A stretch of DNA of 64,000 nt from Eledone cirrhosa (taxonomy: Eukaryota). The translations under genes and the position numbers were made by a program. The stretch spans positions 389,794,001-389,858,000 of the forward strand of contig OZ024741.1 of NCBI GenBank assembly GCA_964016885.1. The letters run 5' to 3'. How positions within the stretch are numbered: the stretch's first letter is position 1; every line of letters begins with the position of its first letter. The notes under the pieces were generated by a model. It was not told where the DNA came from. It saw only the letters and a program-made list of their open reading frames with translations, and did not search any database. Below, in pieces: positions 1 through 64,000 of the stretch.

Positions 1-2281
1 AAAGAAATAATTATTATAGTAGTTTTAGGTCTAATGTATAAACTATATTTTAACTGGAAGCATGATAGCCATATCGCTCCCCGGTCGCCTGTTAGGTCCA
101 GGTTCCTGAATCCTTGTTTACCAGACATTTAAGCATTCACATATGATCAAGGTCCCCGGGCTAACATGCTTGGCCGGAATTTAGCTCTTAGGTAGGTCTT
201 TACCAATTAATTAGTGAAAGCTAATCGAAGGTAATTAAAATGGTTATCAAGATAGGACACATAAAGAGGAACTATGGATAAATTATAAATCGAAAACAGG
301 TACAGTCTGACTAGGTAATAAAGTTAAGTTAATTAAGGTAGGCTCACAGTATAAGGGAAAAAGTTATAAGAGTGAAGAATATATAAGCAAAAATATACGA
401 GAAAAAATATATATGTGAGAAAACATAAATATAGGAGGAAAAAATATAATACGATGCATAACAATATACAAGATAAAAAGATATGGGGTAGAAGAGGAGA
501 AAGATGGGTCCATATAACATAATATAATGAAGTATAGCATATAATATATTGAAAGCAAGGAGCTGTACCAAGTATCAAACTAGGTACAAATGTGTCTGCA
601 TATACAAACAAGGGCTGGGAAGACAGATAGGGCAATACATGAAAACAATGTTAACATAGCAGTTGGGATTGAGTTCCGATTGTTCTTAGAGAGATTTCTG
701 CTGGTCCGCCAATTAGTGTGTGTCAGGTGAAAGTGGGGAAGGTTTCTGTCATGATGATTCCCATTCGCATGAATAAGCAATGGCTGTATTCAGGGGATGT
801 TGTTATCCTGAGTGCTCCGCTGGTCCATAGGGGGATGATTTGGGTCCTCTTGTCAGCTCTGATATTCAAAAATAAGTGGATATTCAGGTCCAGTTGCAGC
901 GTGCTATGTGAATTGTGCAGAGCATATGAAGCCATCGCCTCAACTTATTAGGAGCATATAATTATAGTAAGGGGTTAACCGAACAGGGATATTCAATGGA
1001 GCACAGGCCTGTGGACAGGTGGAACTAGGAGGCTATAACTGTTGGCCACAGCTAAACCTAGCAGTCACAGCCTTGGCTTGGGATGGAGCTGTCACTACTA
1101 CTATAACAGGCCGTGTGTGAATGGAGGAGGGAGTAGGGGGCAACTAACTGATTTCATCACTTCCTGCACTAAGCATCTACCAATACTAACGTATGACCAA
1201 AACTGACCAACACTTTTGCCAGACTTCGTAGGGTCATACAGGGGCTGACCGTTGAGAAAATAACATCAGGTGTTCGGTGACCCCGGTATCAACAAAAATT
1301 AACCTTTTCCAAATCTAAAGCTTTTTTATAATATTTCATTGTTTTATAGGTTTACTGTTTGAGAAGCTCAGGCTGTCGTAACTGAAAGTCTTCAGTGAAC
1401 TGTACATTACGGACTTTAATAAACCCAAACCAAATGAATATGGCCTTTATCTACTTCACAACCAACAGACTATTAAGTGCACATCTTTGTTTAGTTAACC
1501 CCTTACTATAAATATAAATTGATATATGTATATATATATATATATAATATAGTGTAGAAACACACCAAATCGCTGTCTTAAGAAGAAAAATGGAATGCTT
1601 GATATATATTTATGGTAATTAAAGAGTGAAGATAAGAAAATGAGTATGTAAAGGTTAACTCAATAACAAACTGAGTATTATATATTAAATATATTTATTA
1701 TGTTACTTTATTTAAGTAGAGATCATGCAACAGATTTTCTGAATGGCAAACCTAATTTCAAAATTATCTTGAATTATTTCTAGTAGTGTGTCTCACCTTA
1801 TGATGAATCATATTCCATGCAGCCCACTGCTCAAAAAAGGTTGCTCGTTCCTAATTTAGAGACTTCTTTATTGGTGTATCCTTGATAGAGTTTGAATATT
1901 TCAAATGTAGTTCAGTCTAGTAATCACTCACCCTTCCTAATTCTATGCATTTAAAATATATTTCAATAATAGATGACCCATAACTTTCAGAAAGCTGATA
2001 CAATGTTGTAAAAATATATAAAGGGCAAAGGATGACAAATAAAACAAAACAAAGTAATGTTTTACATAATATTTCAGGGCTACTTTTCAAATGTGAAAGG
2101 AAAATGGTTCAAAACAAAAACGAACAATCAATGTGTTCTTCCCTAACTGGTCTACATATCTCACAGTGCTTCATATTAACTATACTGCTCTATTTCAATA
2201 AATAATTTTGTATTTGTGATCAATTCGTAAAAAAAAATGATTTAAAAAAAAAAAAAATTTTTTTTGTTAAATATTTTTCAG

Positions 2282-2454
2282 AGAAAGATAAAATCAGCTT
2301 GAAAAAAATTTACAAACCAGCAATTGCAAGCAAAGAAATTAAAGATGAGTTATGTAAAGCTCTCCAACAATGTCTTGTTGTCACTCCAGCTTTAGCCTGC
2401 CTAAGGTTGCAAGGAATTGCTTTTAGAGAATCTAACATTAACTATCTTGCAAAA
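2282..2454 (+). CDS. CEP78: CEP78 internal coding exon (173 bp)
   Basis: ttttcAG acceptor and GTAAGT donor. Encodes KDKISLKKIYKPAIASKEIKDELCKALQQCLVVTPALACLRLQGIAFRESNINYLAK, which aligns from memory with human CEP78 [46 protein letters not shown]. Ends in phase 0. Confidence 0.88.
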
Positions 2455-2764
2455 GTAAGTTTCATGTTACCTAAACATTTCATGTTACATAAACATTTAT
2501 CACATGAAGAAAATGAAAGCGGTAAACACAAGATCTCTTGTTATTGGTGATGACTGAACTGGGGTTGTTTCATTGGGCATATCATAAGAACTTAAGAAAC
2601 AGACAGAATGTATGTAAGTGGAGAAGTGATTAATGTTTTTAAAAACACAATTGGTTACAAGGAAATTTTATTGGTGTTACATATTTAATGTCATTCAAAT
2701 ACATGACAATATGCACCATCTCTTGCCCCCACATTCAATATCTTGAGGGACAGACCACCTCATG

Positions 2765-2990
2765 ATTTTGGCAAACAAGATGGAGAAGACATTGCCCCAG
2801 AGGATGTTGAGGGAGACATGCCGGAACAACCACTCCACTTTAATAGTAGTGAGCAGTAATGTGTTTCAGAGATCAAGAACCACAGAAGTCTCCACTGCCA
2901 CAGACTCAACCAGAAACCTATCGGAGAGCAGCCAATACTTAGACAGTATAGAAAGGCAGACTTTATACCAAAGGTATTAGTTGCAATTTT
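2765..2990 (-). mobile_element. CRE-like REL C-terminal fragment
   Basis: KYWLLSDRFLVESVAVETSVVL...WLFRHVSLNILWGNVFSIL. Confidence 0.65.
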
Positions 2991-4944
2991 GTTGATTGTT
3001 TCATTCATCATCATAAGAAAATAAACAAACATTATTGTATTCAAAATAACCTAGTGATTAAATGAGAGACTATTTATGCAGACCTATCCTGTGTGTTAAA
3101 GTTTATCATCATCATCATCATACATCCATTTTCCATGCTCGCATCAAATTGTCACATTATGAGACAATTCAGGTCAGGTGACTGTCTTGCTCATACGGAT
3201 CTGTATTTTGGCTTAGTTTCTACGGCTGGATGCCCTTCTTAATGCCAACTATGTTACAGTGTGGACTGGGTGCTTTTATCATAGAACCGAAATGACCATG
3301 ACACATGATTAATGATTAACAATGAAGTGAATTTGATATTTCTGAAATTGGTTTTGTATAAGAATTTGATTTATTGCACATACAGGCTTCTGCCTGCTAC
3401 TGGTGCCATATAATCCAGTACAACCTGCTTCATAGTCACACCAACCCACAATTGTCCAAGCATGATGAGTATGGCTATACCCCTGACATGACCAAAACCA
3501 AACAAAGTGGTGGAGGTCAACCAGGGAGGGGTTCCTCCAACAAAAGTGAGAAGGCCTTGGATTGGATTGGACTGCACATACAATTGAAAGAAAATGAAAC
3601 TGATGGGGGAAACTAATGACATTTCTCTGAATGGTCTGACAATAAAGAATTGATAACACTAGGATTGTAGTATGTATGGACCCGTAACTCCTGACAGAGT
3701 TTTAAGGGCGCCATATTGACATACAGTGTTTCTTAAAGCATTTTAAAACCTGGTGGAGCCTATCTCCTCCAGGTTTTAAAATGCTTTACAGCTGATTTTT
3801 TCCAGAGAAAGATATAGGGGGAGAGAATGGAATTGAGAAAGAGATATAGAGGAAGAATCAACCCCAGTCCTAGACTGGTACTTTTTTGTCAACCTTGAAT
3901 GGATAAAAGGCAACGTTGACCTCGGCAGATGATAGTGTGGCAGCCAGATATCTTGCCAAATTGAAAAAAAAAAAAAAGAAATTATTAAAAATAATAGTTA
4001 TGTTGAGGAACAAGCTATAACTGTTGAAGAAATGGGACTGTTTTGGAAAGGAATACCTCATAAAACTTATATAGCAAAGATAGAAAAATTGTTGCAGCCT
4101 GAATTTAGCATTGCCATATCAGAAATCATTGAAGACTTGTGAATATTTAGAATTGCCTGACTTCCATGATGGGACCTCAATGATGAAAATATTTAAAGTA
4201 GCAACATATATATGATTGCTAAGACAATATGAAGCTGAGACACACATGAAAGAATTCTGAATTGAATAACTCAATGCCTCCTTCTTCTTCATGAGAGGGT
4301 CATGGGGGCTGAGTCCTCAAATACTCCTTCCAGCAAGTCCTGCTAGAAGCAGCTATCTCCAAGTGAGACTAACTAAGCTCATGGATGTTATCCAACCATC
4401 TTGTTCGGGATCTATGCCTGAGTCTCTTGTTGGTTGGTTTTTCCATAAAATCTGTCCAGTAATTCTTTCCTGTGACATTTTAACCACATGTCCGTAATAT
4501 CAGAGTTGTGATCTCTCAATTTGGAGAAGTAGTGGCTCTATCTGGAGCGACTCTCTTATCTCTGAGCTTTGTACTCTATCGAGTAACGTTACTCCAAAGA
4601 CCCTTAGAGGAACCCCATTTGGCTGCTTGTATTCACAATTGTATTCTTTTGGTTAGTACCTAAGATTCATGACCATAGGTAAGGGTTGGCACGAATACCG
4701 AACACTCAATGCCATTTTAGAATGTTTGATGATGGAAAATGCATGGCAATGGATGCAAATCTGGCAAGATCATTATGACACCAGACAAAATGGCTGTGCT
4801 ATCAACTTTACCTTTCATTCTTCTAGTATCAATAAACTAAAATACCAACAGTGTTGGTTATTATTCCAACTAGCAGAAAAACCACCCTGTAGGCCGTTTT
4901 CTGCTAGCATATTGATATTATACACAAATATATATCCATATAGA

Positions 4945-5260
4945 TAAAGTAAATTGTCTTCACTGGTGCCTAACTGAGGTAAATGTTCACGAGGGCACTT
5001 GGCTATTCCAGCGCATCAGCCTTGCCATCATCCGAGGTAACACTGAGAGCGTGCTGGCTTGCCTCAAAAATTTTTAGAGAGGTTTCCCAGTGCTCCTCAC
5101 AATATCTTTTGTTCTGGCAGCAGTTTGTTTGTCCGCCCCTTTCGCCTCCCTTTTGCTGTATGTGGTCCTAGATGTGTGTATTACCTGCTTGTGTGTTTTC
5201 TTTTTTTTCCTTTCTCTTTTCTTTTTTTCTTATGTTTGTAAAACAATAAAATAAAACTAC
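4945..5260 (+). mobile_element. CRE-like non-LTR retrotransposon 3' end
   Basis: EGTWLFQRISLAIIRGNTESVLACLKNF* matches the REL-domain C-terminus of CRE-type elements. Followed by a T-rich UTR and aataaaataaaa. Confidence 0.7.
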
Positions 5261-6704
5261 ATTTGTAACGGTATTTACACAACTGAATAAAATCGTAATT
5301 GACAATATGCACAGAAATTGAATGAAGACTGTTACACTTTCTTCTGTAGTCAGCAAAGTAATCCATGATACATTTAAAAAAGACAATATTATATATAAAT
5401 GGCATTACAGCGAAATGTTATGAAAATGATATAACAAACACTAATGGAAGTGTCAACATTTGAACATTTTAAAAGAAGTGAATCTTGAAATATGCAATAC
5501 ATTTTATATATACAAATATTTATGTTTAATCAAGAGCTACAAAATTTAGTAGATAAATTACATAATATTCATTCATGATTTATTCAAAGTAATCCAACTT
5601 ATTTTAATAACATGTTTAGAAAACATATCCCTGACACATTCTTACAGTTCTCCAATCATTATATATTAGATGAAGCCTTGTGTGTTGGTGACATGACAAA
5701 AATCGCCCAGTCCACACTGTAAAGTGGTCATTTTGGTGCCACGATAAAAGGCACCTAATCCACTCTGTAAATGTGGTTGGCATTAGGAAGGGCATCCAGC
5801 CACAGAAACCAAGCCAGAAACAGTTCTGTACAAGCAAGATATGGCCACATGATCTGACTTGTCTCACATCAGGACAACTCATTTTACCCATGTTAGTGTT
5901 ATGATGATGAATGTGGAGAGAGCTATGCAGGTCAGACAAGTTGGGAATATACTCAGCTTCTAGATGTCAGTAGAATTGTAAAGATAAATGTAGAGAGAGA
6001 GAGAGCTATGTAAATCAGATGATAAGTTGGAGTTGCACTCAGCTTCTATGAGGTCATGTACAAAGAGAAGAAGAAAGCAAAATCAAAACAAATATTACTT
6101 TGACAATATTAAAAAAAATAATAAAACATTTGTTTTTGTGCATAGGTTAATGTTAATCAATAAGCTCATAAAACTGTATTAAATGCATTTCTTTCTTTCT
6201 TTTCATTATATCAATTTTCAGATGCTTTGTTTTTTCTTAAGATATTTTGGAAAATTAAAAGTTAGTTTTTCTTTTCATGAGTAGCGAATTAGTTGAGGTG
6301 TTAGGGTGTCGGAAAAATGCTTTGTGGTATTTGTTTCAACACTTTGTGCTCTGAGTTTAAATCCGACCAAGGTCAACTTTGCCTTTCATCCTTTTGGGTT
6401 TAACAAATATACTCAGGGACGGTTGATTGGCAGAATTGTTAAAGCATTTGATGAGAAGCTTTGCAGTATTTATTCTGGCAGTAGGCCGTCTGATTTCAAA
6501 TCCTACCTCCTGTTATCAAAAAAGTGATGACATATCTACTAGGAGTTGTGACCAACAGACTGTATTGGCAATAGTAAGAACAATGGAAACATCCTTTCCT
6601 TGATCCAATCTGGAAAATCAGCTTCTTTTCTTTCCTTCTTTCTTTTTCAAAGTTTAGACATCAATCAATGATTCATTTAGACACACACACACATATATAT
6701 ATAT

Positions 6705-7040
6705 GGAGGCACATGGCTTAGTGGTTAGAGCATTGGTCTTGCAATCAAAAGGTTGTGAGTTCAATTCTCAGACTGGGTGATGTGTTGTTTCCTTGAGCAA
6801 GACACTTTATTTCATATTGCTCCAGTTTACTCAGCTGTAGAAATGAGATGATAGGGACTGGGGTCCTTATCATTCCACTGCAAAGATGTCGTGGAGGTGT
6901 CACGGCAAAAAAGCACCCAGCACTCACTGTAAATGAGGTTGGTGTTAGGAAGGGCATCCAGCTGTAGAAATCAAGCCAGAATCAGTTCCCGTCCCACCCT
7001 TGCAAGCAGGGAAAAAGCGGATATAAAATGAAATGATGAT
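6705..7040 (+). mobile_element. tRNA-derived SINE with RTE-derived 3' tail
   Basis: A-box TGGCTTAGTGG, B-box GAGTTCAATTC, tail matching the RTE 3' UTR. Near-identical to 12765-13146. Confidence 0.88.
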
Positions 7041-7915
7041 GTGTGTGTGTGTACATATTGTAAAGTGGTTGATATTAGGAAAGGCATCCAGTAATAGAAA
7101 GCTTGCCAAACAAGTGCTGGTGATTTACACAATAAAAGCACCCAGTACACACTGTAAAGTGGTTGATATTAGGAAGGGCGGCCAGCCATTGAAAGCTTGC
7201 CAAACAAGGAGTTGGCAGGACCCCTTGGTTTGTGTCAAAAGACATAACAACTTCTCTGCACTCGATAGAATGTATGACCGTATGTAAGTGAGATGCAAAC
7301 CCCTCGGCCTGTCTAGGAAGTCAGTAGCCCTACTTCAGTTCTAACTTGGTCTATGCAGGCTCATCCAACCCTTGCTAGCATGGAACATGGATATTAAATG
7401 ATGATACATATACAGAATGAAAACACTCTTTCTAATTATACTGACAAAAATACACTCGGGTTTTGGGAAATAGGTTAAGCCAAGTACTTTTCAGCACCTC
7501 TTTGTAACAGCAGCAACAACAGAAAAGCTGGGGAAACATTGATAAATTTGACAATTACAGTATTAAAAACAACAAAAACATCATCAAAATACCTACATTT
7601 TCAAGCTTTATTTCTGCCCTTATCAGACATTGGAAACAGCAAACATAACATTGAAACAACATTTCTCAGATTAAAGGGCAATCTAAGAGAATATTTTCAG
7701 TTTCCTCTATATCTATTAATAGTTTTAGTTAAAAGCATTTATTGCCAATTTAAAACATATCAACAATTTAATTGCATTTAAGGAATACAGAATTATTGAT
7801 CTTTCCAAATAACACTGCATCGAAATTCAGTTTGAATCAATAACATCCACTTTATGCATTTACATGTATGATGGGATTGTTATTGAGTTGTTTGTTATTC
7901 GAGGAATTTAGATTA

Positions 7916-10540
7916 ATCATCATCATCATCGTTTAACGTCCATGTTCCACGCTTGCATGGGTTTGGACGGGAGTTTTCCCACTTGGGGCAAGAGTGGTTG
8001 TCATTGCTCGCATAGGACTGTCTGGCGGGTTTTCTACAGCTGGATGCCCTTCCTAACACCAACCACATTTACAGTGTGGGGCTGGGAGGTTTTTACCGTG
8101 TTGCCTACATGGCCACATTACAGCGTGGACTGTGTGTTTTTTTGTCGTGACACCTACACGATCTCATTTGTTTCGGCCTGGATGTTGTGGCACCAACATA
8201 ACTTTACATTGAAAGGGGTGGTGTGGATGGGGTGGGGGTGGTGGGACGGGGGTGTATTTTGTTAGAGATGCCTACTGACTGTAGTAGGTTTTACTTTGTA
8301 TTTAGGTAAGGCGGGTCTTCTCTATTACTGAGTACCGCCAAAGGTCTCGGTCCAGTGACATTGTCTTGGAGAGGTGTAAGTGTGTGAGGTCGGAATTTAT
8401 CAGCTCGTCCCAGGTTTTTCTGGGTTTGCCTACTCCGTGGCTACCGTCTATCTTTATTGCCCTGCACTTTGTTATACAGCTGTCGTCTTTCATGCGCATC
8501 ACGTGACCATAACAACGTAGCCTTCTCTCGAGTAAACAACATCTGATCCCTCTTATTTCTAATTTTTTCCTTAGTTCGTTTATGCTTTGCCGTTCACGTA
8601 TATTACTATTACACATCCAGCGGAGCATGCAAGCTTCGTTCCTCTTTAGTCTGCGTATATCCTCTGCACACAATGCCCAGGTCTCACTGCCATGCAACAT
8701 TGCTGTCCGTATGCAGGCATCATACAACCTGCCTTTCATTTTTAGGGAGAACCCTTTAGCGCCTAATAGTGGTATAAGCTCTCTGAACTTTTTCCATCCA
8801 GTTCTGACTCTAGCTACTGTACTTTCAGAGCACCCTCCCCCACTGCTGATTTTGTCACCCAGGTAACGGAAGCTGTCCACTATTTCTATAGAACCCTCTG
8901 CGCAATTGAAAGAGCTAGTATTTTGTGGGCACTTGCTGCTACTTATTGCACCAGAGCACCGGCCACATGTAAAATCTATGTTCTTAGTTAGCTTACCTGT
9001 GATCCCACTACATCTTTTATGCACCCATACTTTGCATTTGGGACATAAAATGGAGTTTCTACCTACGCCTTTCCTACACACCGAGCATGGCCATTTCCCG
9101 GAAGGGACCGGCACCTTATTTTCTTTCCTACAAACTAGAACTTTAGTCTTAGCCAGGTTAATTTTAAGGCCTTTTGATTCTAGGCCGTGCTTCCATGTTT
9201 GGAATTTCTTCTCTAGCTCAGCCATTGATTCAGCTATGAGCGTTAGATCATCTGCGTATAGGAGTTCCCATGGGCAGCCAGTCTTGAACTCCTCTGTTAC
9301 AGCCTGAAGGGCAATAATAAATAGTAGGGGGCTAAGAACAGAGCCCTGATGGACACCAACTTTTACGCTAAACTCTTCACTATATTCGTTGTTAATTCTA
9401 ACCTTGCTCACTGTTTCTTTATACATGGCTTGTATAGCTCTCACAACCCATTCGTCAACACCTAGTTTTCTAAGAGCCCACCAGATAATGGAACGGGGGA
9501 CTCTGTTGAAGGCTTTCTCCAAGTCGACAAAAGCTAAATATAGGGGTTTACTTTTAGCTAGGTACTTCTCCTGCAGTTGTCGTACAATGAAGAGAGCGTC
9601 TGTGGTACTTTTGCCTGACACAAACCCGAACTGCATTTCATCTAGATCAATTCTCTCTCTGATTAGTTGCACTATTACTTTTTCCGTGACCTTCATGACC
9701 TGGTCGATTAATTTAATGCCTCTATAGTTACTCCTATCTAGGGCGTCTCCTTTACCCTTGTAACAGTTAACGATGATGCTGCTACGCCAGTCCTTCGGAA
9801 CAACCCCATTCTGTATGACTTGGTTTACTATCCGGGTGACCATGGTGTGTCCCACCGTTCCAGAGGTTTTCAGCATCTCAGCAACTATTTCCGAAGGCCC
9901 AGCCGCCTTACCCGTCTTCATATCTTTGATTGCCTTACTTATTATACTACCTTCGACTAACACTGCTGGTCCCTCTATTGGGTCGATGTGGGGGAGACTG
10001 TCTTTCTCCCATTTATTCTCCTCATTTAGTAGCCTTTCGTAGTGACACTTCCAAGCTACCTTCTTATCAGCGTCAGTGATGGCAAGTACGCCATCATCAT
10101 TAAGTACACACTTCTCCTCGACAATATCACGGTTTTCCTTGACACATTGCCTAGCAATCCTGAACACCTCACGTTTTTGGTCCTCGCGTTATAGAACATG
10201 CTTGAACTTTCTTTCCTCTGCTTCCTTTCTTGCGAAGTACACTTGTCTCCTAGCTTCCCTCCTGGCCACTTGATAGTCTTCTCTACTTCCCCCATCCCGC
10301 CATGCTTTCCAAGCCTGCTTTTTGGCCTTGATTGACCCCTCCACCTTACTGTTCCACCACCATGTTACTCTCCTCCTGCCTACAGGCCTGCTCCAGCCAC
10401 AGACTTCGTCTGCCGCCATCAGCAGGTTTGCTTTCAGGAATTCCCACTGTTCCTCTACATTGTATGACTCTAATTGCTCTTCCTTACTGTCGAAAGCATC
10501 AAGTAATATGCTTTGAAATTTATTTCTGGCTGTGGGATCC
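7916..10540 (-). mobile_element. RTE-clade LINE, 5'-truncated, RT plus PHD finger, with TSD
   Basis: RT motifs QFGF, FVDLEKAF, GVHQGSVLSP, LLYADDL, FRYLG. (CAT)n 3' tail at ~7916-7930. 9-bp TSD tttagatta at 7907-7915 and 10541-10549. One in-frame TAA (10189-10191) separates ORFs 10189-10419 and 8302-10167. Confidence 0.95.
8302..10167 (-). CDS. RTE LINE reverse transcriptase ORF (partial) with embedded C4HC3 PHD-type finger
   Basis: 621-aa ORF with YADD and WPCSVCRKGVGRNSILCPKCKVWVHKRCSGITGKLTKNIDFTCGRC (8956-9093). No endonuclease because of 5' truncation. Confidence 0.9.
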   Translation of the reverse strand: MFRIARQCVKENRDIVEEKCVLNDDGVLAITDADKKVAWKCHYERLLNEENKWEKDSLPHIDPIEGPAVLVEGSIISKAIKDMKTGKAAGPSEIVAEMLKTSGTVGHTMVTRIVNQVIQNGVVPKDWRSSIIVNCYKGKGDALDRSNYRGIKLIDQVMKVTEKVIVQLIRERIDLDEMQFGFVSGKSTTDALFIVRQLQEKYLAKSKPLYLAFVDLEKAFNRVPRSIIWWALRKLGVDEWVVRAIQAMYKETVSKVRINNEYSEEFSVKVGVHQGSVLSPLLFIIALQAVTEEFKTGCPWELLYADDLTLIAESMAELEKKFQTWKHGLESKGLKINLAKTKVLVCRKENKVPVPSGKWPCSVCRKGVGRNSILCPKCKVWVHKRCSGITGKLTKNIDFTCGRCSGAISSSKCPQNTSSFNCAEGSIEIVDSFRYLGDKISSGGGCSESTVARVRTGWKKFRELIPLLGAKGFSLKMKGRLYDACIRTAMLHGSETWALCAEDIRRLKRNEACMLRWMCNSNIRERQSINELRKKLEIRGIRCCLLERRLRCYGHVMRMKDDSCITKCRAIKIDGSHGVGKPRKTWDELINSDLTHLHLSKTMSLDRDLWRYSVIEKTRLT

Positions 10541-11937
10541 TTTAGATTATTTATTTATTTATTATGAAGACCTATTCTCTCTGTAATATGTGTGTGCACA
10601 ATTAAGACATTTAAATCATCAATGTTATTTATATAGACATAAAGATTTCAATAGTTTAACTTCCATTGTTGGATCTAGTGATTGTTAAATTATCAATGCT
10701 ATATACAGTACATATGGTTTCTGATTTAGGCACAAGGTTAACAATATTGGAGGAAGGGAAAGTTGTTGAAATCAACCCCAGTGAATTACTGGTACTTTAT
10801 TTTATTGACCCTGTAAGGATGAAAGGCAAAGCTAACTTCAGTGGAATTGAACTCAGAACACAAAGGGACATTACTGCCAATCTACTGCCCTTATATATAT
10901 ATAGTATATTGTATTTTATAGTTGACAGGCAAAGATAGTAAAACATTTGCCATTGTGACAAATGTTTTGAAGCCTTTTCTTTTTTTATAATTGTTTCTAC
11001 TTTTGGCACAAGGCCAGCAATTATCCCAGTGTATTACTGGTACTTTATTTTATCGACCCCGTAAGGATGAAAGGCAAAGTTTAACCTCAGCATCAAATTA
11101 AATGCCTTAGTATATCTTCATGAATACAAGCAGCTGAAATGGGATTCCTCCAAAGGATGCTTGGAGTAACGTTACTCGATAAAGTGCATAGCTCAGAGAT
11201 CAGAGTTGTTCCAAGTAGAGCCACTACTTCTCTAAATTGAGAGATCACAGCTCTGATACTACAATCATGTGGTTAGAATGTCTCAGAAAAGAATTGCTGG
11301 TCAGATTGTACAGGTAAAACCAACCGGCAGGAGACCCATGGATAGACCCTGAGCAAGATGATTGGATAACATCCATGAGCTCAGTTGGTCTTTCTTAGGG
11401 ATCCACTTGGATCAACTGGAGATGGTTGCTTCCTCCTGAAAGAAGTATTTGAGGACTCTGCCCCCACATCCCTCTCAGGAATAAGTGGACAAAGAAGAAG
11501 AGTATTTATTTGTTCTGGCTGTCTGTACTCTGGTTTCTAATCCTATCATGGTCAACTTTATCTTTCATTATTTTGGGTAGTTGATAAATTAAGTAGCAGT
11601 CCAGGTGGAATTGTTAAAGTGTTGGACAGGGGTCTTTATGGTATCCTGTTCCAGCTCTTTGCTTTCTTAGTTTAAATCCCACCATCTGTTACCAGTAAAG
11701 CAGTGATGCTTTTGCATAATGAGTTATGACCAGCAGATAGTATCAGCAATGGAAAGACCAATTGAAACATAGTTTCCTTGGTCTTGTCTAAGAGTCAGCT
11801 GAGAATACAAGAACCTGGAATGAATGCCACTTGGCATTTCATCCAATATTCTAATTTTTCTGCCTTTTGCTGCCTTTTTTAAAAACACTTTTTTTTTGTT
11901 TTTAGTTTTTTATTAATGTTTCTTATGTTTCTTTTAG

Positions 11938-12010
11938 GGGTTAAGTAAAAACTGCTCTCTCAGTTACATTTGTTTTGCATATTGCAAAATTGGAGATAAT
12001 GGTTTACAAA
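11938..12010 (+). CDS. CEP78: CEP78 internal coding exon (73 bp)
   Basis: Polypyrimidine tract plus AG, GTAAGT donor. Encodes GLSKNCSLSYICFAYCKIGDNGLQ (cf. CEP78 [24 protein letters not shown]). Phase 0 start and phase 1 end fit both neighbouring exons. Confidence 0.88.
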
Positions 12011-12229
12011 GTAAGTATCTGTCTTTATTTCTCAATTAAAACATTCTGAATACTATCTGTGCATGAGTGTTAATCAGTTTTTTTTAAATGTTGTTTAAAA
12101 TTGTAAGACATATTTAAAATATTGTCAAATATTGTAAAATATGTTAGGCAGTAAGTATTAAAAAAAAAGGAATGTAAGCATAAAAAATATCTCTTCATTC
12201 TTTCCATTTTGGTAAAATCTCCTAGCAAT

Positions 12230-12760
12230 GGGTGCTGATGCCATGATACAGTGCAAACAGTGCACTCTGAAAAATAGTGTTGGTGCCATGATCACATACA
12301 CACAGTACATCCTATAAAATAGTAGTACTATGATAAAATACACACAGTACACTCTGTAAAATAGTAGTGTTGGTGCCATGGTAAAATGCACCCATGCCAT
12401 TCTGTAAAATAGTAGTGCTGGTGCCATGATAAAATGCACCCATCTCATTCTGTAAAATAGTAGTGCTGGTGTCATGATAAAATGCACCCATCCCATTCTG
12501 TAAAATAGTAGTGTCTGTACCATGATAAAATTCATATACTGTAAAATTGGTACCATGATAAAATGATACAGTACACTGTAAAATAGTAGCTGTGGTGTTG
12601 TGATAAAATGTACCAAGCCCATTCTGTAAAGTAGTAGTGTTGGTGTCATAATAACAATCACCCATCCCATTCTGTAAAATAGTAGTGCTGGTACCATGAT
12701 AAAATTCCCCTACTATATACTATAAAGTAGTAGTGTTGGTGTCATAATAAAATCCACCTA
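12230..12760. repeat. Degenerate ~48-bp tandem array (~11 units) related to the RTE/SINE 3' UTR unit
   Basis: Unit ctgtaaaatagtagtgctggtgccatgataaaatgcacccatcccatt explains the repetitive ORFs 12158-12697 and 12312-12665. Confidence 0.85.
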
Positions 12761-12764
12761 GTAT

Positions 12765-13146
12765 GGAGGCACATGGCTTAGTGGTTAGAGCATTGGCCTT
12801 GCAATCGAAAGGTTGTGAGTTCAATTCTCAGACTGGGTGATGTGTTGTTTCCTTGAGCAAGACACTTTATTTCACATTGCTCCAGTTTACTCAGCTGTAG
12901 AAATGAGATGATAGGGACTGGGGTCTCTATCATTCCACTGCAAAGTGGTCGTGGAGGTGCCACGGCAAAAAAGCACCCAGCCCACTGTAAAGTGGACGTG
13001 TAGGCACCATGGGAAAAAAGCACCCAGCACTCACTGTAAATGAGGTTGGTGTTAGGAAGGGCATCCAGCTGTAGAAATCAAGCCAGAATCAGTTCTTGTC
13101 CCACTCTTGCAAGCAAGGAAAAGCAGACATAAAATGATGATGATGA
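12765..13146 (+). mobile_element. tRNA-derived SINE with RTE-derived 3' tail (second copy)
   Basis: Same head. Tail 12940-13095 matches the reverse complement of 61715-61870. (GAT)n end. Confidence 0.9.
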
Positions 13147-13221
13147 TATATACTGAAAGTTGTTGGTGTGGGAAGAGCACCCAGCCAGAGAAAGCATGCC
13201 AAATAGGACATATAAGCAAGA

Positions 13222-13570
13222 CATAGTCATCTACAGGTGAATGGCTTAGTGGTTAGAGCATTGGGCTTGCAATTGAGAGATTGTGAGTTTGATTCTTGGA
13301 CCGGGTGATGCATTGTGTCCTTGAGCAAGACACTTTATTTCACGTTGCTCAGGTTTGCTCAGCTGTAGAAATGAGTTGCAATGTCACTGGTACCAAGCTG
13401 CATCAGTCATTGCCTTTTCCTTGGACAACATCGATGGCGTGTAGAGAGGAGACTGGTATGCATGGGTGACTACTGGTCTTCCACAAAACAAACCTTGCCC
13501 AGGCTTGTGCCGCGGAGGGAAACTTTCTAGGTGCAAAACCATGGTCATTTGTGACTGAGTGGAGCCTTAA
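13222..13570 (+). mobile_element. tRNA-derived SINE, related head with a different 3' part
   Basis: TGGCTTAGTGGTTAGAGC A-box, gagtttgattc B-box, ccttgagcaagacacttt core. Confidence 0.8.
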
Positions 13571-14031
13571 AAAAAAATTCATCTAACATGTTTAGTCTCA
13601 GAGCATTACAGCCCATCCAGCCTGTGCCAGTATGGAAAATGGTAATGATGATGATAAACTAAAATAATGTTTGTCTGACACCATCTCTTGGGAAATTTTA
13701 AAAAAAGAAGTAATTGTTGATCATACTTTTAAAATTGATAAAGACCATTACTTTAACCATCATCATTATCATTTTTTATGTCTATGTTTTCCATGCTAGC
13801 TTGAGTTGGATGAGACTTGTTTTGAGACATTTCAACTACAGCTGTATTCCTTTCCTGATGCAACCTATACATTGTTTCCTTGTTCCAATTTGATGAGTTC
13901 CACCCCACTTGGTAAGCGAATGAGGACTGGGATCTTGTCAATCGACTTCCACTATAAAGCACAACTTATTTTGAATAATGCATCTGATTAATCATTGTAT
14001 ATGTTAAATGTGTTTTCTTTTCATATCGCAG

Positions 14032-14135
14032 CCATTGGTCGATACATCAAAAACAACATGACTTTAAATGCCATTAACCTAGTTGACTGTAACCTCACTT
14101 GGAAAGGAGCTGATATTTTAGCAAAAATCATTAAG
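14032..14135 (+). CDS. CEP78: CEP78 internal coding exon (104 bp), RI-like LRR
   Basis: ttttcatatcgcAG acceptor, GTCAGT donor. Encodes (T)IGRYIKNNMTLNAINLVDCNLTWKGADILAKIIK (cf. CEP78 [35 protein letters not shown]). Splices in frame with the previous exon. Confidence 0.9.
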
Positions 14136-14669
14136 GTCAGTCTTTCTACATTCATATCACCTTTTGTTTTGTCTCATGGATTTTTCATTTTGTTATGGCT
14201 ACTAATATTTGAACATAATTCTTGTCTTACTTAAGGTAGCATATTAGCAGTCATTAGAACGCCAGATAGAATGCTTTGCAGCATTCATTTCGGCTTTCTA
14301 CTCTCTCAACTCAAATCCCGACAAGGTCAACTGTACCTTTCATCCATTTGTGGTTGATAAAAAAACAGTACCAGTCAGATATTGGGACTGATTCTTCTTC
14401 TATATCTCTTTCTCTGGTAGAAATCTGTTCTATTCAGACAGGGAGAGGGATGAGCTCTGCCAAGTTTTTTTTTAAGTGCCCTAGAAAAGCTGTGACCCTA
14501 TGACTCCCCCATGAGTTACAGGACCATGCATGCTTGTTTCACTTAAAATATATCTTGACTAAATTCTACTTAAACCTTTTTTTTAAAGCTACATAAAAGG
14601 AATGATGAGACTCATGCCATGAACATTTTTATTTTTTGTTTATTTTTCATATTTTGTTTTTGTCTTTGA

Positions 14670-16625
14670 ATTTGTTATTTACCACTCTACTATGTCTGTA
14701 CATGTGAAGGTGTGTGGCTTAGTGGTTAAGGCATTTGTTATTTACCATTCTACTATGTCTGTACATGTGAAGGTGTGTGGCTTAGTGGTTAAGGCATTTG
14801 TTATTTACCATTCTACTATGTCTGTACATGTGAAGGCGTGTGGCTTAGTGGTTAAGGCATTTGTTATTTACCACTCTACTATGTCTGTACATGTGAAGGT
14901 GTGTGGCTTAGTGGTTAAGGCATTTGTTATTTACCATACTACTATGTCTGTACATGTGAAGGTGTGTGGCTTAGTGGTTAAGGCATTTGTTATTTACCAT
15001 TCTACTATGTCTGTACATGTGAAGGTGTGTGGCTTAGTGGTTAAGGCATTTGTTATTTACCATTCTACTATGTCTGTACATGTGAAGGCGTGTGGCTTAG
15101 TGGTTAAGGCATTTGTTATTTACCATTCTACTATGTCTGTACATGTGAAGGTGTGTGGCTTAGTGGTTAAGGCATTTGTTATTTACCATTCTACTATGTC
15201 TGTACATGTGAAGGCATGTGGCTTAGTGGTTAAGGCATTTGTTATTTACCATTCTACTATGTCTGTACATGTGAAGGTGTGTGGCTTAGTGGTTAAGGCA
15301 TTTGTTATTTACCATTCTACTATGTCTGTACATGTGAAGGTGTGTGGCTTAGTGGTTAAGGCATTTGTTATTTACCATTCTACTATGTCTGTACATGTGA
15401 AGGCGTGTGGCTTAGTGGTTAAGGCATTTGTTATTTACCATTCTACTATGTCTGTACATGTGAAGGTGTGTGGCTTAGTGGTTAAGGCATTTGTTATTTA
15501 CCATTCTACTATGTCTGTACATGTGAAGGTGTGTGGCTTAGTGGTTAAGGCATTTGTTATTTACCATTCTACTATGTCTGTACATGTGAAGGTGTGTGGC
15601 TTAGTGGTTAAGGCATTTGTTATTTACCATTCTACTATGTCTGTACATGTGAAGGCGTGTGGCTTAGTGGTTAAGGCATTTGTTATTTACCATTCTACTA
15701 TGTCTGTACATGTGAAGGTGTGTGGCTTAGTGGTTAAGGCATTTGTTATTTACCATTCTACTATGTCTGTACATGTGAAGGCGTGTGGCTTAGTGGTTAA
15801 GGCATTTGTTATTTACCATTCTACTATGTCTGTACATGTGAAGGTGTGTGGCTTAGTGGTTAAGGCATTTGTTATTTACCATTCTACTATGTCTGTACAT
15901 GTGAAGGTGTGTGGCTTAGTGGTTAAGGCATTTGTTATTTACCATTCTACTATGTCTGTACATGTGAATGTGTGTGGCTTAGTGGTTAAGGCATTTGTTA
16001 TTTACCACTCTACTATGTCTGTACATGTGAAGGTGTGTGGCTTAGTGGTTAAGGCATTTGTTATTTACCACTCTACTATGTCTGTACATGTGAAGGTGTG
16101 TGGCTTAGTGGTTAAGGCATTTGTTATTTACCATTCTACTATGTCTGTACATGTGAAGGTGTGTGGCTTAGTGGTTAAGGCATTTGTTATTTACCACTCT
16201 ACTATGTCTGTACATGTGAAGGTGTGTGGCTTAGTGGTTAAGGCATTTGTTATTTACCATTCTACTATGTCTGTACATGTGAAGGTGTGTGGCTTAGTGG
16301 TTAAGGCATTTGTTATTTACCACTCTACTATGTCTGTAGATGTGAAGGTGTGTGGCTTAGTGGTTAAGGCATTTGTTATTTACCATTCTACTATGTCTGT
16401 ACATGTGAAGGTGTGTGGCTTAGTGGTTAAGGCATTTGTTATTTACCATTCTACTATGTCTGTACATGTGAAGGCGTGTGGCTTAGTGGTTAAGGCATTT
16501 GTTATTTACCATTCTACTATGTCTGTACATGTGAAGGTGTGTGGCTTAGTGGTTAAGGCATTTGTTATTTACCACTCTACTATGTCTGTAGATGTGAAGG
16601 TGTGTGGCTTAGTGGTTAAGGCATT
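14670..16625. repeat. 63-bp tandem satellite, ~31 copies, made of a SINE 5' head plus upstream flank
   Basis: Unit atttgttatttaccattctactatgtctgtacatgtgaaggtgtgtggcttagtggttaaggc. The last copy continues into a SINE body. The 647-aa ORF is a by-product. Confidence 0.97.
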
Positions 16626-16754
16626 CACCTTGTGATTGTAAGTTTATGAGGTCAATCCACAATGACGCATTGTGTTCTTGAGCAAGACATTTTATTTTAC
16701 ATCGCTCCAGTCCACTTGGCTGTCAAAATATGTTGTGCCTGTATTTCAAAAGCC

Positions 16755-17402
16755 CAGCCTTATTATACACTGTGTCATGCTGAATCTCCCTGAGAACTAT
16801 GTCAATAATACCTCAGGCTTGTCACACACTGTGCCATGCTGAATCTCCCTGAGAACTATGTCAATAATACCTCAGCCTTGTTACACACTGTACCATGCTG
16901 AATCTCCCTGAGAACTATGTCAATAATACCTCAGCCTTGTCACACACTGTGCCATGCTGAATCTCCCTGAGAACTATGTCAATAATACCTCAGCCTTGTC
17001 ACACACTGTGCCATGCTGAATCTCCCTGAGAACTATGTCAATGATACTCCAGCTTTGTCACACACTGTCTCGTGCTGAATCTCCCTGAGAACTATGTCAA
17101 TGATACCCCAGCTTTGTTTCACACTGTACCATGCTGAATCTCCCTGAGAACTATGTCAATGATACCCCAGCTTTGTTTCACACTGTACCATGCTGAATCT
17201 CCCTGAGAACTATGTCAATGATACTCCAGCTTTGTCACACACTGTGTCATGCTGAATCTCTCTGAGAACTATGTCAATGATACCCCAGCTTTGTCACACA
17301 CTGTGTCATGCTGAATCGCCCTGAGAACTATGTCTCAATGATACCCCAGCTTTGTCACACACTGTGTCATGCTGAATCTCCCTGAGAACTATGTCAATGA
17401 TA
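16755..17402. repeat. 59-bp tandem array, 11 copies, inside the same SINE body
   Basis: tgaatctccctgagaactatgtcaat recurs at 16781, 16840, 16899 ... 17373. Confidence 0.95.
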
Positions 17403-20400
17403 CACAATTTCATGAGCAAACTGTTCTGTTGTTCAAACAACTGGAACACTCATCATCAGAACCGACTGTCGTTCAGCATATCAGTATGTATCCATGTGAA
17501 TATATAATTGCTAACTTAGTCTATCATGGTTTTTCATATGGTGGTCACTGTGTGTGTGTGTGTGTGTGTGTCCACCACCACCACCATTTTTTCAGTCTTG
17601 AAAAATATGACTTAAATATTTTTTGTGCATAAATTACTCTTGGAATAAAGAAAATAAAATGGTTAAAAGATTTTATTGTTCTCAAAGTAGCACTCAATTT
17701 TATTTGAACAGTTGTTTTTGTTATTAAACTGTTCAATCACAACAATCTATTAAACTGTAATGATAATAACAATTTAAATCTAGTTGTAGTTTTATTGATA
17801 GCACAAGCAGGAACATTATTTTTTTATCTTATATCATCTATAATTATTTGAGATAATATAATTATTTTAATCATTGCCTTATCTATAAGTCTGTTCTGAT
17901 GGATTTGTTTTCAGATGTTACAATAACTTATAGCAATCAGATCTGGCATTTATTCATCCATAAAACTATGAGGATTATATTTATGGAGTAAATTTCTAGT
18001 GACGTGAGATTTGTTCAGTTCACTTAGAGAAGTTGTAAGATATTGTCTTAAGACTGGATGAAATAGTTTGAAGGAGAAACTGGATGTCGTATAAGACTTA
18101 TGTATAAGATTCTACATTATGAGAATGGAATAATTGTCTGTGACATGAAAATTTTAAATGCAAGTGTTTGAATTGAGAAAGCTGGAAGTGTTCTCAGCTG
18201 CAGCTTTCCACTTTGTGACAACCAAAGCAAACATTTGCAGATATGTCAACATTGTTCTCTTGGATTCATTCCTGTTGCATAATGCCAACCTGTAACACTT
18301 AGATTCTTATTACAATGCCTTGCCACTGAGTCACTGTTCAGTCAATGGTTCTTATAATAAAGTTGTTAAAACAACACATTGTTTAATAACAACTAATTGT
18401 TTAATACGCATTGTTTAATAACATCATCATCATTTAACGTCCATTTTTCCATGCTTACATGGGTTAGATGGGTTGTCAGGTCCGGAAACCATGTCTTGTT
18501 ATATAAATCTATATTTTGGCTTAATTTCTATGGCTGGATGCCCTTCCTAACACCAACCATATAGTGTGGACTGGGTGCTTTTTATCATGGCACCAAAATG
18601 ACCACCTTACAGAGTGGACTGGGTGCTTTTCGTTGTCACCAGCATGACCACCTTACAGTGTGGACTGGGTGCTTTTTTCTTGTGTCACCAACACGACCAC
18701 GTTACAGAGTGGATTCTAACCTAACAAGAAACTTGTTTATAGATTCTGTTGATATAAGGATGTTTAGTTGTCAAGATGTTGCATTCTTGGTTCACACTTG
18801 TAACAAAATATATACTGAAACAAATATTTCTCTCTTCAATAAGACATTGATTGATCATGTTGGTTTAAACCTCACATTTCCAATGTCTTTTTCATATTTT
18901 GGCATAAAGGAAGCTATTTTTACCCAAGAAAAGCTTAACAAAGGATTAACAGATATTACTAAAAATGTAGCATTTGCAAATCCAAAGACTCAGTCTTCGA
19001 TGATGTGATGGCATTATTGGATTGGTAGTATTGTTAGAGGGACAGACGCCATGCTTTGCAGCATAGAGTTACGGCCCTTTACGGTCTGAGTTCAAATCCT
19101 GCTGAGATTAACTTTGCCTTTCATCCTTACGGGGGTCGATAACATAAAGTACCAGTAGCACACTGGGGTCGATCTAATTGACTTTCATACACACACATAC
19201 ACACACACACTTAGAAACCCCTCCTATTTAGCAGGAAATATTCGCTACACACATCATTCAACAACACCACCAGTTCTCTCTCTCTCTCTCTTCCATTTTC
19301 CTTCTGCCTCCTCTCTCTCTCTCTATGTCTTTCTTTCAATCTACTCTCTCACAACCACTATCTCTTTCTCTCTATCTCTCTATTTATGAAGGTACCTGGA
19401 AAAACCCCATATCTCGGGAACCCGTGCTCCAATTTACATGAGACTTGTTTTATTCCATTTGTATTGCCATTTCAGGGGCAACTTCCTTTCTAAGTATTTT
19501 CCAATTATGTGCTGTTTTGGCTGTATTAAATTACAGACAAGCACACAATCACAGAGTTTTAGTAGTATATAGATAGATAGATGAAATGAAGATATACTAT
19601 TCTACTTATATCAATCTAAGTAGAAGTATATGCCATTCCTTCATGACGATAATGTGGTTGGCAAGATTGATATTTATTGAATATCTACGTACATTCTTTA
19701 GTTGTGTCAAGGACATGACAACCTCCCTAGTGCTTGTGATCTACACAATAAAAGCACCAAGTACATACTGTAAAGTGGTTGGTGTTAGGAAGGGCATCCA
19801 GCCGTAGAAAATTTGCCACACAAGGAGTTTGAAAGACCCTTCAGTTTATGTAAAAAAACACAACTTCTCTGCATTCGATAAAACATATGACTGTACGTAA
19901 ACGGGATGCAGACCCCTCAGCCTGTCTGGGAGGTCAGTAGTCACGCTTCAGTACTTACTTATTCTATTTAGACCCATTCAATCCTCGCTAGCAGGGAAAG
20001 CAGACATTAAATAATGATGATGATGATCCTTATGAAAGTATCTGAATTTCAAGATCCATTGAACAAAGTTGATATAAGAAAATCAAGTATATAATGAGAA
20101 AAAGAAGGGATCATTTTTTTATATTCATACTGTTATTTCATCCATATATAATTAGTGTTTACCTATATATTTGAAAGATAATTTACTCTTATTCTGTGCC
20201 TCACAATAAGTATCTGCTACTATAGTTTATGTAAGATTTTTTAGAGCATCATATCATGGGTTCTTTGTGCTATGAGGAACCAGTGGAAAAATCAATAAAA
20301 TTTATACTATTGTTATATATTATATTTCACATGAATATCCAGGCAGATTACATTGCAGGTTGATACTATAATTACTTTAGAAATAACCAAGGAGATAATC

Positions 20401-22817
20401 ACAAACCTTACTGAATCAATAGCAATATTTTATGGTGGAAGATATCACATCAAAGACCGTTCAACTTAGCAGCTTTCTTTATAACTGTTGTGTTTTGTCT
20501 CTTTCTGTCTGCTTTTCCTCAACTATTCTCTGATTTATATCTTATTTCTGTTACATGTGAGTAACTTGAAAAAGCTATGTTGCATGAAATTGTCCCAAAA
20601 ACATGATATTTTATTTATTTTTTATAAACATATTTTTTTTATTTATAAAGTTTTTTGGTTATTTTTTTCATAAGCATTTTTTTCTTTTGGAGATCAATCA
20701 TAAAGGAAGTGGCCTGCTGTAATGGCTTTTTAAATGGCTGTTCCATCTAGTAGACTTTAACAAATTTATATTTATACACATGCACACTCATATGCAACAC
20801 ATACACACACACACATGGATACATGTGTGTGTTTTATTTATTGACGCACAAGTTATCTTAGGTAGGATATCTCTTCATAACCATATAAATTCCAAAGTTA
20901 AAGAAAGCTTTTATTTTCAATATTCATCTGATCGATTGTTTAATATTATAGTTTAGTCATTGGAGAAAGAGCAGTTAGTGTCTGTAGCTTTTCCACATGT
21001 CCCTAAGTAGAAGCAATAGAAACAGTGAGTTAGGTAAATGTGGATAATATTCACTTGGAACGTTAAGTAGAAGATTGTCAGAGATCACAATTAGGTTCTA
21101 GATAGGGGTGGGGGAAAGGGCCCTTAATTCCTGGTGGAGTCAAAGGGGCATTTTAAAACCTGGTTAAGTTCATCATTCTTCAGGTCTGAAGACACCCTAT
21201 CTCTTCCGCAGAAGGAGAGAGAGAAAGAGGGGAGGGAGATGCAAGTAAAAAAAAAGATAGTGGGAAAATTGTGCCCCTGTACAGGACTGGTGCTTTAATT
21301 ATTGATCTTGAAATGAGGAAAGGCAAAGTTAAGCATGGTAGGATTTTAACTCAGAATGCAGTGAGCCAGAGGAATATTGGTCAACCCAAGTCTATAGTAG
21401 GATACTATAGTAGAATACTATGCAGTGGGATTGTACCTGAAACCATATAGTTGCAAAGCAAACTCCTTAGCCAGACAGCCATATAAAAATTGTCTATCTT
21501 GAGTCTGGAGGCTCATCAATTCGGTGCTAATCCCAGTTTCTGTGGCATGAAATGACTGAAAGTACAAGACTCCTCCCTGGACAGTATGTCAGTCCATTGC
21601 AGTGTTAAACCCCCAGCTATTGCTGATACTCGTTTTCAGCTGAATATACTGGAACAACCTGAAATGATCTGTTTTGCTCAAGAACACAACTCACAACCCA
21701 GTCTAGGAATTGAACCCATGACATTACGATTGTAAGTCCAACACCCTTAAAACTAGGTCACGCACATGTTGGTAATGTACTGGTGCTCCATCATGGCTGC
21801 AGGCTAATGTCTGAAACAAATAAAAGAATGTAAAAAAATATCATCAACAAGTGTCTGGTATCTTGCTGTTTGACCTTTTCCTTACCATATTTCTAATGAA
21901 AAACCACTGTCTTATGATTTTTAAATCTTTTTGAAAATAATGAAGAATTTGGATGAATTTAGTAAAATAACTAAATTTCTCATTATTAAAATGGTGTCTG
22001 GAACATAACTTAATAAATGTTCTCACATAAAATTATACTGAAAGGATTTTAGATAAATATAAACACTTTATAATAAACAGCGTTGTGTTCTAGAACCAAG
22101 TGTGGTTTCAGACAATTTGGTATCAAAAGGCTTAACATAGGGAAGACAATGGGAATTAATAGAAACATTAAAGGTTGAATAGAATAAGATCAAACAGAAA
22201 AAATAATGTGAAATACAAAAGAAATCCAACTTCTATTCCCACTCCATTAAATGAGGTCATGCAACAGAATAATAATCAAGCAGAAGAATAGAAACCTGCT
22301 GATCACCATTTTTATTTTCTCAATACAAATATCTCAGTGAAATCAAAAGCATGTTTTTATAGTAGCAGAATAATAGAAAATATGTGTCTAGAACAGATCT
22401 TACAGAACAACAGAATATAGCTGCACTGGAGTAGTGAACACAATCATCATTCTATTACCCCTCTCCTCCTCCATCCAATAGCAGTAGTTAAAGACCATTT
22501 AAGTAAAAATATACAAGTATACCCTCACCATAAAAGGAGTTCAATCAAAAAGAACCTTTTGTTAAGATATGTTACAAGATATGTTACAAATACCATCTTA
22601 AAAACGGTTTCTAACATAGACACAAGGTCAAATCTTTTGAAGGAGGGGAAAACTGATTATATCAACTCCAGTACTTAACTGGTACTTTATCAACCTCTGA
22701 AGGATGAAAGCCAAAGTTGACTTTGGTATGATTTTAACTCAGCATGTAAAGAGCCAAAACAAATACTACTAAGCCTTTGTTTGATGCTTTAACAACTCTG
22801 CCAATCCATCATCATTG

Positions 22818-23003
22818 CGGTGAATTGGCAGTATCGGTAGAGGGTCAGACGCCATGCTTTCCAGCATAGTTACGTCCCTTTATGGTCTGAGTTCAAATCC
22901 CGTTGAGGTTAACTTTGCCTTTCATCCTTACCAGGTCGATAAAATAAAGTACCAGTAATGAACTGGGTAATTGCTGGCCTTGTGCCAAAAGTAGAAACAA
23001 TTA
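22818..23003 (+). mobile_element. Second SINE family (ctttgcctttcatcc...gtaccagt...ggccttgtgccaaaagtagaaa)
   Basis: gagttcaaatcc B-box. Related copies at ~10715-10890(-), 10990-11090(-), 19010-19180(+), 22605-22810(-), 23545-23758(-), 27114-27212(-) and 29778-29922(+, TSD attattgaaattt). Confidence 0.85.
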
Positions 23004-23004
23004 T

Positions 23005-23535
23005 CACCATTTAATGTCCATTTCTCCATGCCAGCATGGGTTAAACAAGTTGTCCCATTATGAGACAAATCAGATCAGGTCACCGTGTCTTGCTCGTAGA
23101 GAACTGGTTCTGGTTTCTATGGCTGGATGCCCTTCCTAACACCAACTACATTTACAGTGTGTACTGGGTGATTTTTGTCATATCACTAACATGCCCACTT
23201 TACAGTGTGAGCTGGGCACTTTTTGTTGTGACACTTACACAACCACTTTACAATGTGGGCTGGGCACTTTTTCTCGTGACACCTGCACAACCACTTTACA
23301 GTGTGGGCTGGGCACTTTTTGTCATGACAGCTGCACAACCACTTTACAGTGTGGACTGGGTGCTTTTTGTCATAGCACCAAAACAACCACTTTACAGTGT
23401 GGACTGGGGATTGCAGAGATAGTTCTAGGGACCTGAGTGAGGAATGGGGTGTTAGGACATGGGTGAAGGCACATGTGTGGAGGAAGGCAGGTTTTCTATA
23501 TTACTGCATAACGCCATAGATCTTGGTCTTGTGTC
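23005..23535 (-). mobile_element. RTE 3' end with about 6 copies of the 48-bp unit
   Basis: accactttacagtgtgggctgggcacttttt repeats at 23140-23410. Confidence 0.85.
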
Positions 23536-23929
23536 TTAATAATGATTTCTAGTATAGGCATAAGGCCAGCAATTTTGGGGGAAGGGAAAGTCGATTAAAT
23601 CACCCCAGTACATTACTGGTGCTTTATTTTATTGACCCCGTAAGGATAAAAGGCAAAGTTAACTTCGGCGAGATTTTAACTCAGACCGTAAAGGACCGTA
23701 ACTCTATGCTGCAAAGGATGGTGTCCGACTCTCTACCGATACTGCCAATCCACCGCCCTTGTGTCTTAATAATGAAATAATAAATCATTTCTTAAATGAA
23801 TAATTTCCAGGTGTAAATCCTATGGTAATTTGCCAGGATTTCCACCTGGAAAGTAAAAAAATAAATATTTCACTTAATAGTGAAATTATAAATAATTTTA
23901 TTAAATCACATTAATATATTGATGAGTGA

Positions 23930-24390
23930 GTAGATCAAGAAAAACCTGGGACGAGGTGATAAAAACTGACCTTGTCCACCTACACCTCTCTAAGACAATG
24001 ACACTGGATCGAGACCTTTGGCGCCATGCAGTTGTACAGAAGACCCAACTACCATTGCATACAAATCTACAGTCAGTAGGCACCTCTTAACTCAATGTAC
24101 ACCCCACCCCACACCCTACCCCATCCTCCCTCTCCTGTTCTGTTGACTGTGTCGATGACACAACAGTCCACACTGTAAAGTGGCCGTGTAGGAAACACAG
24201 TGAAAAGGCTCCCAGTTCACACTGTAGATGTGGTTGGTGTTAGGAAGGGCATCCAGCTGTAAAAATCTGCCAGAGAAGCTTCTGTGCGAGCGAGACATGG
24301 TCTCCCGACCATTCCCCCATCAAATAGAACAAACCCATGCTAGCGTGGAAGATGGACGTTAAATAATGATGATGATGATGATGATGATAT
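23930..24390 (+). mobile_element. RTE LINE 3' fragment
   Basis: KTWDEVIKTDLVHLHLSK-like end, 3' UTR motif and (GAT)n tail running into (TA)n. Confidence 0.88.
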
Positions 24391-24691
24391 ATATATGATT
24401 ATGATATAAGTGCTATATATATATATATGTGTGTGTGTGCTATGGGTTAAACAAAACAGTTTCTACCCTATTATCTTCACATAGATGTTCTAACTTAAGA
24501 CTTCTATAATTGTTGAGAAAATCAAGTTCTCAAAATGTGAAGTGAAGTAACAAAGGAATTTTTCACATTTTCTTCATCCTAAGCTTATAAAAAGATTCAG
24601 ATTTTTTTTCTTCTTATGAAATATTTGTGACAATGACAAAAAAATAAAAACATGAGTATTTGTATTCAAATAAGCATTTTATATCTGTATA

Positions 24692-25527
24692 ATCTACTTA
24701 TATATATAACCAGCAATTTCTCTGTCTGTCTGTCCGACAGTGGAAACACGTGCGTAGAGAGAGAGTGAGAGTGAAAGAAAGAGACAGACTATGAGAGGGG
24801 GATAGCGGGAGGGAGAGAGGGAGAGAGAGAGAGTGAATAGACGCTAAAACACGTGCTACAGAAACATTACCTTCCCCTCTCCACTAACTTTGGTCACTGA
24901 GGCCGAGGGAATCGCGCTGAGCGCGTCATAATGACGTAATGAAGACAGCCAGACATACAGACAGATATTATAAGGGCGCAACGTTATATCTATGTATCTA
25001 TCTAAAAAGAAAGACTAAGAATTATATAGAGAGAACGCTAAATCGCCTAATGCGGTCCCTAGGGCATTGAAAATTTGAAATAATTTTTGCTCAAAGCACT
25101 CACAGGACCATAAGTATTACATGTCTAAAGTTTGAAAACAATCGGTTGGATGGTTCTCAAGTTTTAGTGAGCTGACAGACAGACAGACATTCTCTGTTTT
25201 AGATATATAGACTAGCAGAAAACCGCCCCCCCGGGTGGTTTTCTGCTAGTCTCCTTATAATATATAACCAGCAATTTCTCTGTCTGTCCGACAGTGGAAA
25301 CACGTGCGCGCGTGCGAATGTTTTTTGCGCACGCGTAGAGAGAGAGTGAGAGTGAAAGAAAGAGACAGACTACAAGAGGGGGATAGCAGGAGGGGGAGAG
25401 GGGGGAATTGAAGAGTGCTACAGAAACATATATACATTTGTGTGTGTGTGTGTAATATATATATATACACACACAGAAATATATATATATACACACAGAA
25501 ATATATATATACATTTCTGTGTGTGTA

Positions 25528-25560
<33 letters not shown>

Positions 25561-25609
25561 GAAATATATATACTAGCAGAAAACCGCCCACCGGGTGGTT
25601 TTCTGCTAG
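24692..25609. mobile_element. Cluster of short Helitron-type elements in both orientations
   Basis: Two similar TC...atatataaccagcaatttctctgtctgtc starts (~24693, 25250), an inverted relative of 25610- at ~24990-25210, and palindromic actagcagaaaacc...ggttttctgctagt ends (25211-25250, 25572-25610). Confidence 0.65.
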
Positions 25610-27404
25610 TCTATATATATAAAACTGAGGATGTCTGTCTGTGTGTGTGTGTGTCTGTGAGTTTGAATCCCTAAAACTCGAGAAGTACCCAACCGATTTT
25701 TTTCAAACTTTACATGTGTATTATTTATGTTTCAGGGAGTGTTATGCACAGAAAAAAATTCAACTTTTTGATCCCTAGGGCCCGCATTAGGTGAAAAACT
25801 GCGTTTTTCAGCTTTTTAGGCTTTTTTTTAGGTGTTACATCAGACCGATTTCCTTGAAATTGTAACTATGTATTAGTCAGTCTCTTCTTCATACCGTGAG
25901 CAAAGAAAATCCAACTTTTTTATGGCCTAGGGCTTGCATTAGGTGAAAAACTTCAGCTTTTTAGGGCTTTTCAGGCGTTACGTCTCGCTGATTTTCCCGA
26001 AATTTCAAGGCATATTATGCACATAAAAAAGATTCATTTTCTTGATTCTCTAGGGCCCGCATTAGGTGAAAACCTGCATTTTTTTCTGCTTCATTGAGGA
26101 AAATCTTAACCCTTTAGTGTTCAAACTGGCCGAAATCGCCCGAAAACACCCACACTAAAAAATCGTTCTAAAAATAAACAAACCATCATCAAAATCTCGT
26201 CAATTCGAGATTACTGCGAGATTAGGCTCTTACCGCGAAAATTAACACTTAATATAATGGAACAACTTAAAACAACAAGTGTTTTTTTAACTTTGACAGT
26301 GCAACAAATTTTTTTTGTATCAACATGGCTTATGAAAGTAGCGATACCGACTTTGAAGGTTTTACACACGACGACATTCAGAATAAACAAAAAACAAACG
26401 ATAATATTAGTGATTTATCTTCAAATGAATCTGATGTTTATATTTCTGAAATTTCATCCGACTGTGATTGTTTTGAAAGTGAAAACGAAGGAGACTCCAG
26501 GACGCCATTGAAAATATTACAGCAACGTGGTTGAAAAGTACCACACCAATATATGTTCCCAATTTTATTCAAAATACTGGTCCACAACACATTAGCTCCC
26601 GATGCTAAAGCACTGGATTATTTCTTTTTGTTTTTACCACAAACTTTCTTCGAAGTTGTGGCATAAGAGATTAATCGATATGCCCAACAACAGATTTAAA
26701 ATCAAGGAAAACCCGATCTGTTTGGCAACTGACAGATACTGCGGAAATGCAAACATTTTTTACCGTAAATATTATGTTGGGTATAAAACAATTTCCAAGA
26801 CTGTGGAATTACTGGAACACTAATATAAGGTTTAGTGATTCTTATATATCAAGTATTATGCCGAAAACAACGTATTTAAAATTAAACCAGTATTTGCACC
26901 TGGTTCATACTTCAAATTCCCCTATTAATTAATTAATTTCCCCTGCCCATAAAAGTCAAATTTTACAAAAAAAATCAGGTAAAATTATATAATTGTAAAT
27001 TATTGATATTTAAACATCTACTGACAAAATTTCAAGCCTGCACATAGAAAATTAAGAAAATTACAAACAAATAAAATTGATAACCCTCTTGAGTATGATT
27101 AACTCAAAATAATTATTTCTACTTTTGGCACAAGGCCAGCAATTACCCAGTACATTACTGGTACTTTATTTTATCGACCCTGAAAGGATGAAAGGCAAAG
27201 TTAACCTCGGCGATGATTAACTCAAAATAATGCGAACAGATAAGCATGACGTTTGAAAATTAATGCGAATGCCAAAGGGTTAAAGATTATCCAGCCATTA
27301 GAGTATTCGGTTTATTTTCTTTACATATTGTCCAGGCATGCAGTTTTTCTACGGCTCGCGTTCCAAAATACCTTATCCCGTGCAACGCTGGGTACCATTG
27401 CTAG
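25610..27404 (+). mobile_element. Non-autonomous Helitron-type element hosting a piggyBac insertion
   Basis: 5' TCTATATATATAAA followed by a (TCTG)/(TG) microsatellite. 3' hairpin cccgtgcaacgctggg then CTAG-t at 27401-27405. No TSD. Confidence 0.75.
26110..27279 (+). mobile_element. Internally deleted piggyBac (PGBD4-like) transposon
   Basis: TTAA TSDs (26106-26109, 27280-27283) and TIRs CCCTTTAGTGTTC / GAATGCCAAAGGG. Transposase remnants: acidic N-terminus MAYESSDTDFEGF, ALDYFFLFLPQTFFEVVA*EINRYAQQ, MQTFFTVNIMLGIKQFPRLWNYWNT...YLHL. Confidence 0.92.
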
Positions 27405-27477
27405 TATATATATACATGTGTGTGTGTGTATGTGTATATATAGGTATCTATATTATATACCTATATATGCACATACA

Positions 27478-28284
27478 CGGACCGATTCGCCGAACACCTT
27501 AGGGACATACGACTAGGTAAAGACATGCCTGTCACTCATCACATCCTTTCCCCCAACCACTTTACTCAACACCTCACTGTCACAGGCCTCCTTTTATACC
27601 ATGGATCTGCAGCCACTCGCACAAGGACCGAGCAGAACTTAATTTTCTGCCTTGGAACCTCTTTTCCATTTGGACTCAATTCCGCCACTGTTCCTTTAAC
27701 CTCCCTTTACCCTTGCTCTCACACACAAATATACGCACATATATATACACACACACACAACTCCAGCCACCACATAATACACACCCCATTTACAACATCC
27801 ATATATATATACCACTCTACACACATCTACTTCTGCACACACCTAACCATCAACCCTACACATTCGGATGTGTGTACAAGTATGTGTGCTTGATTCTCTT
27901 ACGTGCTCATCTGATTTCACATGGCACCTAGTTTGCAGCAGTGGCGTCATCAGTGGTAAATGTTTCCTAACATTTACTCCATCCCTACCACCTCCCGGAT
28001 CCATCCACGCACATAATGACCTCACACCTTGCAGCTTAGCCGTTTACGGTTATACCACTGTATCGTTGTATGCAAAGTTACGTAACTTCTCTTACAGCCA
28101 TACCAGGTTATGAAATATACCAGCCACTACATTGTTCACTACTCTCTCGGCTGCTGCTATGTGTGTGTTTCTATAATGTATATGATAATTCATATACATT
28201 CCTATACACCACTTTACATTGGTCAGCAGCTAGCTTGTCACGCTTCAAGCATATGAACACACCTTCACATGTACACACACGCAT

Positions 28285-28348
<64 letters not shown>

Positions 28349-28670
28349 CAGCACATACACACATGCTTACTATACATTAGTTATCTTCTTTTGTAAACCT
28401 CTTACACCGAAGATACCATTCACCAACCACTCTTCAAAATGGCCGACTACGTACGCACATGTGTTTTTTTCTCCCCAATTTTTTTTCTCATTTTCCCTGT
28501 TCCTTCCTCTCATCACTCTTTACTTTCTATTTATCTTCTATTTCTAACTCTACATTCTGATAAAGGACTAGTGTCCGTAACATTAAAACTCTCTTCCTGC
28601 TATTTCAAGCGTTAATCTAATATATTTCTTCCATCTACTGTGCCATTTGTTTTGTTATTTCTGTTTACCT
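27478..28670 (+). mobile_element. Penelope-like element 3' remnant (GIY-YIG C-terminus, 3' region, hammerhead motif)
   Basis: Frame from 27483: RFAEHLRDIRLGKDMPVTHHILSPNHFTQHLTVTGLLLYHGSAATRTRTEQNLIFCLGTSFPFGLN, fitting the PLE GIY-YIG pattern R..EH...PV..H....H...EQ..I..LGT..P.GLN. (CA)n tract. Degenerate HHR at 28557. Confidence 0.85.
28557..28584 (+). ncRNA. Degenerate PLE-type minimal hammerhead ribozyme
   Basis: CTGATAA-A-GGAC-tagt-GTCC-GTAAC-ATTA versus consensus CTGANGA-stem II-GAAAC-GTTA. Two core substitutions. Confidence 0.6.
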
Positions 28671-29149
28671 TTTACATATATATATATACGTACATCCAGC
28701 CCATACTGTAAAGTGATCGTGTAGGTGTCATAACAAAAAGCACCCAGCACACACTGTAAATGTAGTTGGTGTTAGGAAGGGCGTCCAGCCGTAAAAAAAC
28801 AGCCAGAAACTCTCCTATATGAGCGAGACACGGTCACCCGACCCAACTTGCCTCTAATTGGGATAAACCCATCCAACTCATGCTAGCATGGAAGATAGAC
28901 GTTAATCGATGATGATACACATATATATCTGTGTGTGTGTATATATATATATATATTAACCTTGCTGCGTTTCACACATTTCTTTTGTAAGCAAATGATT
29001 GATTTTAAATCAGTGATATAATTTATGGAGAAAAACTCTGCATTTCAATATTACTCAATGTAAAATATAATGCATGAAAAATTGGAAAACATTATTTTTT
29101 GTAATATATCAAATGAAAATTACATTATTAAATCTTATTCTTATATTGT

Positions 29150-30190
29150 TTCTTGTAAATAATTTTTTTCAAAATACCAATTCAAGACTTTTGTGAATAG
29201 GCATCATATCTCGTCATTTACCTATGGTTTAAATTTCATATAAATCGAAAGGAAAACATTTTCAGCAGGGGTTTGTGCCACCGGAGAACCCTAATAGGGG
29301 ATTTAACCGCCATTAGGGTGTCTTAATATTATTGAAATTTGCTGAAATCTTGTGAATAGGCATCATATCTTGTCATTTACCTATGTTTTAAATTTCATAT
29401 AAATCGAAGGGAAAAAACTTTTCAGCGGGGGTTTTGTGCCCCCGGGGCACTTTTTGATTAAAATTAAATATACTTATCCAAGTACCCTGGGCAATGTAGT
29501 TTAAGAATATATATGGTTATGGGGGTCTATCTCCAAAACCATAGGAGTTTGTGAAATCTTGTTCCATTTACTGGCCAAAATTTTCACTATAGGGGGTTTA
29601 ACCCCTATTTAGGGTGTCTTAGTATTATTGAATATAGGAATAGGCATCATATCTTGTTTTTTACCTATGGTTTAAATTTCATTGAAACCGAAAGGAAACA
29701 TTTTTCAGCAGGTGTTTGTGACTCTGGGGAACCCTAATAGGAGGTTTAAGCCCCATTAGGGTGTATTATTGAAATTTTGCTTTCCAGCATAGTTACGTCC
29801 CTTTACGGTCTGAGTTCAAATCCCGCCGAGGTTAACTTTGCCTTTCATCCTTACGAGGTCGATAAAATAAAGTACCAGTAATGTACTGGGTAATTGCTGG
29901 CCTTGTGCCAAAAGTAGAAACAATTATTGAAATTTGCTGAAATTTTGTGAATAAGCATCATATCTTGTCATTTACCTATGCTTTAAATTTCATATAAATC
30001 GAAGGGAAAAACTTTTCAGCAGGGGTTTTGTGCTCCCGGGAAACCCTTTGATTAAAATGAAATATACTTATCCAAGTACCCTGGGTAATGTAGTTATGAA
30101 TATATATGGTTATGGGGGTTTATCTCCAAAACCATAGGAGGAGTTTGTGAACAAACAAACAGACAGGAATACAACTTTATCTATATAGAT
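29150..30190 (-). mobile_element. Non-autonomous Helitron-like element with 4 internal ~150-bp repeats and a SINE insertion
   Basis: Minus-strand start atctatatagataaagttgtattcctgtctgtttgtttg. Repeated gaataggcatcatatcttgtcatttacctatg...aaatcgaa unit. Confidence 0.6.
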
Positions 30191-30799
30191 ATATATATAC
30201 CGACGGCTGAGAGAAAGGAGAACTCAATACTGAAGTAGAGTTTTACTATTCATTTTATTAAGGACTTACTAGAGTCTTGTTACTCTGAAGCTTTGCCTGT
30301 TTATTACATACTTTCATAATGATAAAGTCTTATTAGTGGAATTTGCTGTATAGAAGCTATCCAAGTGCAAAGGCTTGTTGTGTGTGTAGTGATTTGATAA
30401 ATAGAGATCAATAAGATAAGCATAAAACTGAATTAAATAGAGGGATTGATACAATCAAGTTAACCCTTTAAGGCTGTACCCTAGTGTAGCAGCTGTCTGA
30501 AAACATTTAGAATCAATGCATTGTGGTGAAATTGGCTTGACAGAAGCTGTGCAGAAGTCCTTCATATTTATAGACACTCATACATAACATACATACACAC
30601 ATATATATGTAGATACAGAGGTAAATATTTCTCATAGCAAGAATTTGTTCTTCTCACTCAACATAATTACATGATTAATATGGTGTGCTAAATAAATATA
30701 TACATATATACCAGGACCTAACACAATGGAACCAAACTCCCACTATCACTGCCTCTATCTCTTGTGTTCTCCCCATCTCTCACTATTATGAGCAAATGG

Positions 30800-30990
30800 T
30801 GGCCCACGCACTGGCCGCTCTGCAGACTTGGCAGACAGAATCGAGAAAGCGTTTCCCCTGAGGATGGTGAGGGAGACATGGTGGAAGAGTCATGCCAGCT
30901 CGCTAGGCTCACACCTGCGGGTAGCCAACTCTCTGTCAATGGTAGTGAGTAGGGAGGTGGTCCTAGGGCCAAGTACACCAGAAGTCTCTA
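30800..30990 (-). mobile_element. CRE-like REL C-terminal fragment
   Basis: VETSGVLGPRTTSLLTTIDRELATRRCEPSELA*LFHHVSLTILRGNAFSIL. 5' break at a (TA) run. Confidence 0.7.
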
Positions 30991-31699
30991 CATATATATT
31001 ATATTATGTTAGAATGTATTTGTTTGAACAAAGAAAACCACAAAGTAGAATAAAGAACACAGTACTAGTTTATAATCTAGGAGAATATTATAAATTTATA
31101 TATAAAAAAAAAAGGGTAAAGACCCCACTTTGGTCACAAATTACCATGGGATTTTCACCTTCAAACTTACCCTCTGAGGCACAAGTCTGGGCAAGGTTGT
31201 ATGTGGAAGACCAGCAGTCGCCCATGCATATCAGTCTCCTTTCTCCATGTCACTGATGTTGTCCAAGGGAAAGGCAAAGTGTGATACAGCTAAGTAACAG
31301 GAAAACAATTATGGTTGCTTTATCTAGTGTACCTATTGAGATAGAAATACCTAAAAGGGCATACATTTGCTGTACGTTTAATTCTTGGCAATTTTCAGAG
31401 GCCTGTAGATGGAAAAATATACAAGATACACTTGATTTGATAAGATACTTGAACTCCACAGGAAAAGTTAGCCCCAAACACATGATTTCAAAGTTATGCT
31501 TACCTTATTAGAGGAGAAATGGCTGTCTCAAGTTGGTCCGAGAGGCTCGTTCGGAAAAAAATCTATAATTAATTAATATTATGAAGGCCTACAATTTCAA
31601 AACTATCAAAGATATTGACCTAATACTTGATATTTTCACATCCTATAGGTACAGGAGCTAGTATGAATTTTTTCAGAGGGATCTGAGGGGGGTAACCTG

Positions 31700-32930
31700 G
31701 GAAATTTTACTGAAACTGGGTGATTTGATATGGAATAACCCATAGTAGAGCTGACAGTATGCCCCCTTGGTGGAGTCTGACTCCTATATTGAATGGTTTC
31801 AATTTAGCACCATTTATCCGAACACAAGTTCTTGGGCATTTGTATCGAGACAACTGGGCAGTAAGAAGCTGACCACCAATCCCATACTCCTGCACAGCTT
31901 TCCACAGCAGGTCCTCTCTGAAGAGATGAGAACCCTAGACGGTATTCTTGATAACAGATATAGAGGAGGGCTCCTTATTACGAAGTTGGCAGATGGTCTG
32001 CCAGAATATTTTATTTGCTGATCTGAAGTCAGATTCCGTCTTAACCCCAAAGTCCTCCCATATCTTAACTTTGGACGCTTTTACTGTCTCTGCTACAATT
32101 CTTTGTGCCTGCTCATTCTACAAGTGCAAGAAGAAGGTCTTATTTCTAAGCCAAGCTTTGTAAGCCTCCTCCTTTTGCTCAGATGGCATCTTTGACCTCT
32201 TGATTAAACCAAGGGGTTCTCCTGCCACTAAGCGTCACACCAAGCTTCTTTCGATCGCAGCATTTAACATCTGAAGCAGAAACTGCTGTGCTGAACAATC
32301 TCTACTCTGTCTCAACGTTCTCAGTTTGCTCAGGGAGTTCTGAATTTGGATGCAATAGTATCTGCATATCTTGCCCTGATTTCCATATCCACCAAAGTTT
32401 CCCACTTTATCCTGTAGGTCGCCCTGGACCTGCCAGTTTTGTGGGCTTCTTTGGTTTTCGGTTGTCTTAAATTGTAGATAACTAGATGGTGATCAGTTGA
32501 CAGCTCAGCTCCTCTCTTAACACAAACATCCAATATAGAATCAAAGTGATCAGAGACAATAACAAAATCAATTATTGATCTCTGTCCCTGGTTCCCCTTT
32601 TACCATTTATATTTATGGATGTCTCTATGCTGGAAGAAGGTGTTCATAACAGAGTCCATTGTTAGAACAGAAGTGTAGTATTTAGATTGGGATCACCATT
32701 CCTTCCAATCACTCCTTTCCATGTCAGATCATCAGTGCCAACATGTGCATTGAAGTCTCCCATCAAGATATATAACTCAGTCTTAACTACATCTAACACT
32801 GCAGTGACTTCATCAAGGAAGGACCTGTATTTGGACTCCTTGTTTAGTGCATAAACTTGCACCACCGACAGAGACCTATCTTCCAGCCTAAGCTTCAAGA
32901 GGCAATCCTTTCTTCTCTGAGACATTAAAA
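31700..32930 (-). mobile_element. Rex3/Expander-like RTE LINE remnant (APE endonuclease plus RT pieces)
   Basis: VVQVYA...ILMGDFNAHVG...WKGVIGRNG, GAELSTDHHLV, VRING...PFNIGVRLHQG. Other pieces at ~4285-4720(-), 11120-11500(+), 33390-33720(+) and 57480-57990(-). Confidence 0.85.
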
Positions 32931-34789
32931 GTACTAATTATTGATAATGTCTAGGAAGGCAGTAACTTTGAATAAGAGCTGACTCAAATTGTGACCTATC
33001 TAACACATGCCATCATTGAAAGTGGTTATAAAAAGATGATGGTGGTGGTTTCTAACTGGTTATCCTTATTTCCCTCTCCTTCCCTCCATTTTTGTCTTCA
33101 TCATGTTTTATATTTTTGAGGCTGCATTCATCATCGTTTTTACATCTGGTTTTTCATGCTTGCCTGGTTTGGATAGGTCCTTTTCAGCACAGCATCTTTC
33201 ATCTTTCATCATGTTCCTTTGTCATCTCTTCTGTGAGTCTCAACAATTTGAGAACAGCTGTCACCACCTCTGCCCAGGTCTTCCATGGTCTTCCTTTACT
33301 GCAGCTTCCTTCCATTTCAATCATCATCCATGTGCATCGCATGTCTGTACCAATGCAGTTTTCTCTCTTGCATATCACTTATATGCAAGAATTGCTGGAG
33401 CTGGTGAAATAATGCCCCAGCTTCAGCACTCAGTCATCAGAAGAAGAAAGGTAGGTGTAAAAGCCAAACTTGCTATCTTCAATTCAGTGTTCATATCTGT
33501 AGTCATGAAACTTGGATAATAACCAAATGAATACAATTGTGAATACAAAATGGTGTTTCTCTGAAGGGTTTTTCAAGTAGTGTTACTTGAAAGGGTGCAT
33601 AGCTCTGGGATGGGTTCACTCCAGGTAGAGCTGCTACTTTTCTACATTGAGAGATCACTGCATTGGTACTCTTCCTTTTGCAATACTCTCTAGAATAAGT
33701 GGACAAAGTAGAAAAAATATTAATGCGTGTGAAGATCGTAGAGCCATGCAGATTTAAAACACTAAAAGACTGGTTGGATGATGCATGCATTTTTAGTAAG
33801 ATGCTGTATAACACTGAAGAATTGAGTAATGGTGGTAGATATCTAGAAAAATGAGAGCAATGAAAGTATACATGATAATTCTAAAGTATTTATAAAGTCT
33901 ACCAATTAATGTTAGCCAATGGATGAATGGTGATTTTGATTTGACTGCTTTCTTAATAAACTAGTTTGTATGAAGACTTGTGTGTGTGCCTGTGCTGACT
34001 GTAATGTGTTCATAGGCATGTATACATGATGATATAAACATACATAGTTTTAGAATATTGACAGATCAGTAAAATTGTTATAATTATCACTGTTTTCCTA
34101 GCTTTGAAAAACCTAATATTGATGACTTCTGTTATGAAATGATTTATTTTGTTGAAAAGTTCAAAATATCAAAATAGTTTTGTTAAAACATTATTGGGAT
34201 ACTACAATAAATATTAATCTAGTTCTCTTCATGGGACACTTAAATTAATGGTTTTGATTAGATATTGACTAATAATCTTGTTTGCTTTCTGTATGATCAG
34301 TCTTTTAATGTGATTTATTCATTTGCTTGGTTATAATGTCCATCATAGTTTTTTTTCATCATTTTCCAAAGTAAATGAAGTGTAACCAATATGTTGATTT
34401 TCTCAGCATATTTTCTGCTGAATATTTTTACAGGAAAACGTTGAGCTGTCTGTGAAAATATCAATATAGCACTATCAAGATTTTCCAAAACCTTTGGTGC
34501 TGCAATTAATGGTTTCTCATTTAGGCAAAAAGCCAACAATTTTTGGGGAAGGGGAAAGTTGGTTAAATCAACCTCAGTGCATTACTGATACTCAAAATGT
34601 AAAGGGCCGTAACTATATGCTGCAAAGCATGTTGTCTGATGCTCTACCAATTCTGTCAATCCACCACTCTTGGTGGCACAATTAATGCAAACTGTTTGCA
34701 TGCTTGCATCATTTGTATTACAGTGGGCAACATTTTAGCAAACTCATCATTATCATTGTGACCCCAGTTGAACATACCAGACAAAGCCT

Positions 34790-34985
34790 CTCCACAATTC
34801 ATGATTTTCCATTGCTCCTGGTGACTGCTCCCTACTGAGGTTTGTATTGTCTGAGAGTTGATTGGTGAAGGTTCAAGTAGGTCTTCTTCTACTGTGTCTC
34901 CCGTGAGATGGTTCCCACAACAGTAGCTTGTATATAACTTCCTGCTTACTTCTCCAGCAATGTCCTGCAAATTGTAACCAGCTTT
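34790..34985 (-). mobile_element. LINE (RTE-related) ORF C-terminal fragment
   Basis: A frame not listed in the track reads AGHCWRSKQEVIYKLLLWEPSHGRHSRRRPT*TF, a typical LINE ORF2 end. Confidence 0.7.
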
Positions 34986-37049
34986 GAATTATTGTAGTTG
35001 TTATCTGGGTAAATTTCCATATAAACTAATACATCATTATGATTTGTATTGTAGTGGACAGAATTTTAGCAAACTAATACATAATTATGCTAACTATATT
35101 GATGTTATGGTTCAGCATTACTGTTATATAGAGATTAATTCCACTGAAACTACTTCTAAAAACCTTATACTTTTCTTCTTTTTCATTCTATTCACCTTTT
35201 TCTTCCCTCTAACAGAAAAACAGTATAGTTGCTCTTCTTCCGACTCTTCTTCTTCTTCTCCTTATCTTCCCCATCCTCCTCTTTCTCTTCCACTTCCTCC
35301 TCCTCTTTTCTCCTCCTCTTCTCCCCTCCTCGTCCTCTTTGACCTCCGCTTCCTCATCCTCTTTTTCCTCCTCCTCTTCCTCTTTCTCCTCCTCCTCACT
35401 CACTCACTGTTGCCACCATTGCTTGCAACACTACTGATATAACAGTTCGTTTTTGTATGCTTGTTTTTGTATGCTTAAAGTATTTTGATCTTGTACCATC
35501 TCATTTGTGTTGCTAAACCTTAGTGAATCCAGTTGAATTAGTCAAACCTTCTTTGATCTCTTTCACTATTATCTCGTGGCATTTACTTCCACCCACCACA
35601 AATCATCCATTAACTATTAACATGCTTATCTCTTTGGCATTTGTAAACTTTTTTTCAAAACACTACTGTCTTCACAATTCACACAAACCTAACCGATCTC
35701 TTATTTTAACTTTTTTTCTTACTAAGATTTGGGGGTTTTCTTGCTTAGCACCTGTAAGAAATGTCCTTACATTTTGTATGTTGGTAACCCACTGTGGTTT
35801 GAATCATCCTGAATACTTTTACCTTCATTTAATGTGTCAATGGTAAATAAAACCACTAAGTAGTGGCACTGCCATGATAAAATGCACCCAATACAGACAG
35901 GGAAGGGATTTGGCATAGAAATGATGCCAGAATGGAGTGTATAAGTGAGACACAGTCATCTGACTAGAACGTGACAAATCGATGATGATGGTGGTGACAA
36001 CATTTCTTGTTCAATATATTCACATACAGGAAAACAGCAATTTTAGAGTAAGATGGGGGTGTTCTATTAGTCATTTCCATTATGAAACACATTAACAATA
36101 GAAAGGATACTGCATGGCTGCTTCACAATCATGATGTTCAAGATTCAATCCCACTGTGGGGTGGCATCTTGGACAAATGTCTTTTACCATAACTTTGAAA
36201 ATTATAGGCAGTATTATTTTTTATTAGAAATATGATAACGAAAGGGTTAAAACCAACAGTTTTGTATTGTAGAATTAGGAGTGATTTCAGGCAGATTGGT
36301 ATAAAAAAGTTAAATCAACCAAGCATAGGCAAGAGTTACAACTCAAAGCAACCCCAAATTTTTTTAATCAGTTGATTTTTGAAAGTCTCAGTCAATTACT
36401 ATTGGAAATAAACAGTGCAGTAAGAGTAAGACAGTAAAAAATTGGGACATGTTGCCTTATAAGACCTCATCAGCAAGTTTTGATGGAGAGAAAGGAATAT
36501 GTGTATGTGTGTGTTTATATATATATATAAATAAACATTGTTGTCTCTGATCAAGATGAAGTGAAAGTGTATTTGAATTGATATAAAAATAAGAAAAAAA
36601 CAAATTGCTAGAACAACCATTAAAACAGCCAAATGCTGTCAATGACAGTGACAAGTGTCCATGGGGTAGGTGACAGGCAGATGAAATATAGAAAAGATTG
36701 AAAAAGGAGGAGGACAAGGAGAAGTGTGTTGGTACAGAAGTGATCATTTTGTTGGTTTGAGAGCTGATGAGAGTAAAGATATGTGTCTGTGAACTTGTCT
36801 TGTACATCACCTTTCTTTATTTCCTTCTTCCAGTCACTTCTGTGTGCCAACACACTTCTCCTTATTCTCTTCCCCTTTCAATCTTTTCTGTATTTCATCT
36901 GCTTGTCACCCACCTTGGGGATTGTCTCTTTGTCAACCACTGGCCACTGGTCTCTGAGGCATTTTTGCCCATTGCTGTCTTTGACAGCATTTGACTTTTA
37001 ACTGCTGTTCTAGTGATGAGTTCTCACATTTTTATATGAATATATATAC

Positions 37050-37845
37050 ATCATCATCACCATTTAAAGTCTATTTATTCATGCTTGCATGGGTTAGACG
37101 GGTCATCTACATTATGAGACAAGTCTGGCCAGTTGACTGTGCCGTACTTTGCTCAAACGGAACTGTATTTTGGCTGGGATTTTTACAGCTGAATGCCCTT
37201 CCAAAAACCAACCACGTTTACAATAGAACTGGGTGGTCTAGCCTAATGGGTATGCCGTATCTTGAACATATTGGGACTGTGTATTGGCTGGGTTTTTATG
37301 GCTGCTCAATGCCCTTCCTAACACCTACCACATTTACAATGTGGAACTGGATGGCGACATTATGGGGAGGGTCTGGCCAATTGGCCAAGCTGTTCCCTTC
37401 TCACAGCAGAACAGTATTTTGGGATATAGATGGATCCATTATGAGGGAGGTCTGGCCAGTTGGCCGCGTCATGCTTTCATCATAGTGGGCCCATGTTTGG
37501 GCTGGGTTTTTCCGGCTACTGGATGCCTTTCCTAGTGTCAACCACAATAACAGTGTTAATCTGGGTTGCACCATTGTGAGATAAGTCTGGCCAGTTGGCC
37601 ACATCATACCTTGCTCAAACAGGACTCTATTTTGGCTTGGATTTTTACAGCTGGATGCCCTTCCTAACACCAACCATGTTATAAGGAGGGTCTAGCCAGT
37701 TGGCTGCATCATGACTTGTTCATAGTGGAGCCATATTACTGGGTGGTCCTGTTACGAGACAAGTCGTACCTTACACAAATCAGAACTGTGTGTTGGCTGG
37801 GGTTTTTACGACTACTGGAAGTTTTCCTCACACCTACCACGTTTT
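37050..37845 (-). mobile_element. Reiterated RTE 3'-end fragments
   Basis: (CAT) tail at ~37050 and several repeats of the gctggatgcccttcctaacaccaacca 3' UTR motif. Confidence 0.75.
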
Positions 37846-37964
37846 ATATATATAAATATATTCAAAAGTAAGATTTTTTTATATCCCACACAGTCAAAAA
37901 TATAGGGAAAAGAATCTGAATATATATATATATATAAAGAGAGAGAGGGAGGGAGAGAAAAAAG

Positions 37965-40900
37965 TCAGAGAAATGGTTGTAAACATGAAAAATACCCCCG
38001 ATGAGGAATGCACCTCCCAACATTACCTGGTAGTCAGCATCTTTAGAGTCAGAACCAGACAGGCACAGTCAGACGGTAACCTGGAGGAGAAGGATATGGA
38101 AGCTGACGGAGCTCCCAGCTTGTATCAAATTCAGGAGTCTCCTACTTGACACTTTTGGTAGCAAGGAAGAAGAAATAAAGACATACGATATAGAGGAGCA
38201 GTTGGGGTTCCTGAGAGGTAGCCTACCGAAAACAACAAATGTGATACGTGGTTGCAGCAAAGCCCCAGGGAAGAGCAGTAGAACCACCTGGTGGTGCAAT
38301 AACAAGGTGAACATGGCAATTAAAGCCAAAAGACATGAATGGAAAAAAATGGTAAAACAGAGGTAGCAGACACCTGTACGATGAAGCTAGGAGAGAGGCT
38401 AGATGGCAAGTATACCTGGCAAGAAGTGAAGCAGAAAATAAAAAGTTTAAGCATGTATTAGAACGTGAGGACCAAAAAGGAGAGGTGTTCAGGATTGCAA
38501 GGCAATGTGTCAAGGAAAGGTGAGATCTTATCGGGAAGAAATGTGTTTGTAACGACAACGACACACTTGCCGTCATCGACACTGAAAAGAATGCTGCCTG
38601 GAAATGCCACTATGAGAGGCTGATGAACAAAGAAAACGCTTGGGAGATAAACAGCCAACCCCAAGCACACCCAACAGAAGGTTCAACTGTACGCGAGAAC
38701 AGCCTAGTAAGTAAGAACATGAAGATGGGTAAAGCAGCCAGACCAACAGGTGTAGTTGCTGAGATGTTGAAAGCATCTTGGACTGTAGGACACACCCTAA
38801 CTACCCTTATTGTAAACCAAGTAATACAGAATGATGTAATTCCCAGTGACTGGATTAGCAGCATCTTCATCAACTGCTACAAGAGTAAAGGAGATGCCCC
38901 AGAGAGGAGTAACTACATAGGCTTAAAGCTGATTGACCAGGTCATGAAAGTTACAGAAAGAGTCATTGCACAACTGATTAGAGATTGTATACACCTAGTC
39001 GAGATGCAGTTTGGATTTATGCTGGGAAAAAGCACCACCAATGCCCTCTTCCTTGTGAGGCAAATGCAGGAGAAGTACTTGGCTAAAAGCAAGCCACTCT
39101 ACCTAGCATTCGTGGATCGAGAGAAAACTTTTGACAGAGACCCTTGACCCATAATCTGGTGGGCCCTCAGAAAACAAGGAGTAGATGAGTGGCTTGTATG
39201 AGCAGTACAGGCCATGTACAGAGGGGCCACCAGCAAAATTAAAATCAACAATGAATACAGTGAAGAATTCAGCCTACAGGTGGGGTTTCCCCGGGGTTCC
39301 ATTCTTAGCCCCCTCCTCTTCATTATTGTCCTACAGGCTATAACAGAGGAATTTAAGACTGGTTGCTTATGGAAACTCCTAAATGGCGAAGACCTCATTC
39401 TCTTAACCGATTCTATGACAGAATTAGAGAAGAAATTTTGGACATGGAGGCACAGCTTGGAAATATAAGGCCTTAAAGTCAACCTGGTTAAGACCAAAAT
39501 CCTAGTGTGCAGAAAAAGAAACGGCTCTGATACTCTCCGAGAAATGGCCCTGATTGGTATGCAAGAAAGGAGTCAGCAGAAACTCAATCCAGTGTCCCAA
39601 ATACAAACTGTGGGTACGCAAGAGATGTAGTGGGAAAACAGGCAGGCTATCAAAAAACACAAACTTCATATGTGAACGCTTCATGGAGGTAGTAAACGAA
39701 GATCCTCAGGTAGCATGCTCCTTCAATTGCACAGAAGACCCCATAGAAATAGTTGATAGCTTCTGCTATCTGGGTGACCAAATCAGCTGGGGAGGTGGTT
39801 GCACAGAAAGCACAGTTGCCAGAGTAAGAATGGAATGAAAACAGTTCAGGGAGCTACTGCCGTTGCTATCTACAAAGGTTTTCTTACTCAAGATAAAAGG
39901 CAAGTTGTACAATGCCTGTGTGTGCACTCAGCAATGCTACATGGAAGTGAATCATGGACTCTGCATGCTGAGAATCTATGGAGGTTGGAAAGAAACGAAG
40001 TCTGCATAATCAGATGGATGGGGAATGGCAAAGTGTAAATGAATTGAGAGCGAAATGACATAAGAGGGATCAAATGCTGTGTGCAGGAGAGAAGACTGTA
40101 GTGGTATTGTCATGTGATGCGCATGAAGGATGACAGTTGTTTAAAAATGTGCAGGGCTTTAAAGGTTGTAGGACACCCAAAAGCGGTAAACCCAGGAAGA
40201 CGTGGAACGAAATGATAAAGGTAGACCTGGCTCAGCTGAATCTCCCAATGAGGATGACACAGGACCAAGTCCTCTGGTACTACATTGTGTGACAAAAGAC
40301 CTGTATCGACAACTCAAACCCGGACAGGGCTCATACCAACGTCACCCAGCTCCACACTGCAAATATGGTCGACGGCAGGCCCACCCAGTAACATAGCACC
40401 CTTTATGAGTGATGTTTGATGTGGCTAACTGGCCCAACCTCCCTCATAAACTATGGTTCCATTGTGAGCAGGGTATGATGCAGCTAACTGGCCTGCCCCT
40501 CCTCATAATGGTGCCATCCAATTCTACAAGGATTCAATGCAGCCAACTGGCCTGTCCCTCCTCATAGTAATGCCATCCAGTTCCAAGCTCCAAAACTATG
40601 GTTCCACTGAGAGGGGTTTGGTGCAGCCAACTGGACTGTGCCTCATAACGGTGCCATTCAGTACCACACTCTATAAACGTGTTTGAGGCTCGTGAACTAT
40701 GGTTCCACTGTGAGAAGGGTGCAGTGTGGCCAACTGGTCTGTCCCTCCTCATTGCAGTGCCATCAAGTTCCACACTCCCAAACTATGGGTCCACTCTGAG
40801 AAAGGGTCAGCGCGGCCAACTGGCCTGTCCCTCCTCTTAAAGGTGCCATCCAGTTCCAGGCTCCCACACTATTGTTTTGTTGTGAGAAGAGTTTGGCACA

Positions 40901-41515
40901 GACAACTGGGTTGTCCTTTCCCATAACAGTGCCATCCAGTTCCACACTGTAAATGTGATATGGCGCCCAAATTATAAGAAGAGTTTGGTGTGGCCAACTG
41001 CCTTGTCCCTGCCCATAGCGGTGCCATCCAATTGCACAGAGTAAATGTGGTCGCATCTCCCAAACGTATTCTGTTGTCATGTACAGCGTGGCCAACTGTC
41101 CTGCTCCTCCTCCTCGTAATGGTGCCATCTAGTCCACACTGTTAATGTGGGTGTGGTTCCCAAACTTTGCTTCTGCTGTGAGAAGGGTTTGGCATGGCCA
41201 ACTGACCTGTCCCTTTTCATAATGGTACCATCCAGTTCCTGGATGGTACCATTATGTGACTGCAGCTCCCAAATTATGACTCCACTGTGAGAAGGGTTTG
41301 GTGCAGCCAACGGTCTTTCTCTCCTCATAGCAGTGCCATCCAGTTCCATACTGTAAATGTGGTTGGTGTGAGGAATGGCATCCAGCTGTAAAAATTCTGG
41401 CCAAATTTATAGTCCCCTCTAAGCCAGGTACGGTGCGGCCAATTCAGGCCACACTTGTCTCGTGACGTGGGCAAGCATGGAATATGGACGTTAAACAGTG
41501 ACTATGATGATGATA
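37965..41515 (+). mobile_element. Degenerate RTE LINE with long, internally repetitive 3' UTR
   Basis: Broken RT/PHD frames at 38623-40038. Imperfect repeats of ...ggccaactggcctgtccctcctc...gtgccatccagttcc... at 40400-41400. gatgatgat tail at ~41506-41514. Confidence 0.9.
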
Positions 41516-41825
41516 TATACAAGGAAGCATGAGTGAAGTCAAGGTTGCATCATAAATAAACTTTATTGCATTTGGCAATTGTTTCGATACCGATCATCTC
41601 TGGGTTCAATCTTAATGATCAGGGCTCTTCTCTGCATCGAGATATTATCAGATAAGCCTTAACCCTGGAGTACACAGAAATATAAATCCCACACGAGCTG
41701 AACCCTCATAACAGCAAAGAGTGCTTTAACTTGTGAACTGCCTGTAACTATAGTTGCACACATATCTATACCATATATATATATATATATATATAAAAGA
41801 ATAGAGGTGTAACACACGAGTTATG

Positions 41826-42210
41826 ATATATTGGTAAACGGAAAAGAAAATGCTGACAAATTGTTCCCAGTGAAAAATAGTTTAATTAGGAATAAGTAAA
41901 AATTAGTAATAGTATTGGTTAGTATTCAGTTTTGGTTTTAAGTTTTACCGGTTGCGCATTTCTAATGCTTTTCAAAAATAATTTTGAGATAGAGCGCCCG
42001 TGATGTTTGCTCTAATCTGATTAGAGCAAACATCACGGGCACTCTATCTCAAAATTATTTTTGAAAAGCATTAGAAATGCGCAACCGGTAAAACTTAAAA
42101 CCAAAACTGAATACTAACCAATACTATTACTAATTTTTACTTATTCCTAATTAAACTATTTTTCACTGGGAACAATTTGTCAGCATTTTCTTTTCCGTTT
42201 ACCAATATAT
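41826..42210. repeat. 385-bp near-perfect palindrome (192-bp arms, 1-nt spacer at 42018)
   Basis: Arms are reverse complements with one visible mismatch (gagCgcccg / cgggcActc). Sits between (TA)n runs. Confidence 0.95.
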
Positions 42211-43299
42211 ATATATATATATTTGTATGTGTGTGTGTGTGTGTGTATTTATTTATTTATTTCCTTTATTCTCCACTGCCCCATGACTTTCACATTATCT
42301 TTTTCACCCTCCCCATTTAAACATCCTGTCCCCCTCCCCCAAAACAACCTACTTCATTCCTACCTTCACTTGGGTTTTTTCCAGTTTATACTGTCTGTCT
42401 TGTATGATGATCCTGTGAGTACAAAGGTGAAACTTCTGTGTAACGATACTCATCACTTAGCTATAATAAAGAATATATATGTATGTGTGTGCATTATTTC
42501 TGTGGTAAGGGTGTTGGACTTTCGATTATAATGTGGTTTTGATTCCTGGACTGGGTTGTATGTTGTGTTCTTGAGCAAAACACTTCATTTCATGTTGCTC
42601 CAGTATACTCAACTGAAAATGAGTACCAGCAATACCAGGGGAGTTGTGTACTCTCAGTTGCTTCACACTAGATAAGCACTGGCCTCATGAGTTTCCAGAC
42701 TCAAGACAGACTTTAAACTTTTAGGAAGACTTAGGATCTAATGTTTGTTGTTATTACTTCCGTTTTTTATTATATCCATTTGGATCTACAATATTTCCAT
42801 ATTTATATGATTAAAACACACCAAAAGCAGTCATATCTATATGTAAACAGGAACCAATGTTTTAACCTACTTCTTGCTGGCCTAACCAATCAATATTTCT
42901 TCCATACTGCCAAAACAATAGAAGCTTGTATTGAGTAAGTTGGCTGGAAGAAAAAACAAAAACAATATAACTTCTTCCTTCTACACATGTAGATAGTAAA
43001 AATAACCCCCCCCCCCCCAAAAAAAAACCTAGTTGATTTTTTAAGTTGTCTTTTTTCTTTTTAAATTATTTTCAATTCATCAATAATGATCTACTCATAT
43101 TTTGTGATAAAAACTAGTTATTCATGAAGGTGCTGTTTTTTTCATAGTCAGCCATGTCTGTTTGTTGTGAAAGGAAAAATAAATATCAGTATTTCTTCAA
43201 TGAGTTGAATAATCTTTTGCATCAGCATGTGAATATATTTATATGATTGAGGGAGGGGATGGGGTGTGGTGTGGTGGAACTATTTAAAAAAAGTATTTT

Positions 43300-43545
43300 A
43301 GTTGTGGTAAGGATTTTGGACTTGCGATTATAATGTTGTGGGTTGTGTGTTGTGTTCTTGAACAAAACACTTCATTTCACATTGCTCCAGTACACTTAGC
43401 TGAAAATGAGTAGCAGCAGTAACTGGGGATTTATCCCTGTGATGGACTGGCCTCCCGTCCAGGGGAGAGTCTTATACTCTCAGTCACTTAACGCCATGGA
43501 AACTGGGATAAGCACTGGTCTGATGAGCCTCCAGGCTTGAGACAA
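43300..43545 (+). mobile_element. tRNA-derived SINE with conserved central domain (cctgtgatggactgg...ccaggggag...ggaaactgggataagc)
   Basis: Related copies at ~21500-21765(-), 42500-42720(+) and 55350-55600(+). Confidence 0.75.
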
Positions 43546-43639
43546 ATGTTTGTATTATAGAATCCTTTGTGTTTTATTAGCTGGATAGTCAGACAAGCAA
43601 AGATATCATGGAATCTGGACCATCTTTATACACTAATGC

Positions 43640-43850
43640 AGATCCTTTTGCATGTTACACCATGTTGAGCCTAATTATTAAATTTCAGAGTTAAAATCCC
43701 TTCAGTACTGGTGCCAACCAGATTGTCCAGAGTGGATGGGGAAAAGCCCTGTGGTCTTATCCTTTGCTCTTGGGTTAGAGGTAGATATCTCATATGGGAT
43801 GCCACAGTTAGTGACTCTTTAATTCCTTCCCAAATGCATTTCACTATTAG
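43640..43850 (+). mobile_element. CRE-like restriction-like endonuclease fragment
   Basis: From 43696: IPSVLVPTRLSRVDGEKPCGLILCSWVRGRYLIWDATVSDS (cf. PS.LEP.GL.R.DGKRPDG...PW..G..L.WD.T). Confidence 0.7.
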
Positions 43851-45229
43851 CTGCCATATTAAACTAGATTGATCAAATTCTCATGGAGCTATACTTAGCT
43901 TTATCTTGGGTTATCCTTTGTCCCTAATGGAAATATCATCTATTTATGACATGAATTTCAAAAGATTTAATAATACAAGTAACCTCATTATCAAGCTTAT
44001 GTTTGAAGCATAACTTAATAAAGGTTCTTACATAAAACTGTAATGGATGGTTTTCAGATATATAAAGAAACACTTTTCAGTTTTCTATAGTAGAACCAGG
44101 GCAATTTCAGGTAGTTTGGTATCAAAAGGTTTAAATGCGTGATTCTTATTTGTGATTATTTGGAACTATTAATAAATCTTCAAATTTTCCATGATGTAGG
44201 GAAAATTGAAATATATACATATAACACAAAACATTAACATTAGATAAAATAACACATACGTCAGTTATAGAAAAGTAAAGGAACTTTAATTTCTTTAAAT
44301 TTTTTATGAAATTAGAATGGGAAAAATGTTGTTGCCATTCAAACACCTTCTAATTAAGTTTTAATTTTACATGTTTTTCTTTCTGGTCTTTTTCTTTGCT
44401 AACATGTCACCACTTTGCATTTGTTAAAAATAGTGAAATATTTTCATCAGATATAGTTGAACATTATTGTTATTATTCCAAGAATCTGGCAAAAGTCCTC
44501 ATGTTTTGATTACAGTTTCAATTAAATTTTTACTTTAGAAAAATGTCTTGCGAGAATATGGATTGAATAATTTATGCCATTTTTGCTCATCACTTAATAA
44601 GGAGATGTTCGTCAATTCAAAATTGATTTCTTTTGACTAGAGCCAAGGCTAGGTTATTCAGGTCTGGTATGTTGTTAGATTCAACTACCCCTGCATATTT
44701 ATTACTGATACTTATTGATCTTGGAGAGATGAAAAGCAAAATGGAATCTAGTAGATGTAATGAGATGAGACTAAATACTGTTCCAATATTTCTGCCAACT
44801 TCTCTTAGATAACTTTTTTCATATCAGTACAATGCCAAAAATATATTTGAGAAGGGTACCAATTATTACATCGACTTCAGTTTACTATTGAGACTTATTG
44901 TATTAATCTTAGTAGAATGAAAATCTAATTTGAACTCCAGAATGTAAAGAGAAGAGACTATATATATAATGTAAGGTATTTAGTACGGTGCTAAACCATT
45001 CCTGCTAACTTGCTTCTCTTTCTTTATCCAATATCAACATAGAGTTACTAGTATTTGTTATCTGTAAAAATATAAACAAATTGAAAATCCCATTTGTTAA
45101 AAATAACAGTGGAATCTGTTATCAACTGGTTTTTGTTATTAAAATTACTGGGTCGGAAACTCTTTATTTGTTCTATGTTATCAGAAAATTAATTTGAAAG
45201 TGTTTGGATGAAGCAACTTCCAGCATCAC

Positions 45230-46350
45230 CATCATCATTATCATCGTTTTTACATCCATTTTTCCACACTTGCATAAGTTGATCAGGTCCTTCTCTTTGT
45301 TGCGTTCCTTCGTCATCTCCTCTGCCAAGTCTTAGCAATTTAAGGTCCACTCTCACAACCTCTGCCCAGGTCTTTCTTGGTTGTCCTCTATGGTGGCTTC
45401 GTTCCACTGGGATTTCCTGGCATTTCTTCACCCATCGGTCATTGTCCATAGCAATGCAGTCTTCTCTCTTGCACACTACCTTGGGTTCCTCTTAAACCCA
45501 ACTTCTCCCTTAGCTTGTCTAAGCTCTGCCTTTCTCTTACACTTACATTGTACATCCAACGAAGCATGGTTGCTACACATGTCCTCTGCAGTCACAGCCA
45601 ATATTTCATTACCATGCAGCATCATACTCCACACACAGGCGTCATACAGCTGTCCTTTTGTTGTCAACAGTGGGAGTAATTTTCTAAACTTCTTCCACCC
45701 TATCCTTATTCTAACTATTATATTCTCCCATGGATAGCCCATTTTAAACTCCTCTGTTATGGCCTGAAGAACTATGATGAACAGCAGTGGGCTAAAAACT
45801 GAACCTTGATAAACTCATACCTGTACTTTGAATTCCTCATTAAACTCATTTCCTTCTCTCACTTTCCTGGCAGCTCCTATGTACATAGCTTGCACTGCTC
45901 TCCCAAACCATTATTTTACACCTAGTTTCCTTAAGGACCACCAGATAATAGATTAACAAAAGCTAAATATAGTGGCTTATTTTTGGCTAGGATCTTCTCT
46001 TGTAGTTGCCTCACTAAGAAGAGGACATCTGTAGTAGATTTCCCAGGTACAAAACTGAACTGCATCTCATCTACTTTGACTCTTTCCTTAATTAACTGTG
46101 CTATAACTCTTTCTGTCACTTTCATAACTTGGTCCATTAGTTTTATTCCTCTATAGTTGCTCCTCTCTAGAGCATCACTTTTGACCTTGTAGCAATTTAT
46201 TATTGTACTGCTGTGCCAGTTATTGGGTATGACTCCATCATGTATTATTTGATTTACTATGCGGATTACTAGTTTGACTCCTACCTTTCCCAATGCTTTT
46301 AACATCTCAGCAACTATTTCTGATTGTCCTGCAGCTTTACCATTCTTCAT
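45230..46350 (-). mobile_element. Internally deleted RTE LINE, left arm of head-to-head pair
   Basis: RT fragments 45931-46350 and 45476-45742, catcat tail at ~45230-45245. Confidence 0.88.
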
Positions 46351-46975
46351 CCCCTTAAGGAAGGACCCATAGAAGTGGTTGATAGCTTCTGCTATCTAGG
46401 CAATGTATTTAGTAATGGAGGAGGGTGCTCTGAGAGCATAATAGCTAGAGTAAGGATAGGATGGAAAAAGTTCAGAGAGCTACTATCACTATTAACCACA
46501 AAAGGTTTCTCTCTACATACAAAAGGACAACTGTATGACACCTGTGTGCAATGCTACATACTAGTGAGCTGTGACTGCAGAGGATGTGTGTAGGCTGGAG
46601 AGAAATGAAGCAACCATGCTCTGTAGGGTGTGCATTGTTAAGTGTGAGAGAGATGAGAGCTTGGACGAGTTGAAGAAGAAGCTGGGTTTAAGAGGAATCC
46701 GAGGTGGTGTGCAGGAGTGAAGACTGTGTTGGTTTGGACATGAGATGTGCATGGATAATGATCGTTGGGTGAAGAAGTGCCAGAAAATGCCATTGGAATG
46801 AAGTTACCGTAAAGGTAGACCAAGAAAGAACTGGGCAGAGGTTGTGAGAGCTGACCTCAAATCGCTGAGACTCACAGGTGATGACAAGGGATTGCAATAT
46901 GTGGAGTGATGCCTTTCTGAGAAGGGCCTGTCCAACCCATGCAAGTGTGGAAAAGACATAAAAATGATAATGATG
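46351..46975 (+). mobile_element. RTE LINE 3' fragment, right arm of head-to-head pair
   Basis: EGPIEVVDSFCYLGN...ARVRIGWKKFREL, ending in an aatgataatgatg tail. Confidence 0.88.
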
Positions 46976-47095
46976 TATTTATAGCTTCCATCTTATTCCG
47001 TCCATTTAGTTTCGACTTGAGAATAAGTCTCAGTCTGTGCATGTATTCCACCTTAAATTTTTCTTTCATTTCTTCCTGCATTATCCATTATCTTA
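46976..47095 (-). mobile_element. R4/Dong-like non-LTR fragment
   Basis: MKEKFKVEYMHRLRLILKSKLNGRNKMEAINT resembles the post-RT motif KEY..R...ILKS.LN..N...AINT. Confidence 0.6.
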
Positions 47096-47514
47096 TCAAC
47101 TTCCAATATCCCTTGTTGTTGTTGTTTAATATCAATAATCTAATGATATTAATCATTAATAATTATGATATTTTGAAATGTTTTCATACTGGATGAAATT
47201 TCTCATTGTTTTTTCACTAAATAAATGGAATAGATCTGCCTTTTGCTAAGACCTCTATTTCTACAGTGAAAACACTTTTATACCATAATACCAACTAAAT
47301 AGGTCTTATTTTGTTTGCTTTATTACATATATATATAGTATATTTAAAATTTCATACACTTAACATGTATGCACAACCTTATGTTTCGCGGTCCAGTTAT
47401 GGTCAACACTGTATAGGTATAACATTTTATATATACTGAATATGCTCTCTTGCAATAGATTGAGCATTTTTTCCCTTAGATACCCTGCATATACTCACAC
47501 AGGTACATAAAAGA

Positions 47515-48570
47515 TGTAGGCAAGCTATCTAAGAATGTAGATTTTATATGTGGTAGATGCTCAGGTGCAATAAGTAGTAAGTGTCCACTGGATACTAGCT
47601 TCTTCAACTGCCCAGATGGTTCTATAGAAATAATAGACACTTTCTGTTACCTGGGTGACAAAATCAGCAGCGGAGGAGGGTGCTCTGAAAGTACAGTAGC
47701 CAGAGTTAGAACGGGATGGAAAAAATTCAGAGATCTAATACCACTGTTGGCCACAAAAGGTTTCTCTCAAAAAATGAAAGACAGATTGTATGATGCTTGA
47801 ATATGAACAGCAATGTTACATGGCAGTGAGACCTGGACACTGTGTGCAGAGGACCTGCGTAGATTGGAAAGGAACGAAGCATGCATGTTCTGTTGAATGT
47901 GTAATAGTAATATACACAAACGGCAAAACATAAACAAACTAAGTGAGAAATTAGGAATAAGAGGAAACAGATGCAGTTTAGTTGAAAGGTGATTATGTTG
48001 GTATGCTTATGTGATGCACATGAAAGACAACCGCTATGTAAAAAAGTGGAGGGCGATCAAAGCTGGTGGAAGCTATGGAGTAGGTAGACTGAGAAAAACC
48101 TGGACGACATGATAAAAACTGACCTTGCATACTTACACCTCTCTAGGACAATGTCACTGGATCGAAACCTTTGGCACTACGCAGTAATACAGAAGCCCCA
48201 CTTTCCCTTACGTATGAAGTTAAACCTACAGTCAGTAGGCACTTCTTAACCAAATATACACCTCACCCCACTATCTACTCCATCCTCCCACTTTCACCCA
48301 CACCACCTTTCTCTGTAAAGTTATGTTGGTACCACAGAACATCCAGTCCACACTGTAAGGTGGTTGTGTAGGAGACATGGTAAAAAGGCTCCCAGTTCAC
48401 ACTGTAAATGTGGTTGGTATTAGCAAGGGCATCCAACTGTAGAAAACCTGCCAGATACAGTTCTATATGAGCAAGACACGGTCACCTGACCAATCTTGCC
48501 TCAAGTGGGTCAATCCCATCTAACCCAAGCTAGCATGGAAGATGGATGTTAAATGATGATGATGATGATG
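47515..48570 (+). mobile_element. RTE LINE 3' fragment
   Basis: Similar to the reverse complement of 7916-9000, with a (GAT)n tail at ~48553-48570. Confidence 0.9.
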
Positions 48571-48684
48571 TATATGAAATTGCTAGTAACATGTGCTTAC
48601 GCCGTATTTGACTAAATAAAATTAGTCTATTAGTTGGGATTTAAAAAAAACCTGAATGGAAAAAAGGATGAGTATTCACATACA

Positions 48685-48745
48685 CGGGACATGAACCCAC
48701 ATCTTTGGTTTGCCAGACCAATGTTACTACCAATACGCCACCCAC
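48685..48745 (-). mobile_element. Isolated tRNA-derived SINE head or tRNA pseudogene
   Basis: gtggcgtattggtag...ggtctggcaaacc...gtgggttcatgtccc has A- and B-box-like motifs and an anticodon arm, but no good acceptor stem. Confidence 0.5.
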
Positions 48746-48859
48746 ACTTTCTTCCTTTCAATTAGAAGCTATAACCATAGCATGTAAAATATATATTTAG
48801 AAAGAAAGCAAGCAGGCTTTGTTTATAAACAGCAAGCAAATTTTGTATCTCTCTCTCTC

Positions 48860-48932
<73 letters not shown>

Positions 48933-50714
48933 TAAGGAAACAGTGGATTTAAAAGAAATAAAATTGAAATATATAACCACTTGGAAATTTGCCCTGTAAA
49001 ATTAGTACAATGAAGGATATTTCAATTATTTCATTAAAAAACATTGGTTATTAAAATTTAGGGTAAGAAAGAAGGATGCAAAACAAATTGTTTACCAGCA
49101 AAAATACTCATAATTTATGTGGAGAGATTAAGAGATTGAATTTTCCTGTTTTGCCCTTGTAATATTTCTATGATCTTATATTTAGATATTACCTGGGTTG
49201 TGATGTTTATTGAAAATAGTAATAAGTATGTCTTCAGTTTTTCTTTGGTATACTTTAATGTTAATAGTTTTTAGTGTCTTGTCTTCAATTTTACTCTTCA
49301 TTTTTCTGACCTAAACTTGTGTCGCATTTATTTCATTTTAGTAGCCTTGTATAACAGTTCTTGTACAGTCTTGTTTAAAAATTCTTATACACAATTCTTA
49401 GGGAATTCTTTCAATCTTTTCAGTTCACATTTCATGCTCAATTGATCATTTCTGTAGTCAACTTTAGATATAGCTTTTTTTCCTGTTTAATGCTTCTATA
49501 ATGTAATAACTTTGTTGTTATAAATACAGTATACAGTTTTATGACAAAAGTTATTCTGTTATAATTTTTGTAATAAATTTAATTCAATGAATATTAACCA
49601 TTCTGCATTTTTTTTAAATTACATCTTCTTTATCATAATTGTTCTGACCTTTGCAATTATTCTTTAAGACATAATCAACAAAGCTTTCTGACTTCACATA
49701 TGGTTCATCTCCTATTCAACTTCTTCAGTTTTGAGGCTTTGCTTTATTAGAAAATTTTTCCTTAGTTCTTCTTTGTGTACTTTATTCACACTGTTAGCAA
49801 TCATCTATCATTTATATCAATATCTAAATTAATTGGAACATCTTTTAAAAAAAATGAAATCACAAATCATGGTCATCAGTAGAAGCTTTGTTAAATCAGT
49901 CCCTTAACTACAAATTTCTTGCTATATCAGTTAACTGTATGCTATTTCAATAATTTATCTTTAAACATGTCTCCATCTGCCTATTTAGTTTAATAAAATC
50001 TCATATCAAAGTATCTCATCAGAGCGTTAAATGGCTCATTGTTTCACACTGTTGCAAATTTTAATATTGAATTCATAATGAAATTTTTAATTAACATTTT
50101 TTGTTTTTCTTGTATTTTATATTCATTTTCTTTAAAAAAAAATGTTCTATTATTGATTGTTCTTTAAGTTTGAATTGCTTCAGTCTTCATGATTAGTATT
50201 TCCTTTGTCTTTTCTTTGTTTACTTTTTTGTTTTTATAATGGTTATGAGTTGCATCCAAGTTTTTATACATCTTCATTAATATCCACGTCTTCTTGTCTC
50301 TTCCTTTAACATTTTGTGAATTAAAAATAAAATAAAATATTTCAAATAATTTGTATTTAAATAGAATTTTTAAGTGCTTTAATTTTTTATTGACATTTTG
50401 TATTCTATGAGTTCCTTGTATGAAAATTATATTGGTAAAAGAATGCACTGATGTATTTAGCATTATTTTACATATCATTCATTTTCAATATACTGTTTCT
50501 GGCAGTAAGGGTTCATCCCAAGCCCCAGAGTGCTTACTGTCCCAAAGTGAAGTATAGCACAGCTAGGTAGAACAGATGTTTTGTTGAAATACCAAATGTT
50601 AATAATTGGCAGGTGTGTGCATACACACACACATATGTACCCATAGCTTGCACACATACACACACACACAAGTATGTGTGAGTATTTGTGTCTGAGAATG
50701 ATTGTTGCAGAGTT

Positions 50715-51461
50715 TTACTGATTTTGTTGTAATAACATGGTTTTATCAACTATAAATGGATCTGCCATCCCTGCACCATTTTCTGATGAAGTTTTCCAGT
50801 CATCTTTATTCACAATATAACCCAAACACTTGCTGTCATTTTCTTCTCTTGGATTTTCTGGTGACAAACATTCTTTACTTGAAGTTTTCAGTTGGTGATA
50901 CACTACTGCTTTGTTAGACTTTGGGGATTTCTGTACTTTTATGGCCTGCTTTTCACCTTCTTTTCGTTTGTCATCTTTGTTTGCAATACTAAGTTTTATC
51001 GGAGTGTATTCATAACATTCAAATGAGAATGTATGTGCCCGTGGAATGTGTTGTGATACATTAGGTTTTTCTTTTTGTTTAAGAGTTTCAATATTATCAT
51101 GTGGTCTATAGTTCCTGTTGCAAACAATTTCTAAGTTAGGATAAGTTGCAGATCGTTTTGACATTGGAACCAGGTAATCGTCTGCGCTATCATCGCTAAT
51201 TTCAATTTCAGTATTGAAATCATCCAGTTCGTAGTCGATATCTGAATCCTGTTCACATTTCTGCAAAGCAAACACTGTGTTTTTCTTTTTACAAAACACA
51301 ATGATTGCTCCTGTAATACTTACAGTAAATAATGCAAAAAGACTTGTTAAAACAAGTACAGCTGTAAAAGATTGTGTCCTATGTTGCTGATGGCTCATCG
51401 TACCCCTAATTGACTGATAATCATTAGCTTCAGAAACAGCCGAAGCATTAGTCAAATTCAT
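50715..51461 (-). CDS. Uncharacterised single-pass (type III-like) membrane protein, 248 aa, CDS within one exon
   Basis: Non-repetitive ORF with ATG start, upstream in-frame TAA (51480-51482) and likely acceptor tttcttacatAG near 51529. One hydrophobic helix FTAVLVLTSLFALFTVSITGAIIVF followed by CKKK. N-terminal sequons NLT and NAS. Acidic, Tyr-motif-rich tail. Confidence 0.75.
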   Translation of the reverse strand: MNLTNASAVSEANDYQSIRGTMSHQQHRTQSFTAVLVLTSLFALFTVSITGAIIVFCKKKNTVFALQKCEQDSDIDYELDDFNTEIEISDDSADDYLVPMSKRSATYPNLEIVCNRNYRPHDNIETLKQKEKPNVSQHIPRAHTFSFECYEYTPIKLSIANKDDKRKEGEKQAIKVQKSPKSNKAVVYHQLKTSSKECLSPENPREENDSKCLGYIVNKDDWKTSSENGAGMADPFIVDKTMLLQQNQ

Positions 51462-51807
51462 CCTCTTTTCTTTAATGTTTTAGGACTTATGGTTTACATT
51501 TGCTTTATAATTCTTGTGTTGAAATTCTCTATGTAAGAAACTAAATATAATACGTTCATTCTAGCTTCCGAACCATTCAATACTATTAGAATACTGAGTT
51601 CTATTGCCTTGCATCCCTAACCATTTCTACCAGAAAAGCATTATTTTGAATCCCCACCCATTTCTTCCAGAATCTGTTCTTTGATTAATCTTACTGAGTA
51701 TTTAAGAAAAAAAAAGCATTATTTTTCTTATGTCAAAATGTTTTCCACTTGATATAGATTATTTCAATACAATGTATTCCTCAAATTTATAAATAATATA
51801 TATATAC

Positions 51808-51843
<36 letters not shown>

Positions 51844-53969
51844 CCGTATGTTATATATGTATATTATATTATATTTATTTATATATAAGTTTATTTATAT
51901 ACAAGTATATTATGCATGTATATAATGTATTATATATATATATAGTTATAACTATATATGTATATAGTTTTTATTAGCTTTATTGATTTCTCTGCCTTTG
52001 TTTGATCTGTATATAATGTGTTTGTTTTTTATAAGATCTCGATATCAAAAATGTTTTTTTCCTTTTTCTTATTCCTCCTCAAGCAAACTGTTGTTTGTTT
52101 TTTGTTTTTTTTTCTTACTAAAGCTTCATTTCTTCTGCTATTTTTTAATATTCAGTCATATCGACTTGTTCAATGTTTTTCTTATCTTTGAAGTCAACTT
52201 AATTTTTTCATTCTCTTTTTTTAATCACCATAGTTTAGTTTCACCCTTTTTTGTTGTTGTTTTTTAAGAGATGTTTTTGCTCTTTGTTGTTTTTTAAATT
52301 TCTCGGTCTCTTGTTTGCTGTTTTCAGGTGAAATCTACTTTTATCCATTAACTTTTAATTGTCTGCTATATTTGTGCTAAGAATTCTTTGTAATTATGTG
52401 TTTCATTTCTCATCAAGTCTGTAAATGGAAAACAGTAATGGTTTTGGTCTTTAAAACTCATTTTTATGATGGAAGGGTTGGGAGGGGGTAGTTGCGATGG
52501 GAGAGATTCACTTGATTATTTTCTAGAGAAGTACACAAAATATTGATACTTGGAATATAAATGAGCAGAAGTTAAATTGTTAGATATTTGTGGAAATATT
52601 AGTTGCCTGGTAAACATCTGTTGGCTTGATGCAAGCAAGAGACCTGAAAAAGAAAAGTAAAGTTAATGATTTATTTAATTATATATGATTTATTTAATTA
52701 TATATGGTTTAAATTATTTAAGGTGCATGATTGGTATTAACATATATATTCATAGAAATGTTTCTGGGTTTTTTGGTTTTTTTTTTACACTAAAAGCTCT
52801 GGGCTTGAAATATTAATCCTTTTCATACTAAACCACTTGAAACTGCTCCTGCTTCTATGTTTATTTAAAAATAACTTTGTTTTGTTTTATTTGTCATCCT
52901 TTCCTCTTTATATATTTGTACTGCATTGTACCGGTTTTCTGAAACTTATCAGTCATTTATTACATATTTCACAATACTTCATGTTAACTATACTACTTCA
53001 TTTTAAAGCCTTTATATTTTATGTAAAATACCAGCCCAAATACCAGCTCAAAAAGGACAAAGTTTGTTAATTTGCTAAATCTCTCTAAATTTTTGATTAT
53101 TTTCAAAAGTGATTTGAAAATAATAGGCAGTTTATTTTATATAAATATAGTAATGAAAAGGTTAAAGACACAAGAAACATTTACGTGTTACTCAATATCT
53201 GCAACCATTATTTTTTACACTGTTTGCTAATGCTGACATCACTCTTAAAATTTCTACTCACGTTCTTCTCAACTAACTTCAATGAAGTTTTACATATAGC
53301 TGGGTCATTAGCTATGTCAGTTTTGGCAAATCACCAAATCACATTCATTAAACCTTTTGATACCAAACCACCTGAAATTGTCCCTGGTTCTATGATAAAA
53401 GTTGTTTGTTTTAAAGTATTTATATTTATATTTATCTAAAACCTTCCACCATAGTTTTATATAAGAACCTTTGTTAAGTTATGTTCCAAACACTGAATTA
53501 ATAGTGAGAAAATTAGTTATTTTACCAAAACCCTCCAAATTCTTGATTATTTTCAAGATGATTTGGAAATCATGCTGGCTTTAGTAATGCTGGCATCACT
53601 CTTAGTAATTTTGTTAATGTTTTTTTCAACTAACTACAATGTAGTTTTACATATATAGCTGTGTCAACAACTATATCAGCTTTGGCAAATTACAAAACAC
53701 AAATTCATTAAAGCTATTTTGATTTAGCTGTATATACTTTTAAATCGTATGTTTGAATCTCAAATGGTATTGTATGGTGGCCATGTAGCTAAGCACCAAA
53801 CTAGAAAATATTGTAAAATACATTCAAATCCTTCCATAGACGAGAAAACCTTTCTCAGCTTTTTATTTTGTGTTTATACAAAACATTGGGGGGGGGGGGG
53901 GGGGGGCTGTTTGTGTATGCCCCTCAGCTTAAAGGTTCAACAGGTTAAACCCAGTGGAATAAGTACCAT

Positions 53970-54078
53970 AGGTGCAAGCATGGTTATGTGATTAAAGAGT
54001 TCACTTCACACCCAAGTGGTTTTAGGTTCAGTCCCTGTGAGTGAAATTTGGTAGACAGAAACTGTAAAGAAGCCCACC

Positions 54079-54119
<41 letters not shown>

Positions 54120-54322
54120 AAAATATCTATCTATCTATATATGTGTGTGTGTCCATATCTGTATTTGTTTATGTCTCATAATCTAGCAGTTTGGAAAAGA
54201 AAGTTTATAAAATAACTACCACCCTTCAAAAATACAACTACTAGAGTTGATATGCTTGACTAAATTGCTTCAAGGTGGTGCCCCAACATGGCCACAGTCT
54301 AATGACTGAAACCAATAAAAGA
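53970..54322 (+). mobile_element. SINE with internal (TA)n/(TG)n microsatellite
   Basis: Degenerate tRNA-like head, ttggtagacagaaactg...agaagccc core, 3' ggtgccccaacatggccacagtctaatgactgaaac...aataaaa. Fragments also at ~21780-21830 and 30470-30560. Confidence 0.7.
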
Positions 54323-54639
54323 GTACAATGGTATGTGTTATGTGGATAGGGATGACACAGGAGTCAGAAAAATCTGTTGGATCAACAAAATTGATGTTGA
54401 TTTGGTTTCAATGTGAGGATAATGTCCACTGTGTTTAGGAAATCAGTAAATGGAAACCAATAATCAATAAGGTGAATGATAAGGAATCAATAATGAGTAA
54501 GAATAGATTATAAAAGCTAAGAAATAATTTAGTTGAGTCAGAATGACTAGTGAGAGAGAATTAACTTCTGTTGAAGTTGTAGGGACATTGTTGTTTCACT
54601 TGGTGTATCTTGGACATTTTAAGCCTAATGGTTTAAACC

Positions 54640-55350
54640 TCCCTTGCAGCTGAATGCTGAGAAGATTGGGTTACGAATTGACACCCAAAAGACCAAGGCT
54701 ATGAAGGTGGGAAGCATACCCAGCCAGGCGGCTGCAGTTAAGGTAAACCAAATGTGGCTGGCCAAGGTCAATCACTTCACGTACCTTGGCAGCAACCTGA
54801 ACAACAGTGGCGATGTTGTGCTGAACATCAACTGCAGGATTGGAAAGGCGACTGTGGTGTTCTAACAGATGCACTCAATTAGGTGAAATGCAGCCATCTG
54901 CACATACATTAAGCTGCGCCTGTACACCAGCATTGTGCTTCCCATAGCCATCTATGCCTGCAAAACATATTAACACACTGCCAAGACAGATAGGCGTCTA
55001 AACACTTTCCATCAAAGGTCTCTGTGTAAGATTCTAAAGGTCATGTAGCAAGATTAGGTTAGGAACTAAGAGATCCTGCAGAAAGCAGGTTCACGTACAC
55101 TGCAGGAGATCATCCATTTTGTGGGTCACATTTTACACCTCCCAGAACATCACCTGTCCAAAACCTGTCCTCTGAAGGCAAGTGGAAAAGAGGCTGACCG
55201 AAGATTACCTGGCAGTGGACATTCCAAAGTGACCTATAAAATGTCAACATCACCTGGCACGGATGTCAACAAACTTCCACTGACCAACAGCATTGTAGAC
55301 GATTAGTTGACTTAGGTTACTAACGGAACCAGCCGGACTAAGAGCTAAAA
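54640..55350 (+). mobile_element. Degenerate RTE-type LINE 3' fragment of another family
   Basis: IGLRIDTQKTKAM...VNHFTYLGSNL...INCRIGKATVVF, then GHILHLPEH. Confidence 0.8.
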
Positions 55351-57059
55351 TGTAAATGTTTTAGATTTATGATCATAATATTGTGGATGCGATTCCTGGA
55401 CTGGGTTGTATGTTATGCTCTTGAGCAAAATACTCCAGTACACTCAGCTGAAAATGTGTACCAGTAGTAGCTGGGAATTTAATCCTGTGATGGACTGGTG
55501 TCTTGTCTGGGGAGGGGGTCTTGTACTCTCAGTTGTTTAACACCATGGAAACCAGGATAAGCACTGGCCTGATGGGACTTCAGGCTTGAGACAGGAGACC
55601 ATCCCTTTCCAAGTCTGAATAGTGCCAGGTTCTTCCAGAGAAGGAGCGTGAGAGATAAAGGAAGAATCAACTGCCGTACTGGATTAGTACTTTATTTATC
55701 AACCTGAAAAAGCTGAAAGGCAAAGTAGACTTCAACAGGATTTGAATTCAGAGAGCAGCAGAGCCAGAACAAATACCCAATGGCTCTACACATTTTACAC
55801 TTTTCTGAATGACTAGAATAAGAAAATTAACAAGAATTGTTGAAATAGATTGTCAACCCAAATAATTTCAGAAGAAAAAGGGAGAACAAGTATATTAGCA
55901 TCACTTGTATATACTGGATGATGCAAAGAGATGGAGGGGAGGGGTCAAAAGCTTTTATATGTAATCCAAATTTTATCTTTGACTGGAGATAGGTATTTTT
56001 ACTTTTAACCCTTCTGATATCAAACCATTTAAAACTGTTCCTAGTTCTACAATACAAACTATTTGTCTTGAAATATTTATATTTATCTAAAAACCTTTCA
56101 TCATAATTTTATGTAAGAACCTTTCATAAGTTATGTTCCAAACAACCCTGGGTCTACGATACAAAGCTTTTTATTTTAAAATGTTTATATTTATCTAAAA
56201 TCATAATTTTATGTAAGAACCTAATAAATCCATCCAAACTTTTGATTATTTTCATTATTTCTTGAAAATCATAGGCCGTTTTTGTTATTTTTTGTTAAAA
56301 ATATAACAACAAAAGGGCTGAGAATCACTAATTCTGCTAATTGCAGGTAACTGTTACTATTAAACTCTGAGAAGGAATGAAAAAAAAATGTTAAAATTGA
56401 AAAGAATAATGAATGAAGACAGTTTACTGAGATTTCTTTCTCTGTCAAACAGCTCAGCAAATATTCAGTTGAACTGAACAAAAAATGCAATCATCTCATT
56501 TTGTCTCTTTGTATGTATTTTTAGAAACTGGGTGGTTTGATGATTTTATTGTTAATTTGAAGAGGTGTTGTTCTTGTTGATACTACTACTACTACCACAA
56601 CTAATGGTGCCATTGACAATAACATCACCACCATACTACTATCATCCCCATTGTATATCATTCTCCCAACCCCTCACATGCACACCATACACACAGTGAG
56701 AATCCTTGATTAATTTTGCAAGAATTTAGTTGTTGAAACCAAGATTTGTGAAGAGAGAGAGTGCAGTAATTAGATCATGTATTTTGAGAGAAATCCAGTA
56801 GTTATTTAGTGCATAACCTCCACATCACTTCCATACTTTTGTCAAGCTACTTCCATTCTTATTTGTCTAACATGCTACATCTCTTATGCTGAATTTTAAT
56901 AATTACTATTCGACCTGAAACTATAAAATATCATACTCATGAGAATTTAACCCATTTTTTTTCGAAACACCTGGATCTGTAGGTTATCATGCTCACTAGA
57001 ATTTACACCCTTTTAATATCAAACCACCTGAAACTATAGGATATCACACTCACTAGAAT

Positions 57060-57470
57060 TTAACCCTTTGATATCAAACTACCTGAAAGTGCCTCTGGTT
57101 TTATGGTAGCATTTATTTGTTTCAGAGTGTTTCTACTATCAAAAGCCTTCCATCATAATTGTAATTAAGAGCCTTTGTTAATTTATGTTCCAGCCACCAC
57201 CTTAACTCTTAACATCTTGTAATGATGTTGCTAGTATGATTATGAAAATTTGCAGTGTGAGAATAACAACTTTAATTTTTAATGTGATGAAGTCATAGTG
57301 CTATATTGTACTTTTCAAGGATGTCTTGCTAATGTGGTTTTGTGAGGTGCAAGACATTAAGAGTTGATAATGAGAAAGTTAGTAATATTACTAAATCCTT
57401 CTAAATTATTAATTATTTTGAAAATCTTAGGCAGTATCTTTCATTAGAAATATGGTAATGAAAGGGTTAA
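57060..57470. mobile_element. piggyBac-type MITE (ttaaccctttgatatcaaa ... aaagggttaa)
   Basis: TTAA-CCCTTT terminal motifs. Related ends or bodies at ~21890-22135, 36200-36305, 53060-53600, 56005-56270 and 56945-57060. Confidence 0.6.
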
Positions 57471-58380
57471 TATTGGCGAAATGGCCCAGTAGGTGTAAGT
57501 TATTGAACTACGTCCCTTCTTTTGGTAACTGAATGCTAAAGCTGGCACATTACTGCACCAGCTCCTGCAATTCTTGCACTTAATTCACCCTCCTGTTTTC
57601 TATCACTTAGTGCACTGCCCAGGCTTCTTTGAAAAGACAAGTGTCTTAGTCTTTGCAGCATTGATTTTCATTCCTGCCATGCAGCACTCAACAGTAAGCC
57701 TATCAAGAGCATGTCAGAGATCACCTTCTGACAAGTTAAGTAGTACCATGTCATCTGCAAGTTCCAGCCAACTGATCTTATGTCTGCTTGTCTTGATACC
57801 ACATCCAATCTGGCTGCATATATCAATCCTGCCCATGAAAATTATGAACAAGAAATGTGACATTACACACACTTGGCAGAATCCAACACTCACATTAAAT
57901 GGTTTCAACTTAGCACCATTTATCTGAACACAAGTACTAGAGTATTTATATAGAGACATCACGGCAACAAGAAGCTGTCCATCAATCATCTGGCTTTTTG
58001 AGGTCCTTCTGAAGAAGCCAAGCCAAAATGCAGATCCAAAAGAGACATGGTCACCTGACATGAACTGTGTCATAATGTGACCACCAATCTAACCCATCCA
58101 AGCATGGAAAAATTGACGTCAAATGGTAACTGACACAGGACCGTGATCTCTAGCGTTATGCAGTATTACAAAAGACCCTCTTTCCCATGTGCAGGGGCTG
58201 AGGCATACATCTATATGCGTCACCTTTCCTTCCATCACCCCTTCCATACACCCTACTCACGTCCTAACACTCCACCCACGTCCTAACACACCACCCTTAG
58301 ATTTACCTCCCCAATCCCCATACACCCAGTCTACACTGTAAGGTGGTTCTGTAGGTGTCACAACAAAAAGCACTTAGTAC

Positions 58381-60857
58381 ATGGGTTAAAGGTTCTGTCC
58401 CGTTGTGAGACATCCAGGTCAGAAGACCATATTTTGCTTACACAGAACTGATTTTGGCTTGATTTTTATGGTTGGATGCGCTTCCTAAAGCCAACTACAT
58501 TTACAGTGTGGACTGGGCGCTTTTTGTCTTGATACCTATACAACCACTTTACAGTGTGGACTGGGCGCTTTTTGTCTTGATACCTATACAACCACTTTAC
58601 AGTGTGGACTGGGCGCTTTTTGTCTTGATACCTATACAACCACTTTACAGTGTGGACTGGGTGCTTTTTGTCTTGATACCTATACAACCACTTTACAGTG
58701 TGGACTGGGCGCTTTTTGTCTTGATACCTATACAACCACTTTACAGTGTGGACTGGGTGCTTTTTGTCTTGATACCTATACAACCACTTTACAGTGTGGA
58801 CTGGGTGCTTTTTGTCTTGATACCTATACAACCACTTTACAGTGTGGACTGGGTGCTTTTTGTCTTGATACCTATACAACCACTTTACAGTGTGGACTGG
58901 GCGCTTTTTGTCTTGATACCTATACAACCACTTTACAGTGTGGACTGGGTGCTTTTTGTCTTGATACCTATACAACCACTTTACAGTGTGGACTGGGTGC
59001 TTTTTGTCTTGATACCTATACAACCACTTTACAGTGTGGACTGGGTGCTTTTTGTCTTGATACCTATACAACCACTTTACAGTGTGGACTGGGAGCTTTT
59101 TGTTGTCACTCCTACACAATTGCTTTACAGAGTGGACTGAGTGCTTTTTGTTGTGTCTCTTACATGACCACTTTGCAGTGTGGGCTGGGGACTTTTTTTG
59201 TGTCACCAACATGACCACTTTACAGTGTGGGCTGGGTGCTTTTTGTCTTGATACCTACACAACCACTTTACAGTGTGGACTGGGCGCTTATTGTTGTGGC
59301 TCAGGATGACTGTGTGGATTGGAGACTTGGGCAGAGGAGATGCATGGGGAATTGGGGAGGTATATATAGGGGTAGAGTGATTACAACGTGGGAGGGAAGG
59401 AGGTACATACTCGCTGCATGACTCAGTTCCTGCATATGCGAAGGTGGGTCATCTGTATTACTGCATAGCGCCAGAGATCATGGTCTTGTGCCATCGCCTT
59501 TGAGAGGTGCAATTGTACAAGGTCAGCTTTTACCACCTCATCTCAAGTCTTCCTAGGTCTTCCCACTCCATAACTTCCATCTACTTTGAGTACTCTGCAC
59601 CTTTTTATACAGCTGTCATCCTTCATCTGCAACATTTGTCTATACCAATACAATCTCCTCTCTAACATACTGCATCTGATCCCTCTTATGCCTAATTTCT
59701 CTTGCAGATCATTATGGTTTGCTGTTTGTGTATATTATTACTATTACACACCCATCGGAGCATGGAAGCTTCATTTCTTTCCAATCTTACCAGGTCGTCT
59801 ACACACAGTTCCCATGTCTCACTACCATGCAACATTGTTCTTTGTGTACATGCATCTTAGTCTGCCTCTCATTTTGAGGGAAAAACCTTTTGTAGTTAGC
59901 AGCAGTAGTAACTCCCTTAACTTTCTGCAACCCATTCTCACTCTGGCGACTGTGCTTTTTGGAACACCCTCCTCCACTGCGAATTTGGTCACCCAAGTAA
60001 AAGAAACCATCTAGTACTTCTACAGAGCCCTCTGAACATTTGAAGGAAATTGTATCCTGAGAACTCTTCTTACTTACTGCCCCTGTGCACCAACCACATG
60101 TAAAACCTGTATTCTTTGTTAGGCCACCTGAGATCCCACATCTTTTGTTTACCCTTAGTTTGCATTTGGGACATAGGATGGAATTTCTACCTACTCCTTT
60201 TCTGCACACTGAGCAAGGCCATTTCCTTAAGGAGATCTGGGCCCTGTTTTCTTTTCTACATACTAGAACTTTAGTCTTTGCCATGTTTGAAATTTCTTTT
60301 CTAATTCTGCTATAGATTCAACTATAAGGTCATCTGCACACAGGAGTTCCCATGGAAGCCAGTCTTAAACTCTTCTGTTATAGCCTGTAGGACGATAATA
60401 AACATGAAAGGACTAAGAATTAAGCACGTTAAATTCTTCACTATAGTCATTGTTAATTCTGACCTTGCTAACTATTCTTCTATACATGGCATGTATTGCC
60501 CTCACAAGCCACTGGTCTGCTCCTAGTTTTCTAAGAGCCCACCAGATAATGGAACAGCGGACTCTGTCAAAAGCTTTCTCCAAGTCCACAAAAGCCAAGT
60601 AGGGGGTTTACCTTTAGCTAGGTACTTCTGATGTTGCCTTACAAGGAAGAGGGCATCTATGGTACAAATCTAAATTACATCTCATCTAGGTTAACTTGTT
60701 CCCCAATCAGCTGTGCTATAACTCTTTGTATGACCTTCATAACCTGGTCAACCAACTTAATACCTCTTTAGTTTTCTCTGTCTAGAGCATCTCCTTTGCC
60801 CTTTTAGCAGTTGACGGTGCTGCTGCTATGCCAGTCATTGGGTATGGCACCATTTTG

Positions 60858-60860
<3 letters not shown>
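58381..60860 (-). mobile_element. Degenerate RTE LINE with expanded 48-bp array in 3' UTR
   Basis: Frameshifted RT/PHD pieces (AFVDLEKAFDRV, WPCSVCRKGVGRNSILCPKC). 5' end abuts (TA)n at ~60861. Confidence 0.9.
58493..59290. repeat. 48-bp tandem array (about 13 near-identical plus about 4 diverged units) in RTE 3' UTR
   Basis: Unit caaccactttacagtgtggactgggYgctttttgtcttgatacctata recurs every 48 bp (58541, 58589 ... 59069). Confidence 0.95.
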
Positions 60861-60910
<50 letters not shown>

Positions 60911-61074
60911 TTGTATAAATTTGATAGAAATATCCAAGAGTAAGAGCATTCAGTCTATAGGACGAGTTAAGTATAATTAGTTACAACAGTGACATATACA
61001 GCTACTTAAATTTCATTAGTTATATAAAATAAAAATGAAAATAAAAATGGCTACCTCCATTTTTAGTTTATATA

Positions 61075-61124
61075 ACAGGCTGATTGAGTTGGGATGTATA
61101 ACCCAATGAAACTTAAGTACCTGT
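61075..61124 (+). ncRNA. Type I minimal hammerhead-like motif (1-nt core insertion)
   Basis: acagg-CTGATTGA-G TTGGG atgtataa CCCAA T-GAAA-CTTAAG-TA-cctgt. Stems I and II are perfect, stem III is the palindrome ACTTAAGT, and the cleavage triplet GTA is at 61117-61119. Confidence 0.7.
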
Positions 61125-61251
61125 ATATGTTACTGTTGTAACTAATTACATATGTGTATATATATATGTATATATATATATATATATGTATGTACATATA
61201 TATATATATAGTATATACTTTCAGATGTTCAATCATCTGGCAGGAAGGTAT

Positions 61252-61294
61252 ACGTTGCTGACGATAGCTAATAAACTTGAAACTAGTACATCGT
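61252..61294 (+). ncRNA. Type I minimal hammerhead ribozyme motif, intact core
   Basis: acgttg-CTGACGA-TAGctaataaaCTT-GAAA-CTAG-TA-catcgt. Stem I pairs 5/6, stem III is the palindrome ACTAGT, and GTA is at 61286-61288. Confidence 0.7.
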
Positions 61295-61550
61295 TCCTTT
61301 GTCAGTGTTGAACAAAAGGGCAATAATGGTTGCTAAACACTGTATGGCTTAATCCGGGATGTTTGTTTACAAACAAACCGAGCATTAAAATAAATGTTTG
61401 GTAAATCCATACGTACATATATATCTGTGTGCATGTATGTATATATATACATACTACTGTACGTCTGTATACATATATGTATGTATGTATACATACTTAT
61501 ATTTAAGTAACAGCCGTACTGAGTGAGAAATGAAATTTTGTTTCATTTTT

Positions 61551-61597
<47 letters not shown>

Positions 61598-61599
<2 letters not shown>

Positions 61600-63493
61600 T
61601 CATCATCATCATCATCATCACCGTTTTACGTCCGTTCTTCCACGCTAGCATGGGTTAGACGGGTTGTCCTGTTGTGGGCAGTGTCTGGTCGGCTGACCAT
61701 GCCTTGCTCATACAGGAACTGATCTGGCTTGATTTCTACAGCTGGATGCCCTTCCTAACACCAACCTCATTTACAGTGAGTGCTGGGTGCTTTTTCGTGG
61801 CGCCTACACGTCCACTTTACAGTGTGGGCTGGGTGCTTTTTTGCCGTGGCACCTCCACGGCCACCTTGCGGTGGGGGGGGGGGGGCATATTGTTTATATG
61901 CTTCAGCATGTACCCATGGGAGGTCGGGTACCCTGTATTACTGCGTGACGCCAGAAGTCACGGTCGTGTGTCATTGACTTTGAGAGGTGTAGTTGGGTAA
62001 GGTCGGCTTTTATCACCTCATCCCAAGTCATCTTGGGTCTCCCCACTCCGCGGTTTCCATCAACTTCTAGTGCTCTGCACCTTTTTATGCAGCTGTCATC
62101 CTTCATACGCATCACATGTCCATACCAGCGTAACCGCCTCTCCTGCACGCAGCATTTGATTCCTCTTATGCTCAGTCTCTCTCTCAATTCATTTATGCTT
62201 TGTCGTTCACGTATATTACTGTTACACATCCATCGGAGCATGCAGGCTTCGTTTCTCTCTAATCTACGTAAGTCTTCCACCTTCAGCGCCCAGGTCTCAC
62301 TACCATGCAACATCGCTGTTCGGATACACGCATCATACAGTCTGCCTTTCATTCTGAGGGAGAAGCCTTTTGCAGCTAGCAGTGGTAGTAGTTCCCTAAA
62401 CTTCTTCCATCCCGTTCTTACCCTAGTTATTGTACTTTCTGAGCACCCACCTCCGTTGCTAATTCGGTCACCTAGGTAGCAGAAGCTGTCTACTGTTTCT
62501 ACAGGGCCCTCCCAGAGATTGGTGGTACTTGTTTCCTGTGGCTGTTTGCTTGCTGTTTCAGCACAGCTGCTGCATGTGAATCCTACATTCTTAATTAAGC
62601 TTCCTGAGATCCCGCTACATCTCTTGTGTACCCATTGTTTGCATTTGGGGCAAAGAATGGAGTTCCTACCTACACCTTTCCTACATACTGAGCAAGGCCA
62701 TTTCCCTGAGGGGATCTGGGTTCTGTTTTCTCGTCTACTTATAAGGACCTTAGTCTTTGTCATGTTGACTTTGAGGCCCTTTCTCTCTAGTCCCTGCTTC
62801 CAGGTTTGGAATTTATTCTCTAGTTCTACCATAGATTCAGCTATGAGTGCGAGGTCATCAGCATACAGGAGTTCCCATGGGCATCCGGTCTTAAACTCCT
62901 CCGTTATTGCCTGCAGGACTATGATGAACAGGAGAGGGCTAAGAACAGAGCCCTGGTGGACCCCAACCTGTACGCTAAATTCCTCGCTATACTCATTGCC
63001 AATCCTAACTTTGCTGACTGCTCCCCTATACATGGCTTGTACCGCTTTCACAAGCCATTCATCTACTCCTAGTTTTCTAAGAGCCCACCAGATTACTGCA
63101 CGTGGAACTCTGTCAAAGGCTTTCTCAAGGTCGACAAATGCCAAGTAGAGTGGCTTACTTTTAGCTAGGTACTTTTCCTGTAATTGCCTCACAAGGAAGA
63201 GCGCATCAGTGGTGCCCTTCCCTGGAACAAACCCAAATTGCATCTCGTCTATATTCACCCGGTCCCTAATCAGCTGTGCTATAACTCTTTCTGTTACTTT
63301 CATGACCTGGTCCATCAACTTTATACCTCTATAGTTTCCTCTATCTAGTGCATCGCCTTTACCTTTGTAGCAGTTGACAATGATGCTACTGCACCAATCT
63401 TTTGGTATGGCCCCCTCTAGTATTACCTGGTTAACGATACGTGTGGTTATAGTGTGACCTACAGACCCAGATGCCTTCAGCATCTCGGCAGCT

Positions 63494-63494
<1 letters not shown>
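61598..63494 (-). mobile_element. Young 5'-truncated RTE LINE (open RT plus PHD frame, 63494 to 61903)
   Basis: Uninterrupted frame with YADD and PHD (62563-62700). (CAT)n tail at ~61598-61620. Both ends abut (TA)n. Confidence 0.95.
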
Positions 63495-63550
<56 letters not shown>

Positions 63551-63581
63551 TATATATATATATGTGTATATATATATGTAT

Positions 63582-64000
63582 AAAGCATAAATGAATTGAG
63601 AGAGAGACTGAGCATAAGAGGAATCAAATGCTGTGTGCAGGAGAGGCGGTTGCGTTGGTATGGACATGAGATATGTATGAAGGATGACAGCTGCATAAAA
63701 ATGTGCAGAGCACTAGAAGTCAATGGAAACTGCGGAGTGGGGAGACCCAAGAAGACCTGGGATGAGGTGATAAAAACCGACCTTACACAATTACACCTCT
63801 CAAAGGCGATGACACACGGCCGTGACCTCTGGCGTCACGCAGTAATACAGAGTACCCGACCTCCCATGGGTACAAGCTGAAGCATATAGACAATATGCCC
63901 CCACACCCTCCCACTGCAAGGTGGTCGTGGAGGTGCCATGGCAAAAAAGCACCCAGCCCACACTGTAAAGTGGACGTGTAGGCGCCACGGAAAAAAAAGC
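63582..64000 (+). mobile_element. RTE LINE 3' fragment, same subfamily, opposite orientation (runs off window)
   Basis: Reverse complement of ~61790-62200 with scattered differences. Encodes RGIKCCVQERRLRWYGH...TWDEVIK. Confidence 0.92.

What the first reader, a model, noticed from the sequence alone, without database searches (positions are those of the whole stretch)
60974..61410. Two different near-intact minimal hammerhead ribozymes in tandem, separated by a (TA)n tract
Seen: HHR-1 (61075-61124) has perfect stems I and II, core CTGATTGA...GAAA and palindromic stem III ACTTAAGT. HHR-2 (61252-61294) has a canonical CTGACGA...GAAA core and palindromic ACTAGT. Both lie on the + strand, the CEP78 sense strand. 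HHR-1 sits in the right arm of an inverted repeat (60974-61148) whose left arm lost the core by deletion between two tataac repeats. Known: minimal type I HHRs with palindromic stem III mark Penelope-like elements and retrozymes and can cleave as dimers. Inference: cleavage at both sites would release a ~169-nt RNA (61120-61288) or cut the host pre-mRNA. CTGATTGA may be an undescribed core variant.
Basis: partly seen in the sequence, partly recalled or inferred. Interest (0 to 1): 0.78.

Follow-up and report, generated by a model that had tools for sequence, protein, structure and literature searches.

The report
Two transposon ribozyme relics, one microsatellite
The two self-cutting-RNA (hammerhead) motifs are real but belong to two different repeated mobile-element families, which likely inserted separately into the same TA repeat of a 179-kb intron and are predicted to be disabled there; the interest lies in the families, one with an unusual eight-base catalytic core and one that is likely a hitch-hiker of Penelope-type retrotransposons.

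Summary
Both motifs are at the stated coordinates and are not chance, but they are not one unit. HHR-1 is the 3' end of an old, broken Penelope-like retrotransposon family with Hydra-clade motifs; the inverted repeat is its usual head-to-head pair with a tail on one arm. The family core is CTGAATGA (437 matches with the 8-base core, one family copy with 7); the window's CTGATTGA is a rare point mutant. An insertion after A6 is published as a low-activity natural variant. Here it is fixed family-wide: two subfamilies differ at 0/42 core and stem positions but 58/206 upstream. HHR-2 lies in a 5'-truncated copy (61210-61559) of a 428-base non-coding tandem element with 10,700 exact motif matches, stem covariation and Penelope-type insertion marks. 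At this locus HHR-1's stem I is predicted to be locked in the hairpin, HHR-2 has two stem mismatches, and their stem III palindromes cannot pair with each other, so the 169-nt product is unlikely. A foreign hammerhead lies within 400 bases in 12 of 111 other family-1 loci. The CEP78 sense-strand intron is confirmed. No RNA data; the scan's earlier notes held nothing on this.

The parts
60862..60907 (.). (TA)n tract flanking the tail end of element 1; likely insertion target
   Evidence: Sequence; (TA)n is the listed target of Hydra-clade elements
60908..60973 (-). 3' 'tail' of family-1 Penelope-like element, present on the left arm only
   Evidence: Tail plus adjoining arm 87% identical to locus L005 over 119 bases and 75% to the tail of the younger sister family; a tail on exactly one arm in 15 of 19 inverted pairs, on both in none
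60974..61056 (-). Left arm: inverted, 5'-truncated family-1 3' end with a 27-base deletion removing the core and stem II, and a 12-base duplication
   Evidence: Alignments
61057..61148 (+). Right arm: 5'-truncated family-1 3' end without tail
   Evidence: 5 differences in 92 bases from the subfamily A majority; the same arm lies downstream of the endonuclease reading frame, same strand, in 16 of 20 loci picked by protein
61075..61124 (+). HHR-1, type I; core 61080-61087 (CTGATTGA; family CTGAATGA), stem II 61088-61107 closed by G.U, palindrome 61111-61118, predicted cut after 61119
61149..61209 (.). TA-rich tract at the 3' end of element 1, into which element 2 likely inserted
   Evidence: Sequence; element 2 has TA runs on both sides
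61210..61559 (+). 5'-truncated monomer (about 350 of 428 bases) of family 2, a non-coding hammerhead tandem element, ending at the family's second fixed 3' end
   Evidence: 95% identical to the L033 unit, unit positions 350 to 273; unit length 428
61252..61294 (+). HHR-2, type I; core CTGACGA 61258-61264, U.U at the base of stem II (family trait), palindrome 61282-61287, predicted cut after 61288; mismatches at 61255 and 61275
61560..61597 (.). (TA)n tract after the 3' end of element 2
   Evidence: Sequence
14136..64000 (+). Part of a CEP78 intron of about 179 kb that holds the whole cluster
   Evidence: Exon 14025-14135 matches octopod CEP78 residues 190-223 of P0004; residues 224-288 match at G000:C2:389986937, + strand; length

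Best explanation
The two hammerhead motifs belong to two different high-copy retroelement families that likely inserted one after the other into the same (TA)n microsatellite, and neither is predicted to cut RNA at this locus. Step 1 (family assignment shown, mechanism inferred from published work): a Penelope-like element with Hydra-clade motifs copied only its 3' end, twice, head to head, from its two reverse-transcription start points, so that one arm has the tail and the other ends in TA. Step 2 (inferred order): a younger 428-base non-coding element, likely mobilised by the same kind of (TA)n-targeting enzyme, inserted into that TA tract. Step 3 (mutations shown, effect predicted): the left arm lost its core; HHR-1 acquired a core change and a G-C to G.U change and, when read from the CEP78 promoter, is trapped in the long hairpin; HHR-2 acquired two stem mismatches. 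In the active parent elements each hammerhead likely cut multimeric element RNA as a homodimer through its own palindromic stem III.
For: Family 1: 85 matches from 40 of 1795 candidates scored; arm downstream of a GIY-YIG-type frame in 16 of 20 loci; DKT, CxCx5C, CxxC and CxH motifs as defined for Hydra; one tailed arm in 15 of 19 inverted pairs, as described for these elements. Family 2: 10,700 exact motif matches, control 0; 63 of 79 segments end at one of two sites 56 bases apart, 57 of those 63 run into TA, and 14 of 15 inverted pairs with both ends at these sites have one of each. Independence: family 2 within the locus in 4 of 111 distinct family-1 loci, family 1 in 1 of 29 family-2 loci; some other hammerhead family within 400 bases in 12 of 111 (loci counted by eye). 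Inactivity here: HHR-1 stem I pairing 0.72-1.0 alone and 0.0 with the left arm; HHR-2 stems at most 0.05 against 0.9-1.0 for stem II of a typical copy; stem III homoduplexes -6.6 and -4.8 kcal/mol, heteroduplex -0.2. Copies decay without sign of selection: column conservation 0.86 in the ribozyme and 0.86 upstream in subfamily A, 0.85 and 0.89 in B. A sense-strand family-2 hammerhead is expected 0.32 times in an intron this long.
Against: Inactivity rests on equilibrium folding only. While the chain ends at 61124, HHR-1 stem I still has 0.26-0.36 pairing, so a brief co-transcriptional window exists. Three other family-1 copies also lost stem I once 60-110 bases of flank were added (at least two are inverted pairs), so the model may under-call activity. 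A Penelope-like hammerhead needed protein to cleave in vitro (PMC11167929), which folding does not model. The right arm is closer to the family majority (5 of 92 differences) than average copies, but the window's arm was the search query. Adjacency of the two families (4 of 111) is above a rough random expectation of under 1% (my estimate), which I ascribe to the shared target, not tested apart.
Confidence: 0.87

Rival explanations
1. The two hammerheads work as a pair at this locus and release a 169-nt RNA or cut CEP78 pre-mRNA, as an exapted element.
For: Both are on the sense strand of a CEP78 intron, 169 bases apart; both keep CUGA, GA, GAAA and a GUA triplet; HHR-1 stem I is partly formed just as the chain reaches 61124.
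Against: No predicted heterodimer; HHR-1 trapped by the left arm; HHR-2 stems broken at two places where the family pairs; HHR-1 carries two rare changes; such neighbours are common with many partners; the released piece would be mostly TA repeat and junction sequence.
Confidence: 0.04
2. One of the two still cuts weakly, in trans: HHR-2 pairs through ACUAGU with one of the many family-2 transcripts, or HHR-1 cuts before the hairpin closes, giving low-level intron cleavage without a function.
For: 10,700 family-2 motifs could supply partners; retrozyme RNAs are abundant in other animals (PMC7229834); transient stem I in HHR-1.
Against: HHR-2's own stems I and II are below 0.05 pairing; minimal hammerheads show low activity even as dimers (PMC4209133); an insertion after A6 lowers activity (PMC3088659).
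Confidence: 0.07
3. The family-1 motif is a hammerhead-derived fold kept for a non-catalytic job, such as recognition by the element's own protein, so the 8-base core marks loss of catalysis rather than a working variant. (This concerns the family and is compatible with the main explanation; the confidence is for this reading of the core.)
For: The insertion should break a core contact; hammerhead cleavage was dispensable for insertion in vitro in another Penelope-like element; the 32 bases after the motif are also well kept (4 of 32 differences) and no compensatory stem change separates the subfamilies.
Against: All catalytic positions, the palindrome and the cut triplet are unchanged between subfamilies while loop 2 changed at 3 of 8 positions (Fisher p=0.003), the pattern expected of a ribozyme; the published A6 insertion kept low activity.
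Confidence: 0.3

Closest known systems
Hydra clade of C-terminal-endonuclease Penelope-like elements and their hammerheads (Craig et al. 2021, PMC8557442; includes Hydra-1_Obim from Octopus bimaculoides)
   Same: Family 1: RT followed by a C-terminal endonuclease with CxCx5C linker, DKT, CxxC and CxH; (TA)n targets; 5' truncation, inverted pairs, one-sided tail; sense hammerhead near the 3' end. HHR-2 has the CUGANGA-U...U-GAA form seen in 14 of the 26 Hydra rows of that paper's File S2 (counted by eye).
   Different: All 26 Hydra rows have a 7-base CUGANGA core (some with one extra base after it); family 1 has CUGAAUGA. Its hammerhead is unlike that of Hydra-1_Obim. The tails here are 56-66 bases against the 30-40 reported. 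No intact family-1 reading frame was found.
A6a core-insertion hammerhead and U10.1.U11.1 variant (Perreault et al. 2011, PMC3088659)
   Same: An insertion after A6 matches the family-1 core; the U.U base of stem II matches family 2. Both are described as natural, the first with low activity.
   Different: There the insertion is mentioned as one tested variant; here it is fixed across hundreds of copies and two subfamilies of a retrotransposon. I saw text passages only, not the figure with its sequence.
Metazoan non-LTR retrozymes (Cervera and de la Pena 2020, PMC7229834; review PMC7761336)
   Same: Family 2: short (428 bases), low GC (37%), no reading frame seen, one type I hammerhead per unit, head-to-tail multimers, strongly self-paired as a circle (z about -7.9).
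   Different: Circular RNA not tested. No target-site duplication discernible in (TA)n. It shows Penelope-type two-site 3' ends and inverted pairs, which those papers do not report in the parts I read; they propose Penelope-like mobilisation only as a likely candidate. It carries a conserved ATGCAAAT, whereas retrozymes are said to lack promoters.
Minimal hammerheads of Penelope-like pseudo-LTRs (Cervera and de la Pena 2014, PMC4209133)
   Same: Type I, short stem I, palindromic stem III, expected to work as dimers; inverted pairs on opposite strands 100-700 bases apart are described.
   Different: That paper's descriptor requires CUGANGA and would miss family 1. Both motifs here keep a 6-8-base palindrome rather than lacking stem III.

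Membership tests
Type I hammerhead ribozyme (HHR-1 family) | Three-way junction with stems I and II, GAAA and NUH triplet | tested here: met
   (family copy L124: 5 and 6 Watson-Crick pairs)
Type I hammerhead ribozyme (HHR-1 family) | 7-base CUGANGA core | tested here: not met
   8-base core in 437 matches against 6 with 7 bases, of which 1 is a family copy; fits the published A6a variant
Type I hammerhead ribozyme (HHR-1 family) | Covariation in stems | tested here: inconclusive
   Stems invariant between two subfamilies (0 of 42), so conserved but without compensatory change
Type I hammerhead ribozyme (HHR-2 family) | CUGANGA core, stems and covariation | tested here: met
   One stem I pair reads G.U 41, U.G 24, A-U 6, C-G 2, unpaired 4 of 77 copies; a sister family with a 467-base unit has different, fully paired stems. 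The window's own copy is one of the unpaired.
Type I hammerhead ribozyme (both) | Self-cleavage | not testable with these tools
   No RNA run listed; needs an in vitro assay
Penelope-like element, Hydra clade (family 1) | RT followed by C-terminal GIY-YIG endonuclease | tested here: met
   Broken frames 40-64% identical to the sister family's RT-endonuclease frame, in order, upstream of the hammerhead. Pfam gave no hit for either protein; the domain reading rests on motifs.
Penelope-like element, Hydra clade (family 1) | CxCx5C linker, DKT, CxxC and CxH around the conserved E and N, no CCHH | tested here: met
   CSCRRPETC and SDKT in family-1 loci; CRLC and CxH at the C-terminus; definition. 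Absence of CCHH judged by eye.
Penelope-like element, Hydra clade (family 1) | N-terminal RWK motif | tested here: inconclusive
   Family-1 N-terminus not recovered; RWR in the sister family
Penelope-like element, Hydra clade (family 1) | (TA)n targets, truncation, inverted pair, one-sided tail | tested here: met
Penelope-like element, Hydra clade (family 1) | Placement in the clade by RT phylogeny | not tested
   No tree built; reference proteins not loaded
Metazoan non-LTR retrozyme (family 2) | Short, low-GC, non-coding tandem unit with one type I hammerhead | tested here: met
   428 bases, GC 0.37; 37 of 79 segments longer than one unit, up to 1979 bases
Metazoan non-LTR retrozyme (family 2) | Highly self-paired unit | tested here: met
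   Circular fold -132.7 kcal/mol against -90.6 +/- 5.3 for 40 shuffles; part of this comes from a TA-rich hairpin
Metazoan non-LTR retrozyme (family 2) | Accumulates as linear and circular RNA | not testable with these tools
   No RNA holder listed; a circle junction would read like a genomic tandem junction
Metazoan non-LTR retrozyme (family 2) | Target-site duplication, when present | tested here: inconclusive
   Ends run into (TA)n, where none can be read

The most novel reading that the evidence does not exclude
The locus samples two unreported things. (a) A Hydra-type Penelope-like lineage amplified for a long time with a working CUGAAUGA hammerhead that published CUGANGA descriptors cannot see, so some elements said to lack hammerheads may carry such cores. 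(b) A 428-base circular-RNA retrozyme with over 10,000 ribozyme copies is inserted by a Penelope-like enzyme, leaving that enzyme's two-start-site signature, which would be direct genomic support for the proposed but unshown mobilisation of animal retrozymes by Penelope-like elements; its conserved ATGCAAAT may be part of its own promoter.
Probability: 0.4. Interest if true: 0.62.

Novelty: new variant of a known kind. Interest (0 to 1): 0.36.

Why it matters
For this locus, little: it is a pile-up of mobile-element ends in a microsatellite, and it warns that 'two ribozymes in tandem' arises often in such genomes. The families matter more to specialists. The role of hammerheads in Penelope-like elements is stated to be unclear (PMC8557442, PMC11167929); a core variant predicted to be slow yet held unchanged across subfamilies offers a direct test of whether catalysis or shape is selected. 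Family 2 offers a testable case for who mobilises animal retrozymes.

Tried and rejected
Rfam scan at E<=10: no hammerhead family, only TA-repeat matches to microRNA models. Sequencing runs: no RNA holder listed, no evidence either way on expression; four runs laid were contigs of unrecorded kind, none spanning the locus, two from one sample that may be the assembly's source. Metagenome scan for the family-1 motif: 0. One pattern for other stem II sequences with the CTGAATGA core in this genome: 2 matches against 1 control, no second family; the pattern was narrow. Pfam did not recognise the element proteins. An autonomous partner sharing sequence with family 2 was not found among the fetched loci; the genome was not searched for it. 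Naiad and Nematis assignments were considered and dropped: the endonuclease is C-terminal and the linker is CxCx5C. A MITE reading of the inverted repeat was dropped because the arms are element 3' ends that also occur singly downstream of the reading frame. 5' ends of family 2 do not pile up at the cut site (3 of 79 within 10 bases), which does not separate circular from uncut multimeric templates. Literature: 'hammerhead'+'CUGAAUGA' 0 papers; 'retrozyme'+'cephalopod' 1 listed, not on this; searches found no report of these families; the core string was absent from the supplements searched (figures not readable, one file not searched). Lunse, Weinberg and Breaker 2017, the paper most likely to list such variants, was not held, so novelty of the core is not secure. 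The paper on the newt satellite 2 promoter was not found. Earlier scan notes: none on this genome, phage hammerheads only elsewhere.

Full report
Observation. The sequence holds both motifs as described. HHR-1 (61075-61124) has five Watson-Crick pairs in stem I, an 8-base core CTGATTGA, a six-pair stem II closed by G.U, GAAA, the palindrome ACTTAAGT and a GUA triplet. HHR-2 (61252-61294) has CTGACGA, the palindrome ACTAGT and GUA, but a U.U mismatch in stem I and a C.A mismatch in stem II. A type I descriptor finds only HHR-1 in the window, against 0.05 hits per shuffled window. Rfam lists no hammerhead here. The host is an octopod by inference from the closest CEP78 proteins. CEP78 exons lie on the + strand up to 14135 and the next matched exon is 178.8 kb further on, so the cluster is in a sense-strand intron.

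Family 1. The 186-base query gave 85 matches from 40 scored of 1795 candidates. A fixed pattern allowing one or two bases in the core gave 103 exact matches; of the 100 listed, 94 read CTGAATGA, 2 CTGATTGA (one is the window) and none had seven bases (counted by eye). Shorter patterns gave 437 matches for the 8-base core and 6 for the 7-base core, of which one is a family copy. In 16 of 20 loci picked by protein, the arm lies on the same strand some 350-500 bases (further in two with insertions) after a broken RT-endonuclease frame. That frame has DKT, CxCx5C, CxxC and CxH, the features that define the Hydra clade in PMC8557442 (section 11 read); no tree was built. A younger sister family, 54-58% identical in the endonuclease region, shares the tail but has a quite different hammerhead with a 7-base core at the same place, which supports reading the family-1 motif as a hammerhead. 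The inverted repeat is two 5'-truncated 3' ends joined head to head; of 19 such pairs in 54 loci, 15 have the tail on one arm, 4 on none, none on both. This layout is described for Penelope-like elements, and the tail is explained by two reverse-transcription start sites (PMC11167929, passages).

Selection on the 8-base core. Sixty loci were picked by the sequence upstream of the ribozyme; 26 of 30 and 27 of 30 had the arm, with CTGAATGA intact in 14 and 12. The two subfamily majorities differ at 0 of 42 core and stem positions, 3 of 8 loop positions, 58 of 206 aligned upstream positions, 27 of 163 near the end of the reading frame and 4 of 32 downstream (Fisher p=5e-6 against upstream, 0.003 against the loop, 0.03 against downstream). 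So the motif was held while the element was active (inference). There is no compensatory change, and the kept downstream bases show that protein recognition could explain part of this. After insertion, copies decay evenly (0.86 against 0.86 and 0.85 against 0.89). An insertion after A6 with low activity is described in PMC3088659 (passages). None of the 26 Hydra rows in File S2 of PMC8557442 has this core, and the descriptor of PMC4209133 would miss it. The paper by Lunse et al. could not be read.

Family 2. The 196-base query gave 43 matches, the full-length ones 94-96% identical. A 33-place pattern gave 10,700 exact matches, control 0; 98 of the 100 listed have the paired stem II and 2 the window's form (by eye); in laid contigs G holds 99.7% of summed depth at 61275 (not a copy number). 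The unit is 428 bases, GC 0.37, and folds far below shuffles as a circle. One stem I pair takes four paired forms in 73 of 77 copies. The U.U at the base of stem II is a known variant and the commonest Hydra form (14 of 26 rows). In 48 loci (50 fetched, 2 overlapping dropped; 20 taken in genome order), 63 of 79 segments end at one of two sites 56 bases apart, 57 of these run into TA, 5' ends are scattered, 37 exceed one unit, and of 24 head-to-head pairs 15 have both ends at these sites, 14 with one of each. These are Penelope-type marks on an element that otherwise fits the animal retrozymes of PMC7229834 (part 2 of 6 and passages read), whose mobiliser is only proposed. The window's copy is a truncated monomer, 61210-61559, flanked by TA, lacking the ATGCAAAT that is intact in 43 of 48 copies and shared with a 467-base sister family. 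The name 'octamer' and a parallel with the newt satellite 2 promoter are recalled, not checked.

Are they a pair? Family 2 lies within 4 of 111 distinct family-1 loci, 42-221 bases from an arm (139 fetched, 120 distinct, 111 with an arm), and family 1 within 1 of 29 family-2 loci. The same 111 loci hold 38 hammerhead motifs outside the arms, from several families, 12 loci having one within 400 bases; shuffles give 0 in 1.18 Mb. Shared (TA)n targeting explains this (inference). In a transcript from the CEP78 promoter the left arm comes first: HHR-1 stem I pairing falls from 0.72-1.0 to 0.0 once the chain passes 61130, with 0.26-0.36 at 61124. HHR-2's stems are at or below 0.05. Both need a partner for stem III, and the two palindromes pair with each other at -0.2 kcal/mol against -6.6 and -4.8 with themselves. 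These are equilibrium predictions, and protein can switch such ribozymes on. No RNA run was listed, so nothing is shown about expression or cleavage.

Verdict. The two families are members of known kinds; family 1 carries a core variant known singly but, in the papers I could search, not as a family trait, and family 2 gives a clean test of retrozyme mobilisation. Papers seen: PMC4209133 parts 1-2 of 4 and supplement passages; PMC8557442 passages, section 11, supplement part 2 and searches; PMC3088659 passages and a supplement search; PMC7229834 part 2 and passages; PMC11167929, PMC7761336 and PMC6765202 passages; others as listings only.

Noticed in passing
L081-L087 (e.g. G000:C2:72346500-72353000): Younger Hydra-type Penelope-like family with open frames of up to 722 residues, tandem pseudo-LTRs and a canonical hammerhead with a very short stem II; a candidate mobiliser for family 2, though it shares no detectable sequence with it.
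   Followed up: partly
L014:1900-3090, minus strand: Sister of family 2: 467-base tandem unit with a canonical hammerhead, the same ACTAGT palindrome, TA-rich hairpin, tail region and ATGCAAAT.
   Followed up: partly
L002, L009, L022, L027, L062, L076, L111, L116, L134, L159, L168 flanks: A diverse group of hammerhead motifs with stem I TTTAT/ATAAA, CTGATGA core, long variable stem II and TA-rich palindromic stem III; parent elements not identified.
   Followed up: no
window:50715-51479, minus strand: 254-residue open frame with a hydrophobic segment, antisense inside the CEP78 intron; no Pfam match; possibly an exon of a nested gene.
   Followed up: partly
window:61903-63834 and 8302-10188, minus strand; 59394-60860: RT-bearing LINE copies with a PHD-like finger; an older decayed copy and a younger copy with an inverted segment flank the hammerhead cluster.
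   Followed up: no
window:14623-16635 and 58463-59292: Long tandem arrays (66-base and 48-base units by their translated repeats) that give spurious open frames.
   Followed up: no
window:43854-43895: Weak match (E 0.63, with a stop) to the last 14 residues of the 238-residue Octopus vulgaris CEP78-like protein, which are absent from longer octopod CEP78 proteins; that gene model may end in a repeat.
   Followed up: no
L089:9538-9728: An older, about 78% identical family-2 fragment 12 kb downstream in the same intron, minus strand.
   Followed up: no
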